A DNA stretch of 64,000 nucleotides from NCBI GenBank assembly GCA_030612725.1, contig JAUWNJ010000009.1:33800-97799 (forward strand), in the 5' to 3' direction. A program made the translations under genes and the position numbers. Within the stretch, counting starts at the first letter, position 1, and the number at the start of each line of letters is the position of its first letter. Below the pieces are notes generated by a model, which did no database searches, had not been told where the DNA came from, and was given only the letters and a program-made list of their open reading frames with translations. The DNA comes from Planctomycetales bacterium (lineage in GTDB: Bacteria; Planctomycetota; Phycisphaerae; SM23-33). Positions 1 through 64,000 of the stretch are shown here, piece after piece.

Positions 1-1
1 G

Positions 2-166
2 GCTGTTATCGAAAGTGATCCCGCAGAACCGAAACAGGAAACCCCACCTGAAAAAGAAGAACCGACCAACGATGACGCAGCCGAGAAGCAACAGGAATAT
101 CCAGCCCTGCGCGCAATGCTGCAAAGAATGAATGAAACCGCCGAAGTGCACGACCCTGTAAAGTAA
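2..166 (+). CDS. 3' end of a gene truncated by the window edge (acidic/Pro-rich tail)
   Basis: Open frame from base 2 (AVIESDPAEPKQETPPEKEE...HDPVK) to TAA at 164-166, directly upstream of the next + strand gene. Confidence 0.5.
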   Translation, partial: AVIESDPAEPKQETPPEKEEPTNDDAAEKQQEYPALRAMLQRMNETAEVHDPVK

Positions 167-194
167 TCAGTCCGAAAAGAAATCGGAAGACTTA

Positions 195-1229
195 ATGGAG
201 AAGAACAAAAATAATCCGGTGGAAGGCCGGCTCGGTATTCCATCTCCGACCAAAACGAAACCACACACAAAATCTACAAGAAAAAAGACCAATTACGGGT
301 TTGAGCGGCTTGGAATTATTTCCGATACGGAACCGGAATCCGACAAGCCGGTTTCGGAATTACCCGAAAAGCAAAAGATCCCCCTACCCCCTACCAACGC
401 CGCCCAGCCAATCGCAGTTTCGCCGGTGTCCAAAGAGATAACCGGACAATCCGAATCGAGCGAAACGCCGAAGACAGAACATCGCTACGCCATTTCAGGC
501 AAACTTGCGAGATATAAAAATATATTGGCCCGGAGAAAAACAAAGAAAATCCTGCTTCTCACCGGAATTCCCGTTATCGCGATGACTTTGATTCTCTGGA
601 TCAGTTTCGACGACGTGGAAACCACTCCGCAATCCGCCTCCGCAACTGATCAATCGCATTCGGACCAGGCCGCCAGGAAACATGTAACCGGGAACACCGC
701 CAAACCCACAAAGCCTGCCCTAGTAAAAATACCGCAGCACACCGAATCGGAGCAGGCAATCCCGGCTGAGACACCGGCGACATCAACCATTCATGAAGTC
801 CTCAAGTTCCTGTCGAAAATGGAACCCGAACCCAAAACAATCACTCCCGTGCCGGCGCAGGTCGAACCTTCTCAAAAGCCCGACAAACCGAAAGATGCAG
901 ACCCCAAACCGGTAGTAAAAACCGCTCCGATAATCGCTTTGGCACCGCAGCGGTTAGGGATTAGGCTCGGCGGGATAATGCGCGGGGCCGACGGAAAGAT
1001 CGCTCTAATCAATAACCGGTCCGTCAAGGTCGGGCAGACCGTCAACAACGCCAAAGTTGTCCATATAGGCGATTTCTCTGTTGAGGTTGAACTCGACGGC
1101 AAGAGATACCTTGTCGCAATTTCTTCTACGCCACCTGTAAAGACATCGAACGGGGACAAGGATGAATCTTCCGATTCCGATTCCGATGATGATGAGGCTG
1201 AATCAGAAACCGAAGAAGAAGAGGAATAA
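195..1229 (+). CDS. Membrane-anchored protein with C-terminal GspB/MshK-like domain
   Basis: One TM helix (ILLLTGIPVIAMTLILWI), long Pro-rich linker, then LGGIMRGADGKIALINNRSVKVGQTVNNAKVVHIG, typical of T2SS GspB-type domains. Confidence 0.6.
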   Translation: MEKNKNNPVEGRLGIPSPTKTKPHTKSTRKKTNYGFERLGIISDTEPESDKPVSELPEKQKIPLPPTNAAQPIAVSPVSKEITGQSESSETPKTEHRYAISGKLARYKNILARRKTKKILLLTGIPVIAMTLILWISFDDVETTPQSASATDQSHSDQAARKHVTGNTAKPTKPALVKIPQHTESEQAIPAETPATSTIHEVLKFLSKMEPEPKTITPVPAQVEPSQKPDKPKDADPKPVVKTAPIIALAPQRLGIRLGGIMRGADGKIALINNRSVKVGQTVNNAKVVHIGDFSVEVELDGKRYLVAISSTPPVKTSNGDKDESSDSDSDDDEAESETEEEEE

Positions 1230-1278
1230 CGTCCTCCAGGAATACCCGGACGATTCGCTCCAACCCAGCCTGCAACTC

Positions 1279-2784
1279 TTATCGGCCTAATTTTTCCTGC
1301 AGGAGTTTTTGGACTTCTGCCGGTGTGGCTGCACCGCGAGATAACTGCATCACCTGACCGGTCAGAAAACCGAAGGCTTTTTTCTGCTTCTTCCCGCCGG
1401 CATGGACGTCTTCGACAGCCTGGGGATTTTTTGCAATGGCCTCGTCCACCCACTCGGTAATTTTGCCCGCGTCGGAGACGGCCAGCAGGCCTTCCGACTC
1501 GGCGATTTTGGCGGGCAAGGCGTCCGAATCGACCACTATGTCAAATATTTTATCAGCGGCAGTGGCATTTACTTCGCCTTTGGTGAGCATCTTAGCCAAG
1601 TCGGGAAGTTGCACGTCACTGATGCCGATTTTGCCAATCACACAGCCACGCTCATTGGCGATGGCGGCACCCCTGCCCAACAAGAGATTAACGACACGCT
1701 TGGGATCGGCTCCGGCCTCGACTGAATGATCGCACAAGTCGCTAGTGGCAATATCCTGCGTTAGGGCATCGGCTTCTTTTTCGGTGAGTTTCCATTCGGT
1801 TAGGTACCGCCTCTGCCGAGCAATCGGAAGTTCGCCAACTTCGTCGAGTTCGTTGCGTATCTTCTGCCTCCATGCGTCATCGACCACTACCGGCGCGAGG
1901 TCCGGCTCGGGGAAGTAGCGATAATCGTGGGCCTCCTCTTTGCCGCGCTGGAATTCGCAGGCGTTCAGGTTGTCGCGGAAACCCCAGTTTTGTTTGCCGA
2001 CATCGGCCAGCGACCAGGCTTTGCCTTTTTCGGCAATCTGGGCCTGGTGGTAGTCAATCACCCACTGGCACGTCCGCTCCAGTGAGCGGAAAGAGTTGAG
2101 ATTCTTGACCTCGAAGATGGGCGTGAAGTAGCCGGCGGACTCGTCGAAAACTTTCTCCGGGTCGCCGACCCACAGAGAGATGTTCGGCTCGAAGCGCATC
2201 TGCCCCATTTCCATATTTGCGTGCGAAACGCCAAGCCAGCGAACCAGCCGGTGCATTGAGCGGGCAAACGACATGACCTCTTCGACGTTTCGCAGGTCCG
2301 GCTCGGTAACGATCTCCAGCAGCGGGATGCCCGCGCGGTTCAGGTCCACGCCCGTATGGGCTGGGAAGTCGTGGACGTTCTTGCCGGCATCTTCTTCCAG
2401 GTGGGCGCGAGTGATGTCGATTCTTTTTACCTTATTTCCCGCCAGCGGGATATCAAGATGGCCTGCGATTGCCAACGGCAGGTCGTATTGGCTTATCTGG
2501 TAATTCTTTGGCAGGTCAGGATAGTAGTAACTTTTGCGGTCCCACTTGGTGAAGTTCGGCACGGTACAGTTCAGCGCCAGCCCGACCTTCATGGAATACT
2601 CGACTGCCTTTTGGTTCATCACCGGCATCGCGCCGGGCATGCCTATACAGACCGGGCAGGTATGGGTATTAGGCGGATCGCCGAAGCGGTTGGCGCACCG
2701 ACAGAAAATCTTCGTCTCGGTCGCCAGTTCGACGTGAATCTCCAACCCAATCACCGGAAGCATGTTGTCTTGCATATCGCCCAT
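1279..2784 (-). CDS. gatB: Asp/Glu-tRNA amidotransferase subunit B
   Basis: VIGLEIHVEL, DRKSYYYPDLPKNYQISQ, HLEEDAGK, DLNRAGIPLLEIVTEPD, KEEAHDYRYFPEPDL. Confidence 0.97.
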   Translation of the reverse strand: MGDMQDNMLPVIGLEIHVELATETKIFCRCANRFGDPPNTHTCPVCIGMPGAMPVMNQKAVEYSMKVGLALNCTVPNFTKWDRKSYYYPDLPKNYQISQYDLPLAIAGHLDIPLAGNKVKRIDITRAHLEEDAGKNVHDFPAHTGVDLNRAGIPLLEIVTEPDLRNVEEVMSFARSMHRLVRWLGVSHANMEMGQMRFEPNISLWVGDPEKVFDESAGYFTPIFEVKNLNSFRSLERTCQWVIDYHQAQIAEKGKAWSLADVGKQNWGFRDNLNACEFQRGKEEAHDYRYFPEPDLAPVVVDDAWRQKIRNELDEVGELPIARQRRYLTEWKLTEKEADALTQDIATSDLCDHSVEAGADPKRVVNLLLGRGAAIANERGCVIGKIGISDVQLPDLAKMLTKGEVNATAADKIFDIVVDSDALPAKIAESEGLLAVSDAGKITEWVDEAIAKNPQAVEDVHAGGKKQKKAFGFLTGQVMQLSRGAATPAEVQKLLQEKLGR

Positions 2785-2869
2785 TCTTTCAGCCTCGAAG
2801 CGGCGGGAAACTACTTTCCAGACAAAGCCTGGTCCTAAATCCCAGGTCCCTGTTTTTTATGATAACATC

Positions 2870-2897
2870 TTGACAAAATTTCGATTTAAGTTATACT
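2870..2897 (+). promoter_or_regulatory. sigma70-type promoter
   Basis: TTGACA (2870-2875), 16 bp, TATACT (2892-2897) upstream of the small PEP-CTERM gene. Confidence 0.7.
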
Positions 2898-3037
2898 TAA
2901 AAATGGAGGCAACCTCGACCGAGTGGTTGCAGGTGTTTACAGGTTTCATTGTATATCCACTCGTCGGCCCGCCGACCTTGCCTCCTCTTTGTTCACTTTT
3001 GAGTCAAATCCTCGCATCGGAAACAAGGGGTGGGAAA

Positions 3038-3331
3038 ATGAAGAAGAGGACAAAGCGCGTCTGTACCGTTTGTGTGCTTTTGGTAATCTGCACGTCTGCA
3101 TCGGCTTCGGTTACCATCACGCCGCAAGACGGAACTCAGCCTGCGCCGGGGCAGCCTGTATGGTACGGCACAACCGATACCCGGCTTGATCAAAGCGATT
3201 CCGATGAAAACAAAGTCGGTTACAGCGGCTCGACAATCTATATTGTTCCCGAACCGGCCACGTTGAGTCTGCTTGTGATCGGCGGGGCAGGAGTGCTGCT
3301 GGTCGCCAGAAGGCGGCTCGCGCACCCGTAA
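3038..3331 (+). CDS. Small PEP-CTERM sorting-domain protein (97 aa)
   Basis: Signal peptide MKKRTKRV...ASA; C-terminal VPEPATLSLLVIGGAGVLLVARRR; GGGG-rich RBS before ATG 3038. Confidence 0.85.
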   Translation: MKKRTKRVCTVCVLLVICTSASASVTITPQDGTQPAPGQPVWYGTTDTRLDQSDSDENKVGYSGSTIYIVPEPATLSLLVIGGAGVLLVARRRLAHP

Positions 3332-3346
3332 AAAACACCGAGGCCG

Positions 3347-4645
3347 TTACGCTGATTCTTTTTTTCTGGTCAATGCGGCGCGGAGCGTGGGTTTCAGGTT
3401 TGACGCGAGCATTTTTTCGGTAACGACGTATCGTTGTCCGTCGGCTTCGGCTTCGGGGAGTTCGTACATTAATTCCAGCATGAAATCCTCGATTACGTTT
3501 CTCAATGCGCGTGCTCCGGTGTCGAGTTTCATTGCCCGATGAGCGATGTACTTCAACGCTGCCGGATGGAATTCCAGTTCGGCGTCTTCCATTTCAAAGA
3601 ACCGTTTATACTGCCTGACAAGCGCGTTCTTCGGCTCGGTCAGAATTTTCACCAGCGCGTCCTCGTCCAGCGGCCCAAGAGTGGTGATACATGGAAGACG
3701 ACCGACGAATTCGGGGATCATCCCGTACTCGACCATGTCGTCAGGCTGGACCATTTCCATTACCTTGGCGTGTTCGGCTGCGGATTCTTCGGGGTGGTCT
3801 TCGCTGCTGAAACCGATTAGTTGCCGGCCCAGGCGTTTTTTGACGATGTCTTCCAATCCCGTGAATGTCCCGCCGCAGATAAACAGGATTTGCTTCGTAT
3901 CGATCTGGATGTACTGCTGTTCGGGATGTTTTCGTCCGCCCTGCGGGGGTACGTTGGCGAGCGTTCCTTCGAGCATTTTCAGAAGCGCCTGCTGGACGCC
4001 TTCGCCGGAGACGTCGCGGGTGATGGAGACGTTCTGCGAGGTCTTTCCGATTTTGTCTATTTCGTCGATGTAGATTATTCCGCGTTGTGCCGCTTCGATG
4101 TCGAAGTCGGCTGACTGAAGCAGTTTCAGCAGGATGTTCTCGACGTCTTCGCCGACGTATCCCGCTTCGGTCAGCGTGGTGGCGTCGCCGATGGCGAATG
4201 GCACATCCAGTACCCGCGAGAGCGTCCGCGCAAGCAGCGTTTTTCCGCATCCGGTCGGGCCTATCAGCAGGACGTTGGACTTATCCAGTTCTACTCCGTT
4301 ATTTTCGTCCTCGATGTGGTTCAGACGTTTGTAGTGGTTGTGCACAGCCACGGACAGAACTCGCTTCGCGTGGTCCTGGCCGACGACGTACTCATCGAGG
4401 AATTCTTTTATCCGGCTTGGCGCAGGGACGCTTTCGGGCGTGATGGCCCCAGCGGTGTCCTGGCGGCGTTCCTGTTTGATTATGGTTTGGCACAGATCAA
4501 TGCATCCGGCGCATATCCGCACGCCGTCGGGACCTTCGACAACCGGGCCGACCTCCCGACCGCTCCTGCCACAAAAACTGCACACCTCCGACGTCTTGCC
4601 TCGCGGCAGACGGGGATGATCGCCTTTATCTGAACGTTTTGTCAT
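3347..4645 (-). CDS. clpX: ATP-dependent Clp protease ATP-binding subunit ClpX
   Basis: Zn finger CSFCG...ICAGC, Walker [34 protein letters not shown] loop; start placed at MTKRS. Confidence 0.97.
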
Positions 4646-4727
4646 ATCAATTCCCTGAGTGCCAATCCTGTGTTTATAGACTCCACCGGTGATTACATCG
4701 ACCGGCTGAAACCATCGCATTAGTGCT

Positions 4728-4754
4728 TTATCGGCATCGACTCAAACTCTTTTA
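4728..4754 (-). promoter_or_regulatory. sigma28 (FliA)-type promoter upstream of clpX
   Basis: Minus strand reads TAAA-N15-GCCGATAA, an exact match to the sigma28 consensus. Confidence 0.6.
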
Positions 4755-5066
4755 TTGTTCGGGCGCATCCGGGTCGGTCAGACCAAGAGCGGACCGACGA
4801 GCGAGCCGATACTCTTCCTCCGTCAGAACACCTTCATTGCGAAGACGATCAATTTGCTCAATCGTAAAACCGGTGCGGTGCTTATCGCCTTTGCTCAGAG
4901 CCATCCATCGCAGGATATAAACTACCACGCCCAATATAAGCACGGCGGCCACCAGCACAGCGAACCACAGACCGATTTTCGCAAGTCCCGGCTGGCCTTG
5001 CCCGGCAATGACAAATGCTATCGACACCATTAATATCAGTGTACTGCGTCGGCAGCGGGTTATCAA
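4752..5066 (-). CDS. Small membrane protein with SHOCT-like C-terminus
   Basis: Hydrophobic helices followed by IDRLRNEGVLTEEEY (SHOCT pattern). Confidence 0.65.
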   Translation of the reverse strand: MITRCRRSTLILMVSIAFVIAGQGQPGLAKIGLWFAVLVAAVLILGVVVYILRWMALSKGDKHRTGFTIEQIDRLRNEGVLTEEEYRLARRSALGLTDPDAPEQ

Positions 5067-5129
5067 TTAAAACCCCTCTACCGGTTATGGACCACGATTT
5101 GTTATACTGTTGGTTTGCGAGGTTTGAAA

Positions 5130-6476
5130 ATGAAGGTTCACATCGAAACGATGGGCTGTCAGATGAACGTGCTGGACAGCGAGATTCTCCGTTCGCTTCT
5201 GGCGTCGGCGGGGATGGAATTGGTCGATGACGCGCTGTCGGCTGACGTGCTGCTGTATAACACCTGTTCGGTCCGCGACCAGGCGGAGAATAAGGTCCAC
5301 TCGCACCTGGGGCGGGCGTGTGGGAAAAAGGCCAACGGCAGGGAAATCGTTATCGGCGTGCTGGGTTGCATGGCCCAGCGGTTCGGGACCGAACTCATCA
5401 AGCGGCACAGAGGCGTCGATATTGTCGCGGGTCCGGGACAACTGGGGCGACTGGTCGAGTTGATTCAGTTAGTCACCGACGGTCAGGGCCCGCAGGTTGC
5501 TCTTGACTCATCGAGAAACAAGACCCATGCCGATGATGTCGTCGAGTTTCTCGACCATTATCGCGACCCGAACCGTTGCCACCTTCCGGGCCAGGCGTAC
5601 GTTCGCATTATGCGAGGCTGCGACAAGTTCTGCACCTACTGCATCGTTCCCTACGTCCGTGGACCCGAGCGGAGCCGACCGCCGGACGACATTATCGAAG
5701 AGGTTCGTCGGCTCGTCGATGCCGGCGTAACACAGGTAACGCTGCTTGGTCAGACGGTCAATTCCTATCACTCCGGCAGCACCGGATTGGCTGACCTGCT
5801 CAGCCGATTGGATACAGTGGCGGGTCTGAAGCGGGTTCGCTTTGTAACGTCTTATCCGGGCGATTTTGACCGGGCGATTTTTCAGGCGATGCGGGATTTG
5901 CCGAAGGCCTGCGAATATCTGCACATCCCCGCCCAGTCAGGTTCGGATAACATGCTGCGTGCGATGGGGCGCCGCTACAGCAGGGGCGAATACGACGACC
6001 TCATCGCCGCTGCCCGCCAAACCGTTCCGGGTATCGCAATCGTCGGCGATTTTATCGTCGGTTTCCCCGGCGAGACCCAAGCGGATTTCGACGCATCAGC
6101 CGACCTTATCCGGCAAAGCGGATACAGGAACTCGTATATTTTCAAGTACTCGCCCCGCCCCGGAACGACCGGGGCAAAACGCCTGGCAGACGACATACCC
6201 GAAGATGTCAAACGAAGCCGGAACCGCGAACTGCTTGCAGTGCAGCAAGAGGTCTCGCTGGCTGACAATCGCGCGCTTACAGGCCAAACAGTCGAGATTC
6301 TAGTCGAGGGTCCTTCGCCCCGTGCGAATAGGCAGCCAAACTCTCAAAACCAACTCGTCGGGCGAACGCGGACCGATCACATCGTCGTCTTCGACGGAGC
6401 CAAAAATCTCGCCGGTCAATATGCAAATGTAAAAATAACCAACGCAACAGCCTTAACGCTGTTTGGCCAATTGTAA
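5130..6476 (+). CDS. miaB: tRNA-i6A37 methylthiotransferase
   Basis: TMGCQMN, NTCSVR, GCMAQ, radical SAM GCDKFCTYC, C-terminal TRAM domain. Confidence 0.95.
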   Translation: MKVHIETMGCQMNVLDSEILRSLLASAGMELVDDALSADVLLYNTCSVRDQAENKVHSHLGRACGKKANGREIVIGVLGCMAQRFGTELIKRHRGVDIVAGPGQLGRLVELIQLVTDGQGPQVALDSSRNKTHADDVVEFLDHYRDPNRCHLPGQAYVRIMRGCDKFCTYCIVPYVRGPERSRPPDDIIEEVRRLVDAGVTQVTLLGQTVNSYHSGSTGLADLLSRLDTVAGLKRVRFVTSYPGDFDRAIFQAMRDLPKACEYLHIPAQSGSDNMLRAMGRRYSRGEYDDLIAAARQTVPGIAIVGDFIVGFPGETQADFDASADLIRQSGYRNSYIFKYSPRPGTTGAKRLADDIPEDVKRSRNRELLAVQQEVSLADNRALTGQTVEILVEGPSPRANRQPNSQNQLVGRTRTDHIVVFDGAKNLAGQYANVKITNATALTLFGQL

Positions 6477-6515
6477 AACCGCCCCCCAGGGACGTCCCCA
6501 GGAGACGCTTGCGGT

Positions 6516-7319
6516 TTAGCGTATAAACCAATCACGAAGCACGTCCCAGGCTTCGATCCCCGCGAATATCAGCCAGGAGATGTTGACGGCTGTGATGACG
6601 TCGTAGGGTATCGTCATCCGGCTCCACCGCCACAGGCGAATCTTAAGCCACCAGTTCCCCTTGCGCGGATCGGTTACTGGACTCTTTCCGTCTATGACAG
6701 CCTTTGTGTAAAAAATCCTGCGAAGGACGGTCAGCAGGGGCAATGCCGCCTGCTGGAGGACCATTGCCGGGACGTTGTAGGCGAAGGTTCCGATGAGAAT
6801 GGCAGCCGACCGCTCGCCCCGCTGCCAGTAGCCGACGGTGCAGGACGTGATGATGTCTTCCGCCCGGGCGCGAGTGTACGAAATCATAAACGCATTGAAA
6901 AACGCCAGCATACTCAGGAAGACGAATGTAACGTTAGCCGGCGACCGGGCGGCGTAATAGACGGCGATACCGGCATAGACGGCGAAATCGCTGTAGCGGT
7001 CGAGCGTGCTGTCGAGGAATGCGCCGAAGGGCGTTTTCTTATCGGCGATGCGTGCCACGGCTCCGTCGAGCATGTCGCAGGCAGACGATAGTATCAGCAG
7101 CCCGCCGGCCAGCAGGAGGTACGCATTTGCGCCGCTATATGGATCGAGCGTCCATGCGAATCGGCTTCCCGCGCCGATGGCGTAGCAGACCCCCGCAGCC
7201 GCTGTGATGACCATCCCCGTCAACGTCAGCGCATTGGGCGAGACACCGACTTTGATAAGCCCGCGCGCGACGAAATCGCGTGCAATCATAAACCCGTTAC
7301 CAATCGCCCGTCCGATCAT
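6516..7319 (-). CDS. CDP-alcohol phosphatidyltransferase, phosphatidylinositol-phosphate synthase-like
   Basis: Signature DMLDGAVAR...GAFLDSTLDRYSD; SPNALT; ISYTRARAE resembles PIP/AIP synthases; start placed at MIGRAIG. Confidence 0.85.
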   Translation of the reverse strand: MIGRAIGNGFMIARDFVARGLIKVGVSPNALTLTGMVITAAAGVCYAIGAGSRFAWTLDPYSGANAYLLLAGGLLILSSACDMLDGAVARIADKKTPFGAFLDSTLDRYSDFAVYAGIAVYYAARSPANVTFVFLSMLAFFNAFMISYTRARAEDIITSCTVGYWQRGERSAAILIGTFAYNVPAMVLQQAALPLLTVLRRIFYTKAVIDGKSPVTDPRKGNWWLKIRLWRWSRMTIPYDVITAVNISWLIFAGIEAWDVLRDWFIR

Positions 7320-7370
7320 GTGGCTGAATGTACGACAATCCGGCAAAGCAAGCAAGTCAAGACGGGTGGC

Positions 7371-7776
7371 GTAGCCGCAGTCCGTAGTCCGTAGTCCGTA
7401 GGACTCTGCGAGGACTCTGCGAGGACTCTGCGAGAACCCAGATGGGGAACAAAAACGGAACGAAACGGAACGAAACGGAACGATTGGGAACAATTGGGAA
7501 CGATTGGGAACGATTGGGAACGAATGGGAACAATTGGGAACGATTGGGAACAATTGGGAAAGTTTCCAAAATCCACAAATCCTTGCGAGCCAAGCGTTTA
7601 TGTTTTTTGAGGTCATTTTTCCACCCATTTTAAAAAATCCGCCATTGCCTGGCTTGCCTAAACGGCCCAAGTTGATGGTTGACTGGTTGACTGGTTGACT
7701 GGTTGATTGGTTGATTGGTTCATCTGTTTTTCTTTTCCCTAGTCCCAAGTCCCAAGTCCCTAGTCCCTAGTCCCTA
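7371..7776. repeat. Composite cluster of short tandem repeats (7-, 11-, 10-, 8- and 7-bp units)
   Basis: (CCGTAGT)n ~7375-7401; (AGGACTCTGCG)x3 7400-7432; GGAACGAAAC/GGAACRATTG ~11-12 units 7446-7560; GGTTGA(C/T)T ~6 units 7670-7720; CCC(T/A)AGT x5 7737-7776. Confidence 0.95.
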
Positions 7777-7800
7777 TCTGTCCTCTACATTATCTTTTGC

Positions 7801-7937
7801 GTTCGCGTTTGCGCGCGCAAAGGCGAACACAAAACGGATAGCGACGCCATAAGTCCTTGGTGGCCTTAGGAAAAGTTTTTTTGGAATTTTTCATCTCCCC
7901 GATTTTTACGTTCGCCTTTGCGCGCGCAGATGCGAAC
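7801..7937. repeat. Pair of ~28-bp imperfect palindromes
   Basis: GTTCGCGTTTGCGCGCGCAAAGGCGAAC (7801-7828) and GTTCGCCTTTGCGCGCGCAGATGCGAAC (7910-7937). Confidence 0.8.
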
Positions 7938-7977
7938 AGATGGATTTTTTCATGGTTTTGAATGTGTGTCCTGATAC

Positions 7978-8087
7978 GGGTGCCGTGGCCGCTGCGTTTG
8001 CCTGCCCCCAGGGGGCGGCTACGCGGAGATGCGAACGTGAACGTGGTCGCCCCCTGGGGGCAGGCAAACACCGCGGTCACGGCACCC
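7978..8087. repeat. GGGTGCC...GGCACCC palindromic element, copy 1
   Basis: Arms GGGTGCCGTGGCCGC..GTTTGC / GCAAACACCGCGGTCACGGCACCC; related copy at 10697-10776. Confidence 0.9.
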
Positions 8088-8162
8088 GGCTCGATGGAAA
8101 AATCTTGTAGAGCGGCATATTGCGGAATACACTTTTTATGGTTCATTAAGGAGTATAGGGCG

Positions 8163-10697
8163 ATGGAAGAGCATTTCGGTGATGAAGTTGCGAAAATGCG
8201 TGCGGAGATTGCTTCGCTTCAGAAACGGCTGCTCGAACTGGAACGTCGAATAAGCGGGCAGGCTGAACCTGCAAAGCCGCCTTTACCATCTCCTAAACCG
8301 CCGCCACCGCCGCTTCCGCAGCGGTCAGTTGTCGAGGCTGTTCCGTCGGGCGAACCGCCTGTCGTGTCGTTACCGCCTTCGGCTCCCGAGCCTGCGACTG
8401 CTGACGAACCTGCAAAAAAGAAACCTGCCTTATCGCTGGAGCAGCGGGTGGGGGCGAGTTGGCTTAACAAAATCGGAATCGTCGTGCTGATCCTGGCGGC
8501 GGTGTTCTTCTTTCAGTATGCAGCCCAACAAGGCTGGATCAGTCCGACGATTCGTGTTGTCGTAGTGGCGCTGGCGGGTTTGGCGCTGCTTGTGGCGGGC
8601 GAATGGACGTTTCGCAAGGCGATGCGAATGTTCGCAACCGGCGCGACCGGCGGGGGCATTGCCCTGCTGTACGCGGCTGTTTACGCCGCCAGTCCGAAAT
8701 TCTACAGCCTGGTGGATACGCCGACCGCCTTCGCCCTGATGTGCGCGGTAACGCTGATTGGCGTGCTGCTGAGCCTGCGGAGCGGGACATCGGCGACGGC
8801 TATTCTCGTCCAGATCGGCGCGTATGCGACGCCGATGCTGCTGAGTACCGGACGCGACGAGCAGGTAGTCCTGATGATATACCTGATAGTGCTGGCTGTC
8901 GGTTTCCTGACAGTCTCCGCCGTCAAAAAATGGAACACGCTGGCGCCGATCGCGCTGGCCGGCACGATGCTGCTGTTTGGCGGATGGTTCTTCACCTACT
9001 ACCGCGGCGTCTTATGGGTAAGGACTTCCGCGTTCGCCTGGTCGCTGTTCGGTCTGTTTCTCATCTATGCGGTAGCCGCTACGTGGGTCAGGCGGGCGCA
9101 TCAGTTCACCGGCATCGCTGTAACGGCTTTGGGCGGGGCGGGGTTAGTGCTGCTCTGGTTTGGAATGAACGATGATATGGCCGCCATCGAAATGGTGGGT
9201 CATCTGGTAACGCTGGATGCGATTATTTTGGCAGCCTGTCTGCTGCGGCGGTGGCACTGGCTGCGAGCGGGTGTACTGTTCTGGACGGCGGTAACTGTCT
9301 TTTTCGTCATCGACCAATGCCAATGGTTCGACGAGATTGGTTCCGATAGATTCTTTTCTACCTGGATATGGATATTCTTCGGGCTGTTCACTGTCGATAT
9401 TCTCATTCGCGCGTGGTGGCGAAATCGTCGGACGAACGAGCGGCTCGATGCGGTTCTGGCAACGGCTGCGACGGCGGTGATGTTCGCCGCGACGTACGCA
9501 CTCCTGAATGACAATTACGAAAAATGGATGGGTCTTTACACAGCCATACTGGCTGTGGCGGCGATTGCATTGGCGATTGGTCTGCTCCGGTTTGGACGGC
9601 GGAGAATCCTGGGATATGCATACCTTGGCCAGGGGCTGGTCCTGCTGACGCTGGCGATGCCGATTCAGTTCGACAAGGCCTCGCTGACCATCGCGTGGGC
9701 GTCGCAGGCAGCCGTTGCGATGTTGCTCGCCCGCCGGTTGAACATAAGGCTGCTGCTGGCGAAGTCGCCGATTGTGCTGATATTGGCCATTGCGCATTTC
9801 GTCATGATAGACATGCCTGACGACGCCCGGCTTGCCGCGGTGATGATGACCGTCGGCGGCGTGGAGATTATCTGGTTGATGCTCCTGGCGGCGGGACTGA
9901 CGGTTTCGGCGTTTGTCTCAGCGGCGCTGGTTCCCGTCGGCAAGGATAACAAATATATAGCCTGCGGTTTGGTTTGGCTTGGAGCCGGCGTATGGGTCTG
10001 GCAAACGTGCATGAACCTCCCGGCAGTGGCGGTTACGTGGTGGTGGCTGATGCTGGCGTCTCTTGTAGCAGCCGCTGGACTTTGGAGGCGTCGAGAATGG
10101 CTGGCAGGAAGCGCCGGCGTAATGCTGGCGGCGGTGGCGGGGAAAATACTCGCTTACGATACTTTGTACCTGAATCTTGAGGGGGTAATCCAGGCCGATA
10201 GATTCGTCGCTCTGAATTGGCAGTTTGCCGCCGGTGTTGCGATTGGCGCGATATGCCTGCTGTACGCGAAGGCCCTTTCGCGCCGGTTCCGCGACTGGAA
10301 AGACGCCGGCGTTATACAAACGGTCTCGGTATTGCTGAGTGCGTTGCTGGTGGTGTGGGTTGGAAGTTTCGAAGTGAACCGTTACTTCACCAAGCCACCG
10401 GCGGACCTTCCGATAAACGCCGAACAGGCAGAGCAGATGGCCTATTCGATCTGGTGGGCTGTCTATGCCGCAGGGCTGTTAATCGTGGGTTTTGTAACAC
10501 GTTATTCGCCGGTTCGATATTTCGCTCTGGCGATCTTCGCCGTTACGCTGGGAAAGGTTTTTCTGGTCGATATGTCTGATATTGAAGCCGGTTATCGCAT
10601 CGCGTCATTCCTTGCCCTTGGCGTGCTGCTCCTGGCGGCATCGTTTCTGTACCAGCGATACTTCCGTGAGGCACTGGCCAAGTGGGACAAAAGATAG
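8163..10697 (+). CDS. DUF2339-family polytopic membrane protein
   Basis: Coiled-coil and Pro-rich N-terminus, LEQRVGASWLNKIGIV...QQGWISPTIRV, many TM helices, C-terminal KVFLVDMS...YRIASFLALGVLL. Confidence 0.88.
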   Translation: MEEHFGDEVAKMRAEIASLQKRLLELERRISGQAEPAKPPLPSPKPPPPPLPQRSVVEAVPSGEPPVVSLPPSAPEPATADEPAKKKPALSLEQRVGASWLNKIGIVVLILAAVFFFQYAAQQGWISPTIRVVVVALAGLALLVAGEWTFRKAMRMFATGATGGGIALLYAAVYAASPKFYSLVDTPTAFALMCAVTLIGVLLSLRSGTSATAILVQIGAYATPMLLSTGRDEQVVLMIYLIVLAVGFLTVSAVKKWNTLAPIALAGTMLLFGGWFFTYYRGVLWVRTSAFAWSLFGLFLIYAVAATWVRRAHQFTGIAVTALGGAGLVLLWFGMNDDMAAIEMVGHLVTLDAIILAACLLRRWHWLRAGVLFWTAVTVFFVIDQCQWFDEIGSDRFFSTWIWIFFGLFTVDILIRAWWRNRRTNERLDAVLATAATAVMFAATYALLNDNYEKWMGLYTAILAVAAIALAIGLLRFGRRRILGYAYLGQGLVLLTLAMPIQFDKASLTIAWASQAAVAMLLARRLNIRLLLAKSPIVLILAIAHFVMIDMPDDARLAAVMMTVGGVEIIWLMLLAAGLTVSAFVSAALVPVGKDNKYIACGLVWLGAGVWVWQTCMNLPAVAVTWWWLMLASLVAAAGLWRRREWLAGSAGVMLAAVAGKILAYDTLYLNLEGVIQADRFVALNWQFAAGVAIGAICLLYAKALSRRFRDWKDAGVIQTVSVLLSALLVVWVGSFEVNRYFTKPPADLPINAEQAEQMAYSIWWAVYAAGLLIVGFVTRYSPVRYFALAIFAVTLGKVFLVDMSDIEAGYRIASFLALGVLLLAASFLYQRYFREALAKWDKR

Positions 10698-10776
10698 GGT
10701 GCCGTGGTCGCGGTGTTTGCGACCACGTTCACGTTCGCATATCCGCGTGGCCGCAAACACCGCGGCCACGGCACCC
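10697..10776. repeat. GGGTGCC...GGCACCC palindromic element, copy 2
   Basis: Same arms as 7978-8087; internal core is the reverse complement of the copy 1 core. Confidence 0.9.
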
Positions 10777-10781
10777 GGCCG

Positions 10782-11951
10782 CTACTTGGCGACTGTGGAG
10801 GTTTTGTCTTGCGGGGCGGGTTCGTAGGTTCCTTCCACCGCTGCCTGACTGTTGGTGGCGATGAAGTCTTCGAGCATCTGGTAAGCTTCGGCGTCGGTGA
10901 ACTGCTTCGGGGGGTGCTTCATTGTATAAGCGGAAACTTCGATTAATGGGCCTGCAAGTCCTCGCTCGCGGGCGAGTTTGCAGCAGCGGATGGCGTCGAT
11001 CGTCTCGCCTGCGGAATTGGGCGAATCCTCCACACTCAAACGCAGTTCGATATTCAACGGCACACCGCCGAAACCCCGACCCTCAAGCCGGCAGAAGCAT
11101 ATCTTGTTGTCCTTCTGCCAGGCGACGAAATCGCTCGGCCCGATGTGAACGGCGTCTGCAGGGAGTGGCACGTCGAGTTGCGACTGGACGGCCTCGGTCT
11201 TGGAGATTTTCTTGGAGGTCAGGCGCGAGCGGTTGAGCATATTGAGGAAGTCGGTATTTCCGCCGGTGTTGAGTTGGTAAGTGGCGTCGATTTTCGCGCC
11301 GCGGTCGTGCATGAGTCTGGCAAGGACGCGGTGGACGATGGTCGCGCCGACCTGGGCCTTTACGTCGTCTCCGATGCACGGGATACCGGCCTGGGTGAAT
11401 CGCTCGGCCCAGCCGGGGTTCGATACGATGAAAACGGGCATGCAGTTTATCAAACTAACGCCGGCTTCGAGGCAGCATTCGGCGTAGAACTCGGTGGCCT
11501 GTTGCGAGCCTACGGGCAGGTAGTTCATGAGGATTTCGGCGCCGCTGTCGCGCAGGAGTTTGACGATATCTTCGGCAGATGCTTCGGGTTTATCGGCGAC
11601 GACGAAACGCTGATGTTCAGGCCAGTCCTGCATATGTTCGGCTACGCCGTCCAGGATGTTTCCCATCGTAACGATCAGGTCGTCGTAGCGGAAATTGTCG
11701 TAGATGACCTTGGTATTGTTCGGCGCCGCGAAGACGGCTTCGTGCAGAGGCTTGCCTACCTTGCGGGCGTCGATGTCTATTGCTGCGACGATTTCTATAT
11801 CGCCGGCGCGGTAGTGGTGAATCTCCGGATGCAGCAGTCCTACGCTCTCGGCAGCGGCTTCGTCGGGCGCGTCGTCGTAGTAATGAATCCCCTGAATCAG
11901 AGAAGAAGCGCAGTTGCCGATTCCAACTATAGCTACGCGAATCTTTTCCAT
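10782..11951 (-). CDS. ino1: Inositol-3-phosphate synthase
   Basis: AIVGIGNCASSLIQG, NYLPVGS, GDDVKAQVGATIVHR, YQLNTGGNTDFLNM, SKKISKT, VEDSPNSAG. Confidence 0.95.
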   Translation of the reverse strand: MEKIRVAIVGIGNCASSLIQGIHYYDDAPDEAAAESVGLLHPEIHHYRAGDIEIVAAIDIDARKVGKPLHEAVFAAPNNTKVIYDNFRYDDLIVTMGNILDGVAEHMQDWPEHQRFVVADKPEASAEDIVKLLRDSGAEILMNYLPVGSQQATEFYAECCLEAGVSLINCMPVFIVSNPGWAERFTQAGIPCIGDDVKAQVGATIVHRVLARLMHDRGAKIDATYQLNTGGNTDFLNMLNRSRLTSKKISKTEAVQSQLDVPLPADAVHIGPSDFVAWQKDNKICFCRLEGRGFGGVPLNIELRLSVEDSPNSAGETIDAIRCCKLARERGLAGPLIEVSAYTMKHPPKQFTDAEAYQMLEDFIATNSQAAVEGTYEPAPQDKTSTVAK

Positions 11952-12046
11952 CGTATTACCCGCTTCCTTTACTGTTATGGTTCATCTGTTGATTGTAACG
12001 CGGATATGCGTTTTCGTCAAGAAATTGGAAACGGTCAAACAAAACA

Positions 12047-12622
12047 TTAGCAGGGATGCAGGTGTATGAGGAATTCGGTGTTTCCGCCTTTTCCCCGTAG
12101 CGGGCTGGTCATCGTTGCCAGTATGGCAAAGCCCATTTTTTCGAGTTCCCGGCAGGTTTGGGTGCAAATGTCCGTCGTCTGTTGAGGATCGAGCACTTCC
12201 CGACTTGGGGCTTTTTTCCCGTGGTTCGGCATCTTCGCCAGTTCGTAGTGCGGTTTGAGCAGCGAGACGATGCTGCCTCCGTCGGTCAGCCAGCGGGCGG
12301 CGGCTGGGATTATCAGTCGTTGCGGCGTGAAGGCTACATCGACGACAACCAGGTGAACCTTTTCGTCCGGCTCGTCGGCGTAGAGTGCGTTTGTCCGCTC
12401 CATCACGACGACGCGCTCGTCTTTTCGGAGTTTCCACGCCAGGCAGCCGTAGCCGGTATCGACGGCGAAGACCTTTGCTGCCCCGGCTTGGAGCAGGCAA
12501 TCGGTGAACCCCCCGACGTTAGCGCCGAAGTCGGCGCATGTCAGACCGGTAACGTCGATGTCGAAGGCGATCAGAGCGGCGTGAAGTTTCTCCCCGCCAC
12601 GGGATGTGAATTGGCTTTTCAA
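12047..12622 (-). CDS. tlyA: TlyA-family RNA 2'-O-methyltransferase lacking the N-terminal S4 domain
   Basis: SRGGEKL, DFGANVGGFTDCLLQ, AVDTGYG, LLKPHYE, SPLRGKGGNTEFL. Confidence 0.85.
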   Translation of the reverse strand: MKSQFTSRGGEKLHAALIAFDIDVTGLTCADFGANVGGFTDCLLQAGAAKVFAVDTGYGCLAWKLRKDERVVVMERTNALYADEPDEKVHLVVVDVAFTPQRLIIPAAARWLTDGGSIVSLLKPHYELAKMPNHGKKAPSREVLDPQQTTDICTQTCRELEKMGFAILATMTSPLRGKGGNTEFLIHLHPC

Positions 12623-12728
12623 GTAATTTCACGGTCGCCGACATCGTAACACGAGCGTCTCACGCAGTGACGCTACGCATCGCCCGCGATTAAAGAAAAC
12701 ATGACCGAGACGGCCATGGCACGTCGCG

Positions 12729-12998
12729 TTAACCGACGGAAATTTTTTCCAGACGTTTCGCCAGGCGGGATTTCTTCCGGGCTGCGGTGTTTTTGTGGAT
12801 CGTACCCTTGGCGGCGATTTTATCCAGACGCTTATAGACGGTTTTCAACTGCGTCGCAGCCTCATCGGTCTTACCGTCGGCGACGGCTTCGTCGAACGCG
12901 CGAACGCTGTCCTTGACGGCCGATTTTCGCCAGCGATTAATCAGACGACGTTTTTCATTCTGTCGTATGCGCTTCTTTGCGGAATTCGAATGTGCCAC
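12729..12998 (-). CDS. rpsT: 30S ribosomal protein S20
   Basis: AHSNSAKKRIRQNEKRR...IHKNTAARKKSRL. Confidence 0.97.
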   Translation of the reverse strand: MAHSNSAKKRIRQNEKRRLINRWRKSAVKDSVRAFDEAVADGKTDEAATQLKTVYKRLDKIAAKGTIHKNTAARKKSRLAKRLEKISVG

Positions 12999-13173
12999 TT
13001 AAAGGTTCTCCTGTCAGTTATATTCGCCCCGCAACGGCGAGGCGAACGGGCACTATATCCGATAAAAACGGGAAATGCCACCTAATTTTCTTATTAAAAC
13101 CCTCGGCCCGCGGAAAAGGAGAAGCACTCCGTGGGCCGGGGATACGTACCGATTTTCAATTTCCAATTGCCAG

Positions 13174-14400
13174 TTAGCGTTTCCGTCGTCGAATCAGGAC
13201 GCCGATTCCGCCGATTCCAAGAATAACCATCGTTGCCGGTTCGGGAATCTGGATTAACTGTCCGCCGGTTCCACCGTCGAAGACACGGCCGTCGCCCGTA
13301 TAGGCGCTCGGCGTTTCGCCGTTCAGGTAGTAAAGCGTCAGGCCGCTCAGGTCGAGTGTCGAACCGGCTAATATGTCGAGGGTCTCGACGTAGAGGACCT
13401 CGGCCAGTGCGTCCTGCTGGTTGTTCGACGCATCGACCAGTGTCAGGTTGGAGCCTTTGGTGGCGGTTCCGACCGTCAGGCCTTCCAGTGCGAAGTTCTC
13501 GGTCAACCCAGCCATAACAGCGCCAAGGTCAGCGCCGCCGACTTCGCAGTTGGCCGTCTTGTCGGTGCCGTTCTCGAACACGAAGGTAATGTTGTTGAGT
13601 CCGGCCAGACCTGTCACGGAAGCGTCGGTTGTCCTGTTCTCGATGTAGGTGTTCCCGCCGGTCAGGCGGATACTGGAACCTGTAACAGCCGTAACTTTGA
13701 CGTTGGCCCACGTGTCATGCTCGCCGAACTTGACGCCGCCATTGTTGAAGTAGATGTTGGCCGAGTTATCCAGAATGTTGAACTCACTCGTGTTGGTCGT
13801 ACCGCTGACAGACATCTTCCAACCATGGAACGCTCCGCCGCTAACGTTGGCGATGCCTTTGCCGCCGCCGTAGCCGATCATTACGCCTGTACCACTGTTG
13901 AAGTCGCCGCCACTGAAGTTGAGAGTGCCGGTGGCGCCGTTGTTATAGCCGATGCCTGTGCCATAACCGTAGAAATTGCCCCCGGTCATGTTCAGCGTGC
14001 CGTTACCGCCGGCATCGCGGCCAACGTAGCTCCAGGTGGCCTTGTACCAGGAGCCGGCGCCAACATTTACGACGCCCGTTCCGCCGGCGTAACCGACGTA
14101 GGCACTAGTCAGGGTATTGTAGAATCCGGCGCCGGCGCCGGCTATGGTCATCGTACCGGAACCAGTCGATGTGCCGACGTACAGAGTATTTGCCGCGCAA
14201 CGGGGGGCGGCATCAGATACGCATATCCCGCCGTTTTCGATATAGACCATGTCGGCGGTTGTCGGCGTGCCATTGGGGCTCCATGCGGTGGTTGTGTTCC
14301 AGTTACCATTGGCGACGTTCCAGTAGTAATCTGTGGCTTGGGCCTGTCCGGCCAGTGCTAACATCACCACTACTGCCAATAAAATCGTTGCATTTCTCAT
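13174..14400 (-). CDS. PEP-CTERM surface protein with Gly-rich beta-strand repeats
   Basis: Signal peptide ...AQA; repeated (Y/I)(V/I)G..G..GT(L/M)N.(S/T)GG units; C-terminal IPEPATMVILGIGGIGVLIRRRKR; GGAG RBS before ATG 14400. Confidence 0.88.
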   Translation of the reverse strand: MRNATILLAVVVMLALAGQAQATDYYWNVANGNWNTTTAWSPNGTPTTADMVYIENGGICVSDAAPRCAANTLYVGTSTGSGTMTIAGAGAGFYNTLTSAYVGYAGGTGVVNVGAGSWYKATWSYVGRDAGGNGTLNMTGGNFYGYGTGIGYNNGATGTLNFSGGDFNSGTGVMIGYGGGKGIANVSGGAFHGWKMSVSGTTNTSEFNILDNSANIYFNNGGVKFGEHDTWANVKVTAVTGSSIRLTGGNTYIENRTTDASVTGLAGLNNITFVFENGTDKTANCEVGGADLGAVMAGLTENFALEGLTVGTATKGSNLTLVDASNNQQDALAEVLYVETLDILAGSTLDLSGLTLYYLNGETPSAYTGDGRVFDGGTGGQLIQIPEPATMVILGIGGIGVLIRRRKR

Positions 14401-14678
14401 TTTTGCTCTCCTAATAAAAAAGACTCTCCGAAATGTTCCCTCCTTCGCGCTGCGTTGCGCAAAAGCAGAGTCGGCGGACCATCCGCCAAACCAAAAATCC
14501 GAATTGATTCCACCTCCCTTCCTCTCTACCAAACTGACTTGCAAAAACACATCAGACTCTTTTACGATTCTATCCGACTTATGATTTTATCCGAGTTTCC
14601 TATTGAGTCAAGACCGCTTTGGGGTTAATATTTTTTCTGTTTGCGACAAACAAAAACACCATACTTTGGAGCCCGAAA

Positions 14679-15848
14679 ATGAAGTGTCTAAAAAGAGTCG
14701 TAGCGGATATCCCTTTGGAGTTTCGGTTTGCCCGTCAGGTTATCCGGGGCGTTTATCGGTACGCCCAATCGCACTGTCAATGGGTGCTCGGTATCGGATT
14801 GCCCCGCAGACCCGGCAGTGTATTGCGAGACAAAAGCGTAGTCGGAATAATCTCAATGCGTCAGCCCGGCGATTACGTGCCCGTCGCTCAGAATTATGGC
14901 TTGAAGGCGGTTGGAACAGGGATGTGGACGGATGTACGGGAGTTCACTGCTTTGCCGTACGTGGACGTGGACCCGAATGCGATAGGTGAAATGGCCGCTG
15001 ATTATTTCATCGAGCGAGGTTTTCGCAGTTTCGGGATGTTCACCACTGCTGATTGCTTCCACGGTCAGTCTCGCGGCGAGGCCTTTGTCGCAGCGTTGCG
15101 ACGACGGAAACTTCCCTGTGACATATTCGACCCCAAAAAGAAATACCCGTCACGCGGCAAACCGTTGTCCACCGTTACCGATTACAACGAATGCATACGC
15201 CGCTGGCTGGTGGGTCTGGCCAAACCGCTGGCCGTCTTCACCCTCAACGACCCCATCGGAGCGTGGATATGCGCAATATGCTATAGGAGCGATATCCGCG
15301 TCCCGGAGGAAGTCGCCGTCCTCGGCGCCGACAACGACGAGATATTCTGCAATATATGCGGCCCGCCTCTTTCCAGTATCCGGATGCCGGTCGAGCAGGT
15401 CGGTTATGAAGCGGCCAGGCTTCTGGACGCCATGCTCCGAGGCAGGAGAGTTCCCAAGCGTCCCATCCTGCTTCCGCCGATAGATGTGGTAACGCGACAG
15501 AGCACCGACATAATGGCTGTCGATGACCGCCGTTTCGTCGAGGCAGTGCGGTTCATCCGCGAGCACGCCTGCGAAGGCATTCGCGTCAAGCACGTAACAG
15601 CGGCGTCAACGCTGCCGAAACGAATGATGGAGCGGCAGTTCAAGGAGATACTTGGACGAGGCCCGTTCGCGGAGATCCGCCGGGTCCAGGTCGAAAGGAT
15701 TAAAATGCTCCTGTCGCAGACCGACAAGACGCTTGAGGCAATAGCGCCGGATTGCGGATTCGGTAACATTTCGCACATGAGCGTGGCGTTCAAAAAGGCC
15801 ACCGGCATGGCGCCCGGGGCATACCGCAGGCAGTTCCGAAGCCGATGA
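14679..15848 (+). CDS. XylR-type regulator (sugar-binding domain + AraC HTH)
   Basis: MAADYFIERGFRSF, RVPEEVAVLGADND, LSSI, VVTRQSTD, C-terminal AraC HTH CGF...FKKATGMAPGAYR. Confidence 0.9.
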   Translation: MKCLKRVVADIPLEFRFARQVIRGVYRYAQSHCQWVLGIGLPRRPGSVLRDKSVVGIISMRQPGDYVPVAQNYGLKAVGTGMWTDVREFTALPYVDVDPNAIGEMAADYFIERGFRSFGMFTTADCFHGQSRGEAFVAALRRRKLPCDIFDPKKKYPSRGKPLSTVTDYNECIRRWLVGLAKPLAVFTLNDPIGAWICAICYRSDIRVPEEVAVLGADNDEIFCNICGPPLSSIRMPVEQVGYEAARLLDAMLRGRRVPKRPILLPPIDVVTRQSTDIMAVDDRRFVEAVRFIREHACEGIRVKHVTAASTLPKRMMERQFKEILGRGPFAEIRRVQVERIKMLLSQTDKTLEAIAPDCGFGNISHMSVAFKKATGMAPGAYRRQFRSR

Positions 15849-16073
15849 ATCGATTGCGGGATGCCTGATATTCTGTAATTCGTTTCCCGAAAAGTAGTAA
15901 TGCGTGTCGGCGAATTGTCCGATGTTGTATCGGGACATGGTGTGAGTGTATGTACACAAAAGGCGCCGATTATGGCGAGTAGGGATGGATATTCTCCGCG
16001 ATCACGCCGGGGCCACTTCAAGGCAAGTTCGTGGCGACTTTTTTACCGCAATTATCACCAAGGAATAGTCTAA

Positions 16074-17036
16074 ATGATTCTAAGGAAGAAAAAAGTCAAA
16101 GGCCGTGGGGCCGAAGCAAGCCAGGACGTAATCACGAGATGCCCGAGTAACCCCCTGATTTCACTGGGCGATCTGCCTTTCCGATGCAGCGATATCTGGA
16201 ACGCCGGCCTGGTTCGGTTCAAGAACGATTACCTTCTGCTGATAACGGTCGAGACGCTCGTAGGGCAATATGCTATTTATCGCGCCACCAGTCGGAACGG
16301 GAAGGATTTTACCGTTGATGCCGAACCGTTCATGTCCCCGGCACAAAGCGGTCCGAGGCGCGCGGACGAAAGTATCGGCGTCCGCGACCCGCGTATCACG
16401 CTAATGGATGGATGGTATTACATTACCTATGTAGCCGACGGGGACCATGGGTTGCGTCTTGGACTTGCAAAGACGAAAGATTTTCAATCGGTGGAGCATA
16501 TTGCTTATATCTCACAGGTGGATGTCAAGAACGGTATCCTCTTTCCACGGAAGGTCGGCGGGAAGTATCTCCTTTTGAAGCGTCCGGATGCCGGGTCGAG
16601 CATATGGTTGAGTTACTCGAACGATCTTGTGTTTTGGGGTTCTTCGACGGTGGTAATGACCCCTCGTGGAGGGTACTGGGATTCCAACCGCATAGGCGCT
16701 GCTGCCCCTCCGATCGAGATTGATGAAGGGTGGCTTTTGATTTATTACGGCGAGAAGGTTACTTCAGCCGGTCCCCTGGTGCGCCTTGGAGCGGCAATCC
16801 TTGACCGGGGAAATCCGACCCGCGTCCTTGCCAGGTCCAATATCCCAATCCTCACGCCACGCGAGAGATATGAGCGAATAGGCGATGTGCCGAACGTCGT
16901 ATTTTCCTGCGGCGCGCTTCTGGAGGACGAGAAGATAGACCTGTATTACGGAGCCTCCGATTCCTGCATCTGCCGGGGGTCAGCGCCGCTGAAAGACGTC
17001 CTGCGGGTATGTTTCGAGAGCGAAAGGGAGTATTAG
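16074..17036 (+). CDS. GH130-family glycoside phosphorylase/hydrolase, divergent copy
   Basis: NPLI, DPRIT, KNGILFP, RIGAAAPPI, YERIGDVPNVVFSCG, YYGASD. Confidence 0.88.
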   Translation: MILRKKKVKGRGAEASQDVITRCPSNPLISLGDLPFRCSDIWNAGLVRFKNDYLLLITVETLVGQYAIYRATSRNGKDFTVDAEPFMSPAQSGPRRADESIGVRDPRITLMDGWYYITYVADGDHGLRLGLAKTKDFQSVEHIAYISQVDVKNGILFPRKVGGKYLLLKRPDAGSSIWLSYSNDLVFWGSSTVVMTPRGGYWDSNRIGAAAPPIEIDEGWLLIYYGEKVTSAGPLVRLGAAILDRGNPTRVLARSNIPILTPRERYERIGDVPNVVFSCGALLEDEKIDLYYGASDSCICRGSAPLKDVLRVCFESEREY

Positions 17037-17039
17037 AAA

Positions 17040-17966
17040 ATGGCGGAAAACACAGGAAGAGACCTGCTGCATCGACACGAAGGGAATCCGATCCTGACGC
17101 TCGCCGACATTCCCTATCGCTGTAACACGGTGTTTAACGGTACACCGGTTAAGGTCAATGGAGAATACCTGGTACTTCTTCGCGTCGAGGGTCAGCAAGG
17201 GTACTCGTTCTTTTCACTGGCACGAAGCAAGGACGGGTATAGCTTCAAAATGGACCCCGAACCGTGCATGTTACCGGAGAGGGAAGAACCGTGGCGCGTC
17301 TGGGAGGAGAACGGTATCGAAGACCCGCGCCTGACGGAAATGGACGGTAAGTACTATATTCTCTATACAGCCGTTGGGCGATACGGACACCGCATTGCCC
17401 TTGCGAGCACGGAAGATTTCGTGATTTATCGTCGCATTGCGATGATTTCCGGTCCTGGAAACAAGGACGGCGTGCTGTTCCCCGAAAAGATCGACGGGAT
17501 GTACGCTCGCCTTGACCGTCCGATCGGAAACGGCGTCGGGTGCGTGTGGATTTCATACTCGCCGGACCTGGTTAACTGGGGACGGAGCGAATTTGCCTTT
17601 GGTCCTCGCGCGCGATACTGGGATTCCAACCGCGTAGGCGCTTCAGCGCCGCCGATTATGACCGAGCATGGTTGGTTGGAGATTTACCACGGCGTGAAAA
17701 TGACATCGGCAGGCCCGATTTATCGTATCGGCGCGGTGATGCTGGATAGGGATAATCCCGCCAAGGTTATCGGTCGCTGTCTTCCGCCGTTGCTGTCGCC
17801 GAGGGAGGATTACGAGCGTATCGGCGATATTGGTAACGTGGTATTCGCTTGCGGCGCGATCGTCGAGGACGACGGGCAGGTCAAAGTCTATTACGGCGCT
17901 GCCGACACTTCCATCTGCGTTGCGACCGCCCATATCGACGAAATAACAGCATCGTGCCTCCAGTAA
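17040..17966 (+). CDS. GH130-family glycoside phosphorylase/hydrolase
   Basis: GNPIL, VFNG, GIEDPRL, NKDGVLFP, IYHGV, GNVVFACG, YYGAAD. Confidence 0.9.
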   Translation: MAENTGRDLLHRHEGNPILTLADIPYRCNTVFNGTPVKVNGEYLVLLRVEGQQGYSFFSLARSKDGYSFKMDPEPCMLPEREEPWRVWEENGIEDPRLTEMDGKYYILYTAVGRYGHRIALASTEDFVIYRRIAMISGPGNKDGVLFPEKIDGMYARLDRPIGNGVGCVWISYSPDLVNWGRSEFAFGPRARYWDSNRVGASAPPIMTEHGWLEIYHGVKMTSAGPIYRIGAVMLDRDNPAKVIGRCLPPLLSPREDYERIGDIGNVVFACGAIVEDDGQVKVYYGAADTSICVATAHIDEITASCLQ

Positions 17967-17971
17967 AAATT

Positions 17972-18053
17972 GTAGGCTGGGACGGAGCGAGGCGGAGTCC
18001 CACCTTTTTTTGAGATTGAAGGTGGGACTCCGCCTCGCTCCGTCCCAGCCTAC
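17972..18053. repeat. REP doublet (REPIN-like) between convergent genes
   Basis: GTAGGCTGGGACGGAGCGAGGCGGAGTCCCACCTT and its reverse complement; same REP family flanks the RAYT at 38.6-39.4 kb. Confidence 0.92.
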
Positions 18054-18063
18054 GCCTTTTCAT

Positions 18064-18573
18064 CTACAAAAGGTCGATCATGTATGGCTTGAGCAGTTTC
18101 CTCATCCCTGCCATGTAGGCGACACCGACCAGAACAACGCCGATTGCCTGCAGGTTCCATTCACCCAGAACCAGCCCCATCGCCACCCCTGCAGCGGGTG
18201 GATGCTCGGTGTCCGTAATAACCATAAGTAAAATAGCCAATCCGATCGCTAATGAGGCAAAGAAAACGGTGCCTGTGGATTTGCTGATGACTTCAATTTG
18301 GCTGATGACAAGCAGTTGGCTTAACCAGTAGCACAGCGTACCGACAACGATTCCGACGATGTATCCGCCGATAAGGAAGCGAGCGTCGGAGACGCGTTTG
18401 TGCGGCATGGTGAAAATAACAAATGAACTTGCTCCCAGAGCGCCGAGGATTGCCGCGTTGGAAACTGCGTCCAGTATTACCATCGCAATCGCCATCGATA
18501 CCATCGCCAGCGAGCATTGGAGAAAATATTCAGTTTTATGTTCCTTGAATTTTTCGTCGAATAACCTCATCAT
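18064..18573 (-). CDS. HPP-family membrane protein
   Basis: LGASSFVIFTMP, TDTEHPPAAG, five hydrophobic segments. Confidence 0.9.
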   Translation of the reverse strand: MMRLFDEKFKEHKTEYFLQCSLAMVSMAIAMVILDAVSNAAILGALGASSFVIFTMPHKRVSDARFLIGGYIVGIVVGTLCYWLSQLLVISQIEVISKSTGTVFFASLAIGLAILLMVITDTEHPPAAGVAMGLVLGEWNLQAIGVVLVGVAYMAGMRKLLKPYMIDLL

Positions 18574-18620
18574 TAATATGTTTTCGGGAGTTTTTTCGGG
18601 AACTTGAATGGAGGCTGCGA

Positions 18621-20162
18621 ATGTTGGAGCGACTTTTTAATACGCATCAGATAGCCAACCTGCTCGGTACTAATGAAGCAGCGGTTGACGATTGGATAAA
18701 AAGGGGTTGGTTGCCCGTCAGGGATATGCCCGGCGAGCAGGTCCGCATTTCCGAAAAAGGGCTGGTGCAATTCCTCAAGAACAGGGGTATCGATTTGGAA
18801 GCGATTATAACCAACGTCGCTCCCAATGATGCTCAAGAACCGTTACCCGAAACGGTTTCGCCCGAAGAACCGCTTTCGCCTCCGTCTGAAGAATCACCCC
18901 GCACGGAACGTCCCCAGGTTGCGCCTGCGCCCCAAACCGACAGGGTTCCGCCCGATGAGATCGTTGAAGAGACAGGACATATCGAATCTCATCAGGCCGA
19001 TCCCGCCGCTCAGGTGGCTGACGCCCTGCTCCGGGACGCTGCCGTAAAGCGGGTAAGCCACATTCATCTGGACTCCTGCCGGGACGAACTGTCGCTGCGT
19101 GTGCGAATCGACGGCCTACTGCACGACAAGCCCAATTTCAAGTCGCGTCTTCCCAAAGGTCTTGGCCCACGTTTAGTGGCGCATTTAAAAAACCTTGCAG
19201 GCCTGGAGGTCGGCGAAGTCGTCGCCCCCCAAACCGGCTCTTTCCGTCTTGACATCAATGGGACGCAGGAGGATTTTCGCCTTGCGACTCATCCGACTCT
19301 GCATGGCGAAAGACTGGTGATTCACGTTCGGCTGCGCGGGCAGGACACCCCAATGCTGGATGGCATCGGTCTGGGGGAAGATGATCTCTCGTCGTTGCGG
19401 GCAATGCTGGCTGAACCGTGCGGACTTATACTGGTGGCAGGACTACCCGGAAGCGGGCCGGCGACGACGCTGCGGGCAATGCTCGCAGAAGTCGATACCG
19501 CACGACGGGATGTCGTCGCACTGGAAACGCGAAGCCAATTCCCGCTCGAAGGCATAAGCCGATACCGCATCGACCGCGAGAAAGGCGATACCGTTGCCGA
19601 TACCCTGCGATCGCTTTGCAATCAGGATGTTGATGTAATCCTGGCTGACGACATTACGGAGCGTTCTGCTGCTACCGGTGCAGTCGAAGCCGCCGTTGCC
19701 GGCCGGCTGGTGCTGGCGGGAGTATTCGCCAGAAATTCCGCCGTTGCGATGGAGATGCTTCTGGAATCCGCCAAGCCATGGACGCTGGCGTCGGCTTTGC
19801 TGACGGTAATCAATCTGCGAACCGTACGCAAAATCTGCCCGAAGTGCAGGCAGGAAGCCAAACCCCCAGACAATCTGTCGCTGGATTTCCCCGTCTATCG
19901 CGGAGCCGGTTGCGACGAATGTTCGCAAACCGGATATGCCGGCAGGACCGGGCTGTTTTCGCTGCTTCGGGTTGACGAGATTATCGCGGCGATACTGCGA
20001 AACAACGACAATGCCGGACAAATCATATTTGCCGCCGAACAGGCCGGTATAAAAACGCTCCACCAGGCGGGCCTGGAAAAAGTCCGCGACGGAATAACCT
20101 CGCTCGAAGAACTATCGCGGATTCTCCCGCAATTCCCCGGAAGCGAAAGAAAGGCAAAATAA
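18621..20162 (+). CDS. HTH + GspE/PilB-family ATPase domain with degenerate catalytic motifs
   Basis: N-terminal excisionase-like HTH (FNTHQIANLLG...WIKRGWL); SHIH...RVRIDGLL, PQTG, CPKC...GCDECSQTGYAGR, GITSLEE; Walker A reads GLPGSGPATT. Confidence 0.85.
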   Translation: MLERLFNTHQIANLLGTNEAAVDDWIKRGWLPVRDMPGEQVRISEKGLVQFLKNRGIDLEAIITNVAPNDAQEPLPETVSPEEPLSPPSEESPRTERPQVAPAPQTDRVPPDEIVEETGHIESHQADPAAQVADALLRDAAVKRVSHIHLDSCRDELSLRVRIDGLLHDKPNFKSRLPKGLGPRLVAHLKNLAGLEVGEVVAPQTGSFRLDINGTQEDFRLATHPTLHGERLVIHVRLRGQDTPMLDGIGLGEDDLSSLRAMLAEPCGLILVAGLPGSGPATTLRAMLAEVDTARRDVVALETRSQFPLEGISRYRIDREKGDTVADTLRSLCNQDVDVILADDITERSAATGAVEAAVAGRLVLAGVFARNSAVAMEMLLESAKPWTLASALLTVINLRTVRKICPKCRQEAKPPDNLSLDFPVYRGAGCDECSQTGYAGRTGLFSLLRVDEIIAAILRNNDNAGQIIFAAEQAGIKTLHQAGLEKVRDGITSLEELSRILPQFPGSERKAK

Positions 20163-20164
20163 TA

Positions 20165-20212
20165 GTATTATGTCCCCGGATTTTATGTCCCCGGATTTTG
20201 TCCCCGGAATTT
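20165..20212. repeat. Triplicated TGTCCCCGGA motif
   Basis: TATGTCCCCGGATTT x2 plus TGTCCCCGGAATTT; reverse complement occurs at 22084-22103. Confidence 0.85.
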
Positions 20213-20326
20213 CATTACAACTTTGGTATGATATTTTACTTGGGCAACCCTTGTTATCCTTTGGGAATATACGATAGGATCACACATCTTTGACAGGTTC
20301 GGCTTCACAAAAGGAACATCCGGTTT

Positions 20327-21313
20327 ATGCGAGAAGACTGGAACAACATCATCTGTATTGACCACTGGGATCCGGATGAGTCCTCCTACGAGAGCGGCTT
20401 GTACCCGGAGGGCAGCCGGGAAAAAGCGGTCTACTTCTCCCCGGCCGATGTGAAACCGTTGCCGTTGAAGCCCAAGTGGCGTTACCTGTTCAAGAAATCC
20501 AGGGCTTGGGCGCCGTGGCAGTTCTGGATGGAAATCATGGCCTACCGGATTGGTCAAATTATGGGTGTTCAGGTTCCCCCTGCTTATGTTGGACTAAGCA
20601 AAAAAGAATCGCCGGGACAAGAAACCTACGGAGCGTTGATAGAATGGTTCTATTCTGAAGATGAACTATACATCGAAGGTTCGCGCCTCATATCCCCGCT
20701 CATACCAGGATTTGACCATAAGACTGGTAAACAGCATAACTTAAGAACAATCCTGAATCATCTACTCAAAAAACCTTCTGATTCAAACAAGATTTTCCGT
20801 AAGATGCTGGAGCACTGGGCCAAGGTCTTGGCATTTGATACCATAATAGGAAATACGGATCGCCATCCGGAAAACTGGGGCATCATTATCCCACGTAAAC
20901 CATCCGGCAAGACCATCCCAGTGAGACTTTCTCCCGCATTTGACAACGGGACGGCAATGTCCTATGAGCAACCCGAAGAACATTTTGCGAGATTCGACAA
21001 TGAGCAATACGCTACCCGATATTTAACCCACCCCCAAAAAGCAAGACATCACATGAGATGGAGTCTTGACGACTGCGGAAATATGAATTTCTTCGATTTT
21101 ATGTGTAGATTCGTTTCGGAGTATCCAAAAACGAAGGCGTCCATTGTACGGATGCTCCAATTTACGTACGACGACCTTCGCGATTGCCTCGAACCTTTAA
21201 CGGATATTGTTATTGACGAAAGGTCTCGTTTGACAAAACCGCGGCTGGATTTTACACTAAAGCTTATTATGAGACGAACAACATTGCTCAGAGAAGCGAT
21301 GGGAAAAATATGA
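20327..21313 (+). CDS. HipA/CtkA-like Ser/Thr kinase
   Basis: GSREK loop, YLFK, EIMAYRIG, catalytic DTIIGNTDRHPENWG, RLSPAFDNG. Confidence 0.88.
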   Translation: MREDWNNIICIDHWDPDESSYESGLYPEGSREKAVYFSPADVKPLPLKPKWRYLFKKSRAWAPWQFWMEIMAYRIGQIMGVQVPPAYVGLSKKESPGQETYGALIEWFYSEDELYIEGSRLISPLIPGFDHKTGKQHNLRTILNHLLKKPSDSNKIFRKMLEHWAKVLAFDTIIGNTDRHPENWGIIIPRKPSGKTIPVRLSPAFDNGTAMSYEQPEEHFARFDNEQYATRYLTHPQKARHHMRWSLDDCGNMNFFDFMCRFVSEYPKTKASIVRMLQFTYDDLRDCLEPLTDIVIDERSRLTKPRLDFTLKLIMRRTTLLREAMGKI

Positions 21314-22038
21314 AGTATATCGAACACATCATAGAACCGACAAGGCTTCTGTTGTCTTGGCAATCCCCCAGCAGTTCCAGTCGGGGACGCTATATCGTCG
21401 CAGAACTGCTTCGTAATGGGGATGATGCCGACTTGGTATACCTGAGCGACAGTCAGGACTACATCAAGGCCAAGGAGAAGGGATTCACCGGTGAATATGG
21501 CGGATATCCGGGATTCCCTGCAATAAACAAGGAACATTCGGGAGTCCTTGCCGCTTTCATAAAGCGACTGCCCCCTCGCTACCGGACTGATTTTGAGAAG
21601 TTCATGGACGCTATCAGGATTCGGCCAGGTACAGATATCTCGGATTTTGCACTTCTGGGATACGCTGGTGCCAGGCTGCCTGGTGATGACTTTTATATCA
21701 TTCATCCCTTCGACAAGGCCCGGCCTCCATTTGAATTACTTCTTCTGGTAGCAGGATATAGGTACTATCGCGATAACGTGCCATACGAAGCATTGAAGAT
21801 TGGAATGGCTGCGAAATTCGAGGCTGAGCCGAGTAATCCACATGACAAAAATGCCATCAGAATTGTAATACCGGAAGTTGCTGATCAAACCGCTGGATAT
21901 GTCTGCCGTGGATTGCTACCTCAATTTCAGCGTTGGCTGGATGCGGGCTGGGATATAGAAGGAACGATTGAGCGGCGAAACGGGGTAAATGATCACCCGA
22001 TCGTTTATCTTTTTGTCAAAATCCGTAAGCCAACTTAA
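21310..22038 (+). CDS. HIRAN-domain protein coupled to the kinase
   Basis: ATGA overlap with kinase stop; C-terminal VAGYRYY...EPSNPHDKNAIRI...GYV HIRAN pattern. Confidence 0.8.
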   Translation: MKYIEHIIEPTRLLLSWQSPSSSSRGRYIVAELLRNGDDADLVYLSDSQDYIKAKEKGFTGEYGGYPGFPAINKEHSGVLAAFIKRLPPRYRTDFEKFMDAIRIRPGTDISDFALLGYAGARLPGDDFYIIHPFDKARPPFELLLLVAGYRYYRDNVPYEALKIGMAAKFEAEPSNPHDKNAIRIVIPEVADQTAGYVCRGLLPQFQRWLDAGWDIEGTIERRNGVNDHPIVYLFVKIRKPT

Positions 22039-22163
22039 CTGCTTCTATTGCTTGGTACTTTCATAGCTTGGTGCCGGATACCAGGAATTCCGGGGACACA
22101 ATATGATTGTTATTGACGTTTGTGTGCGCAAGTTGGTCATATTCCGGAATTCCCCCCTTAATC

Positions 22164-22197
22164 GGAAGAATCTTCCTGGTTGACGGAAGAATCTTCC
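22164..22197. promoter_or_regulatory. Tandem palindromic operator, candidate enhancer for a sigma54 activator
   Basis: GGAAGAATCTTCC at 22164-22176 and 22185-22197, 21-bp period, upstream of the sigma54 promoter. Confidence 0.55.
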
Positions 22198-22308
22198 GGT
22201 TTCCAACTTTCGCTCGTAAATAAAAGACAAAGCAAAAATCGCATCTGTCTTTTGTAACTCCCTTCTGTGTAGCATATTAGAATCATTTCTGACACCTCCC
22301 AAAGTCTT

Positions 22309-22324
22309 TGGCACGCACGTTGCT
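22309..22324 (+). promoter_or_regulatory. sigma54 -24/-12 promoter of the flagellar operon
   Basis: TGGCAC-GCACG-TTGCT, exact consensus, ~40 bp upstream of fliK. Confidence 0.8.
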
Positions 22325-22365
22325 CCAATGATGGGCCGACGAAAGGAATTTTCTATACAATCGAT

Positions 22366-23961
22366 ATGAACGTAGCACTGAATAATCTGATAATGCCGGC
22401 ATCGGCAGCAGCGCCTTCGGGAGAGGTTTCATCAAAGTCGAAACACTCCGCCTCAGGCCAAGCCGATAAAACCGCAAACTCCGAAGCAAAGCCTGCACAG
22501 GCCGACAAACCTGCCAAGAAGTCTGCGAATTCCAAAGACGCCCCGGACGCCACTAAAAAGAGCAAGGTTCACACCGGTCCGAAAACCTCCGACGGAAAGG
22601 CCTCCAAACTCAAAAAGGGCGAGAAGGTCGTCGTTGCAGCGGTTTCAGGTCCGAAGGTTTTTTCAGAGATTATTCAATCCGCGAAGGCGTCGGGTAATTT
22701 TCGTCAGGTCGATAGTGGCGAATCGACGGCAGAAGTCCTTACTAAAAAGGACGCCGGGAATCCCGATATTGTGTTCGCGGGCAAGACCCATGCTGTAAAG
22801 GGCGACGCTGATTCATTACAGGTTCGGGCATCCATACTCGGCAAGACACAGGTCGCCCAAGCCACAAATAAGCCCGTCCCGGAAGGTCAGGCAGTGGCTA
22901 CGTCCGAGGTTGTCGGGAAAACCGTTGTCGGGAATCCCGTTGGCAAAGACTCCATTGGCGAAAATGCCGTTGGCGAGATGCCTCTCAATACCGAGCCGGC
23001 TGCGTTACACCGCGAGCCTATCAAGATCACCGAGGCTTTGGCCGATGCGGTTTCGCCTGATACCGGTGCGGAAATCGCGGGGAAATCGCAGATGGGGCTT
23101 GAGGCTCCGGAGGTGAATCAGCAGGTATTGACATCGCCGGCTGGGCCTGTCCTGCCGGCGTTGGTAGAGGGAATGAAGCAGGTTTCCGACGCGACACGCA
23201 TACCGGCCCCTGTGGCAGGTGAAAAAAATACCCAGACCGCTTCTTCCGCTACCGGGCGGAAAGTGCTTTCAACGGCAGGGCTTACGCCAAATAAATCGGC
23301 CGAGGGTGCCGATGGAACGGACGCGGGGATTAAAATCGACACCTTACTGCAAGGTTCTGGCGATCCCGTTGCTGCCGTTGGTCAGACGCAGACAGGGCAT
23401 GGCGAAACCTCGCAGGAAGTCATGCAGCATCTCGGTGCTACCGCCGAGCCGGTTCGCGTTGATACAGTAGATACGCCGACGGTTTCTTCGGAAAACTCGT
23501 TGCCGGCACCGGCAGCGAATCAGGTCGTCGAAGCGTTGCGAGCAAGTGCATCCCGCCAGGGTAATCAGGTCGTAATCCATCTGAATCCTCCGGAATTGGG
23601 GAAAGTCAGCATAAGACTGAGCGTTACCGGAAATGATGTTCGTGGCGTGCTGCGAGTGGAAAACCCCCAGACGCTCACTCAACTTCAGCGAGAGGCCCCC
23701 GCCCTTCTGAACCGATTGGCCGAAGCGGGCGTGCAATTGAGGCAAATGGACTTGTCGCTGAGTGAACAGGGGTCGGGCGATTCATCGCTTTACTCGCAAC
23801 TGCATGACGAGAGCGGCCTGTGGGGTCAGAACAATCAGGGCGAAAATTCGCAGCCGACCGCGAGTGAATTACTTTCAGATGAGCATGTTTTGGTCGGCGT
23901 TGAAGAGACAGGGCGGGAAGTAACCACGCTCGCAGATGACGCGATTAATGTCTGGATTTAG
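22366..23961 (+). CDS. fliK: Flagellar hook-length control protein
   Basis: Low-complexity N-region; C-terminal IHLNPPELGKVSI; directly upstream of flgD. Confidence 0.9.
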   Translation: MNVALNNLIMPASAAAPSGEVSSKSKHSASGQADKTANSEAKPAQADKPAKKSANSKDAPDATKKSKVHTGPKTSDGKASKLKKGEKVVVAAVSGPKVFSEIIQSAKASGNFRQVDSGESTAEVLTKKDAGNPDIVFAGKTHAVKGDADSLQVRASILGKTQVAQATNKPVPEGQAVATSEVVGKTVVGNPVGKDSIGENAVGEMPLNTEPAALHREPIKITEALADAVSPDTGAEIAGKSQMGLEAPEVNQQVLTSPAGPVLPALVEGMKQVSDATRIPAPVAGEKNTQTASSATGRKVLSTAGLTPNKSAEGADGTDAGIKIDTLLQGSGDPVAAVGQTQTGHGETSQEVMQHLGATAEPVRVDTVDTPTVSSENSLPAPAANQVVEALRASASRQGNQVVIHLNPPELGKVSIRLSVTGNDVRGVLRVENPQTLTQLQREAPALLNRLAEAGVQLRQMDLSLSEQGSGDSSLYSQLHDESGLWGQNNQGENSQPTASELLSDEHVLVGVEETGREVTTLADDAINVWI

Positions 23962-23970
23962 GAGAATATC

Positions 23971-24375
23971 ATGAGCGCTATATCAGGAATAACCAGCAGC
24001 GCTGAAAGCATTCAGGTCGATTATCTGAACCTGCTGATGGCACAGTTGCAGAACCAGAATCCGCTGGAACCGATGAGCAGCACAGATATGACTTCCCAGT
24101 TGGCGCAGATTTCGCAGCTGGAGCGCCTGGAGAGCATCGACAAGCAGATGTCGTCTCTGGAGAACATCGACAGCAGGTTCCAGCAGGCGATGCTGACAGC
24201 CGAACTCAACGAAGCGACGGCGCTAATCGGAAAGACGGTTTCCTTCTTTCCTGCCAATTCGGCCATCGCCGTTTCCGGTAAGGTTGACGGCGTGAACATT
24301 GTCGATGGGGCCGCCCTGCTGAACGTGGGCGAATACAACGTCAAAGTGGACGACATTATGTCCATCAGCGAATAA
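23971..24375 (+). CDS. flgD: Flagellar hook capping protein
   Basis: YLNLLMAQLQNQNPLEPM...QLAQISQLE, ALIGKTV. Confidence 0.93.
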   Translation: MSAISGITSSAESIQVDYLNLLMAQLQNQNPLEPMSSTDMTSQLAQISQLERLESIDKQMSSLENIDSRFQQAMLTAELNEATALIGKTVSFFPANSAIAVSGKVDGVNIVDGAALLNVGEYNVKVDDIMSISE

Positions 24376-24414
24376 AACGAAAAATTCAGAAACTCTTTCG
24401 ATAAAGGATAAATC

Positions 24415-26076
24415 ATGGGTAATGCACTATTAGCGGGCGTTTCGGGTCTGAAGGCACACCAGACGATGCTTGACGTAACGGGCAACAACCTTGCCAACCT
24501 CAATACATACGGATTTAAGGGCAGCAGGACCGTTTTCGCCGATATGCTCAGCAGTACGCTGCGAGAAGGTACCGAGCCGACCGAGAATACCGGTGGAACC
24601 AACCCGATCCAGGTCGGAAGCGGAACGCAGGTCGCCAGCGTGGACAGGATTATGACGCAGGGTGGTCTGGTTACGACGGGTCAGCCGCTGGATATGGCCA
24701 TTGAGGGCGAGGGATATTTCGTCCTGAACAACGGTCAAACCGACGCCTTTACGCGTGTCGGTTCCTTCGCGGTCGATTCGGGTTACTACCTGGTCGATCC
24801 CGGAACGGGTTATCGCGTACAGCGTTTCGGTACCGAAGGCGAGACAGAGGGGTTCCAGACAAACGACAGCATCAAAATTCCTTACGACGTTACACTCGAA
24901 GCCCAGGCAACTGAGAATATCAACGTTTCGGGCAACCTGAACGGAAACGCATCAAGTCCGACCACCAACGTGTTAGGCAGCAGGTTGCAGTACACTGCAG
25001 GAGAAATGGTTACAGAGACTACGCTTCTGGCGGACTTGAACGAGACCAGCGGTCTTGTCGATGGCGATGAAATTCAGATTACCGGTACCGATTGCGACGG
25101 TGATGCCGTCAACGCCACATATATAATTGCCGACGCGACTACGGCGACAGTGGGGGACCTGCTGACGGCGATTTCCGCTGCGTTCACCGGTTCCACAGCG
25201 TCCATCTTCAGCGGCGAAATTCGCATGACCGATGATGCCGCCGGTTACAGTCAGACGGACATGATGCTGGAATTCACCGGTACCGGCGGCGGTGTCCCGA
25301 CCGGGACATTCACAATGCCCGAGTATTTCCAGATTCTTGAGGCGGGTGGTGAGGCTACGCAGGATGTCAGCATCGAAATTTTCGACTCGCAAGGTATCGG
25401 TCATATCCTCGGCGCCTCGTTTGTCAGCAACGTCGCCGGTGATTGGGATCTCGTTATCACCTCTATAGCCGGTGAAGTCGATAATCTGAACGACAGGCGG
25501 ATCAGCGGAATAACATTCCAGGAAACCGGTAACTACGGCGGTATCGTAGGTACGCCCCCGGACGATCCGACATTCAGCATAACCTTCAGTAACGCTCCCG
25601 ATACGGTGCGAGTGATTGAAGTGGACTTTGGGTTGGTAGGCGGGCGACAGATTACTGTCTCCGGTGAAGAGGTCGGTCTCGCAACCGTCTCAATGGATGA
25701 CCAGGACGGATATACGTCGGGACAGTTGGCCAGTATGTCGGTTACACAGGAAGGTATCCTTGCAGGACTGTTCACCAACGGCGTTACCCAGAATATCGCA
25801 TCGATTAAAATGGCGGTCTTCCAGAACCCTGCCGGTCTTGCAGCCTTGGGTAATAGCTACTTCGCAGCCTCCGGAAACTCCGGCGACCCCCTCTACACCA
25901 GAGGCATGAGCGGCGGGGCCGGAACCATCCGGGGCGGATCGCTGGAACAGTCAAACGTGGACGTCGCCGGCGAATTCGTCAACCTCATCCAGGCACAGAA
26001 CGGATACCAGGCAAACGCAAGGACAATCAAAGTCGCCAACGAAATGTTGAAGGAACTGGCAAACCTGATCCGCTAA
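24415..26076 (+). CDS. flgE: Flagellar hook protein
   Basis: GVSGL...GNNLANLNTYGFK, LDMAIEGEGYF, LEQSNVDVAGEFVNLIQAQNGYQANAR. Confidence 0.93.
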   Translation: MGNALLAGVSGLKAHQTMLDVTGNNLANLNTYGFKGSRTVFADMLSSTLREGTEPTENTGGTNPIQVGSGTQVASVDRIMTQGGLVTTGQPLDMAIEGEGYFVLNNGQTDAFTRVGSFAVDSGYYLVDPGTGYRVQRFGTEGETEGFQTNDSIKIPYDVTLEAQATENINVSGNLNGNASSPTTNVLGSRLQYTAGEMVTETTLLADLNETSGLVDGDEIQITGTDCDGDAVNATYIIADATTATVGDLLTAISAAFTGSTASIFSGEIRMTDDAAGYSQTDMMLEFTGTGGGVPTGTFTMPEYFQILEAGGEATQDVSIEIFDSQGIGHILGASFVSNVAGDWDLVITSIAGEVDNLNDRRISGITFQETGNYGGIVGTPPDDPTFSITFSNAPDTVRVIEVDFGLVGGRQITVSGEEVGLATVSMDDQDGYTSGQLASMSVTQEGILAGLFTNGVTQNIASIKMAVFQNPAGLAALGNSYFAASGNSGDPLYTRGMSGGAGTIRGGSLEQSNVDVAGEFVNLIQAQNGYQANARTIKVANEMLKELANLIR

Positions 26077-26094
26077 CCGAACGGGTAATAACCA

Positions 26095-27255
26095 ATGCAC
26101 GGATGCTTATCCATAATGGCTTACTTCGGACCGATTCTGAGTGAGGTCTCCCCGGTTGACCGTTGGGACGGCGTGCGGAGTTTCACGTCGTCGGCCGACA
26201 AATCGTCGGGATTGGTATGGTGGGTGTTGGTGATTCTTGCTCTTGCCCTTTCGACAGTGGTTGTAATCGCCGCTGTCTGGAAGTACGGGCGGATGCGTCG
26301 AAAGGTGGCTGGGTTCCGTCGCGCCGGCGACCAGGCCGGTCTTAGAACCGAAGAAATAAAACTGCTTATGCACATCGCCAAACTTTCGGGCGTGAAGGAC
26401 ATCACCACTATATTCAACGCTGACGGGGCGTTTAATCACGGCCTTGACCGTTTGATGCACAGCGCCAGGGTCGCGGCAATGTCCGAAACTATGTGCGCGA
26501 ACCTCAACACCATGCTGGGGGCGTTACGAGAGAAACTCGGCTTCGAGCAAATCATGGACGATGGTACGAAGGCTATCAGTTCAAGCCGGCAGATTGCCCT
26601 CGGAAGCAGTGTTTTCATTACACTTCCGGGAGGCGACGGTCCGGTCGAAGCCACTATCGTAAGCACCGGAGATTCGGATTTTCTCGTCGAGTCCGATGAA
26701 CCTCTGGTCGGACACTTCGGTCAGGTCTGGGTCGTGCGTTGCCCCGTCGGATCAACCGCGTGGGAATTCGACGCGACTGTGATTCGCAGCGACATCGACG
26801 GAATAACGCTGAGGCATTCGTCCGATATTCGAATAATAAACCTCCGACGATTTCCCCGTATTGCGACGAACAAACCGGCCCAGGTTGCCATGTTTCCGTT
26901 CAGTGAGGATACGCCCGATCTTCAGTCGCCTCATTTTGTCCCGGCGGTTGTCGTCGAAATCGGCGGGTCGGGACTGCTGATAGAGATGCCCATGCAGGCG
27001 CACATCAACGAAAAAACAATCGTCATAGTGAAAATCGACAACAGACGCCAGGTCCAGGGCGTCGGGAAGGTCCGACGGGCCTTCACCGACGAAAATGGAA
27101 ACGAAATGGTGGCGATAGAACTGGTCGGATTGAACTCGGACGAACTGGCGGAACTGGTCAGCGAAACCAACATTGCAGCAAATCAGCGTAAGACCAAAGT
27201 CGCCGAAACCGGTGAAACGTCGGCTTGGTTACCCGAAGAAAAAGGACACAAATGA
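26095..27255 (+). CDS. Membrane-anchored YcgR/PilZ-like flagellar protein
   Basis: N-terminal TM; PilZ-like LRRFPRI (RxxxR-type) and EIGGSG (D/NxSxxG variant). Confidence 0.65.
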   Translation: MHGCLSIMAYFGPILSEVSPVDRWDGVRSFTSSADKSSGLVWWVLVILALALSTVVVIAAVWKYGRMRRKVAGFRRAGDQAGLRTEEIKLLMHIAKLSGVKDITTIFNADGAFNHGLDRLMHSARVAAMSETMCANLNTMLGALREKLGFEQIMDDGTKAISSSRQIALGSSVFITLPGGDGPVEATIVSTGDSDFLVESDEPLVGHFGQVWVVRCPVGSTAWEFDATVIRSDIDGITLRHSSDIRIINLRRFPRIATNKPAQVAMFPFSEDTPDLQSPHFVPAVVVEIGGSGLLIEMPMQAHINEKTIVIVKIDNRRQVQGVGKVRRAFTDENGNEMVAIELVGLNSDELAELVSETNIAANQRKTKVAETGETSAWLPEEKGHK

Positions 27256-27974
27256 ACGGTTCGATACAAGCGGCAGGTTCGAGCATGGACGCCCTGGGAA
27301 AGTGTTACCGGGTCATTACCCATAATCTCGCCAATGCCAACACCGTAGGATACAAACGACGAGCCGAGTCGATAAGGCAATCGCTTGCCGGTCAGACGAC
27401 GGGCGAAACCGGCGGTGAGGTTACCAGCCGGCCTTTTATTGATTTTTCACAGGGAAGACTGATTCACACAGGAAGGGCGCTGGACGTAGCCTTGGGCGGA
27501 AAGAACGCCTTTTTCGTCATTGAGACGCCCAAAGGTCAGATGTACACGCGTAACGGCGTTTTTCGCCTGAACGACCAGGGGCAGATGGTGGACTCAAGCG
27601 GGCAGAGCGTTGCCGGGCAGAGCGGTCCGCTTACCGTTCCGGCAAATGTCGGACCGGACGCAGTGAGCATCTCTTCCGACGGGCGGATTTCCGCAAACGG
27701 ACAGTCCCTCGGACAGTTCAAAATCGTTCAGTTCGACAAACCCGAACTGTTAGTGCCGATTGGGAAAAATCGTTTCAGCGCACCGAAATCCGCCGCTCCG
27801 AAACAGACGGAAAAACCCGGCGTTCACCAAAGGTTCCAGGAAGGTTCAAACGTGAGCGTCGTCAAGGAACTTGTTGATTTGATTACTGTAACCAGGCTTT
27901 ACGAAGCCAACGCAAAAAGCATCAAGGCCCACGACGAACGGATGAAAAATATCCTGCAAGTTGCAATGGGCTGA
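27252..27974 (+). CDS. flgF: Flagellar basal-body rod protein FlgF
   Basis: HNLANANTVGYK, DFSQG, YTRNGVF, EGSNVSVVKELV; precedes flgG. Confidence 0.88.
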   Translation: MNGSIQAAGSSMDALGKCYRVITHNLANANTVGYKRRAESIRQSLAGQTTGETGGEVTSRPFIDFSQGRLIHTGRALDVALGGKNAFFVIETPKGQMYTRNGVFRLNDQGQMVDSSGQSVAGQSGPLTVPANVGPDAVSISSDGRISANGQSLGQFKIVQFDKPELLVPIGKNRFSAPKSAAPKQTEKPGVHQRFQEGSNVSVVKELVDLITVTRLYEANAKSIKAHDERMKNILQVAMG

Positions 27975-27992
27975 TTATTTGAGGAGACAGGT

Positions 27993-28775
27993 ATGTTAAG
28001 GGCATTTTCAACGGCTGCAACGGGAATGACGGCTCAGCAGATGATCGTTGACGTCATTGCCAACAACCTTGCCAACATCAACACCGTTGGGTTCAAGCGG
28101 AGCCAGGTCGATTTTCAGGACTTGATGTATGTGAAGATTAAAGAGTTTGGGCGTGAGATTGCTTCGGGCGTAACGGCGCCGGGCGGATTCGAGATAGGAA
28201 GCGGCGTAAGTCCCGCCTCCACGCTGAAGGTCTTCACACAAGGCGAGCAGGTCAACACCGAGCGGAGCCTCGATATAGCCATTCAGGGCGACGGGTTCTT
28301 CCAGGTAACAGGCCCCGGTGGCGATACCCGTTACACGCGCGACGGATCGCTCAGGGCAAACGCCAACGGCGAATTGGTAACTTCCGGCGGATACACTATG
28401 GAACCGGCAATCAGCATCCCGCCCAGTACCGTCTCGATAAGTGTCGGCAAGGATGGGACCGTTACGGTTTTCGACGGTACGACCACCACGTCGATCGGGC
28501 AGATTACGCTGGTGCGATTTGCGAATCCTTCAGGACTGTCGAGCGAGGGCGGGAACCTTTTGGCTGAAACATCGGCCAGTGGTTCGCCGACCACAGCCAC
28601 GCCCGGACAGGACGGAGCCGGGACGCTCCAGCAGGGATTCCTCGAAAAATCAAACGTTCAGATGGTTACTGAACTGGTCAACCTCATAACGGCCCAGCGA
28701 GCTTATGAAATCAACTCGCGGGCGATCAAAGCCGGCGACGAGATGCTCACCACCGCAAATCGTCTGATCGCATAG
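27993..28775 (+). CDS. flgG: Flagellar basal-body rod protein FlgG
   Basis: TAATGMTAQQ...NNLANINTVGFK...FQDLMY, LEKSNVQMVTELVNLITAQRAYEINS. Confidence 0.95.
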   Translation: MLRAFSTAATGMTAQQMIVDVIANNLANINTVGFKRSQVDFQDLMYVKIKEFGREIASGVTAPGGFEIGSGVSPASTLKVFTQGEQVNTERSLDIAIQGDGFFQVTGPGGDTRYTRDGSLRANANGELVTSGGYTMEPAISIPPSTVSISVGKDGTVTVFDGTTTTSIGQITLVRFANPSGLSSEGGNLLAETSASGSPTTATPGQDGAGTLQQGFLEKSNVQMVTELVNLITAQRAYEINSRAIKAGDEMLTTANRLIA

Positions 28776-28783
28776 GAGACGCA

Positions 28784-29770
28784 ATGATACGTAAATCAGC
28801 CAGTATTCTGCTTGGAGTATTGTTGCTTTGTGCGGTATGTCCGGCTTCGCCGAAGAAAGCCCCGGCTCTGCGGATGCACCTTCCGAGGACGGTGCGTGTA
28901 CGCGGCGAGTCGCTGAACATGGGGCGAATCGGCGTAATTCGCGGAAGCGACGCGAAACTCTGCAAAAAAGTTTCGGATATCAAAATGGGCAGACTGCCGT
29001 TCTCCGGCGAAAAAATCACCATCGACCGACGAACAATACTCTCCCGTCTCGCTACCGCCGGTATTGGCCCGAGGATGATTCAGATTACCGGGGCCCGGAA
29101 AGTCGTCGTCATGCTCGACGAAAAGACCTTCGAATCAGCCAGGCTGATTAAGTCGGCTGAGGCGTTCCTGACCAGGACCCGTCCGGGTCCGGATGGGTGT
29201 TCATGGAAACTCGTCCGTCAGCCAAAAGACCTGAAAGTTACGTCCGCCGATAACATTCAACTCAAGCCTCGCCTCGGCAAGGCGAAGTCCAAAAGGTACA
29301 TAGAAGTTATAGTCGCAGCCGTCGGTTCGAAAAAACGTGAACTTGGACGGGCGAAAATACTCTTCAAGCCGGTCTATCGCGTTCAACAGGCAGTCGCGAT
29401 TAAAAACATCACTTCGGGCGAGACGTTCACGAAGACGAACACCGTCGTCAGGATCGTCAGCGTCGAACGCAAACCAACCCGCGAGTGGACAAGTCCCTTT
29501 GGACTGATGGCGTCGCGCGACATACGGGTCGGCGCGGTTATTCGCCCCGGACTCATGAAGACGCCGAAACCCGCTCTTGTTATCCGCCGCAACCAGACCG
29601 TCCAGATGAAGATTGTCGGGCTTGGGTTCGTGATATCGGGTGTCGGTAAAGCCATGTCTAACGGACGGGTAGGCGAATTGATTAAGGTCCGAAACACCGA
29701 CAGCAAGCGAATTATTACAGCCAGGGTGGCCTTCGACGGTACCGTCAGGCCGATTTATGGAAAGAGGTAA
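28784..29770 (+). CDS. flgA: Flagellar P-ring chaperone
   Basis: Signal peptide, SAF-like C-terminus GKAMSNGRVGELIKVRNTDSKR; between flgG and flgH. Confidence 0.88.
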   Translation: MIRKSASILLGVLLLCAVCPASPKKAPALRMHLPRTVRVRGESLNMGRIGVIRGSDAKLCKKVSDIKMGRLPFSGEKITIDRRTILSRLATAGIGPRMIQITGARKVVVMLDEKTFESARLIKSAEAFLTRTRPGPDGCSWKLVRQPKDLKVTSADNIQLKPRLGKAKSKRYIEVIVAAVGSKKRELGRAKILFKPVYRVQQAVAIKNITSGETFTKTNTVVRIVSVERKPTREWTSPFGLMASRDIRVGAVIRPGLMKTPKPALVIRRNQTVQMKIVGLGFVISGVGKAMSNGRVGELIKVRNTDSKRIITARVAFDGTVRPIYGKR

Positions 29771-29774
29771 AATT

Positions 29775-30407
29775 ATGAAGATTACACGTTTAATTACCAC
29801 GGCGGTTTTCTCGATTCTGCTTTTGACGGGCGTTGCATGGGCGGGTTCCATCTGGGCCAAGGCGAAGTCGCCCAAACCATTACACGCCGACGATACAGCC
29901 AGCAGGATCGGGGACATCCTGACGATTGTTATCGACGAGCGAACCACAATCGACAATAAGTCCGAGCGGAACCTGGAGAAGAAGTCCTCCCGCAAGACCG
30001 GCGTCAAGACAAACGTGCCTTTGATGAGTGCAATCAACACCGCTACGGGCGGGATGTTCAAACTTACAAAAGCGGATGTGGACATGAGCGCCGAGAACAA
30101 GTTCGACGGAAAGGCAGACTACGGTAACGAGCGGAAGATGATCGACCAGATAACCGTTACAGTCGCCGACGTGCTTCCGAACGGGAACCTGGTTGTCGTC
30201 GGTACGAGGGAGCGCAAGGTCGATGACGACAAGCAGGTTATCCAGATCAGCGGCGTGGTCCGTACCAGCGATATTACCTTCGCCAACACGGTTCGCAGCG
30301 ACAAAGTGGCTGAATTCAAGATTACTTTCAAGGACGGTTATCGCGAAAAACGCTTCACCAAACCGGGCTGGTTCGGGCGAGTTCTCAATCTGCTGAACCC
30401 GTTCTAA
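29775..30407 (+). CDS. flgH: Flagellar L-ring protein
   Basis: IGDILTIVIDE, VADVLPNGNLVVVG, SGVVRTSDI, PGWF. Confidence 0.9.
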   Translation: MKITRLITTAVFSILLLTGVAWAGSIWAKAKSPKPLHADDTASRIGDILTIVIDERTTIDNKSERNLEKKSSRKTGVKTNVPLMSAINTATGGMFKLTKADVDMSAENKFDGKADYGNERKMIDQITVTVADVLPNGNLVVVGTRERKVDDDKQVIQISGVVRTSDITFANTVRSDKVAEFKITFKDGYREKRFTKPGWFGRVLNLLNPF

Positions 30408-30433
30408 TCGGGCCTGATGGAAGGAATAGACTT

Positions 30434-31525
30434 ATGCGACGCATTCTAACGGGAATAGTTATCATGCTGCTTCTGTTCGCCCTGCCTACGCGGGCAGAGC
30501 GGATAAAGGACATCGTCGATATTCAGGGCGTCCGAAGCAACCCGCTGCTTGGTTACGGGTTGGTGGTCGGGCTTAACGGTACGGGCGACGATTCGCCTGC
30601 CTCCCAGCGGGCGCTGGCGAGCATACTACGAAAGTCAGGCCTGGTCCTGGAGCCGAAGGACGTCTCCAGCAAGAACATTGCCAGCGTGATAGTAACGGCG
30701 GAACTTCTGCCGTTCGCACGCAAGGGAAGCAGGATGACCGTAACGGTTTCGGCAATTGGCGATACGACCAGCCTCCAGGGCGGAACGCTTCTGATGACGC
30801 CCCTTATGGGTGCCGACAAGCAGGTTTATGCCGTCGCGCAGGGTGCGATATTAGTCAGTGGGTTCGCTGCCACCGGACAGTCGGCTTCCGTGGCGAAAAA
30901 TCATCCTACTGTCGGGCTTATCCCCGGCGGGGCGACTGTGGAAGCAGAAGAACTCGCCGAGTTCGTCGAGAACGGGTTCGTTACGCTGAACCTTCGTAAC
31001 CCGGACTTCACCACGTCCGAAAAAATAGCCCAAGCCATTAATTCGATCTTCAGGAACAGTTCAAACGCCGTCGATGCCGGTACGATTAAAGTCGAAGTTC
31101 CCAAAACGCTGACTCGCGGCGAACTGACCGGATTTATCGATAAAATCTCCGCGCTCAACGTCAAAGTCGATCAGCCTGCACTGGTGGTCATAAACGAGCG
31201 GTCCGGTACGATTATCGTCGGGGAAAACGTCGGTATCTCGACGGTGGCCATCTCGCACGGAAACCTGACAATCGTTACACAGGAAAAGGATTTCGTCTCC
31301 CAGCCGCTGCCGTTCTCCAAAACCGGCACGACGGAAACAATGAACCGGACCGACATAACGGCCAAGGAGGAGGCAGGCGCTCTGCATGTGGTTCCGCGTC
31401 AGGTGTCCGTTTCCGAACTGGCAAGGGCGCTCAACGCGATGGGGCTTACGCCGAGAGACCTGATATCCATTTTCGAGGCATTGCGCCAGGCAGGAGCACT
31501 CCAGGCGAAACTGAAAATTATGTAA
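30434..31525 (+). CDS. flgI: Flagellar P-ring protein
   Basis: RIKDIVDIQGVRSNPLLGYGLVVGLNGTGD, SLQGGTLLMTPL, INERSGTI. Confidence 0.95.
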   Translation: MRRILTGIVIMLLLFALPTRAERIKDIVDIQGVRSNPLLGYGLVVGLNGTGDDSPASQRALASILRKSGLVLEPKDVSSKNIASVIVTAELLPFARKGSRMTVTVSAIGDTTSLQGGTLLMTPLMGADKQVYAVAQGAILVSGFAATGQSASVAKNHPTVGLIPGGATVEAEELAEFVENGFVTLNLRNPDFTTSEKIAQAINSIFRNSSNAVDAGTIKVEVPKTLTRGELTGFIDKISALNVKVDQPALVVINERSGTIIVGENVGISTVAISHGNLTIVTQEKDFVSQPLPFSKTGTTETMNRTDITAKEEAGALHVVPRQVSVSELARALNAMGLTPRDLISIFEALRQAGALQAKLKIM

Positions 31526-31534
31526 GGGAACATC

Positions 31535-31894
31535 ATGAGCGATTTGTCTCTTCCGATAAACCCGGTTGATTTATCCACTGCGATGCCGCTTGCAGCGGGA
31601 AGTGCGGATTTAGCGAAAAGTCTGGACGGGTTGAAGAATAACATTGATGTAAAGAAAGCTGAAAAGGTAGCCAAGGATTTTGAATCCGTGCTGCTGCACA
31701 AACTTATGGAAAGCATGCAGCGTACGATTCCCGAATCAGGACTGCTGGACAGCGGAATTACAAAGCAGGTCCAGGGCATATTCTGGTTTTACCTTGCCCA
31801 GGAAATGGCCGACGCGGGCGGTGTCGGTCTGTGGCGGGATATTTACTCTCAGATGACCGACCATGCGACGCAGGCGGTGGAGCAAAGCGAATGA
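31535..31894 (+). CDS. flgJ: FlgJ rod-binding domain only, no muramidase
   Basis: VAKDFESVLL...M, GGVGL; follows flgI. Confidence 0.82.
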   Translation: MSDLSLPINPVDLSTAMPLAAGSADLAKSLDGLKNNIDVKKAEKVAKDFESVLLHKLMESMQRTIPESGLLDSGITKQVQGIFWFYLAQEMADAGGVGLWRDIYSQMTDHATQAVEQSE

Positions 31895-32406
31895 TTGTGC
31901 GAAGCACTGAATCGTTGATTGATGAACTCCTGGCGGTCCTCGACGAGGAGATCGAACTGCTGGGGCAGAAGCAGTCGCAACTGGCGGACCTTTCCGAAGC
32001 GTTGGTATCGACCGACGATGCAGCCACCGAGACTCTGATCAAACTAATTGAGCAGACGGAATATACGCAAACCAGGGTCGATCTGAAACTCCAGGACGTT
32101 CGCAAGACCCTTGCCGGCGTATTCGGATACGACGACGCCAGGGCGTTGCGGCTTTCCGTGCTGGTAACGGAACTACCCGACGCGCAGGCGACGGCGGTGA
32201 ATGACCGTCGGGAGCGATTGGCCCAACAGGTCGGCACCCTTCGCAGGCAGCACCTTCAGACAGCCATGCTTTTGATCGAATGTTCCAAAGTTAATCGCAT
32301 GATGATGGAGTGTTTGTTACCGGCGGGCGAAGCCGTTACGACATACGACGCGACAGGGACGAACCTCTGGCGGAACGGCGTCGGGCTGGTGGATAAGGAA
32401 CTATAA
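31891..32406 (+). CDS. flgN: Flagellar export chaperone FlgN-like
   Basis: Helical protein between flgJ and flgK; C-terminal TYDATG. Confidence 0.7.
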   Translation: MIVRSTESLIDELLAVLDEEIELLGQKQSQLADLSEALVSTDDAATETLIKLIEQTEYTQTRVDLKLQDVRKTLAGVFGYDDARALRLSVLVTELPDAQATAVNDRRERLAQQVGTLRRQHLQTAMLLIECSKVNRMMMECLLPAGEAVTTYDATGTNLWRNGVGLVDKEL

Positions 32407-32410
32407 TCGA

Positions 32411-34369
32411 ATGTTAAATTTCTCGATAAGCCTCACCGGACTGAACGTCGTTCAAAGCGCCATCGAATTGGTCGGCACCAATCTGTCCAATGCCGGTAGC
32501 GAAGGATACCATCGCCAGGACCCGATTATACGCCCGTTGTGTTTGAACACCTACGGTGTCGTTTCCATCGGCGGAGCCGAAATTACAGAAGTTCGGCGAA
32601 TGATCGACAACCTGCTGGAAATGGAGATCGTGCGTCAACAATCGTCGCTTGGGCAAGCGTCGCAGGAGTTGGCTACCCTGGAAACGATTGAGAGCGTCTT
32701 CGGCGAGTTGGATTCCGAGGGCATGAACGTGGCAATAAGCCACTTCTTCGACTCGCTGACTGAACTTACTTCCCAGCCTGACAGTCAGGCGCTGCGCGAG
32801 CAGGTGGTATGGGCGGCTGACGGTCTGGCCGGTCAGTTCCGCAATATCGGGCGCTTCATTGATGACGTGATGGAACATGTTCACCTCCAGGCCAGGCAGT
32901 ACGTCGAGGAAGTCAACTCGCTTTCGAATGAAATATCCGACCTGAACCAACAGATTACCGCGGTTTCCCTGCGTGGCGGTTCGGCCAACATGCTAAAGGA
33001 TCGTCGAGACCAGGCAATTAAGGAATTGGCGGACCTGATAAATATCGAAGTTACCGGCGGGGTCGGTCTTGCCGAAACGACAACCATTTCCGCAAACGGA
33101 ATGCAGGTTGTAACGGGCACGTCCGTCATGACACTGGAACTTCAAACCACATCGGATGGGAAATTGGGAATCGCGCCGGAAGGTTCGCCGACGTGCAATA
33201 CCAGCCTCAGCGGCGGCAGACTGGCCGGCTTACTTGCACTGAATAACGACATACTCGCCGATATTCGAAGCAGCATGGATACATTGGCCGGACAGATTAT
33301 TACCGAAGTCAACCAACTGCACGTCCAGGGCGTGGGCAAAAACGGTTCGTTTGACGACCTGACAGGGGTATCCGTTTCGTCGGAAACTCTGGATGAATGG
33401 TCGCTCGATGTGGGAGCGGGAAGTTTCTTCATCCGCGTGATCGACACGAACACAGGCATCGCAACACGCCACGAAATCGCGGTCGATCCGACCACCGATA
33501 CTATCGCGACCATCCAGGCCGACCTTGACGCACTTGGAAATATATCGGCGTCGATTGTCGGTTCCGCTCTGCACATCGAAGCCAACGCCGGGTATCAGTT
33601 CGATTTCCTGCCGGCTGTTTCGGCCCAACCACTGGCCGATAACATCACCGGCACCGCCGAGGCAACAATGTCGGGAATATACGAAGGCGACGAAAACCAG
33701 GTGTTTACCTGTACGGTGGCCGGCGACGGCGACGTCGGCGTCGATTCAGGACTTGTGCTGGAAGTCCGTAACGGAGCCGGCGAACTGGTCAAAACGGTCA
33801 ATGTCGGACAGGGATATGCCGCCGGCGATGTGTTCGACATCGGTAGCGGGATGTATGTCGCCATTAGTACCGGATCGTTAGTCGATACCGACAATTTCAC
33901 TATCCAGGCTTTGGCCAGAACGGACACATCCGGATTCCTTGCCGCAGCGGGGATTAACACGCTGTTCTCAGGTGACACCGCGGCCAATATAGCGGTTCGT
34001 GGGGAGATTCTTGAGAGTCCTCAGGATCTGGCCGGTGATGTCAGCGCAGCCGGTGGCGACGGGATCAACATTCGGGAAATGGCGGATATTGTCCGGCAGA
34101 CCTTCGCCGCTCTGGGAGACACCTCCCCGCAGGACTATTACGGGCAGATCGTCGCCGGCGTCGGTCAGACCATCGCCGTCAGGCAGGCGAGAGTTGCCAG
34201 TATGGAAAATATCATGAGGCAACTGGGTACTCAGAGAGAGGACATCAGCGGCGTGGACCTCAACGACGAAGCCGCAAAATTGATAGTCCTTGAACGAATG
34301 TATCAGGCGATATCGAAGTCCATATCCACGCAGAACCAGATGTTGCAGTTCCTTTTCGACATAATATAA
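32411..34369 (+). CDS. flgK: Hook-associated protein 1
   Basis: NLSNAGSEGYHRQ, LKDRRDQ, SGGRLAGLL, SGVDLNDEAAKL. Confidence 0.93.
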   Translation: MLNFSISLTGLNVVQSAIELVGTNLSNAGSEGYHRQDPIIRPLCLNTYGVVSIGGAEITEVRRMIDNLLEMEIVRQQSSLGQASQELATLETIESVFGELDSEGMNVAISHFFDSLTELTSQPDSQALREQVVWAADGLAGQFRNIGRFIDDVMEHVHLQARQYVEEVNSLSNEISDLNQQITAVSLRGGSANMLKDRRDQAIKELADLINIEVTGGVGLAETTTISANGMQVVTGTSVMTLELQTTSDGKLGIAPEGSPTCNTSLSGGRLAGLLALNNDILADIRSSMDTLAGQIITEVNQLHVQGVGKNGSFDDLTGVSVSSETLDEWSLDVGAGSFFIRVIDTNTGIATRHEIAVDPTTDTIATIQADLDALGNISASIVGSALHIEANAGYQFDFLPAVSAQPLADNITGTAEATMSGIYEGDENQVFTCTVAGDGDVGVDSGLVLEVRNGAGELVKTVNVGQGYAAGDVFDIGSGMYVAISTGSLVDTDNFTIQALARTDTSGFLAAAGINTLFSGDTAANIAVRGEILESPQDLAGDVSAAGGDGINIREMADIVRQTFAALGDTSPQDYYGQIVAGVGQTIAVRQARVASMENIMRQLGTQREDISGVDLNDEAAKLIVLERMYQAISKSISTQNQMLQFLFDII

Positions 34370-34396
34370 GGCTTACGGCGATTGTGAGGTGATTTA

Positions 34397-35839
34397 ATGA
34401 GCGGTTGGGGAACGATTTACAATAACATGATGTACGGGCTTGAGAATCACTCGCAGACGCTGGCGCGCCTGCAGGAGCAGATTGCTTCCGGTTCAAGGGT
34501 AATTCGGGCGTCAGACGATCCGAGCAACGCGTTTCAGATAATGGACATCAAGTCCCAGACGCGGACGCTGGAAGTGTACTCCGAAAACCTCGACCGGATC
34601 GTACTGTCGCTGAAGCAGACCTATTCCGTGATACAGGAGTTGTCCAGTTCGTTGTCCGGTGAGGATGGGGCCCGGGGGAAACTTACGCAGGCTGCCAGCG
34701 GGACTTACACCGACTCGCAACGTTCGGGACTGGCGGTGTATTTTGACACACTCCTGGGCCATGCCATTTCACTGGCGAACAGGAAGGTTCTGGGGCAATA
34801 CGTCTTCGGCGGCGACGCCTCAGATGCATCGGTGCCTTACGTCGCTCAGTACGAGGATGGCAAAATCGTCTCGGTTACCTACGAAGGAGGCCTGCGGAGT
34901 ATCAGCGTTCCAGTGGCCTCCGGCGTGGAACAGTCCGCTACGCTTGTCGGCGAAGAAGTCTTCCGCTCCGACCGGCGAACCGAACCGATATTTTACGGCG
35001 ACACCGGCGCTGCAGCAGGGGCCGGCACTTCGACCGTAAGAGGCGACGCCTGGCTGACCGTAGTGCATGATACGACAACCTACGGCGGAGCCACAGGCGT
35101 CCTCGCCGGAAGCAGGTCGGACGATGAAGACACCATCGTCGGAATGTCTCATAAACTCACGCTCGATGCCGACACAGGAAGGATCAGACTCGATGGCGGA
35201 CAGTTTGTGGACTACACGGGCGCTGAAGATAACCTGGAACTCACGAATGTCGCAGGCGACGTGGTCTTTGTCGATATGAGAAGCCTCGCAGGCGGACTGT
35301 CCGGGATGATAGACGTTACAATCACCGCCACCGGAAAAATGTCCATCGACGACCTCGAAAGCACCGCCGATCTAACGGCGTTTACCGATAACGAAGCTGT
35401 TATAGATTCCGTCACCGGCCGGGTACTTTACGTTGACGCCACAGGTATTGAGCGGACCGGCGTCGAACCGGTGCGGGTCCCCGGAACTTACGACTTGTTC
35501 GGAATGCTCATCGGCGCACGCGATGCTCTTCTCAATGAGCGGGGACTTTCGGAGGCCGATCAGACGGAACTTATTGGCGAGGCGATCGAGTCGCTCAACG
35601 AGGTCTTGGGCGGTCTGACCGACAATATGACCGCCGTCGGGGGGCGCAGCCAGGCGATGGATACGCTCAAAATGACATTGGTGAATATACAGGGCGATCT
35701 GGATATACGCCGGTCAACACTCCAGGACGCCGATATCATCGAACTTGCAGCCGAACTTGCAAGAACCCAGACATTCTACGAAATGACACTGGCGGTTACG
35801 GCCAGAGTGCTGAGCCTGTCGCTACTGGATTACCTCTAA
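34397..35839 (+). CDS. flgL: Hook-associated protein 3
   Basis: LQEQIASGSRVIRASDDP, GQYVFGG, C-terminal SLLDYL. Confidence 0.93.
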   Translation: MSGWGTIYNNMMYGLENHSQTLARLQEQIASGSRVIRASDDPSNAFQIMDIKSQTRTLEVYSENLDRIVLSLKQTYSVIQELSSSLSGEDGARGKLTQAASGTYTDSQRSGLAVYFDTLLGHAISLANRKVLGQYVFGGDASDASVPYVAQYEDGKIVSVTYEGGLRSISVPVASGVEQSATLVGEEVFRSDRRTEPIFYGDTGAAAGAGTSTVRGDAWLTVVHDTTTYGGATGVLAGSRSDDEDTIVGMSHKLTLDADTGRIRLDGGQFVDYTGAEDNLELTNVAGDVVFVDMRSLAGGLSGMIDVTITATGKMSIDDLESTADLTAFTDNEAVIDSVTGRVLYVDATGIERTGVEPVRVPGTYDLFGMLIGARDALLNERGLSEADQTELIGEAIESLNEVLGGLTDNMTAVGGRSQAMDTLKMTLVNIQGDLDIRRSTLQDADIIELAAELARTQTFYEMTLAVTARVLSLSLLDYL

Positions 35840-35945
35840 CCAGTACTCCGTAACATCTAAAATAATGGGTGTCATGTTCTCCCCCTGGGGAATAATATGG
35901 CACCCATCAAAATATGTGAGATAGTGTAGCAGGGGAAAAACAGTA

Positions 35946-37466
35946 TTGATGACATTGACAGAATATCTTGGCGATGATGCGATTGAACAGTTGGCGGGGA
36001 TGTTTTCCTCGGCTGCTGGTTCGCCGGTGCGAATACTCGCGCCTGACAGCAAGGTTTCCGCCGATCCGACTGCGATTGAGACCAAGGTGCTTGTCTCCGG
36101 TGAACACGTCGGGACAATCTCGCTTATCGGAAAAGCCGACTCCGCCGAAAACGCTCGCATGGTCGAACTGATGCGTAACATGCTGGTCCGCCTTTGTGAA
36201 CAGGCAGGGGAAATTCGCAACCGAGTCGAAGAACTCTCGGCTATGCACCGGATGACCGCCGCCTTTTCCGAACGCAAAGGTCTGAAGGAAATCCTGCAAT
36301 TGGTGGCCGAGACTATGGTGACGGTTACCGGCGCTGACGCCTGCTCAATCCGCGTATTCAACGAGGAGCGGACCGAACTGCTGCGAATGGCTACCTATGG
36401 GCTGAGCGGTGAATACACCTCCAAGGGTCCGATACGATTGGCCGACAGTAGAATCGATCAGGAGGTTCTCTCCGGAGGCGAGTGCGTCTATATCGCCGAT
36501 GAGCGGAACGACGAGCGAGTCCTGTACAAGACCGAAGCGAAGCGCGAAAACCTGGTGTCGGCCTTGTGCACGCCGATGAGTTACCACGAGCGGATTGAGG
36601 GTATTATCCGTGTCTATACCCGCAGACCTCACAAATTCGACTGGTTCGAGACGTCGCTTATTCACGGCGTGGCGTCGCAGGCAGCCATCGCCGTGGTCAA
36701 CGCTCGCCTGTACGAAGAAGCCCTTCTGGCCGAGAGAATCCGCCGACATTTGCGTCTTGCCGGCGACGTGCAGAAACGAATGATCCCAACCAATCCGCCA
36801 AAGATTAAAGGCGTGGGCATAGCAGCAATATATATACCCTGCTTCGAACTGGCAGGCGACTTCTATGATTTTATCGATATGGGCAGCGGAAAACTCGGTA
36901 TTTGCGTCGCTGATGTCGTCGGAAAAGGCGTGCGGGCGTCGCTTCTGATGGCTTCGACACGATCGTCCCTGCGGGCGCACGCAGCCCACTTATCCGACCT
37001 CTCGGAAATACTGTCGGCCGTCAACGTGGACCTCTGGCGCGAAAGCGAAGCCGGCGATTTCGTAACACTCTTCTTCGGAGTGCTGGACGCGAAGAGAAAA
37101 ACGCTGACCTATTGCAGCGCCGGACACGAACCGGTACTACTGGTAAGAAACGGGCAAGTCAGCGAACTGCCCGGAGGAAGCGGCGTACTCGGAATGGACG
37201 AGGAAATGCCATTCCACCAGGAAACACTCGGCCTGGAAAGCGGAGACATACTGAATATATTTACCGATGGACTACCAGAAGCAATCGACTTCCATGACGA
37301 CGCCTTCGGACGAGAACGAGTCCACAACGCTGTACTGGAAGCATGCCGACAAAGACGAACAGCAAAAGGAATCGGAAAATTCATACTCTGGGAAATGAGA
37401 CGGTTCGCAGGCCTGCAAACAAGGTCCGACGACCTGACTATGGTAACGATACGAATCAGGGACTAG
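35946..37466 (+). CDS. GAF + SpoIIE/PP2C (RsbU-like) phosphatase
   Basis: GAF region; AGDFYDF, VADVVGKG, SAGHEP, FTDGL, DDLT. Confidence 0.9.
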   Translation: MMTLTEYLGDDAIEQLAGMFSSAAGSPVRILAPDSKVSADPTAIETKVLVSGEHVGTISLIGKADSAENARMVELMRNMLVRLCEQAGEIRNRVEELSAMHRMTAAFSERKGLKEILQLVAETMVTVTGADACSIRVFNEERTELLRMATYGLSGEYTSKGPIRLADSRIDQEVLSGGECVYIADERNDERVLYKTEAKRENLVSALCTPMSYHERIEGIIRVYTRRPHKFDWFETSLIHGVASQAAIAVVNARLYEEALLAERIRRHLRLAGDVQKRMIPTNPPKIKGVGIAAIYIPCFELAGDFYDFIDMGSGKLGICVADVVGKGVRASLLMASTRSSLRAHAAHLSDLSEILSAVNVDLWRESEAGDFVTLFFGVLDAKRKTLTYCSAGHEPVLLVRNGQVSELPGGSGVLGMDEEMPFHQETLGLESGDILNIFTDGLPEAIDFHDDAFGRERVHNAVLEACRQRRTAKGIGKFILWEMRRFAGLQTRSDDLTMVTIRIRD

Positions 37467-37495
37467 GGATTAGGGACTTGGGAATAGGGGTTTAT

Positions 37496-38578
37496 ATGAG
37501 TCATTTTTGTCTTTTGGCGAACCCTGACGGTTATGCCGTCAGTGATTTCGATTTAACTTCCGACGCCGAGGCAAGGCGGTACTGGGTAAAACTGTTCGAA
37601 AAGCATTTTGCCGATACGCTTTCATACGCCCAGGTCGCCTATGGGCGCGGTGCGCGCAAACAGATTGAATCGGCACGCCTCCAATTCGCCGAGGTAGTTG
37701 CCTCACTGCGAGAGAATCCGGGACCTGCCGAATCAATCGGGTCCGATCCGCTTGGCATCATTGAATTGTGCCGCCTGCGCGAAAAGGCTCTTCGCGACCA
37801 CGGCCTGAACGACCCGTTCAGGCACATCAAGCAGCGTGAGGACGCCTCCGCCATCGAAACCTATCCCGGCGTTACCGACCACCTCAAATCACTGCCGGCG
37901 ACGGAACGATGGGAGCATCTTATTCGCGGCATCTTCGCCGGGAACATTTTCGACCTGGGCAGTACCGCAACAATGGGATATGCCGAGGACAGCGTGGATT
38001 TCGAAGCCGTCATCAAGCGGACCAGGCCTCGGCCTTGGGCGGTGGACGACTTCGACGAACTGGCGGCGAATCTGCCGACCGACGCAGGTCAACCGGCGCC
38101 CTGGGCAAAGGCTGTGGTATTCGTTGACAATACCGGAGCGGACTTCATCCTGGGTGTGATGCCCTTCGTACGAGAACTCGCCTCTCACGGTACCCAAATC
38201 GTCCTGGCTGCCAACGAACTGCCGACACTCAATGACGTTACCGCCGATGAAGCCGTCGAAATCCTCAACAAACTTGCAAATCTGGACGACGAACTGGCTT
38301 CGTATATCTCCGCCGGTCTGTTCGAGATCGTTTCGACCGGTAACGACATTCCGCTGATTGACTTATCGAAAGTCTCCGACGAATTGAACGCTGCCGCCAG
38401 GGACGCCGACCTTGTCGTCCTCGAGGGGATGGGCAGGAGCGTCGAGAGCAATCTCAACACGGAATTTGCAGTCGATTCGATCCAACTATGCCTCCTGAAG
38501 GACCCGATAGTAGCCGCCCGCGCCGGCGGCGAAGTATTCGACTGCGTGTGCAGATACAGAAAAGGGACTGGGGACTAG
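37496..38578 (+). CDS. DUF89/ARMT1-like damage-control phosphatase
   Basis: GIFAGNIFDLG, FVDNTGADFILG, AANELPTLNDVT, LVVLEGMGRSVESN. Confidence 0.87.
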   Translation: MSHFCLLANPDGYAVSDFDLTSDAEARRYWVKLFEKHFADTLSYAQVAYGRGARKQIESARLQFAEVVASLRENPGPAESIGSDPLGIIELCRLREKALRDHGLNDPFRHIKQREDASAIETYPGVTDHLKSLPATERWEHLIRGIFAGNIFDLGSTATMGYAEDSVDFEAVIKRTRPRPWAVDDFDELAANLPTDAGQPAPWAKAVVFVDNTGADFILGVMPFVRELASHGTQIVLAANELPTLNDVTADEAVEILNKLANLDDELASYISAGLFEIVSTGNDIPLIDLSKVSDELNAAARDADLVVLEGMGRSVESNLNTEFAVDSIQLCLLKDPIVAARAGGEVFDCVCRYRKGTGD

Positions 38579-38618
38579 GGATTAGGGACTGGGAAAAGAA
38601 AAACAGATGAACCAGTTG

Positions 38619-38710
38619 AAAGGTGGGACTCCGCTCTGCTTCGCTCCGTCCTAGCCTACGGTTTGCGATGTGGCGTAGGCTGGGACGGAGCGGAGCGGAG
38701 TCCCACCTTT
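38619..38710. repeat. REP pair upstream of RAYT
   Basis: Reverse copy ending CCTAC (~38659) and forward GTAGGCTGGGACGGAGCGGAGCGGAGTCCCACCTT from 38675. Confidence 0.9.
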
Positions 38711-38742
38711 CTTTGGATTCGACAAACGGTTAGAGTGCATTT

Positions 38743-39288
38743 ATGTCGTCTTATCTGCGAAACTATATCCCAGGCGGAACGTATTTCTTTACGGTGGTTT
38801 CGCATCATCGCCGACCAATCTTTACAACAACGATTGCAAGGCGTTGTCTTCGTGGGGCGATTAAATCTGTTCAATCCGACCGGCCGTTTATCAATGTTGC
38901 TATTGTACTGCTTCCAGATCATCTTCACGCCGTCTGGACATTACCCGAAGGTGATGCGAACTATTCATTACGATGGAAACAGATCAAAGAGTTTTTCACA
39001 AGGGAATACATAGCCCATGGCGGAAAGGAGGCCCAGGTATCTGCTTCACGTATGAAAAAGGGCGAACGGGGAATTTGGCAGCCTCGATTTTGGGAACATA
39101 CCTGCAAAAATGAACAAGACCTTAAACGATGTGTGGATTATCTACACTGGAATCCGGTCAAACACGGACTTATCAGCCGTGTCCAGGACTATCCCTGGTC
39201 CAGTTTTCATCAATATGTGCAATTGGAGGAATACCCACTCGATTGGGGAGGCGAAAACCCCTGCCCAAATTTCAATATGCCGGAATAA
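38743..39288 (+). mobile_element. REP-associated tyrosine transposase (RAYT, HUH/Y1)
   Basis: YFFTV, LLPDHLHAVW (HUH), IWQPRFWEH, DYLHWNPVKHG, YPWSSF; REPs on both sides. Confidence 0.93.
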
Positions 39289-39292
39289 GATT

Positions 39293-39407
39293 AAAGGTGG
39301 GACGATAGACGTAGGCTGGGACGAAGCAGAGCGAAGTCCCACCTTTCTTTGGGTTGGACAAACAGATTAAAAAAGGTGGGACTCCGTTTCACTCCGTCCC
39401 AGCCTAC
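39293..39407. repeat. REP cluster downstream of RAYT
   Basis: Truncated AAAGGTGGGAC, forward REP 39311-39346, reverse REP 39372-39407. Confidence 0.9.
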
Positions 39408-39421
39408 AACTGCCCATGCCC

Positions 39422-39628
39422 TTAAACCTCCACTACCGTGGTCAGCGCCGACTTGGTGGTTTTACGCTTGGGCCGGATGGTCTCAAGATAGAGAGAAATG
39501 GCTTCTTTGACGTTCTTCAGAGCGGATTCTATCGTCTTGCCCTGGCTCATGCAGCCGGGCAACTCCGGCACATCCGCGACGTAACCCTTATACTCGGAAT
39601 CATAAACAAAATTTACCAACAACCTCAT
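39422..39628 (-). CDS. Short HicB-family (UPF0150) antitoxin-like protein
   Basis: GYVADVPELPGCMSQGKTIESALKNVKEAISLYLE; AGGAGA RBS. Confidence 0.85.
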   Translation of the reverse strand: MRLLVNFVYDSEYKGYVADVPELPGCMSQGKTIESALKNVKEAISLYLETIRPKRKTTKSALTTVVEV

Positions 39629-39720
39629 TCCGAAGTCTCCTTGATTACACACCATCATCGCGGAAACCAGACAACGTGCCGCATCTGTATGCCAAGTCCC
39701 TATTCCCAAGTCCCTAGTCC

Positions 39721-40740
39721 CTATTTGTAAAAACTCACCATTTCTTTGCATGTGTTGGGTTTGATTTTTCCGGCGTTGCCGGCTTGGCCGAAGGCGGTCA
39801 TTCGTGCTATGCAGACCTGCTTCATGGCTTCGCGGGCAGGGGTGAGGTACTTGCGCGGGTCGAACTGCTCCGGGCTTTCGGCGAAAACTTTGCGAATCGC
39901 GCCGGTAATGGCCAATCGGCTGTCGGTATCAACGTTAATCTTGCGGACGCCGTGCTTGATCCCGCGCTGGATTTCCTCGACCGGAACGCCGTAGGTCTGC
40001 TTGATGTCCCCGCCGTACTGGTTGATGATGTCCTGGAGTTCCTGCGGAACGCTCGACGAGCCGTGCATCACAAGGTGCGTGTTCGGCAAACGCTTGTGGA
40101 TTTCCTCGATAAGGCTCATTTTCAGCACGTCGCCGGTCGGTTTCTTCTTGAACTTGTACGCCCCATGGCTGGTGCCGATGGCGACGGCCAAGGCGTCCAC
40201 GCCGGTATCGGCGACGAACTGTTCTGCCTGGGCTGGGTCGGTGAGATGTTCCTGTGCTTCTTCCTCGCTCAGGCCAGCACCGTGCCCGTCCTCGATTCCG
40301 CCGAGTGCGCCGATTTCGCCTTCGACGCTGACGCCGGCGGCATGGGCGGCTTGGGCGACTTTCTTCGTTACCTCGGCGTTGTATTCATACGAACTGGGCA
40401 CTTTGCCGTCTTCGCTCAGCGAACCGTCCATCATTACGGACGTGAAGCCCTGCTCAATGGCGCTGAAGCAGGTCTCGGCGCTGTTGCCGTGGTCGAGGTG
40501 CATGACGATGGGGATTTTCGGGTATAATTCGACGGCTGCGAGCATCAGGTGCCGCAAATAGGCGTCGTTGGTGTACTTCCTCGCGCCGCGCGACGCCTGG
40601 ATGATGACGGGGCTGTCGGTTTCCTCGGCTGCCATCATAATCGCCTGAATCTGCTCCATGTTATTGACGTTCAGAGCGGCAATTCCGTAATCGTTTTCGG
40701 CTGCGTGATCCAGCATTGTTCTCATCGGAACCAGTGGCAT
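39721..40740 (-). CDS. fba: Class II fructose-bisphosphate aldolase
   Basis: [49 protein letters not shown]. Confidence 0.96.
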
Positions 40741-40843
40741 TGTGGTACCTCGCTTTCCTTTTTCAGGTATATTGTTTCAAGTCCGTTTTTAACAAACCGA
40801 TTAGGCGGCATTATAGTGGGGCGCTGGAGAGACATGCAAGTTA

Positions 40844-41860
40844 TCACATCTGTCTGATAAGGTGGATATCCCGGCCTTGGCGTTCTGCGCGGATTTGCCC
40901 GGGCAGGTTCACGACTTTTACCGTCCCGTCCAGAAGTTTCAGCAGGTCGTCGAAGCGTTCCCGCCCAAGCGCCTGCTGCGGCGCATCCATCGCAACGAGA
41001 GCGACCCGCATCGCCATGGCCGCCAACAGCGACGGAACCTTTTTCAACGGTGCGGTTCGCAGGATAATTTCCTTTTCCGACCGCTTTCGGCACGCTCGCT
41101 CGAAGAGTCGTTCAGACAGTTCAGCCAAGGCGGCTTCTGCCTCACCGGCTGCCGACGCCAGACGCAGCAATGCTTCGTCGGCTCGGACGTTCATGCGATC
41201 CCGCAATAACGGGAGCAACTCGTGGCGGATGAAATTTCGCGTGAAGTCCGTCTCGGCGTTGGTGTGATCCGTCCGCCAGGAGAGTCCTTCGTCCCGGCAG
41301 AATTGCTCAATCTGTTCGCGCCTTGCCCAGAGCAGAGGGCGGACGAGGGCGACGTTTTCGTTCAGTTTTCGTTTCGGCGTTATCCCAGCCAGACCGCGAA
41401 GGTGCGTGCCGCGAACGATGCGATGCAGTACCGTCTCGACCTGGTCGCCGGCGTGATGCGCCAGGGCAACCGCGTCGGCTCGGATACGGGCGGCAATGGA
41501 TGAAAAGGCTTCGTATCGCCCCGTTCTGGCGGCCTCTTCAATACCCATCCGCTCCCGCCTGGCCAGTGCTGGCGTATCAATGCGTTCGAGGTGAAACGGT
41601 ACTTTCCACCGTTGGGCCAATTCAGCGACGAAATCCGCATCGCCGTCGGCATCGGAGCGAAGACCGTGATGGATGTGCGCGATGTGCAGGTCATATCGCC
41701 CGATGAGTCGAAGGGCTGCCGCCAGGGCAACGCTGTCTGCTCCGCCGCTGACACCGACCAACACAACCTGCCCCGTATCGAGCAGGCTGTGTCGGGCGAT
41801 GAACGCCTCGGTCTCAATTTTCAACCTGTCCCTTTGGGATTTCTGATTTCCAATTTCCAA
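40844..41860 (-). CDS. tilS: tRNA(Ile)-lysidine synthetase (start uncertain)
   Basis: PP-loop SGGADS, HHGLR, EEAAR, AHHAGDQVET, RPLL, RNFIR. Confidence 0.93.
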   Translation of the reverse strand: MEIGNQKSQRDRLKIETEAFIARHSLLDTGQVVLVGVSGGADSVALAAALRLIGRYDLHIAHIHHGLRSDADGDADFVAELAQRWKVPFHLERIDTPALARRERMGIEEAARTGRYEAFSSIAARIRADAVALAHHAGDQVETVLHRIVRGTHLRGLAGITPKRKLNENVALVRPLLWARREQIEQFCRDEGLSWRTDHTNAETDFTRNFIRHELLPLLRDRMNVRADEALLRLASAAGEAEAALAELSERLFERACRKRSEKEIILRTAPLKKVPSLLAAMAMRVALVAMDAPQQALGRERFDDLLKLLDGTVKVVNLPGQIRAERQGRDIHLIRQM

Positions 41861-41930
41861 TTTTTCTCTTCCCGATTACCGACCGCTGATTATACTGTTT
41901 TTTACCTTTCATAGAGGAAAGTTTGCGTCC

Positions 41931-43685
41931 ATGAGGCCTGTTCCTGTAAAAAAGCATCACTGGGCCGTTCTGGTAATCCTGGCGGTCGTTGCGATCAATA
42001 CGCTGGTTACGCTTCGCCAGGAGCACATTACCGGAAGCCAGGCTGACCTTCTGGCAGAAGTTTATAAGCATCAGGACCCGTCGTTGTACAGTAGCGACGG
42101 CGTATTCGCCGGATCGGGTAATGATGCCGCCTGGCGGCTCAATTTACCGGCGTGGCAATCCATAGTAGCGTGGGCGATTGAATTCGCCGGCCCGGACGAA
42201 CCGATTAACGCACTCAGGCTGATGGGGGCGGGGATGCTTTGTCTGTACCTGTTGGGCATGTACGTTCTGCTTTACCGCCAGACGCACAGCACGTCGGTAG
42301 CCACACTCGTAGCGGTGGCGTCCATGGCGATTTTCTCGACGTCTCGCCCATACTGGGGGCTTGGACCGATATTTACGGTTACACCGGCGTCGCTGTACCT
42401 GTCCGTTGTGCCGCTGTTGGCGTTGGGGTTCGTTCGGACGCATAAAAAACCGCTGATACTGGTAGTGTTCTTTGCGGTCGGACTGTGCGGAAACATCCAT
42501 CTGGTTTCAGCGGTCAACCTCGCTGCCGTAATGTTTATAGCGATGTTGGGGCTGGGACGTCTCAAGCCCGGAGCGTGGTTGAGGGCGGGAGCGTCGTTGG
42601 CGGCTGCGGTGATTGGAGCATCGCCGGCGCTTTACCATTATTACGTTACCTTCAGCCAGACCGGAACATTCGCCTTTCCGATGATGACCTGGCAAGGCCT
42701 CAGAACAGTGCTCGACCACAGCGGAATGAACGTGCTGTATCCGGAGGTACTGATAGAGGCTTTGCGATGGCTTCCGGTGGCCTGTGCGCTTGTTGCGCCG
42801 GTGATAATAATTCTGTGCCTGGCTGGGCGGTATCGGGCGAGCAACCTGGGCGAATGGCTTGGGATGCTGATAGCGGCAGTGTTCGTGGCATTCGGCCTGC
42901 ACGGACTCATCCAGGCAACTGTTTGGTGGTTCAGCCCTGCTTCGGGCGGACCGGTATTAATCGGACTCTTCGAGGCGCTTCGCATCGCCATGCTTCCGCT
43001 GTATGTCCTCCTGGCCCAGGCGACGGTGCATCTGCTGCGAATGACGCACAGGCATCGGGCGTGGGTGCGTGTAACGGCGGGGCTGTTGACGGCAGTGTAC
43101 CTCGGTTCGAGTTACAACACCCTCCCGATCCGGCACATGGTTACCGACATGGTCGCCCGGACATCAAAACGTCAAACTTTCAGCCGGCAGCGCCTGCGCA
43201 GCGAGTCTGAAAGCGAACTCCGCCGGATCGCATCGTGGGCGTCTATGAGCACAGCCAGGGACGCACTGTTTATCACCAACAAGGCGGAAATGCGACTTTA
43301 CTCGCAGCGTTCGCTTCTGGCATGCCGGGCCGACCTGCAATACATGCTGCACCTCCAGCCTGAACGCGCGTGCGAATGGGATGAAACAATCATTGCCCAA
43401 CGGAAACTCCTGAAACCAAGCCGGGCTACCCAAACCGACGCGAATAAAATCGTCGAATTCGCGGATGAACACCGGAAGCGACGGCGACTGGCGGACGTAC
43501 CGACATATTTCCTGATTCGAGCAAAGTCGGCTCCGTTACCGAATGAGAGGCTTGAGCAGATCGACCCGCCCGATAAAAAATGGGGCAAGTACTGGCGACT
43601 GTTCCGCGTCGTACCGGCGAAACCCGCGACTGCGCCGGCGACTATCCCGGCGGAAACCACAACAACCACAACAAGGAATAGTTGA
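41931..43685 (+). CDS. Polytopic membrane protein, possibly GT-C/DUF6798-like
   Basis: ~10 TM helices, periplasmic loop DPSLYSSD, soluble C-terminal domain WA...RLYSQRS; family assignment is inference. Confidence 0.55.
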   Translation: MRPVPVKKHHWAVLVILAVVAINTLVTLRQEHITGSQADLLAEVYKHQDPSLYSSDGVFAGSGNDAAWRLNLPAWQSIVAWAIEFAGPDEPINALRLMGAGMLCLYLLGMYVLLYRQTHSTSVATLVAVASMAIFSTSRPYWGLGPIFTVTPASLYLSVVPLLALGFVRTHKKPLILVVFFAVGLCGNIHLVSAVNLAAVMFIAMLGLGRLKPGAWLRAGASLAAAVIGASPALYHYYVTFSQTGTFAFPMMTWQGLRTVLDHSGMNVLYPEVLIEALRWLPVACALVAPVIIILCLAGRYRASNLGEWLGMLIAAVFVAFGLHGLIQATVWWFSPASGGPVLIGLFEALRIAMLPLYVLLAQATVHLLRMTHRHRAWVRVTAGLLTAVYLGSSYNTLPIRHMVTDMVARTSKRQTFSRQRLRSESESELRRIASWASMSTARDALFITNKAEMRLYSQRSLLACRADLQYMLHLQPERACEWDETIIAQRKLLKPSRATQTDANKIVEFADEHRKRRRLADVPTYFLIRAKSAPLPNERLEQIDPPDKKWGKYWRLFRVVPAKPATAPATIPAETTTTTTRNS

Positions 43686-43803
43686 TTGTTTTATCAGAAG
43701 AAGAGTAAAATACCGTCGCCGTGGAATCGCCGTTCAGTTCGACATTGCTCACTGTAGGACGGCGACTGCTAAACGGGTTATTGACCAAATGAAAGGAAAG
43801 ATT

Positions 43804-44349
43804 ATGAAGCGACGAGCAATGCTGATGGTTTCACTGGTTGGATTGGTGGCGATGATTGGCGGGTGCGGAACGGCCATAGGCGAAGGCGCTGCCTTGGCTA
43901 TGGGTGCAAAAGGTTCGCCGACACCTATTAAGGCGGTATCAACAAACCTGGGAATCTACCAGCGGTTTGAGTTGGGTACAATCACCGATGATATGGCTGG
44001 GAAGGTCCCTCGCCAATTGTTCACCTTACTTCCGGGTGCATTCGCAGAGGAATTGAAAGAAGAAAAAATCCCCAACGCCCGTTCCGGGAAAACGCTGCTT
44101 ATTCAAGGTAAAGTCCTCCATTACGAAAGCGCTCCGCCATCGGCAAAGGCGCTGGCCGGTGTTGAATTTATCGTCGCGCGGATTGAACTGGTTGACAAGG
44201 ACAGCGGACAGGTTCTGGGCGTAGCAAACTGCGCCGGCTGGACCGACAAACGGATAACACTTGGCGTACCGGAAAAGGCCCAAGGCCTCGCAAGGGCCAT
44301 CGTCAAGTGGATCGACAAGCATTACCCGGAAAATCAACGCACTAAGTAG
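43804..44349 (+). CDS. Lipoprotein (DUF4410-like)
   Basis: Lipobox IGGC after hydrophobic signal; GAAAGGAAAG RBS. Confidence 0.7.
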   Translation: MKRRAMLMVSLVGLVAMIGGCGTAIGEGAALAMGAKGSPTPIKAVSTNLGIYQRFELGTITDDMAGKVPRQLFTLLPGAFAEELKEEKIPNARSGKTLLIQGKVLHYESAPPSAKALAGVEFIVARIELVDKDSGQVLGVANCAGWTDKRITLGVPEKAQGLARAIVKWIDKHYPENQRTK

Positions 44350-44379
44350 GACTAAAGCCTAATCGCCCTTCGGGTCGAT

Positions 44380-44580
44380 ATGGCTTATATGTGTCCGTTT
44401 CTTGAACAGTCCGACCCGCAATGCGCAGGATGTCTCTCGCTGCACCGGCTTGACGATGCGCTGAGGTTCTGCAGCGACAATTACGAGGATTGCCCCGTCT
44501 ATCGAAAGAAGTGTCTCGACGATGCCCGCAACAGCCGAAACTACCGCCAGGAACGCGAGTTCCTCCGCGCTGCCGGCTGA
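44380..44580 (+). CDS. Small Cys-rich protein, putative metal-binding
   Basis: CPF-x6-C...FC-x6-CPVY; fills the gap before xerD and overlaps its annotated start. Confidence 0.55.
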   Translation: MAYMCPFLEQSDPQCAGCLSLHRLDDALRFCSDNYEDCPVYRKKCLDDARNSRNYRQEREFLRAAG

Positions 44581-45457
44581 GGTGCTCTCGGCAATTGAAG
44601 CGTTCGAGGACTACCTTCGCGGCGAGTGCGGCCTGGCCGACAACACCTGCCGGGCCTATCGACGCGACCTTATCCAGTTCGCCACGTTCCTGACCGATAC
44701 CGGTTGCTGGTCGCTGCGGAAAATCAGGCCGGAAAAAATTGAGGATTTTCTGCAATCCCAAAACGCATCCGGTAAAAATCCCTCTTCCACCACTCGCGCA
44801 CTTGCGGCAGTGCGAACCTTCTGCCGATTCTGCGTCCTTACCCGCCTCATGGAGGCCGACCCGTCCGTCGCAATCGATCCGCCACGCAAATGGTCCCGCC
44901 TTCCGACGACGCTGCATCACGAAACCGTCCAAATTCTCATGGAAACTCCCGTACCGGATGAAGATACGCACTGGCTCCGCGACCGTGCAGTCCTGGCGCT
45001 ACTGTACGCTACCGGAATGAGGGCGTCCGAACTTGCAGGCCTGAAACTCGGCGACATCAATTTTGACCTTGGTATCGTGCGAGTCTTCGGTAAGGGGCAA
45101 AAGGAGCGAATCGTCCCGGCTGCGACGCCGGCTTTGGAGGCGGTCATGCGTTACGTTGACGAGGCCAGGCCTGAGAGCGACGACGTGCTGCTGCTATCGC
45201 GCACCGGCAAAGCCCTCCGTCGCGAGGACATCTTCCGCATCGTCCGCAAATACGTCCGCCGGGCGGCGATTTCAAAACGCATCAGCCCGCACACGCTGAG
45301 GCACTGCTTTGCGACGCAACTGCTGGCCGGCGGAGCCAACCTGCGAAGCGTTCAGGAAATGCTCGGACACTCCGACATCGCCACCACGCAAATCTACACC
45401 CACGTGGACACCTCGCGCCTCAAGGCAATCCACAAAAAGTTTCACCCCCGTGGATGA
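44522..45457 (+). CDS. xerD: Tyrosine recombinase XerD
   Basis: NTCRAYRRDL, RDRAVLALLYATGMRASEL, GKGQKER, SPHTLRHCFAT, LGHSDIATTQIYTHV. Confidence 0.88.
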   Translation: MPATAETTARNASSSALPAEVLSAIEAFEDYLRGECGLADNTCRAYRRDLIQFATFLTDTGCWSLRKIRPEKIEDFLQSQNASGKNPSSTTRALAAVRTFCRFCVLTRLMEADPSVAIDPPRKWSRLPTTLHHETVQILMETPVPDEDTHWLRDRAVLALLYATGMRASELAGLKLGDINFDLGIVRVFGKGQKERIVPAATPALEAVMRYVDEARPESDDVLLLSRTGKALRREDIFRIVRKYVRRAAISKRISPHTLRHCFATQLLAGGANLRSVQEMLGHSDIATTQIYTHVDTSRLKAIHKKFHPRG

Positions 45458-45526
45458 AATCATTTACAGGTCGGCGGAACTTCAAGCCCCGCCAACCATT
45501 GCCATGATTAAACGTAAGCTGCTTTC

Positions 45527-47515
45527 CTATCTAATCCTTCTTAACTTCTTGCTTATCTTCTTCAAGACCTTCGGCGTGGTTTCACCTTTGGTCTCTTTCG
45601 CCTTCTCGCCCAGAATGGCCTGACGATAAACGCCCATCGGCGTGAAGACGCCCTTGGGCGTGTTTTCGGTCCGGTCATAAAGGTATATCAGCAGGTAGTC
45701 AAGCGTGCCGGCAACCGGGCTTTTGAAGGTGAATTTCTCACCGGCCTTCTTTATCTCCACGGTGCTGTAGTGGTACTTACCCTTAATTGGCGTCTTGTAT
45801 GACTCGGGTATATCCCTGGTCGCCACTCTTTCTCGCGGCTTGTAGTCCTTCTCGGTTACCACGAATCCGACGACACGCCACTTTCCGGGATACTTCGCGA
45901 CGAATTTGCTGGTATAGGTCTCGCCGGCCGCGATGGGCTTGACGATGTCCTCGCGCTCCCATACGCCTTTATAATTAAGCGCCGCGATGATGGCTTTGCC
46001 TTTTATTTGAACGTACTGCGCCCCGCAACTTGGCGAGTCGTGCGGCAGCCAGTCTTCCCAGAAACGATCGATGTGGAAGCCGAGGTAGGTCAGTTTGCTT
46101 TTCTCGAAGCCGGGCATGGACGTAAGGAACGTCATGGTGCCGACGACGCCTCTCAGGCCTCTTTTGAAATTGATTATCCCGATGGTGTCCGCCGGTGCGT
46201 GGATGTTGCTTGCCTTGCCGGGCCAGGTCGTTCTCTTTCCGTCCAGGATGAATTCGTCGTGATTTTTCCGGACGAACGCGCAGATTCGGCTCTTTCCGTG
46301 CATTCCCTGCTGGTTGACATTCTCGATCGCTTTGACCTCAAGCCAGCATTTACCGCCCTGAACGCGATAGGTCGTCGTTACCGGCTTGCGGGATTTGCGT
46401 CCCTCGCCGGAGTGTTCGATGACGATTTCCTTTGAAGTGTACTTCAGTATCTTCGGGTCCGTCAGCGTACCGTGACCGAAGTCCCGCAGACCTCTTTCAT
46501 TCTGGAAGACCTTGTATATTTCGTTGCTATCGACGATGCCGAGACGTTTGGGATCCAGCACGTCCTTCGGCATGAAATTAATTGAGTCGCCCTTATTCGA
46601 GAAGCAGAACAGGAAGAAGTATTCATTTTCGAGCATCAGGTCGCCGCGGGGCTTGTAGTCGGTTTTCCCGTAGGGAACGGGCGACCACTTGGGCCTGTCC
46701 TTCAGCGCCCTGCCGGAGGGCATTTTCCGCATGTACTTCTTGTTGGTGTCCCAGATTCGGACGGTTCCGGGCTTGACCGGCTCGTATCCGACGGATGTTC
46801 CGGGTGGTATCTTGATTTCCGGAACCGGTACGAAGACGGGAACTGCCGGCGTCGGCTGCTTGGCGGCGGGGACCTCGGCCTTGGCGGCGGCTTCGCTCGT
46901 ACCCAGATATACGTCATCGATGAAGAATATCGCGTTCATTTTCGCGCCGCGGTCCTGCTTGGCGTAAACGTGGAACATTAACACAACCCGCCCTGTTTCG
47001 GCCTTGGTGGTGAACGAACCGACGTGATGCGTCCACTTCTCCGTCGGAACCACACCGACTGACGTGAACTTCCGGTCGCGCCCGGTGCCGTCGGCCTTGA
47101 ATCCCCACGGTATGACGTTAATCTTGCGGGTAAAACCGCCCCCCTTGATGTAAAAGGAATAGTAATACTTCGTATTGGGCTTGACGACAATAGCATCGGG
47201 GCTGTTGTAGCCTCGGGTTTTTCCAACGGTTATGGCCGTATTGACGCGGTCGTCGCCCTTGAATTTTATAATCTTCAGGTAGGCGCTGCATTTACCGCTG
47301 TGGTATATCTTATCGGAAACGCCCACCTCGGCAGGGGTATTATCGTAACATCCCCACCCCTTCGGCAACTTACCGGTCCATCCGCCGGACAGTTTCTCCT
47401 GACCGGCCTGCTCCAGCCCCGTATTCGGGGCGATGTTGGTCGTCTCACGCTCGTCGGCGGCAAAACCCACCACCGCAAACGCCAAAATCACACTTGCTGC
47501 TCGCACCATAATCAT
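45527..47515 (-). CDS. Secreted protein with N-terminal CBM4/9-like domain
   Basis: Signal peptide; NIAPNTGLE...HSGKCSA...VKPNTKYYYSFYIKG...FFIDDV jelly-roll pattern; C-terminal part unassigned. Confidence 0.65.
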   Translation of the reverse strand: MIMVRAASVILAFAVVGFAADERETTNIAPNTGLEQAGQEKLSGGWTGKLPKGWGCYDNTPAEVGVSDKIYHSGKCSAYLKIIKFKGDDRVNTAITVGKTRGYNSPDAIVVKPNTKYYYSFYIKGGGFTRKINVIPWGFKADGTGRDRKFTSVGVVPTEKWTHHVGSFTTKAETGRVVLMFHVYAKQDRGAKMNAIFFIDDVYLGTSEAAAKAEVPAAKQPTPAVPVFVPVPEIKIPPGTSVGYEPVKPGTVRIWDTNKKYMRKMPSGRALKDRPKWSPVPYGKTDYKPRGDLMLENEYFFLFCFSNKGDSINFMPKDVLDPKRLGIVDSNEIYKVFQNERGLRDFGHGTLTDPKILKYTSKEIVIEHSGEGRKSRKPVTTTYRVQGGKCWLEVKAIENVNQQGMHGKSRICAFVRKNHDEFILDGKRTTWPGKASNIHAPADTIGIINFKRGLRGVVGTMTFLTSMPGFEKSKLTYLGFHIDRFWEDWLPHDSPSCGAQYVQIKGKAIIAALNYKGVWEREDIVKPIAAGETYTSKFVAKYPGKWRVVGFVVTEKDYKPRERVATRDIPESYKTPIKGKYHYSTVEIKKAGEKFTFKSPVAGTLDYLLIYLYDRTENTPKGVFTPMGVYRQAILGEKAKETKGETTPKVLKKISKKLRRIR

Positions 47516-47608
47516 CTTTTATCCCCTTATTTAGTGTCTTTACGCTTCGACTTATTCGCATCTAACCCGCATGGATATCAAACAGGCCGCTCAAAAACAG
47601 ATTTTCTC

Positions 47609-48007
47609 TCACTCCGGCGGCGGGGCTATGATCAGCCGCTCGGCGACTTTTGCGAGAAATTCTTTTTCCATTTGCGTAAATCTTATCCGCGTTGGTTTGG
47701 TCTGGCGTATGCTGACATGAACCCTCGTACTGGGACGTCGGGCGAAAATGTTAAGGTCGTTTGTAACCTTCAGGTCGTATTTAACTTCTGTTCCGAACAG
47801 GTCGGACCTCGTACAACAAATATAGTACGGACGTGCCTCGTCGTTGATAATGTTGGGCCTCCAGACAATGGCCTCGCCCACAGCGGCGTTCCAGACGATG
47901 TCGTAATCAAACGGAAATGCTGCCGACGTACCACATCCCGTAACCGCCAGTCCAACAATCGCCGGCAACAACGCTGTCAATAACATCCTGGTATGACGCA
48001 TAATCAA
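47609..48007 (-). CDS. Hypothetical lipoprotein
   Basis: Lipobox VTGC; overlaps upstream gene stop. Confidence 0.65.
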   Translation of the reverse strand: MIMRHTRMLLTALLPAIVGLAVTGCGTSAAFPFDYDIVWNAAVGEAIVWRPNIINDEARPYYICCTRSDLFGTEVKYDLKVTNDLNIFARRPSTRVHVSIRQTKPTRIRFTQMEKEFLAKVAERLIIAPPPE

Positions 48008-48411
48008 CCTCCCGATGCCTGGGCCACCTGAACATATGCCATCCGCACCTCGTAAAGGGCTGAATCCAGCAACTTCTTCTCCTGCTCCGTAAGGTTTCCG
48101 CCGGTCTTTTCTTCCAGGACCGAAAGCATGTCGATGTTGTGCTTGGCCAGTTTCAGGTCCAGGTAGCGCTTTTTGGTTTGCGGGTCTTCGACTGCGCCGA
48201 GGGCGAAAAGAATCTGCGTAACAAGACTCGTAACCAACACGGAAAAACTCGCCGGCGGGATTTCTCCAGGCCCTTTTCCCGTCTCGTCGCCGGCCGGGGG
48301 GGACTCTTCCGCGTCGGAAAGTTTCTGCTTCTCAGTTTCGGCCTGGTTCTTCCAGTCCTCGTCAACGATGATTTTAGGCTTGTCGCCCTCTTGAGACTTT
48401 TTCTCGCTCAT
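48004..48411 (-). CDS. DUF1844-family protein
   Basis: KIIVDEDWK, PASF..LV, AKHNIDMLSVLEEKTGGNL. Confidence 0.85.
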   Translation of the reverse strand: MSEKKSQEGDKPKIIVDEDWKNQAETEKQKLSDAEESPPAGDETGKGPGEIPPASFSVLVTSLVTQILFALGAVEDPQTKKRYLDLKLAKHNIDMLSVLEEKTGGNLTEQEKKLLDSALYEVRMAYVQVAQASGG

Positions 48412-48488
48412 GTTCGTTCCTCTGTTAGTTTAATAAACACTATAGATACCCATTTACGGATAAAAATGCAATCATCGCTCGAGCCAGC

Positions 48489-49214
48489 CTACCGTTTCAT
48501 CCGCGCCACGAACGCTTCATAATCGTCCATCGTGTCTATACCGGGCGTAGCCGAGGCGACCACAGCCACAACAATGCGACGCCCATTTTCCAGTGCTCGC
48601 AACTGCTCAAGTTTCTCCGCCCGTTCCGCCGGCGTCGGCGGCATGGATGCAAACTCCAGCAGGAATTTCTTGCGATATGCGTAAATACCAAGGTGCAGCA
48701 AATATTCAGCCCCCCCACCGTCGCGGTCGTGAGGGATTTTCGCGCGGGAAAAATACATCGCGGAACCGTCGCCAGCCAAGACAACTTTGACATTATCAGG
48801 TTTTTCGGCGGCATCGACATTCAGCGACGCTGCCAACGTCGCCATCGGTGCGCCGGAATCCGTCAGTAGCGATACCAGCCGGTCGATATCGTCCGGTTTT
48901 ATCTCCGGTTCATCGCCCTGGACGTTGACGATGATGTCATTGTCGGCAAGGTTGAGTTTTTCGGCTGCTTCAGCCAGGCGGTCGGTACCGCTGGCGTGGT
49001 CGGAGCGAGTCATAATCGCCTCGCCTCCGAATCTGCGAACCGCTTCAGCGATCCGCTCATCGTCGGTGGCGACACAAACGGCTTCGATACTCCCAACCAG
49101 CCGGACGGCTTCGACGACATGCTGAATCAACGGCTTGCCCGTCTTATCCAGCAGCGGCTTACCCGGCAGGCGTGTCGAGCCATACCTCGCAGGGATAATC
49201 GCTACAACCTTCAT
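48489..49214 (-). CDS. kdsB: 3-deoxy-manno-octulosonate cytidylyltransferase
   Basis: IPARYGSTRLPGKPL, SGTDR, NVQGDEP, YFSR, LEQLRALE. Confidence 0.96.
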   Translation of the reverse strand: MKVVAIIPARYGSTRLPGKPLLDKTGKPLIQHVVEAVRLVGSIEAVCVATDDERIAEAVRRFGGEAIMTRSDHASGTDRLAEAAEKLNLADNDIIVNVQGDEPEIKPDDIDRLVSLLTDSGAPMATLAASLNVDAAEKPDNVKVVLAGDGSAMYFSRAKIPHDRDGGGAEYLLHLGIYAYRKKFLLEFASMPPTPAERAEKLEQLRALENGRRIVVAVVASATPGIDTMDDYEAFVARMKR

Positions 49215-49263
49215 TAACGATTGAGTGTATTCCCACCACCGGCAATTGCAACCTCAAATGCCC

Positions 49264-49467
49264 AGGCTCTGTCTGAAAACCATTTCAGACAGGCTTTCAG
49301 CGGTCAGCATTCAGCATTCAGCAAAAGACAAAACAACAAAGTCCACACCTGACCACTTGTTGTTTCTTCATCTTTTGCTGAATGCTGATTGCTGATTGCT
49401 GATTGCTGTGAGTAACACCACTACGTGGAACGCTTTGAGGCGATGTCTGACTTTTCAGACAGAGCCT
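49264..49467. mobile_element. MITE-like non-coding element with perfect 16-bp terminal inverted repeats
   Basis: AGGCTCTGTCTGAAAA (49264-49279) / TTTTCAGACAGAGCCT (49452-49467); inverted TCAGCAT/ATTGCTG heptamer arrays inside. Confidence 0.75.
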
Positions 49468-49501
49468 AGTCCCTAATCCCTGTTTATGTTATTATGCCGT
49501 C

Positions 49502-50374
49502 ATGCCTGATAAGCGAATTCTCATCATTGTCAACATGGACAAGTCCGGGGTAGCCGAGCGGGTCGAATCGCTGCGCGGATGGTTCACCGAGCGGTCCGAG
49601 ATCGTCGGCGTAATTGACGTGTCGGGCGACGAAGACCTTACCGGCGTTCAGGCCGACCTGTGCATCGTCTTCGGCGGCGATGGTACGCTCCTGGCGTCGG
49701 CTCGTCGTCTGGCGCCGTCGGGAATTGCCATGATGGGCGTGAACATGGGAAAACTCGGTTTCCTCGCCGATTTCAGTATCGAGCAGATGACCGAACACCT
49801 CGATGCGATCCTGGAAGGGAAAGTCCGACCCGTTGATCGGATGATGCTCCAGGTAAATCTCGTCGGCGGCGAAGGCGAAAATTCCTTTTCCTCACCGGCG
49901 GCAAATGACATAGTCATCTCGGCGGGGACGCCCTTCCGCATGATTGAACTGTGCATTAATCGCGACGAGGACCACATCGCAACCTTTATGGGCGACGGCG
50001 TAGTCGTAGCCACGCCGACCGGATCGACCGGTTACAGCCTGTCGGCCGGCGGACCTGTTCTCGAACCGTCGCTGGAGGCTATGGTCATTACGCCCGTCGC
50101 GCCACACACGCTGTCGATGAGGCCTGTCGTCGTAAGCGACGACGCGATTGTGCGTATCACGACCAACCGCCTGAATCCCGGAACGACACTGGTCGTGGAC
50201 GGGCAGGTCTCTACGCCGCTGGTCGAAGGGCAAAGAATCGAAATCCGCCGAGCAGATTGGGAGGCAGGAATTATCTCCAACCCCGGTGGGACGTTCTTCA
50301 GGACGCTTATCGACAAACTCCACTGGGCCAGAAGCCCGCATCATAAAGAAGGACCGGAGAGTAATCGTTCGTAA
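49502..50374 (+). CDS. nadK: NAD kinase
   Basis: GGDGT, GVNMGKLGFL, ND, GDG..VATPTGSTGYSLSAGGP. Confidence 0.95.
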   Translation: MPDKRILIIVNMDKSGVAERVESLRGWFTERSEIVGVIDVSGDEDLTGVQADLCIVFGGDGTLLASARRLAPSGIAMMGVNMGKLGFLADFSIEQMTEHLDAILEGKVRPVDRMMLQVNLVGGEGENSFSSPAANDIVISAGTPFRMIELCINRDEDHIATFMGDGVVVATPTGSTGYSLSAGGPVLEPSLEAMVITPVAPHTLSMRPVVVSDDAIVRITTNRLNPGTTLVVDGQVSTPLVEGQRIEIRRADWEAGIISNPGGTFFRTLIDKLHWARSPHHKEGPESNRS

Positions 50375-50486
50375 CAAGGTTCACGTAGTCCCGACGCCGA
50401 AATCTCATGCGTCAAATTCCGGGCAATTTCCTGTCGAGTAAAGGATCATTCACTATTTTCCCGGCTGGGTGATATAATGTCGCGCA

Positions 50487-51476
50487 ATGAAAGACATCGG
50501 AAAAGTAATCCGTACTGTAATCAAGCAGCGCATCCTGCCGCAAATCAAGCGTGACGGAATCCGCAAACTTCTCCTTCCCGAGCAGATCGCCCTCGCCGAC
50601 TGTGTCAAGCCGACGAAACGCGAACAACCATGCAGCCTTGAGCACAGCGAGCCTGAACTCATAATCTCCCTGGGCGGAAAAGCGCCGTACCGCATCGCCG
50701 ACAAGACGTTTATCTTTACACTCGGCAAAATGGTGCTCATGCCCGGAGGAACCCCTCACGCCCCCGCCCAGACGACCCGATGGTTCACAGGAAACATCGA
50801 AATCGGCCGGTCGGCATCGCTTCTGTTCCTGGGTGGTTATCCGTCGGGTGTTCGGGTACAGGTTGTCCGCATCGACGACGCTTTAGACTCGGCGGACGGA
50901 ACCCATCCGTGTGTGCTTCTGGATCGCCAATCCGGCAGGCTGATGAACAGTCTGGTCGAAGAGGTCCACTCCAGACGACCCGGTTACACCCGGATCGGTC
51001 GGTACATGCTCCTGGAGTTCATGGAGCGATGCCTCCGTGCATCCTCCGCCGGCGCCAACGTCGCCGACGCATTGACCGTCCTCCCACGCCGCAAGCGGTC
51101 CCGCGCCGCCTCGAAACGTATCCCCAACCGCATTCTTGCCGCACAGGCGTTTATACACTCCAACTACCACATGCCGCTCGTTGGTCTGGACGACATCGCC
51201 CATGCGGCGGATACCAGCACAGGCTACCTCGTCCGACAGTTCAAGTCCGCAATCGGTATGACACCCGCCAAATACCTTCTGGAAGTCCGCATGGAAGCCG
51301 CAAGGCAACTGCTTATGACCGACCTGAATGTCGGCGAAGTGGGACACCTGGCGGGGATTAACGACCCCGCCTATTTCAGCAGGGTTTTTCGCCGAAGCAA
51401 CGGCGTCAGCCCGGTTACGTACCGCCGGCGGAAGGCCGAATCGGACGGACGCGACGACGCAGAAAGCAACCAGTAA
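50487..51476 (+). CDS. AraC-family transcriptional regulator
   Basis: Cupin-like N-region; C-terminal FKSAIGMTP...GINDPAYFSRVFRR.NGVSP..YR. Confidence 0.9.
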   Translation: MKDIGKVIRTVIKQRILPQIKRDGIRKLLLPEQIALADCVKPTKREQPCSLEHSEPELIISLGGKAPYRIADKTFIFTLGKMVLMPGGTPHAPAQTTRWFTGNIEIGRSASLLFLGGYPSGVRVQVVRIDDALDSADGTHPCVLLDRQSGRLMNSLVEEVHSRRPGYTRIGRYMLLEFMERCLRASSAGANVADALTVLPRRKRSRAASKRIPNRILAAQAFIHSNYHMPLVGLDDIAHAADTSTGYLVRQFKSAIGMTPAKYLLEVRMEAARQLLMTDLNVGEVGHLAGINDPAYFSRVFRRSNGVSPVTYRRRKAESDGRDDAESNQ

Positions 51477-51577
51477 TTCATGTTTGGCCTGACCGCTCCC
51501 TCACTTCTCGCGGCTCGTTTATCGCCCGACAGCGCATTTACTTTGTGCGCCCGGTATAAGTTTGGCGTAGCAAGTGG

Positions 51578-53182
51578 TTAGCGTGAGCGGGCGAACAGTT
51601 TTCGCCGGGCGGCGGCAATCCAGGACGGTGAGAAGGGAAAATCGTCATATTCGCTAATTGCCGACAGTAATCTGTCATCCCTGCCCACACCGAGCGTTTG
51701 CAGCAAGGCGTAGTCCTGGAGCGATTCGGCGAACACCTCCCATCGCACTGAATCGATAGGACCGGCCTGACCTGGATAGACCAGGAACGTATCGCCGTAG
51801 GCCCAGTTCGGCGCAGCCCCACCGTCGCTGACAGTGAACGGGTCGATCATCTGCCGGCTTTTCCGCTTGTACCAGTAATTGTATCCCCAGTGCAAAAAGC
51901 CCCGGACGCCGGTGCGATAGAACAACCAGCCGCTCATTCGAATCTTCGCCAAGGGCGTATCCATCAGGCGGTTGAGGTATTTGCCCCGCGGACCGCAGCA
52001 GAAATAGGCCCAGCACGGGATGCCGTCGGCCAGGAATTCACGCGCCGTGTTGAGGATGGGTATGGGCATATCGACAAGCCCCTTACGGGCGAAGTCGATC
52101 TCGCTGAGCGCGTCCATCATTTTCATCCACGGTGCAAGATCGTCCAGCATTGCCCGTGCTTTGGCGTAGTTGGCCTGGTGGGCCTGGCCGTGAGGTTCGT
52201 CGGAAAGATGGAAGAAGCAGCGGTCCATAATTTTTTCACGCAACAGGAACCGCTTCAGCGCCGGCAGATATTGGGACAGGAAGGTCCGATAGGTTTTACC
52301 GGTGGCGGATGTGGACGGCCGCCAGAGCAATCGTTCGTCGGCCCCCTGTCCGTGATAGATGCGGATCGCGTTGGCGACGCCCCACTGCGTAAAGAGGTGG
52401 CTGAACTCGAATTGGCGTATGCCGCATGCCGCGGCGGTGCGAATCCACTTCCGCACGTCTGAGAAATCAAAGGCGTATAAGCCTTCTCCGCGGCGGCGGA
52501 CCTTCAGCAACTGTGTCGGACGCTTTACGTCATCCAGCGGCGGGGTGAAGACCGGCACGTAGAGCGTATCCTGGCCGTGGGATGCAATGTTCCGGACGTA
52601 GCGCCGGAAAATCGGCCAGAAGGCGTCGGAGAACGGTTCGACGCCGTAATAGTCGCACAGCGCATCGGCGTAAAACCAGTGGGTAACGGGAAAATCCTTC
52701 CGCTGCTGCAGCGTTACGTCGCAGACATCGACGAGAAGTTCGTAGCGGTGGACTCGTCCGGCGAAGTCCGCCGCCAGTCGCACCCGCTGGGGACCGGGCC
52801 GGCAGGCGCGATCGACCATGATTGTTATCCAGAACGCCGCCGTCTCGCCGGGCCAGAGCGGAAGGCTGTCCTCCTCGAACAGCGGGTCGCCCACGTATCC
52901 GGGCAGGCGCCCTTCGTGATGCCCGTCGATTACGGGTGTGTTGTAATGAGGCACCGGCACATAGCCGACCCGGCGAATGCGAACGCCGACGCCGCTGTCG
53001 GATTTGCAGGACAGTCGCACTGTAACCGGTTCGTCGCCGCCGGCTGCGCGAACGCCCAACTGGCAGGATACCTGCTCGCCCCGTGCAGCCTGGATGCGAA
53101 AAATACCGGCCCGCCCCGGCAGACTATCCGGCTGGAGCCTGTGCAGTGAATCAGTCAACCATGCCCATGTCTTCGTCGCCAT
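51578..53182 (-). CDS. DUF4091-domain / GH123-like glycoside hydrolase
   Basis: AARGE, HLSDEP (adjacent DE), WAYFCCGP, GFLHWGYNYW, GDTFLVYPG, SVRWE. Confidence 0.8.
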   Translation of the reverse strand: MATKTWAWLTDSLHRLQPDSLPGRAGIFRIQAARGEQVSCQLGVRAAGGDEPVTVRLSCKSDSGVGVRIRRVGYVPVPHYNTPVIDGHHEGRLPGYVGDPLFEEDSLPLWPGETAAFWITIMVDRACRPGPQRVRLAADFAGRVHRYELLVDVCDVTLQQRKDFPVTHWFYADALCDYYGVEPFSDAFWPIFRRYVRNIASHGQDTLYVPVFTPPLDDVKRPTQLLKVRRRGEGLYAFDFSDVRKWIRTAAACGIRQFEFSHLFTQWGVANAIRIYHGQGADERLLWRPSTSATGKTYRTFLSQYLPALKRFLLREKIMDRCFFHLSDEPHGQAHQANYAKARAMLDDLAPWMKMMDALSEIDFARKGLVDMPIPILNTAREFLADGIPCWAYFCCGPRGKYLNRLMDTPLAKIRMSGWLFYRTGVRGFLHWGYNYWYKRKSRQMIDPFTVSDGGAAPNWAYGDTFLVYPGQAGPIDSVRWEVFAESLQDYALLQTLGVGRDDRLLSAISEYDDFPFSPSWIAAARRKLFARSR

Positions 53183-53194
53183 TGTTTGCTCCTG

Positions 53195-54655
53195 TCAATA
53201 CTTTACGACGTGGCCGTCATATTCGGACCACTCGGTCAGAATCATCGGCCTCTCGTAAGGGGCGGTTTCCACGTCGTCGGCGTAATCGCCTCGCTGGAAT
53301 GCCGGTTTGAACGTCCACGCCTGGAGGGACATGTCTTCGAGAACACTCCGGGCGGCGTACTGCGTCCCGTGCGGCAACCAGCCGGCAAGTTCTTCTTCCG
53401 ACGGGACGTTCATTCCGTCCAGGAGCGTCGGCTCGTTGATGTCGAGCGGCCCGACTGCCTCGGCGTCGCTGCCTAAAAACGCAAGCGCAAGCCGGACCAC
53501 CAGCGAGGCAGGGGCGATGCGAATGTCCAGGCCGGGCAACTTGCAATAAGCGGGCAAAAAGCCCGTTCCATAAGTGTAATCTATCAGGTCGGCGGCAAGG
53601 TTTGTCAGGGCCTTCTCGTCAGACAAAGCCGCTCCATCCGCCGGCTGGGACGCCAGCGGACCCATCACCGCGGGAACCTCGTACCACTCCATCGGCGCCA
53701 GCCTGGCCCGCGCCAGCAGGCACAGGCCCTCGGCTGCGGTCAGCACGTCGGTATAGACAGGCCCGCGACGCTCCACCACCCGCCGGGCGAACTCCTCCAC
53801 GTGCCGACGGGCAACGCGGACGGGACGATACCTATATAGATGTTTGATGCCGGCAACGTTGGTCCAGGTAACGTTGGGCGCTGCGTTCAGCGCGACGATG
53901 AACCGCTCGAAGTTTCGCAGAACGGTCGCCACGTCCGCGCCGGCCTCGGCGGGAGGCCCGCAGTCGGCGAGTTTGGGGTTCAGGCCGTGGTAAAAGTTGT
54001 GATCCGCATAATCGGCGTAAAGCGTGTACGACGGATGACATCCGAACATCGAACTGTGATCCGTCCGCCTTGTCAAATCGTCGAGTAACTCCAGCACCTT
54101 GGCCAGACGCTGCTCGAAAGCGGGCGTATCGCGATAGACCTGATCCAAAAGCAATTCCGTCTCCAGCCCGCGTATGTCGAGGTTGTTGCACAGCCAGATG
54201 ACTCCGTGATTCGCCGGTTTGACAGGCCCGTTGAAAAACGGTAGTCCCATCCGCCCGAGGGCGTAGGCGATAGGCGCCGACCATGTATGCCCGTGCCGAG
54301 TCAGCGCAGAGCACTTGCCGAAAACGTCCATCAGCAAATCCACCCCCGGTCGCTCGCGGAAAAGCACCCGGCTGACGGCCTCGTGCCACGACAGGTGCGA
54401 TGTTTCTTCGGCCGTCGTCGGATGGATCGAGCCGCGATCATAGTGCAGGGAAACATCATGGGCGGAAATGGCCTTGATGTCATCGTCCTGACCGTTCTGC
54501 ACCATGTGGCGAACCTTTTGTCCTATGATGTGAAAACACCCGCCGGCGAAATTATGCTTCGTCATTATCCTGGCGAACTCGCCCGGAAGACGGTGCGAAG
54601 GGTGGTCCGGAGGAGAGACAAAATCCTCCACGTCGAAATAAAGCAAACTCAGCAT
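53195..54655 (-). CDS. Polysaccharide-deacetylase-like protein
   Basis: LYFDVED, FHIIGQK, HDVSLH...HPT metal-binding pattern; co-oriented with the DUF4091 gene. Confidence 0.6.
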   Translation of the reverse strand: MLSLLYFDVEDFVSPPDHPSHRLPGEFARIMTKHNFAGGCFHIIGQKVRHMVQNGQDDDIKAISAHDVSLHYDRGSIHPTTAEETSHLSWHEAVSRVLFRERPGVDLLMDVFGKCSALTRHGHTWSAPIAYALGRMGLPFFNGPVKPANHGVIWLCNNLDIRGLETELLLDQVYRDTPAFEQRLAKVLELLDDLTRRTDHSSMFGCHPSYTLYADYADHNFYHGLNPKLADCGPPAEAGADVATVLRNFERFIVALNAAPNVTWTNVAGIKHLYRYRPVRVARRHVEEFARRVVERRGPVYTDVLTAAEGLCLLARARLAPMEWYEVPAVMGPLASQPADGAALSDEKALTNLAADLIDYTYGTGFLPAYCKLPGLDIRIAPASLVVRLALAFLGSDAEAVGPLDINEPTLLDGMNVPSEEELAGWLPHGTQYAARSVLEDMSLQAWTFKPAFQRGDYADDVETAPYERPMILTEWSEYDGHVVKY

Positions 54656-54672
54656 GAAAGTAACTCCTGTGC

Positions 54673-54757
54673 AATTGGTAATTCGTAATTCGTAATTCGT
54701 AACAAGTAATCGGTGGTTGGCGTTTCTCCCGGTTACCGGTTACTACTTACCAATTAC
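54673..54757. repeat. Inverted heptamer arrays
   Basis: (TTCGTAA)n on the left and degenerate TTAC-containing heptamers on the right. Confidence 0.75.
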
Positions 54758-55821
54758 TACTCGTCAATATTCGACTTTCCGTAATGAAACTCTATACCCC
54801 AACCTTCCCAGCATCCGAACGTCTTCTTGGGGCATTCTTCCAACGGGAGAATCTTATCCGATTTATCATCGAGGTTGTAGATGTGGAATTTCAATCTCTT
54901 TCGCCGAGCCGGCTGGTTGAGGAAGAAATGCAGTTCGGCCATGTTCAAAGGCCCCTCCTCGCCGAGGTACGCGCCGAGTGCGTAGAAACTGATGTCCATC
55001 CATATCCACTGGTTCGACTTCTCGTCGAATATCTCACAGGTTGAATGACTCCCGCCTGTTTGAATCTGGGTTGTATCGCTGCGGAAGTAAACCTGCCCCA
55101 TCCCTACTCTGCGAGCGGGAATCCCCAGGCAATTGCAGGCGTGAACAAAGATGGCGGCAAAGTTGGAGCAGAATCCTTTGTCCTTTCCGGAAACCATTCG
55201 CTCGTACTGCACGAACGGGCGGGACACTTCCTGCTCGTCCGACGGAAGACCGTCGTGAGGCCAGAGGTCGTCCATCAGGGACTTTATCAGCAACTTCGCC
55301 TTCTCGTATCCCGTCTCGACGCCTTCGACAAGAGGCTTCCATTTCTTCGCGGCGAATTCGAGTTCTTCCGGCGTCGGTTCAGGCCTGCCCCAGTCCTCCA
55401 CTTCGCCGACGTGGAAATTCAGTTTGGGTTTGCTGTTCATAATAAGGATGTTCGGGTAGGACATCAGTCCGCCGGCCTTGTAGAACTCGCTGGAGTAGTA
55501 GCCGAACTCGAGTGTGTAAGGTTTCGTTTCAGCCCCGTCGGCGGCGACAGCCTTAACTACAACGTTAACATGCTGGTTGGAGGTTCCGCCCTTTTTGAAG
55601 CGCGCCTCGATACCGCCGTCGGCGGATTTTTCAAACGGCGCGTCATCCATCGAATAGAGGAAATGCGAAAGGCCTTCGATGCTCGATTGCAGGACTATCT
55701 TGACGCCGGCGTCATCGCCCGGCAGTTCTTCAAGGCTTTCGAGCATGATTTCATCCCGCCCGTGATATATCCGCCAGTAATTATCTTTGAACTTTGCTTT
55801 GACCTGTCGTGTTGCCATCAC
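54757..55821 (-). CDS. Transglutaminase-like (Cys-His-Asp) protein
   Basis: GFCSNFA...LGIPARRV, HSTCE, WIWMD. Confidence 0.82.
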   Translation of the reverse strand: MMATRQVKAKFKDNYWRIYHGRDEIMLESLEELPGDDAGVKIVLQSSIEGLSHFLYSMDDAPFEKSADGGIEARFKKGGTSNQHVNVVVKAVAADGAETKPYTLEFGYYSSEFYKAGGLMSYPNILIMNSKPKLNFHVGEVEDWGRPEPTPEELEFAAKKWKPLVEGVETGYEKAKLLIKSLMDDLWPHDGLPSDEQEVSRPFVQYERMVSGKDKGFCSNFAAIFVHACNCLGIPARRVGMGQVYFRSDTTQIQTGGSHSTCEIFDEKSNQWIWMDISFYALGAYLGEEGPLNMAELHFFLNQPARRKRLKFHIYNLDDKSDKILPLEECPKKTFGCWEGWGIEFHYGKSNIDE

Positions 55822-55935
55822 AGTCTCCTTTCTTTCGTGTGGGGAAGAATAATACCCCAGGCAATCGGTCTGTCAAGCGCCCGCTTATCAAAAATGTTTT
55901 TCCTGGCGGGGTCGATAGCGTACAATACCGCGACG

Positions 55936-58900
55936 ATGAAAGTTGACCCAAGATTTTTGGCCTGCGAAGGCCCTGAGATATTTACCGGTAACGAACTGCT
56001 CGTTAAGGGCGCTCTTGAAACCGAAGGCGGCGTGCACCTTCTGGGCGGGTACCCCGGAAGCCCCGTTGCGGGATTCTTCGATTCAATGGCCCTGATAAAG
56101 GACCTGCTGAACGAGAAGGGAATCCGCGCGGTAATCAACAATAACGAAGCCCTGGCAGCAGCCATGCTCAACGGCTCACAAGTAGCAGGGTGCAGGGGAA
56201 TGATCGTTATGAAATCCGTCGGCGTGCACGTCGCCGCCGACGCACTCGCCCTCGGAAACCTGGCCGGTGCCGACCCCGACGGTGGGGCAATCGTTATCTA
56301 TGGCGACGACCCGTGGTGCGACTCGACACAGGTCCCCGCCGACAGCCGATACATCTCAAAACACCTCTACATCCCGACGCTCGAACCGTCCACGCCGCAG
56401 GAAGTAAAAGATTTCGTCGGTGCGGCATTTGAAATATCCGCAGCCTCGGAGTTGTACATGGGGTTCGTGCTGACGAACAACCTCGCCGACGGCGGCGGGT
56501 CGGTTATCTGCAAGCCCAACCAGTATCCCAAACTTACCACGCATCAGCAGGTGTCGCTGGAGACCGAAGCGATTAACCTGGACAAGTACGTCCTTCTGCC
56601 TCCGAGAACATGGTGGCAGGAAGCGAACATGCCCGACCGCCAAGCCAAGGCCATAAGCGAAACCCGCCGGCTTGGAATGAACCGCATCGATTACCCGTCG
56701 CAAAGTCGCAAACCCATTGGATTTATCTCGGCTGGGCTGGCTCACGCCTATCTGCTCCAGGCGTTGAGCGAGGCGGGGATGCTGGGAGAATTCCCGATCC
56801 TGAAACTCGGAATGAGTTATCCCCTCGATATCGAACTCGTCGAAGAACTGGCCTGTCAGTGCGAGCGAATCGTCATCGTCGAGGAACGGCGAGGATTCAT
56901 TGAAGAGCAGGTCGGCGAGATTATCCTCCGGGCCAGGCAGGCGGGAAAACCGGCGGGGCAAACGGAAGTCTGGGGCAAGAAATTCCCCGGCGGCGTTGAA
57001 GGCATCCCCTCGGTGCAAGGCCTGCACCCGTCTATCATAACCGAGCGCCTCGCCGAACTGTTCAGGCGAATTGAACTCGCCGGTACGAAGATTACCGTTC
57101 CACATGCCCTTGAAAATCAGACCAAAGCAATCGAAGCGACCACCGGGATGGATGTAGGCAATCTTCATCCCCGCATACCGACTTTCTGTCCGGGATGTCC
57201 GCACCGCGATACTTCAGGGCTATGCCTGGAAATAAAGAAGCGGTTCACGGACCCGGTTTATATGTCCAAAACCCATGGCTGCAAACCTGTGGACCTGATG
57301 TTCCACGGCGACACGGGATGTTACACGATGTTGATGTTCCCCCCGACCACGCCGCTGATGCACGATTACTCCGGGATGGGCCTGGGAGCGGGGACCGGAA
57401 GCGGGGCAGACCCGTTCATCACCAACAAGCAGGTCGTATTCATGGGCGACTCGACCTTCTTCCACTCCGGTCAGATCGCCGTTTCGCAGGCGATTAAACT
57501 GGGACAGGACATCACGTTCATCATTCTGGACAACCGCACGACCGGAATGACCGGGCACCAGCCGACGCCCGGCGTGGAATACGACATCGTCGGAAACCAA
57601 ACGCCCGTCCAGGACATCGAGAAGATCGTCCGCTCAATGGACCTGACCGGCGAATTATCTATCGCTCGCGTGGACCCGGAGCAGCGAGACGAATACGGGC
57701 AACTGCTCGAGGAAATGTTCCTCGCCGACGGCGTGAAGATAATCATCGCCGACAAGGAATGCGGCATCACGCGAATGCGACGAAAACGCCGGTCCGAACG
57801 GGCGATTGTACGCCGGGACGGGTTCCTGGCGACCTGGCAACACATGAACATTAACCAGGAAATCTGCCGCTTCTGCCTGGCGTGCGCAGAAATTACCGGT
57901 TGTCCGGGTCTCAAGCACGTCGAGACTGACTACGGCCCGAAGATGGACACGGATATTACCTGGTGCGTCGATGACGGAGCCTGCGAGCGAATCGGGGCGT
58001 GTTCGTCCTTTGAACGAGTTACAATCAAACGCAAAGCGATCCCGAGATCGCGCGTGCCCGAACTGGACTTGGACGATATTACCGAACCGCAAAAACGCTC
58101 CTTCAGCGGGCTGTGGCGGTGCTGCCTGGTCGGCGTGGGAGGAATGGGATGCGGCGTCGCCACCACAATCCTCGTCCGCGCCGGACACAAGGAAGGATAC
58201 CCCGTCGTCTTTTTGGACAAGAAGGGGCTTGCCATCCGCAACGGCGGAGTCGTCAGCCAGGTCGCTTACAACACCTCCGGGAACCCGACCACCGCGATTA
58301 TCCCTTACGGACAGGCCGATTTATTGATAGGTATCGACATGCTGGAAACAGCGCGGGCAATGGATCCGACAAAACGGACTCGCGCCGTCCAGACGGGACG
58401 AACCGTCGTCGTCGTCAACACCGACAAAACCGCGACAATACCCGGTCTGCTGGGATGGGGTGATTTCGACCCGGACGAACTCGAACGCATTATCCGAAAC
58501 AATACGCAAAGCGAAGACTTCCTCGCCCGCAATATCTCCAGCGTCTGCGAAAAATATCTGGGAAGCAGGATTTACGCAAACATTATGATGCTCGGCTTTG
58601 CGTTTCAGAAAGGCCTGATCCCCGTCTCAATGCACTCGATGGCATGGGCGATCAAAGACACCATCCGCGCCGACTTCCGCAAAAATCTCTACGCATTCAA
58701 CATGGGACGGAAACTTCTCGTCAAGCCGGACCTGTTCCGAGGAGCACCGAAGCGAACGACGTGGCAAAAGATGCTCGAAGAAAAATGCCGATGCACCATC
58801 CGACGATACCGCCAGGGACAGGTAATCTCCGAAGCCCTGCGGGAACTCTCTGCCCGCGTCATAGAGGACGCCGCTGAACTGAACGAGAACGAGAAGCGGG

Positions 58901-60663
58901 CAATCGTTGTCCGCCTGTACGACCTGCTCCGCTGGGGCGGGCTTGAATACGCCCGGCGTTACGCACAGGCCGTTACGGAAACCTACAAAAAAGACTCCGC
59001 CGATTTCGACTTCGCCGCCACCCACGCCGTTATCCACAACCTGGCAAATGCCATGCTCATAAAAGACGGTGTATTCATGGCGGAACTATCGACAAGCCAC
59101 GAAAAATATGCACGCGACCGCGAAAAATACGACGTCAACACCGCAAACGGAGACAAAATCTCCTATCGCCACCTCTGGCACTGGAAGATGAAATTCGGGC
59201 CTTGGAAATGGAACGCCAGTATGGCAGTCTATGGCTGGATGCTCCAGGTCCTCAAACGAAGCCAATGGTTACGAAAAATCATCCCGGGATGGCACAAGCA
59301 CGAACACGAATACCTCCGGCAGTACGAAGCCGCTGTGGCCGAGTTCGCCTATTCGACGAACGAGGAATATCAACAGCAACTCGCCAGGCTCACCTCTGCT
59401 CAGTGCATGGACTGCCTGAACCCCCGCTGCGCCGAGGCTGGGCTTATGGGGACAGGCTGCCCGCTGGAAAGCGATGTCCCGCAGTGGGTGCAACTCGCCC
59501 GCGAAGGAAAGTGGAAAGAGGCTGCCGAAAAACTATCCGAGACCAATAATTTCCCGGAATTCACCTCGCGGATATGCCCGGCCTTCTGCGAAAGCGCGTG
59601 TAAGCAGAAATTCAGCGGATTTCCCGTCGGTATCAAGGATATCGAGCGGCAGATTATCGACCGCGCCCTGGCTGAAGGATGGGTAACACCGTCTCCCGCT
59701 TCGGAAAAAACGGGAAAAACCGTGGCCGTCGTCGGTTCAGGACCAACCGGCCTGGCCGCTGCACAGCAACTCGCGCGAGCGGGACATGACGTAACCGTCT
59801 TCGAGGCTGAAGATGCACCGGGCGGACTGTTGCGATATGGTATCCCGCAATGGCGACTTGGGGCAGAACTCATTGATCGGCGCGTCGAGCAACTCGCCGC
59901 AGAGGGCGTCAAGTTCCGCACGTCCACTCAAGTCGGCAAAGACATCACAGCCAACGAGTTACACGAGCAATTCGACGCGGTCCTGCTGGCTCTCGGCGCT
60001 TCGGCGCCCAAGGACCTGAAAATCCCCGGCAGGGAGATTCGAGGCGTCCGGTTCGGAATCGACTTCCTTCGCGACGGCGAAAGCGCAAGCGTTCAGGACA
60101 AAGTTGTCGCTGTCATCGGCGGCGGGCTGACAGGCGAGGATTGCGTCGAAGCCGCAATCGCCCAAGGCGCAAAAAAGGTGCACCAATTCGAGATATTACA
60201 GGAAGGTAGCGCGGGCAGTAACACGGGCGTCTCGCCCGTGAAAGACGATCATGGCCGAGACGGCCATGCTACGAAAGTTCATCGTCAATGGTGCGTCGCA
60301 ACTAAATCTTTCAGCGGAGACGGAAATCTCACCTCGTTGCAAGCCGTTCGGGTTGCGTGGAAACCTTCGACCAAGGGGCCTGTGATGGAGGCCGTTCCGG
60401 GCAGCGAATTTTCTCTGGATGTGGATGTCGTCCTGCTGGCGATGGGCTTTGACGCCGTACTACCGAAACCCATTGCCGAGCAGTTGAGCCTGGCTAGAGG
60501 CGAAACCGGCGGCATTACCACGAAGTCCTGCGCCACGAACGTTCCGGGCGTATTTGCAGCCGGTGATTTGGTTACAGGCGCATCCTACGTCGCTGACGCG
60601 ATCGCCGCCGGTCGAAACGCAGCCGAAAAAATTGACGAATACCTGACGAAAAAAAATGCGTGA
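55936..60663 (+). CDS. Fused indolepyruvate:ferredoxin oxidoreductase (alpha+beta) with a C-terminal GltD-like FAD/NAD(P) module, 1575 aa
   Basis: GYPGSP, PTFCPGCPH, GDTGCY, GDSTFFHSG, LDNRTTGMTGHQP, ferredoxin Cys, GVGGMG; then CMDC..GCP, NNFPEFTSRICPAFCE, GSGPTG, GGGLTG, VFAAGD; start MKVDPRF follows TACAAT. Confidence 0.9.
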   Translation: MKVDPRFLACEGPEIFTGNELLVKGALETEGGVHLLGGYPGSPVAGFFDSMALIKDLLNEKGIRAVINNNEALAAAMLNGSQVAGCRGMIVMKSVGVHVAADALALGNLAGADPDGGAIVIYGDDPWCDSTQVPADSRYISKHLYIPTLEPSTPQEVKDFVGAAFEISAASELYMGFVLTNNLADGGGSVICKPNQYPKLTTHQQVSLETEAINLDKYVLLPPRTWWQEANMPDRQAKAISETRRLGMNRIDYPSQSRKPIGFISAGLAHAYLLQALSEAGMLGEFPILKLGMSYPLDIELVEELACQCERIVIVEERRGFIEEQVGEIILRARQAGKPAGQTEVWGKKFPGGVEGIPSVQGLHPSIITERLAELFRRIELAGTKITVPHALENQTKAIEATTGMDVGNLHPRIPTFCPGCPHRDTSGLCLEIKKRFTDPVYMSKTHGCKPVDLMFHGDTGCYTMLMFPPTTPLMHDYSGMGLGAGTGSGADPFITNKQVVFMGDSTFFHSGQIAVSQAIKLGQDITFIILDNRTTGMTGHQPTPGVEYDIVGNQTPVQDIEKIVRSMDLTGELSIARVDPEQRDEYGQLLEEMFLADGVKIIIADKECGITRMRRKRRSERAIVRRDGFLATWQHMNINQEICRFCLACAEITGCPGLKHVETDYGPKMDTDITWCVDDGACERIGACSSFERVTIKRKAIPRSRVPELDLDDITEPQKRSFSGLWRCCLVGVGGMGCGVATTILVRAGHKEGYPVVFLDKKGLAIRNGGVVSQVAYNTSGNPTTAIIPYGQADLLIGIDMLETARAMDPTKRTRAVQTGRTVVVVNTDKTATIPGLLGWGDFDPDELERIIRNNTQSEDFLARNISSVCEKYLGSRIYANIMMLGFAFQKGLIPVSMHSMAWAIKDTIRADFRKNLYAFNMGRKLLVKPDLFRGAPKRTTWQKMLEEKCRCTIRRYRQGQVISEALRELSARVIEDAAELNENEKRAIVVRLYDLLRWGGLEYARRYAQAVTETYKKDSADFDFAATHAVIHNLANAMLIKDGVFMAELSTSHEKYARDREKYDVNTANGDKISYRHLWHWKMKFGPWKWNASMAVYGWMLQVLKRSQWLRKIIPGWHKHEHEYLRQYEAAVAEFAYSTNEEYQQQLARLTSAQCMDCLNPRCAEAGLMGTGCPLESDVPQWVQLAREGKWKEAAEKLSETNNFPEFTSRICPAFCESACKQKFSGFPVGIKDIERQIIDRALAEGWVTPSPASEKTGKTVAVVGSGPTGLAAAQQLARAGHDVTVFEAEDAPGGLLRYGIPQWRLGAELIDRRVEQLAAEGVKFRTSTQVGKDITANELHEQFDAVLLALGASAPKDLKIPGREIRGVRFGIDFLRDGESASVQDKVVAVIGGGLTGEDCVEAAIAQGAKKVHQFEILQEGSAGSNTGVSPVKDDHGRDGHATKVHRQWCVATKSFSGDGNLTSLQAVRVAWKPSTKGPVMEAVPGSEFSLDVDVVLLAMGFDAVLPKPIAEQLSLARGETGGITTKSCATNVPGVFAAGDLVTGASYVADAIAAGRNAAEKIDEYLTKKNA

Positions 60664-60718
60664 AGAAATTCTGCGTGAGGTAATCCATGCTACCTGGCAC
60701 GACAAGGCAACTGGACTT

Positions 60719-60917
60719 AGGCCCGAAGGGCCGATCAGATGTTAGCCGGGGGCGTAAGCCCCCGGATAGATTGGAGTTAGAAGCCCAGCCCCGGAGGGGC
60801 GAAAGAAAATATCACGCCTCGGATGAGTTCTGTCGCCCCGTTGGGGCTTTGGGTAACGCCGAACACTTCTCCGGACCCTCACGGGCCCGGCTAACCTCTA
60901 ATCGGCCCTTCGGGCCT
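60719..60917. repeat. ~200-bp nested palindromic element
   Basis: AGGCCCGAAGGGCCGAT/ATCGGCCCTTCGGGCCT outer arms, GTTAGCCGGG/CCCGGCTAAC, AGCCCC..GGGGCGA/TCGCCCC..GGGGCT inner arms. Confidence 0.85.
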
Positions 60918-61008
60918 GAACTGCGAACAGTCGAAACAGATGACGGAGTGGCAAAGATTGCTTCAGTCATCCAGGGCGAACAACGCGAACACAAAGCGGG
61001 AGGTTGAT

Positions 61009-61542
61009 ATGCTGCAAAGGAAGAAAACCGGCGTTTTATCTGTCCTGCTGCTCTGCCTGGCCGCCACTCTCGGCGGGTGCTCTTTTCCCTACAAGGCGAC
61101 TTCGTATTACCAAGGTTACGCAAACGTAATAAACGACCTGGACAAGGGATGGTGCACGATGACATTAATGCCGGACATCAATGCAACAACCTTCAAAATA
61201 CAGATTTCAACTATTGTTATCCCAACATACTTCATGCATCCTACAAAGTACCTTCAGTTCACCGTTCCAAACAACGAACTTACGCCTGGAAAGAGTTTGA
61301 ATCTAAAGAACCTGAAAGCGTGTTCCGTCGGCATTGGATACGACAGGGATGCCGGTAGAATAACCCAAGGGAAAGTTATTGTTGAATCCACAGGACAGAC
61401 AAGCGTTGTGCTGACAATTGAATCGTCTGAATTTGATCGGCGTTTCCAGGGCACCCACAGATTTCGGCGAAGGTCTCCAAGCAAAGACGCGATGAACATA
61501 ACGGGGCTGGTAACAGATGCAGAAGAAATCCAAAATCGATAA
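61009..61542 (+). CDS. Hypothetical lipoprotein
   Basis: GGAGG RBS; lipobox LGGC; AT-richer than its neighbours. Confidence 0.7.
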   Translation: MLQRKKTGVLSVLLLCLAATLGGCSFPYKATSYYQGYANVINDLDKGWCTMTLMPDINATTFKIQISTIVIPTYFMHPTKYLQFTVPNNELTPGKSLNLKNLKACSVGIGYDRDAGRITQGKVIVESTGQTSVVLTIESSEFDRRFQGTHRFRRRSPSKDAMNITGLVTDAEEIQNR

Positions 61543-62179
61543 AAAGAAACGCACAGCCATGATTACGGCTTCGCTTAAGAAAATCCATCCAGACGCGAAA
61601 ACCGCGCTGCATCATCGAAACCCGCTGCAACTGCTCGTCGCGACGATTCTCTCGGCCCAATGCACCGACGTGCGGGTCAATATCGTTACGAAAGACCTGT
61701 TCAAAAAATATAAATCGGCAACCGTTTACGCCAAGGCTTCACAGGAAGTATTCGAGCAGGAAATCCGCACCACCGGATTCTATCGCAATAAGGCCAAGAA
61801 CATCATCGCAACAGCCAAAAAACTCATCGACGACTTCGGCGGCAAGGTTCCCGATAACATGGACGACTTAATCTCTCTGCCGGGGGTCGCCCGCAAGACA
61901 GCCAACGTCGTCCTCGGCGACGCATTCGGGAAAAATGAAGGCATCGCCGTCGATACGCACGTCAGGCGTCTGGCTGGGCGGCTTGGGCTTTCAAAGCACG
62001 AAGACCCGGTAAAGATCGAAAAAGACCTGATGGAATTAGTCCCCCGGAAAAACTGGGCTATCTTTTCGCATTTGCTAATCTTCCATGGCAGAAGGGTCTG
62101 CACCGCACGAAAGCCCCGTTGCGACGAATGTGGAATCAGTAAATTATGCCAGAAGAAGGGCGTAGGGCGTAGGGCGTAG
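61517..62179 (+). CDS. nth: Endonuclease III
   Basis: LLVATILSAQCTD, HhH LPGVARKTANV, VDTHV, C-x6-C-x2-C-x5-C. Confidence 0.96.
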   Translation: MQKKSKIDKKKRTAMITASLKKIHPDAKTALHHRNPLQLLVATILSAQCTDVRVNIVTKDLFKKYKSATVYAKASQEVFEQEIRTTGFYRNKAKNIIATAKKLIDDFGGKVPDNMDDLISLPGVARKTANVVLGDAFGKNEGIAVDTHVRRLAGRLGLSKHEDPVKIEKDLMELVPRKNWAIFSHLLIFHGRRVCTARKPRCDECGISKLCQKKGVGRRA

Positions 62180-62233
62180 GGGAAAAACACTGGGTTTGTT
62201 GCCCTATTCCCTACACCCTACGCCCTATGCCCT
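62157..62233. repeat. Inverted heptamer arrays forming a hairpin between convergent genes
   Basis: (AGGGCGT)x3 then GCCCTATTCCCTACACCCTACGCCCTATGCCCT. Confidence 0.85.
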
Positions 62234-62235
62234 TT

Positions 62236-63990
62236 TTATTCCCACATTCTCGCCACCGCCGGGAGGAAGTAATCGGCGACGGTTCGCTTCCAGGTGATTT
62301 TTTGTCCCAGGGCTGAACCGCTTTGAAGCAATTCGGCAATATCGTCGTCGTTTTTCGGCAGTCTGTCAGTCAGTCTGCGTGCGAGGCGTTTTGCCTCGGC
62401 TGTTTCGACGGCATCACGTTGAGCCATGTCTATTCGCATAGCATCGGCGAACGTTGAAGCGGCGGGTACACGAATGAAATCGCCCAGAAGGATATTCGCA
62501 GGCATATCCCCGCCGGTGCACCGCTTCAGCAGCCCGACGCACCCGCAGACATTCGAGACTACGCATATCGCCCCCGCCCCCAGCGGCTCCAACTGGCTTA
62601 TCCCGAACGGTTCATACACGCTCAACCCGAATTCGACGTCCGTACCCATACGGACATCGGCTAATGTCATTTCGTCGGGCATACGTTGCCCGCATCGGCT
62701 TGACTCCCACCCGAACTGGTTCACCAGCACGACCCGAGCGGCTTGGTGATGCTGATTAAAATCCTCGAACAGATCCCCCACAACCTCTTCACCGTTACAC
62801 ATATCCGGATACCCGTGTCGGTGGCGTACAGGCCAGCCGTAATCGTTTTCCATTCGCAGTATGTCATTTTCCCGTCGTCGCCCTGCCAGCGTGCCGAGCA
62901 TGAAAAACACTGCCGATCGTCCCTGTCCGGCGAGTTGTTCATCGAGTTCGTGCAGGATTCGCAGGTTGCGCCAGATACCCTTGCTCAACACCGGACGGGC
63001 AACGTGGGTGAAGATGTAATCGGGCTTGAAGTCGAGAAGGTTTCCGGCGTACTGCATCATCCGCTTTCGAGATTCCTGTCTTTGGGCCAATGTCGGCACA
63101 GCAGAGGGAATACCGTTATAAACCATTTCCACGGGCACATTTTCGCAGCCAGGCTGGAGGAACCGCATCTCCTGCCCGACGAAATCGCCGACGGCGAATA
63201 TCGCGTCGCAATGGCGGGCAGCCTTTATCAGCGGATGCTTGAAATTGTCGCGGACCTCAGGGAAGAAATCCTCAAACCCCTTGTCGGTCTTTTCGGCAGA
63301 GGCAAGGAGGTTGTAGAACATCAAGTCGTGGGCAGGGTGCGTCTCGACGATCCGGCGGACCGAAGCGACCTCGTGGGCGTAAAAAACAGTCCGCACGTCC
63401 GCACGCTCATCCATTATCGCCCTCAATACCGTCGGCATACCCATGTACTCGTGCGAAAAAAGAACCACCGGTAACACGGGCGAGACATCCGTGCTACGTG
63501 CGCCGATGATGCGCATCGCCTCCCACGCAGGTTCAGCCAGGCGGACGTACTGCTCAAATTCCCAGATGTGCTCGAACTTGTCGGACGGAACGTCGAATCT
63601 CCCGAACAACTCGGCTTTGAAGCGATTCAACCGGCCCCGATTACAATTGAATACGTCCACGAGGAGGACTTCGACCTTGGCCGGCGCGGTTGAATCGCCG
63701 TCGGACACCTGGCGAGTCCCGTAAATAATCCCCACCTCGTATGCCTGCTCGACGGGCCTGAATTTCTCTGCCCATCCACCCGTATCTATCCCGTCGATGC
63801 TGCTGTAGAGAACCTCGCCGTCGGGGCCGAACCTTTCAGCCCCCGTCTGATCGGTCGTAAATACCGGTCCAATCAGGACAGTCCGCTCGAAGACCCGCTG
63901 GTAATCGTCCGACGTTACCAGCCCGGCTACGACCGCGCCGATCCCGCCCATCTTCTCGACGGCTTCATGTGTTACGTGAATCGCTACCAC
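62236..63990 (-). CDS. GT-B glycosyltransferase, GT3 glycogen-synthase-like
   Basis: HEAVEKMGGIG (KxGG), SHEYMG, YEPFGISQLE; AGGAG RBS and GTG start at the window edge. Confidence 0.7.
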   Translation of the reverse strand: MVAIHVTHEAVEKMGGIGAVVAGLVTSDDYQRVFERTVLIGPVFTTDQTGAERFGPDGEVLYSSIDGIDTGGWAEKFRPVEQAYEVGIIYGTRQVSDGDSTAPAKVEVLLVDVFNCNRGRLNRFKAELFGRFDVPSDKFEHIWEFEQYVRLAEPAWEAMRIIGARSTDVSPVLPVVLFSHEYMGMPTVLRAIMDERADVRTVFYAHEVASVRRIVETHPAHDLMFYNLLASAEKTDKGFEDFFPEVRDNFKHPLIKAARHCDAIFAVGDFVGQEMRFLQPGCENVPVEMVYNGIPSAVPTLAQRQESRKRMMQYAGNLLDFKPDYIFTHVARPVLSKGIWRNLRILHELDEQLAGQGRSAVFFMLGTLAGRRRENDILRMENDYGWPVRHRHGYPDMCNGEEVVGDLFEDFNQHHQAARVVLVNQFGWESSRCGQRMPDEMTLADVRMGTDVEFGLSVYEPFGISQLEPLGAGAICVVSNVCGCVGLLKRCTGGDMPANILLGDFIRVPAASTFADAMRIDMAQRDAVETAEAKRLARRLTDRLPKNDDDIAELLQSGSALGQKITWKRTVADYFLPAVARMWE

Positions 63991-64000
63991 ACCGGCTCCT

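Follow-up and report, generated by a model that had tools for sequence, protein, structure and literature searches.

The ORF at positions 18621–20162 of the window (the whole 64,000-nucleotide stretch that was analysed; genes and protein motifs given below lie on its forward strand) is an open frame with an ATG start, encoding a protein of 513 amino acids (P0001). A Shine-Dalgarno-like GGAGG can be read directly 9 nt ahead of the ATG (18607–18611), and most of 20 orthologue loci have a GGAGG-like site at the equivalent position before the start of the HTH. In simple scans of the gene's surroundings, neither promoters nor terminators stood out from shuffled sequence. Pfam matches and structure prediction divide P0001 into a winged helix-turn-helix (HTH) of the MerR/excisionase (HTH_17) type (residues 1–66; 18621–18818), a disordered Pro/Glu-rich linker (residues 67–125; 18819–18995), and the N2D-like domain (residues 126–250; 18996–19370) and CTD (residues 251–513; 19371–20159) of a PilB/GspE core. 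The CTD is a RecA-like ATPase domain that is predicted from its motifs to be inactive.

Between the gene and the fliK promoter lies a strain-specific, low-GC insert of ~2 kb (20125–22158), delimited by GC content, Pfam matches and the contigs of relatives. GC content is 0.477 in the 20001–22000 bin versus 0.53–0.56 in the adjoining bins. The insert is missing from the relative G002, and relatives' contigs in three runs join position 20124 to 22159. It contains a HipA_C-like kinase (20327–21313) and a HIRAN protein (21310–22038), both identified by Pfam, and is flanked by GTCCCCGGAWTT, with three direct copies at 20172–20211 and one inverted copy at 22086–22097. The last ~12 residues of P0001 are encoded in the left end of the insert and not in the ancestral gene. 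Downstream are two tandem palindromes, GGAAGAATCTTCC, 21 bp apart (22164–22197), which are a putative upstream activating sequence of the fliK promoter, followed by a sigma-54-type promoter, TGGCACGCACGTTGC (22309–22323), 57 nt ahead of the fliK ATG. The flagellar operon fliK-flgD-flgE-(386-aa ORF)-flgF-G-A-H-I-N-K-L (22366–35839) is a recurrent neighbour of the family to which P0001 belongs.

Residues 125–500 of P0001 match Pfam T2SSE (PF00437) with an E-value of 3.4e-61 (207 bits), and with the NCBIfam GspE model, whose cut-off is 630, the protein reaches 265 bits. The AlphaFold2 model has a pLDDT of 81.4, with residues 66–124 disordered (pLDDT <50), and Foldseek matches it to PilF/PilB/GspE structures (E 3e-39 to 1e-35, TM by target about 0.8). 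P0001 shares with these enzymes the N2D and CTD fold, the tetracysteine zinc motif and a C-terminal GITSLEE-type helix, at 28–31% identity over about 385 residues. It differs from them in lacking the Walker A lysine, the Asp box, the catalytic glutamate and both His-box histidines, and in having no pilus or T2SS neighbours. It also carries the HTH where they have the N1D/MshEN docking domain; neither PF05157 nor PF22341 was matched in the Pfam search of P0001, and HTH_17 stands in their place. Linker length varies from 17 to 442 aa among 115 family members (median 105 aa), and the linker composition is 18% D+E and 17% P.

The N-terminal domain was identified as an HTH from both profiles and predicted fold. 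Pfam HTH_17 matches residues 7–55 of P0001 with an E-value of 2.2e-4 and 21.9 bits, under the curated cut-off of 27, and the match to TIGR01764 (excise) likewise falls short of its cut-off (17 bits versus 28.8). Of 18 family members, 15 match HTH_17 with E-values of 0.01 or lower, the best being 2.4e-8, and an HTH profile searched against PDB sequences matches Xis gp37 and BldC. The domain model (pLDDT 78) has NmlR/MerR, BldC, SoxR, gpNu1, RacA, Cox and Xis as its nearest folds; these matches are weak by E-value (4e-3 at best), with TM by target up to 0.85, and those listed are led by DNA-binding winged HTH proteins. The predicted beta-helix-turn-helix-wing-helix topology is common to BldC (6ama), NmlR (5d90), SoxR, phage Pukovnik Xis (4j2n), P2 Cox, RacA and lambda gpNu1, and BldC superposes on the P0001 HTH model with a TM by target of 0.78 and an rmsd of 1.5 Å. 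These relatives are small DNA binders, stand-alone or linked to effector domains, and unlike P0001 none is fused to a secretion-ATPase core. Within the family the HTH has conserved basic residues (R4, K/R28, R35, R42, K53 and R55) and is only mildly basic overall, with a mean net charge of +1.2.

To place the catalytic motifs, P0001 was aligned with the five canonical PilB/GspE paralogues of the same genome, which read GPTGSGK[TS]TT, EDP[VI]E, VGEIRD and GH[LM]V..TLHT. All of the named motifs of P0001 fall in homologous columns and all are altered. Walker A is GLPGSGPATT, with proline for lysine (19440–19469), the Asp box is ETRSQ for EDP[VI]E (19524–19538), the Walker B/catalytic glutamate region is DVILADDITE for D[VI][IV]M[VI]GEIRD (19632–19661) and the His box is GRLVLAGVFA for GH[LM]V..TLHT (19701–19730). 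The tetracysteine zinc motif CPKC...CDEC (19836–19922), read directly and seen in the same alignment, is retained. The original prediction of a pseudo-ATPase with an attached excisionase/MerR-like HTH was thus confirmed: the alignment, the tree and the family representatives described below agree on the pseudo-ATPase, profile and predicted fold agree on the HTH, and the ORF, Pfam matches, paralogue alignment and AlphaFold2/Foldseek results agree that every catalytic motif is changed while frame and fold are intact. The retained zinc cysteines and the Pro/Glu linker, visible in the ORF as a Pro/Glu-rich stretch, are likewise as it had described them.

The same losses extend through the family. 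Among 116 family representatives, ED is retained in the Asp box of three, and histidine at the two His-box positions in seven and six, respectively; G343 and E344 of Walker B are missing from most members. Altogether, of the positions conserved to 80% or more among 67 canonical enzymes, 41 have been lost from the family (117 members). R162, H149, D336, D338, R403 and the four cysteines are common to the canonical enzymes and the family, with all four cysteines of the putative zinc motif present in 112 of the 116 representatives. The column of the Walker A lysine is more varied, with arginine in 54 representatives, lysine in 11 and other residues in 51. Together with a glycine-rich loop that is partly retained, this column could point to a ligand-sensing switch, in which the remodelled P-loop (commonly PPRSGR.TT) would bind ATP, c-di-GMP, (p)ppGpp or another nucleotide or second messenger and so control DNA binding. 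c-di-GMP controls the DNA binding of FleQ. However, P0001 and its closest relative, G001, have proline at this position (GSGPATT), and the losses also take in the Walker A Thr/Ser, the arginines of N2D, the Asp box and the His box, so there is no common constraint on the pocket across the family, and we regard such a switch as decidedly unlikely.

To determine the extent of the family, a profile search was run against a library of 1.84 billion proteins clustered at 50% identity, and the best 150 representatives were scored. The HTH aligned in 116 of these best 150, and the full catalytic set was found in none. In a tree built from core columns only, the HTH family formed a single clade with an SH-aLRT of 99 and long branches. 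A scan of one genome per species (185,579 species) recovered 16 loci with this HTH subtype, all in MAGs labelled Planctomycetota. Each is fused to a T2SSE-like core, and such motifs as can be read are degenerate in every one; 13 frames are complete enough to show all six motifs. Within the order, an HTH-only profile detected the family in 57 of 99 genomes, all from one taxonomic family; this supersedes a full-length profile at E <= 1e-112, which gives 30 of 99 genomes and misses about half of the family. A phylum-wide search of 301 genomes, with scoring limited to four candidates per genome and the places taken up by active paralogues, did not find the family in those searched, and apart from the present genome none among the 150 matches listed begins before query position 85. 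The family is apparently undescribed and belongs to one Phycisphaerae lineage.

Selection was estimated by comparison with three congeners. For the whole of P0001, dN/dS is 0.39 against G002, 0.26 against G005 and 0.32–0.35 against G001. The HTH is the most constrained part of the protein in the comparisons with G002 and G005 (0.18 and 0.15), and the linker has the highest values in both (0.45–0.57); against a 92%-identical fragment from G001 the HTH value is 0.56, from very few counted changes. For the pairs with G002 and G005 an active paralogue gives 0.115 and 0.084 (overall 0.08–0.12), and FliK gives 0.405 against G002. Against G002, the dN/dS of P0001 (0.39) is thus 3.4-fold that of the active paralogue, which, with the long branches on the tree, is what a decaying PilB/GspE duplicate without a function of its own might also show. 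That explanation is extremely improbable and we reject it. Almost every copy seen has an unbroken frame. The dN/dS values stay well under 1, the HTH giving the lowest ones against G002 and G005, and a monophyletic group of fixed architecture that retains its four cysteines and is as widespread within the order and among the clusters as this one contradicts decay. The architecture search proposed with the original prediction therefore shows degeneracy conserved under purifying selection in a large monophyletic family, and not homologues that keep GKT beside one decaying copy. P0001 is a conserved pseudoenzyme, its catalytic residues having been lost throughout an orthologous clade under purifying selection. 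The original inference, of a pseudo-ATPase repurposed as a regulator that might co-assemble with PilB/GspE hexamers, is thereby supported in its first part.

We did not find pilus or T2SS genes among the 24 ORFs scanned around the gene (7962–37466), in line with the original reading that none are adjacent, nor among the scanned neighbour ORFs of 25 relatives' loci. This bears on the possibility that P0001 acts in a type IV pilus or type II secretion machine, as an inhibitor or as a subunit without catalytic activity, its core docking on the PilC/PilM (GspF/GspL) platform or mixing into active PilB/GspE rings, and its HTH-like head serving as a protein-docking module that replaces N1D/MshEN and does not bind DNA. 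The retained core fold, zinc-binding subdomain and several structural residues are compatible with such a role, and the five canonical paralogues in the genome are available as partners. Furthermore, P0035, labelled Armatimonadota, is a T2SSE with an HTH_17 head whose motifs are catalytically intact, so an HTH_17 head can sit on a working motor. On the tree, however, P0035 groups with canonical enzymes, so its fusion arose independently. Given also the lack of machine genes nearby, and an HTH that is the most conserved part of the protein and whose closest relatives, by sequence as by fold, all bind DNA, we consider a machine subunit unlikely. P0001 probably acts as a regulator rather than as a motor.

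The strongest contextual clue, newly found here, is linkage to the flagellar hook/rod operon. In 14 genomes, no more than 25 kb separates the family gene from flgI. In six, the window included, the gene either immediately precedes the sigma-54-driven fliK-flgDE...L operon or is divergent from it. It is co-oriented and directly upstream of fliK in G002, G382 and G363, and likewise in the window apart from the insert, and it is divergent from fliK in G370; in both G370 and G363, CheB flanks it on the opposite side. In G364, G392, G381 and G008 it lies 4–10 kb past flgL, in G035 it is 14 kb from fliK, and in four further genomes its coordinates place it within 11 kb of flgI. FlgI is present in 46 of 57 carriers of the family versus 21 of 42 non-carriers (raw genome counts, uncorrected for phylogeny), and G003 and G004, of the same genus, have neither the family gene nor FlgI. 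FlgI is missing from 11 of the 57 carriers, including four of the five genomes of one genus, and a FlgG query found nothing in the four FlgI-less carriers tested. The role therefore cannot be purely flagellar. No flagellar genes were seen among the scanned neighbour ORFs in G023, G036, G024, G031, G360, G404, G376, G366, G379 or G020, and shared ancestral gene order may account for some of the linkage. Apart from flagellar genes, no conserved neighbour was family-wide in the loci scanned: HPP neighbours the family gene only in G002, G005 and G382, transketolase is downstream of it in G023 and G031, and a glutamate-synthase-like gene is beside it in G379 and G020.

The tandem palindrome is conserved upstream of the sigma-54 fliK promoter, where sigma-54 activators bind. 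It was considered as the binding site of the family HTH and rejected, as it is also present in genomes without the family: the tandem occurs in two of eight non-carriers and nine of 14 carriers, and at least one exact copy in four of eight and ten of 14, respectively. A response-regulator sigma-54 activator is encoded divergently from fliK in a carrier (G407) and in a non-carrier (G378). Since the palindrome occurs without the family and such an activator adjoins fliK in both genomes, we read it as an activator site, although the numbers are small. Our search for a DNA target of the family HTH found none, the palindrome upstream of fliK not being carrier-specific. The genome encodes eight canonical sigma-54 activators.

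The architecture can be compared with that of several known systems. Flagellar regulators of the FleQ/FlrA/FlbD type combine an AAA+ sigma-54-interaction domain with a C-terminal Fis-type HTH. They thus pair a ring-forming P-loop NTPase domain with an HTH and are encoded beside flagellar genes. P0001 resembles them in joining an NTPase-type domain to an HTH and in adjoining an operon with a sigma-54 promoter and tandem upstream palindromes. Unlike them, it has a PilT/GspE-like core that appears dead from its sequence, its HTH is N-terminal, and Pfam found no match to the sigma-54 interaction domain (PF00158). P0001 is predicted to be unable to remodel the sigma-54 holoenzyme by ATP hydrolysis. 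A second comparison is with the dead GspE of the PilT-pseudoGspE-CvpA module, which is also present in this genome (C53 of G000) and in which, as in P0001, the catalytic motifs are lost and the fold is retained. That protein differs in having an N-terminal membrane segment and no HTH, and falls outside the HTH clade on the tree. Regulatory output beside motor work has a precedent in the PilB family, as Myxococcus xanthus PilB is described as a signalling protein for exopolysaccharide production (PMC5544727). Unlike P0001, the M. xanthus protein is an active motor and has no DNA-binding domain. The literature searches, together with terms looked up in a PilB review (PMC11656802), turned up no HTH-fused or dead PilB/GspE regulator, in agreement with the original statement that no described system of this architecture is known to its author.

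Overall, the likeliest role for P0001 is that of an oligomeric regulator that binds DNA and is linked to motility. The best explanation, which we favour tentatively and with a little less than even confidence in its full form, is that it is a non-catalytic descendant of PilB/GspE acting as an HTH-tethered transcription or nucleoid-binding regulator, with motility genes as its main targets. A PilB/GspE assembly ATPase would have been the ancestor, its usual N-terminal docking domain having presumably been replaced by a MerR/excisionase-type winged HTH, which is carried on a long, acidic tether predicted to be disordered. The dead motor core would act as a scaffold for oligomerisation, for receiving signals, or for both, the tethered HTH heads would bind DNA, and motility genes would be the principal targets. 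More speculatively, the core may have kept its docking to a pilus or secretion platform and so couple the state of the pilus to flagellar gene expression. In its most elaborate form, in which a dead pilus-motor ring acts as a transcription factor whose docked core reads the state of the type IV pilus or type II secretion machine and whose six tethered HTH heads are accordingly made available to flagellar hook-basal-body promoters or kept away from them, this idea is a long shot. If true, pili and flagella in Phycisphaerae would be directly linked by a physical switch.

The family is a large, clear and testable addition to the growing list of PilB/GspE-derived pseudo-ATPases. Databases label its members as working ATPases ("GspE/PulE family protein", "TadA"), and counts of pilus and secretion systems in Planctomycetota are inflated as a result. 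To our knowledge, and as far as the literature searched shows, the control of flagellar genes in this phylum has not been worked out so far. If the proposed regulatory role of P0001 is correct, the family would represent a new kind of bacterial regulator, one derived from a secretion motor, and would provide a first handle on flagellar gene control in the phylum.

The gene at 18621-20162 (forward strand) is an unbroken frame of 513 codons, with GGAGG positioned 9 nt 5' of the ATG. Residues 125-500 of its protein matched Pfam T2SSE (E 3.4e-61), and the protein scored 265 bits against the NCBIfam GspE equivalog (cut-off 630) and 241 bits against that of PilB (cut-off 676). GspE was its phmmer match among PDB sequences (E 7e-57), and an AlphaFold2 model made from an alignment of 18 family members (pLDDT 81.4, disordered at residues 66-124) resembled PilF, PilB and GspE structures in Foldseek (E 3e-39 to 1e-35, TM by target approximately 0.8). 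The window's own genome (G000; 3.16 Mb, 65 contigs, 96% complete) yielded 14 matches to T2SSE. Among them are five full-length GspE/PilB-like genes (432-464 bits), which carry GPTGSGK[TS]TT, EDP[VI]E, VGEIRD and GH[LM]V..TLHT. When aligned with these five paralogues, the window protein is altered at each homologous motif and retains the four cysteines. The original prediction was borne out in detail: the protein reads GLPGSGPATT in the Walker A column (without the Lys), ETRSQ for EDP[VI]E at the Asp box, ILADDI for VGEIRD at Walker B and AGRLVLAGVFA for GH[LM]V..TLHT at the His box, and the Zn tetracysteine CPKC...CDEC is kept, as read in both the frame and the alignment. The predicted Pro/Glu-rich stretch is also present in the translated frame. 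The core is of the PilB/GspE type, with its fold preserved, its catalytic motifs stripped and its Zn site kept. Separately, G000 has a second degenerate GspE/PilB paralogue (contig C53, locus L008, 9-4146), which is 573 aa long, lacks an HTH and has an apparent hydrophobic stretch near its N-terminus. Its neighbours are a gene for a PilT-like ATPase on one side and, on the other, one whose match to Colicin_V (CvpA) is below the cut-off (E 1.3e-5).

HTH_17 matched residues 7-55 of the window protein at 21.9 bits (E 2.2e-4), below the curated 27, and 15 of the 18 family members match it (best E 2.4e-8). A profile built from 14 N-terminal domains matched PDB sequences of a cobalamin-binding protein (8jbs, E 1e-4), the Pukovnik excisionase (4j2n, E 2e-3) and BldC (6ama, E 4e-3). 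The predicted domain model (pLDDT 78) has the order strand-helix-turn-helix-wing-helix, and MerR-type NmlR, BldC, SoxR, gpNu1, RacA, Cox, Xis and RdfS head its Foldseek list (BldC: TM by target 0.78, rmsd 1.5 A). Foldseek E-values were 4e-3 at best, as expected for a domain of only 68 residues. Across the family the domain is mildly basic (mean net charge +1.2), with conserved basic residues at R4, K/R28, R35, R42, K53 and R55. We regard the domain as a winged HTH of the type found in DNA-binding MerR and Xis proteins, and infer that this head binds DNA. A distinct small HTH protein of approximately 190-220 aa also occurs in many of the order's genomes (e.g., G002:C111:11171-11317); its N-terminus matches the family HTH profile (E ~1e-10, positions 7-55), and it could be the source of the fused head or a free-standing relative.

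Relatives sharing this layout were found at 34-72% identity by word-indexed search, two of them labelled Phycisphaerae. When 1.84 billion cluster representatives were searched with an 18-member profile, the HTH was aligned in 116 of the best 150 matches. Among these 116, none has the complete catalytic set: the Asp-box ED is retained in three and the two His-box histidines in seven and six, whereas all four cysteines are retained in 112. The number of such representatives and their retained cysteines leave a decaying duplicate scarcely credible. The Walker A Lys column reads R in 54, K in 11 and other residues in 51. That the remodelled P-loop acts as a ligand-sensing switch is quite unlikely, an idea weakened by the Pro that the window protein and its G001 counterpart have where others have Arg. 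The 34 matches without the HTH are mainly canonical (Lys in 30). The best 150 also contain 13 proteins of approximately 1000 aa (P0063, P0068, P0070 and others) matched by the core profile in two stretches, mostly with canonical motifs where aligned, which may be tandem-domain PilB/GspE fusions.

In a comparison of 117 members with 67 canonical sequences, the family has lost 41 positions whose conservation among the enzymes is 80% or more, including D147, D205 and R235 of the N2D domain (residues 126-250), the entire P-loop, the Asp box, R334, G343/E344, T360, H362, H369 and E447. A set of structural residues and the Zn site are common to both groups, and a few positions are family-specific (W387, R460, Q131, A135, D139). 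In a maximum-likelihood tree of 77 sequences based on core columns alone, all 31 HTH members fell in a single clade apart from every canonical enzyme (SH-aLRT 99); the sequences had been aligned to the profile of the family itself, and this could bias the tree towards such a separation. The family is monophyletic. The clade also takes in two degenerate sequences without an aligned HTH, P0143 (whose profile match starts only at position 95) and P0179. P0035, labelled Armatimonadota, has an HTH_17 head and intact motifs and was placed among the canonical enzymes; its HTH fusion is therefore independent. A scan of 185,579 species (one genome each) that used a degenerate pattern for this HTH subtype yielded 16 real loci, all in MAGs labelled Planctomycetota, Planctomycetales or Phycisphaerae. 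A T2SSE-like core follows the HTH in all 16, and all legible motifs are degenerate, those of three loci being only partly visible in cut or truncated frames.

The family is under purifying selection. Against the orthologue in the congener G002 (76% amino acid identity), dN/dS was 0.39 for the whole gene, 0.18 for the HTH, 0.57 for the linker, 0.33 for N2D and 0.41 for the C-terminal domain; against G005 it was 0.26 for the whole gene and 0.15 for the HTH. Two G001 fragments gave 0.32 and 0.35, and the HTH in one of them 0.56, from very few changes (92% identical). For comparison, an active paralogue gave 0.115 (G002) and 0.084 (G005), and FlgE and FliK gave 0.17 and 0.405 (G002). The window protein is constrained, approximately threefold less than its active relative, and the HTH is its most constrained part in the G002 and G005 comparisons. 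The head is strongly conserved and the tether is long and acidic. We consider it unlikely that the protein, rather than binding DNA, serves pilus or secretion machines as a subunit or an inhibitor.

With an HTH-only profile (E <= 1e-16, positions 1-59 or more, open frame of approximately 450-780 aa), the family was found in 57 of 99 genomes of the order, several with two copies. This profile sets family members clearly apart from the small HTH protein. An earlier count of 30/99, from the full-length profile at E <= 1e-112, was too strict and is superseded. Every carrier belongs to the window's own taxonomic family (56/91 besides G000), and none of the seven genomes of the sister family matched this HTH-only profile. 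In a 301-genome sample of the phylum with four candidates scored per genome, none of the matches listed beyond G000 started before query position 85.

The window gene is flanked by a divergent HPP-family membrane protein gene on one side and by genes for a HipA_C-like kinase and a HIRAN-domain protein on the other, past which lies fliK-flgD-flgE-(386-aa ORF)-flgF-G-A-H-I-N-K-L. The kinase/HIRAN pair is carried on a strain-specific insert of approximately 2 kb (20125-22158) with a GC content of 0.477 (0.53-0.56 in adjoining bins), bounded by GTCCCCGGAWTT, present as three direct copies to its left and a single inverted one to its right. G002 lacks the insert, its fliK upstream region beginning within 10 nt of the orthologue's stop codon, and in relatives' contigs from three public runs (two studies) 20124 is joined straight to 22159. 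The last ~12 codons of the window gene come from the insert's left end. The 386-aa ORF (26095-27255) between flgE and flgF has no Pfam match and has a counterpart at the same place in all six relatives' loci covering it (BLAST, 30-83% identity), making it an uncharacterised flagellar-operon gene. A perfect inverted repeat (hairpin) of ~34 bp (17971-18054) separates the GH130 gene from the HPP gene convergent with it; in four metagenome runs many contigs terminate there, and summed contig depth in the hairpin-arm bin is approximately 5-45 times that of flanking bins, which suggests a multi-copy REP-like element.

The family gene is recurrently linked to, and co-occurs with, flagellar genes. In other genera it lies immediately 5' of fliK in the same orientation in two genomes (G382, G363), divergent from fliK in G370 and 14 kb from it in G035, with CheB on its opposite side in G370 and G363. 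It is 4-10 kb past flgL in G364, G392, G381 and G008 and, by coordinates alone, 5-10 kb from flgI in G394, G396, G397 and G371; 14 of the 46 carriers with FlgI have it within 25 kb of flgI. FlgI is present in 46/57 carriers and 21/42 non-carriers (p 0.002 in a naive Fisher test that ignores kinship), and within the window's genus G003 and G004 lack both family gene and FlgI. FlgI is missing from 11/57 carriers, four of which belong to a single genus with five genomes, and a FlgG query found no match in the four FlgI-less carriers checked. No flagellar gene was found in the scanned neighbouring ORFs of ten genomes (G023, G036, G024, G031, G360, G404, G376, G366, G379, G020). The FlgI-less carriers and these loci count against an exclusively flagellar function. 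Some of the linkage may reflect gene order passed down by descent, as an inositol-phosphate synthase gene lies near the family gene both in the window and in G023.

The fliK gene is preceded by a sigma-54-type box, TGGCAC-N5-TTGC (22309-22323), and ~130 nt upstream of it are two tandem GGAAGAATCTTCC palindromes, 21 bp apart (22164-22197). This arrangement is conserved over several genera of this Phycisphaerae family. The palindromes were tested as the HTH target and rejected, as they also occur upstream of fliK in non-carriers: tandem palindromes were found in 9/14 carriers and 2/8 non-carriers, and at least one exact palindrome in 10/14 and 4/8. No candidate HTH site was found. A response-regulator/sigma-54-activator gene is divergent from fliK in both a carrier (G407) and a non-carrier (G378), and G000 encodes eight genes of this type. 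On the simplest reading, the palindromes are likely to be activator (enhancer-binding-protein) sites.

A full-text literature search found no description of HTH-fused or dead PilB/GspE regulators, nor was any mention found in passages of a 2024 PilB review (PMC11656802). Databases name family members 'GspE/PulE family protein', 'TadA' or 'type II secretory ATPase GspE/PulE...', and the ESM Atlas holds three HTH_17+T2SSE clusters, all commonest in Planctomycetota and with automatic names only. Mixed rings of the window protein with active PilB are possible. Our tentative reading, to which we give somewhat less than an even chance, is that the protein is a DNA-binding regulator: its dead motor core would serve as an oligomerising or signal-receiving body, its MerR/Xis-like head would bind DNA on a long acidic tether, and its main targets would be motility genes.
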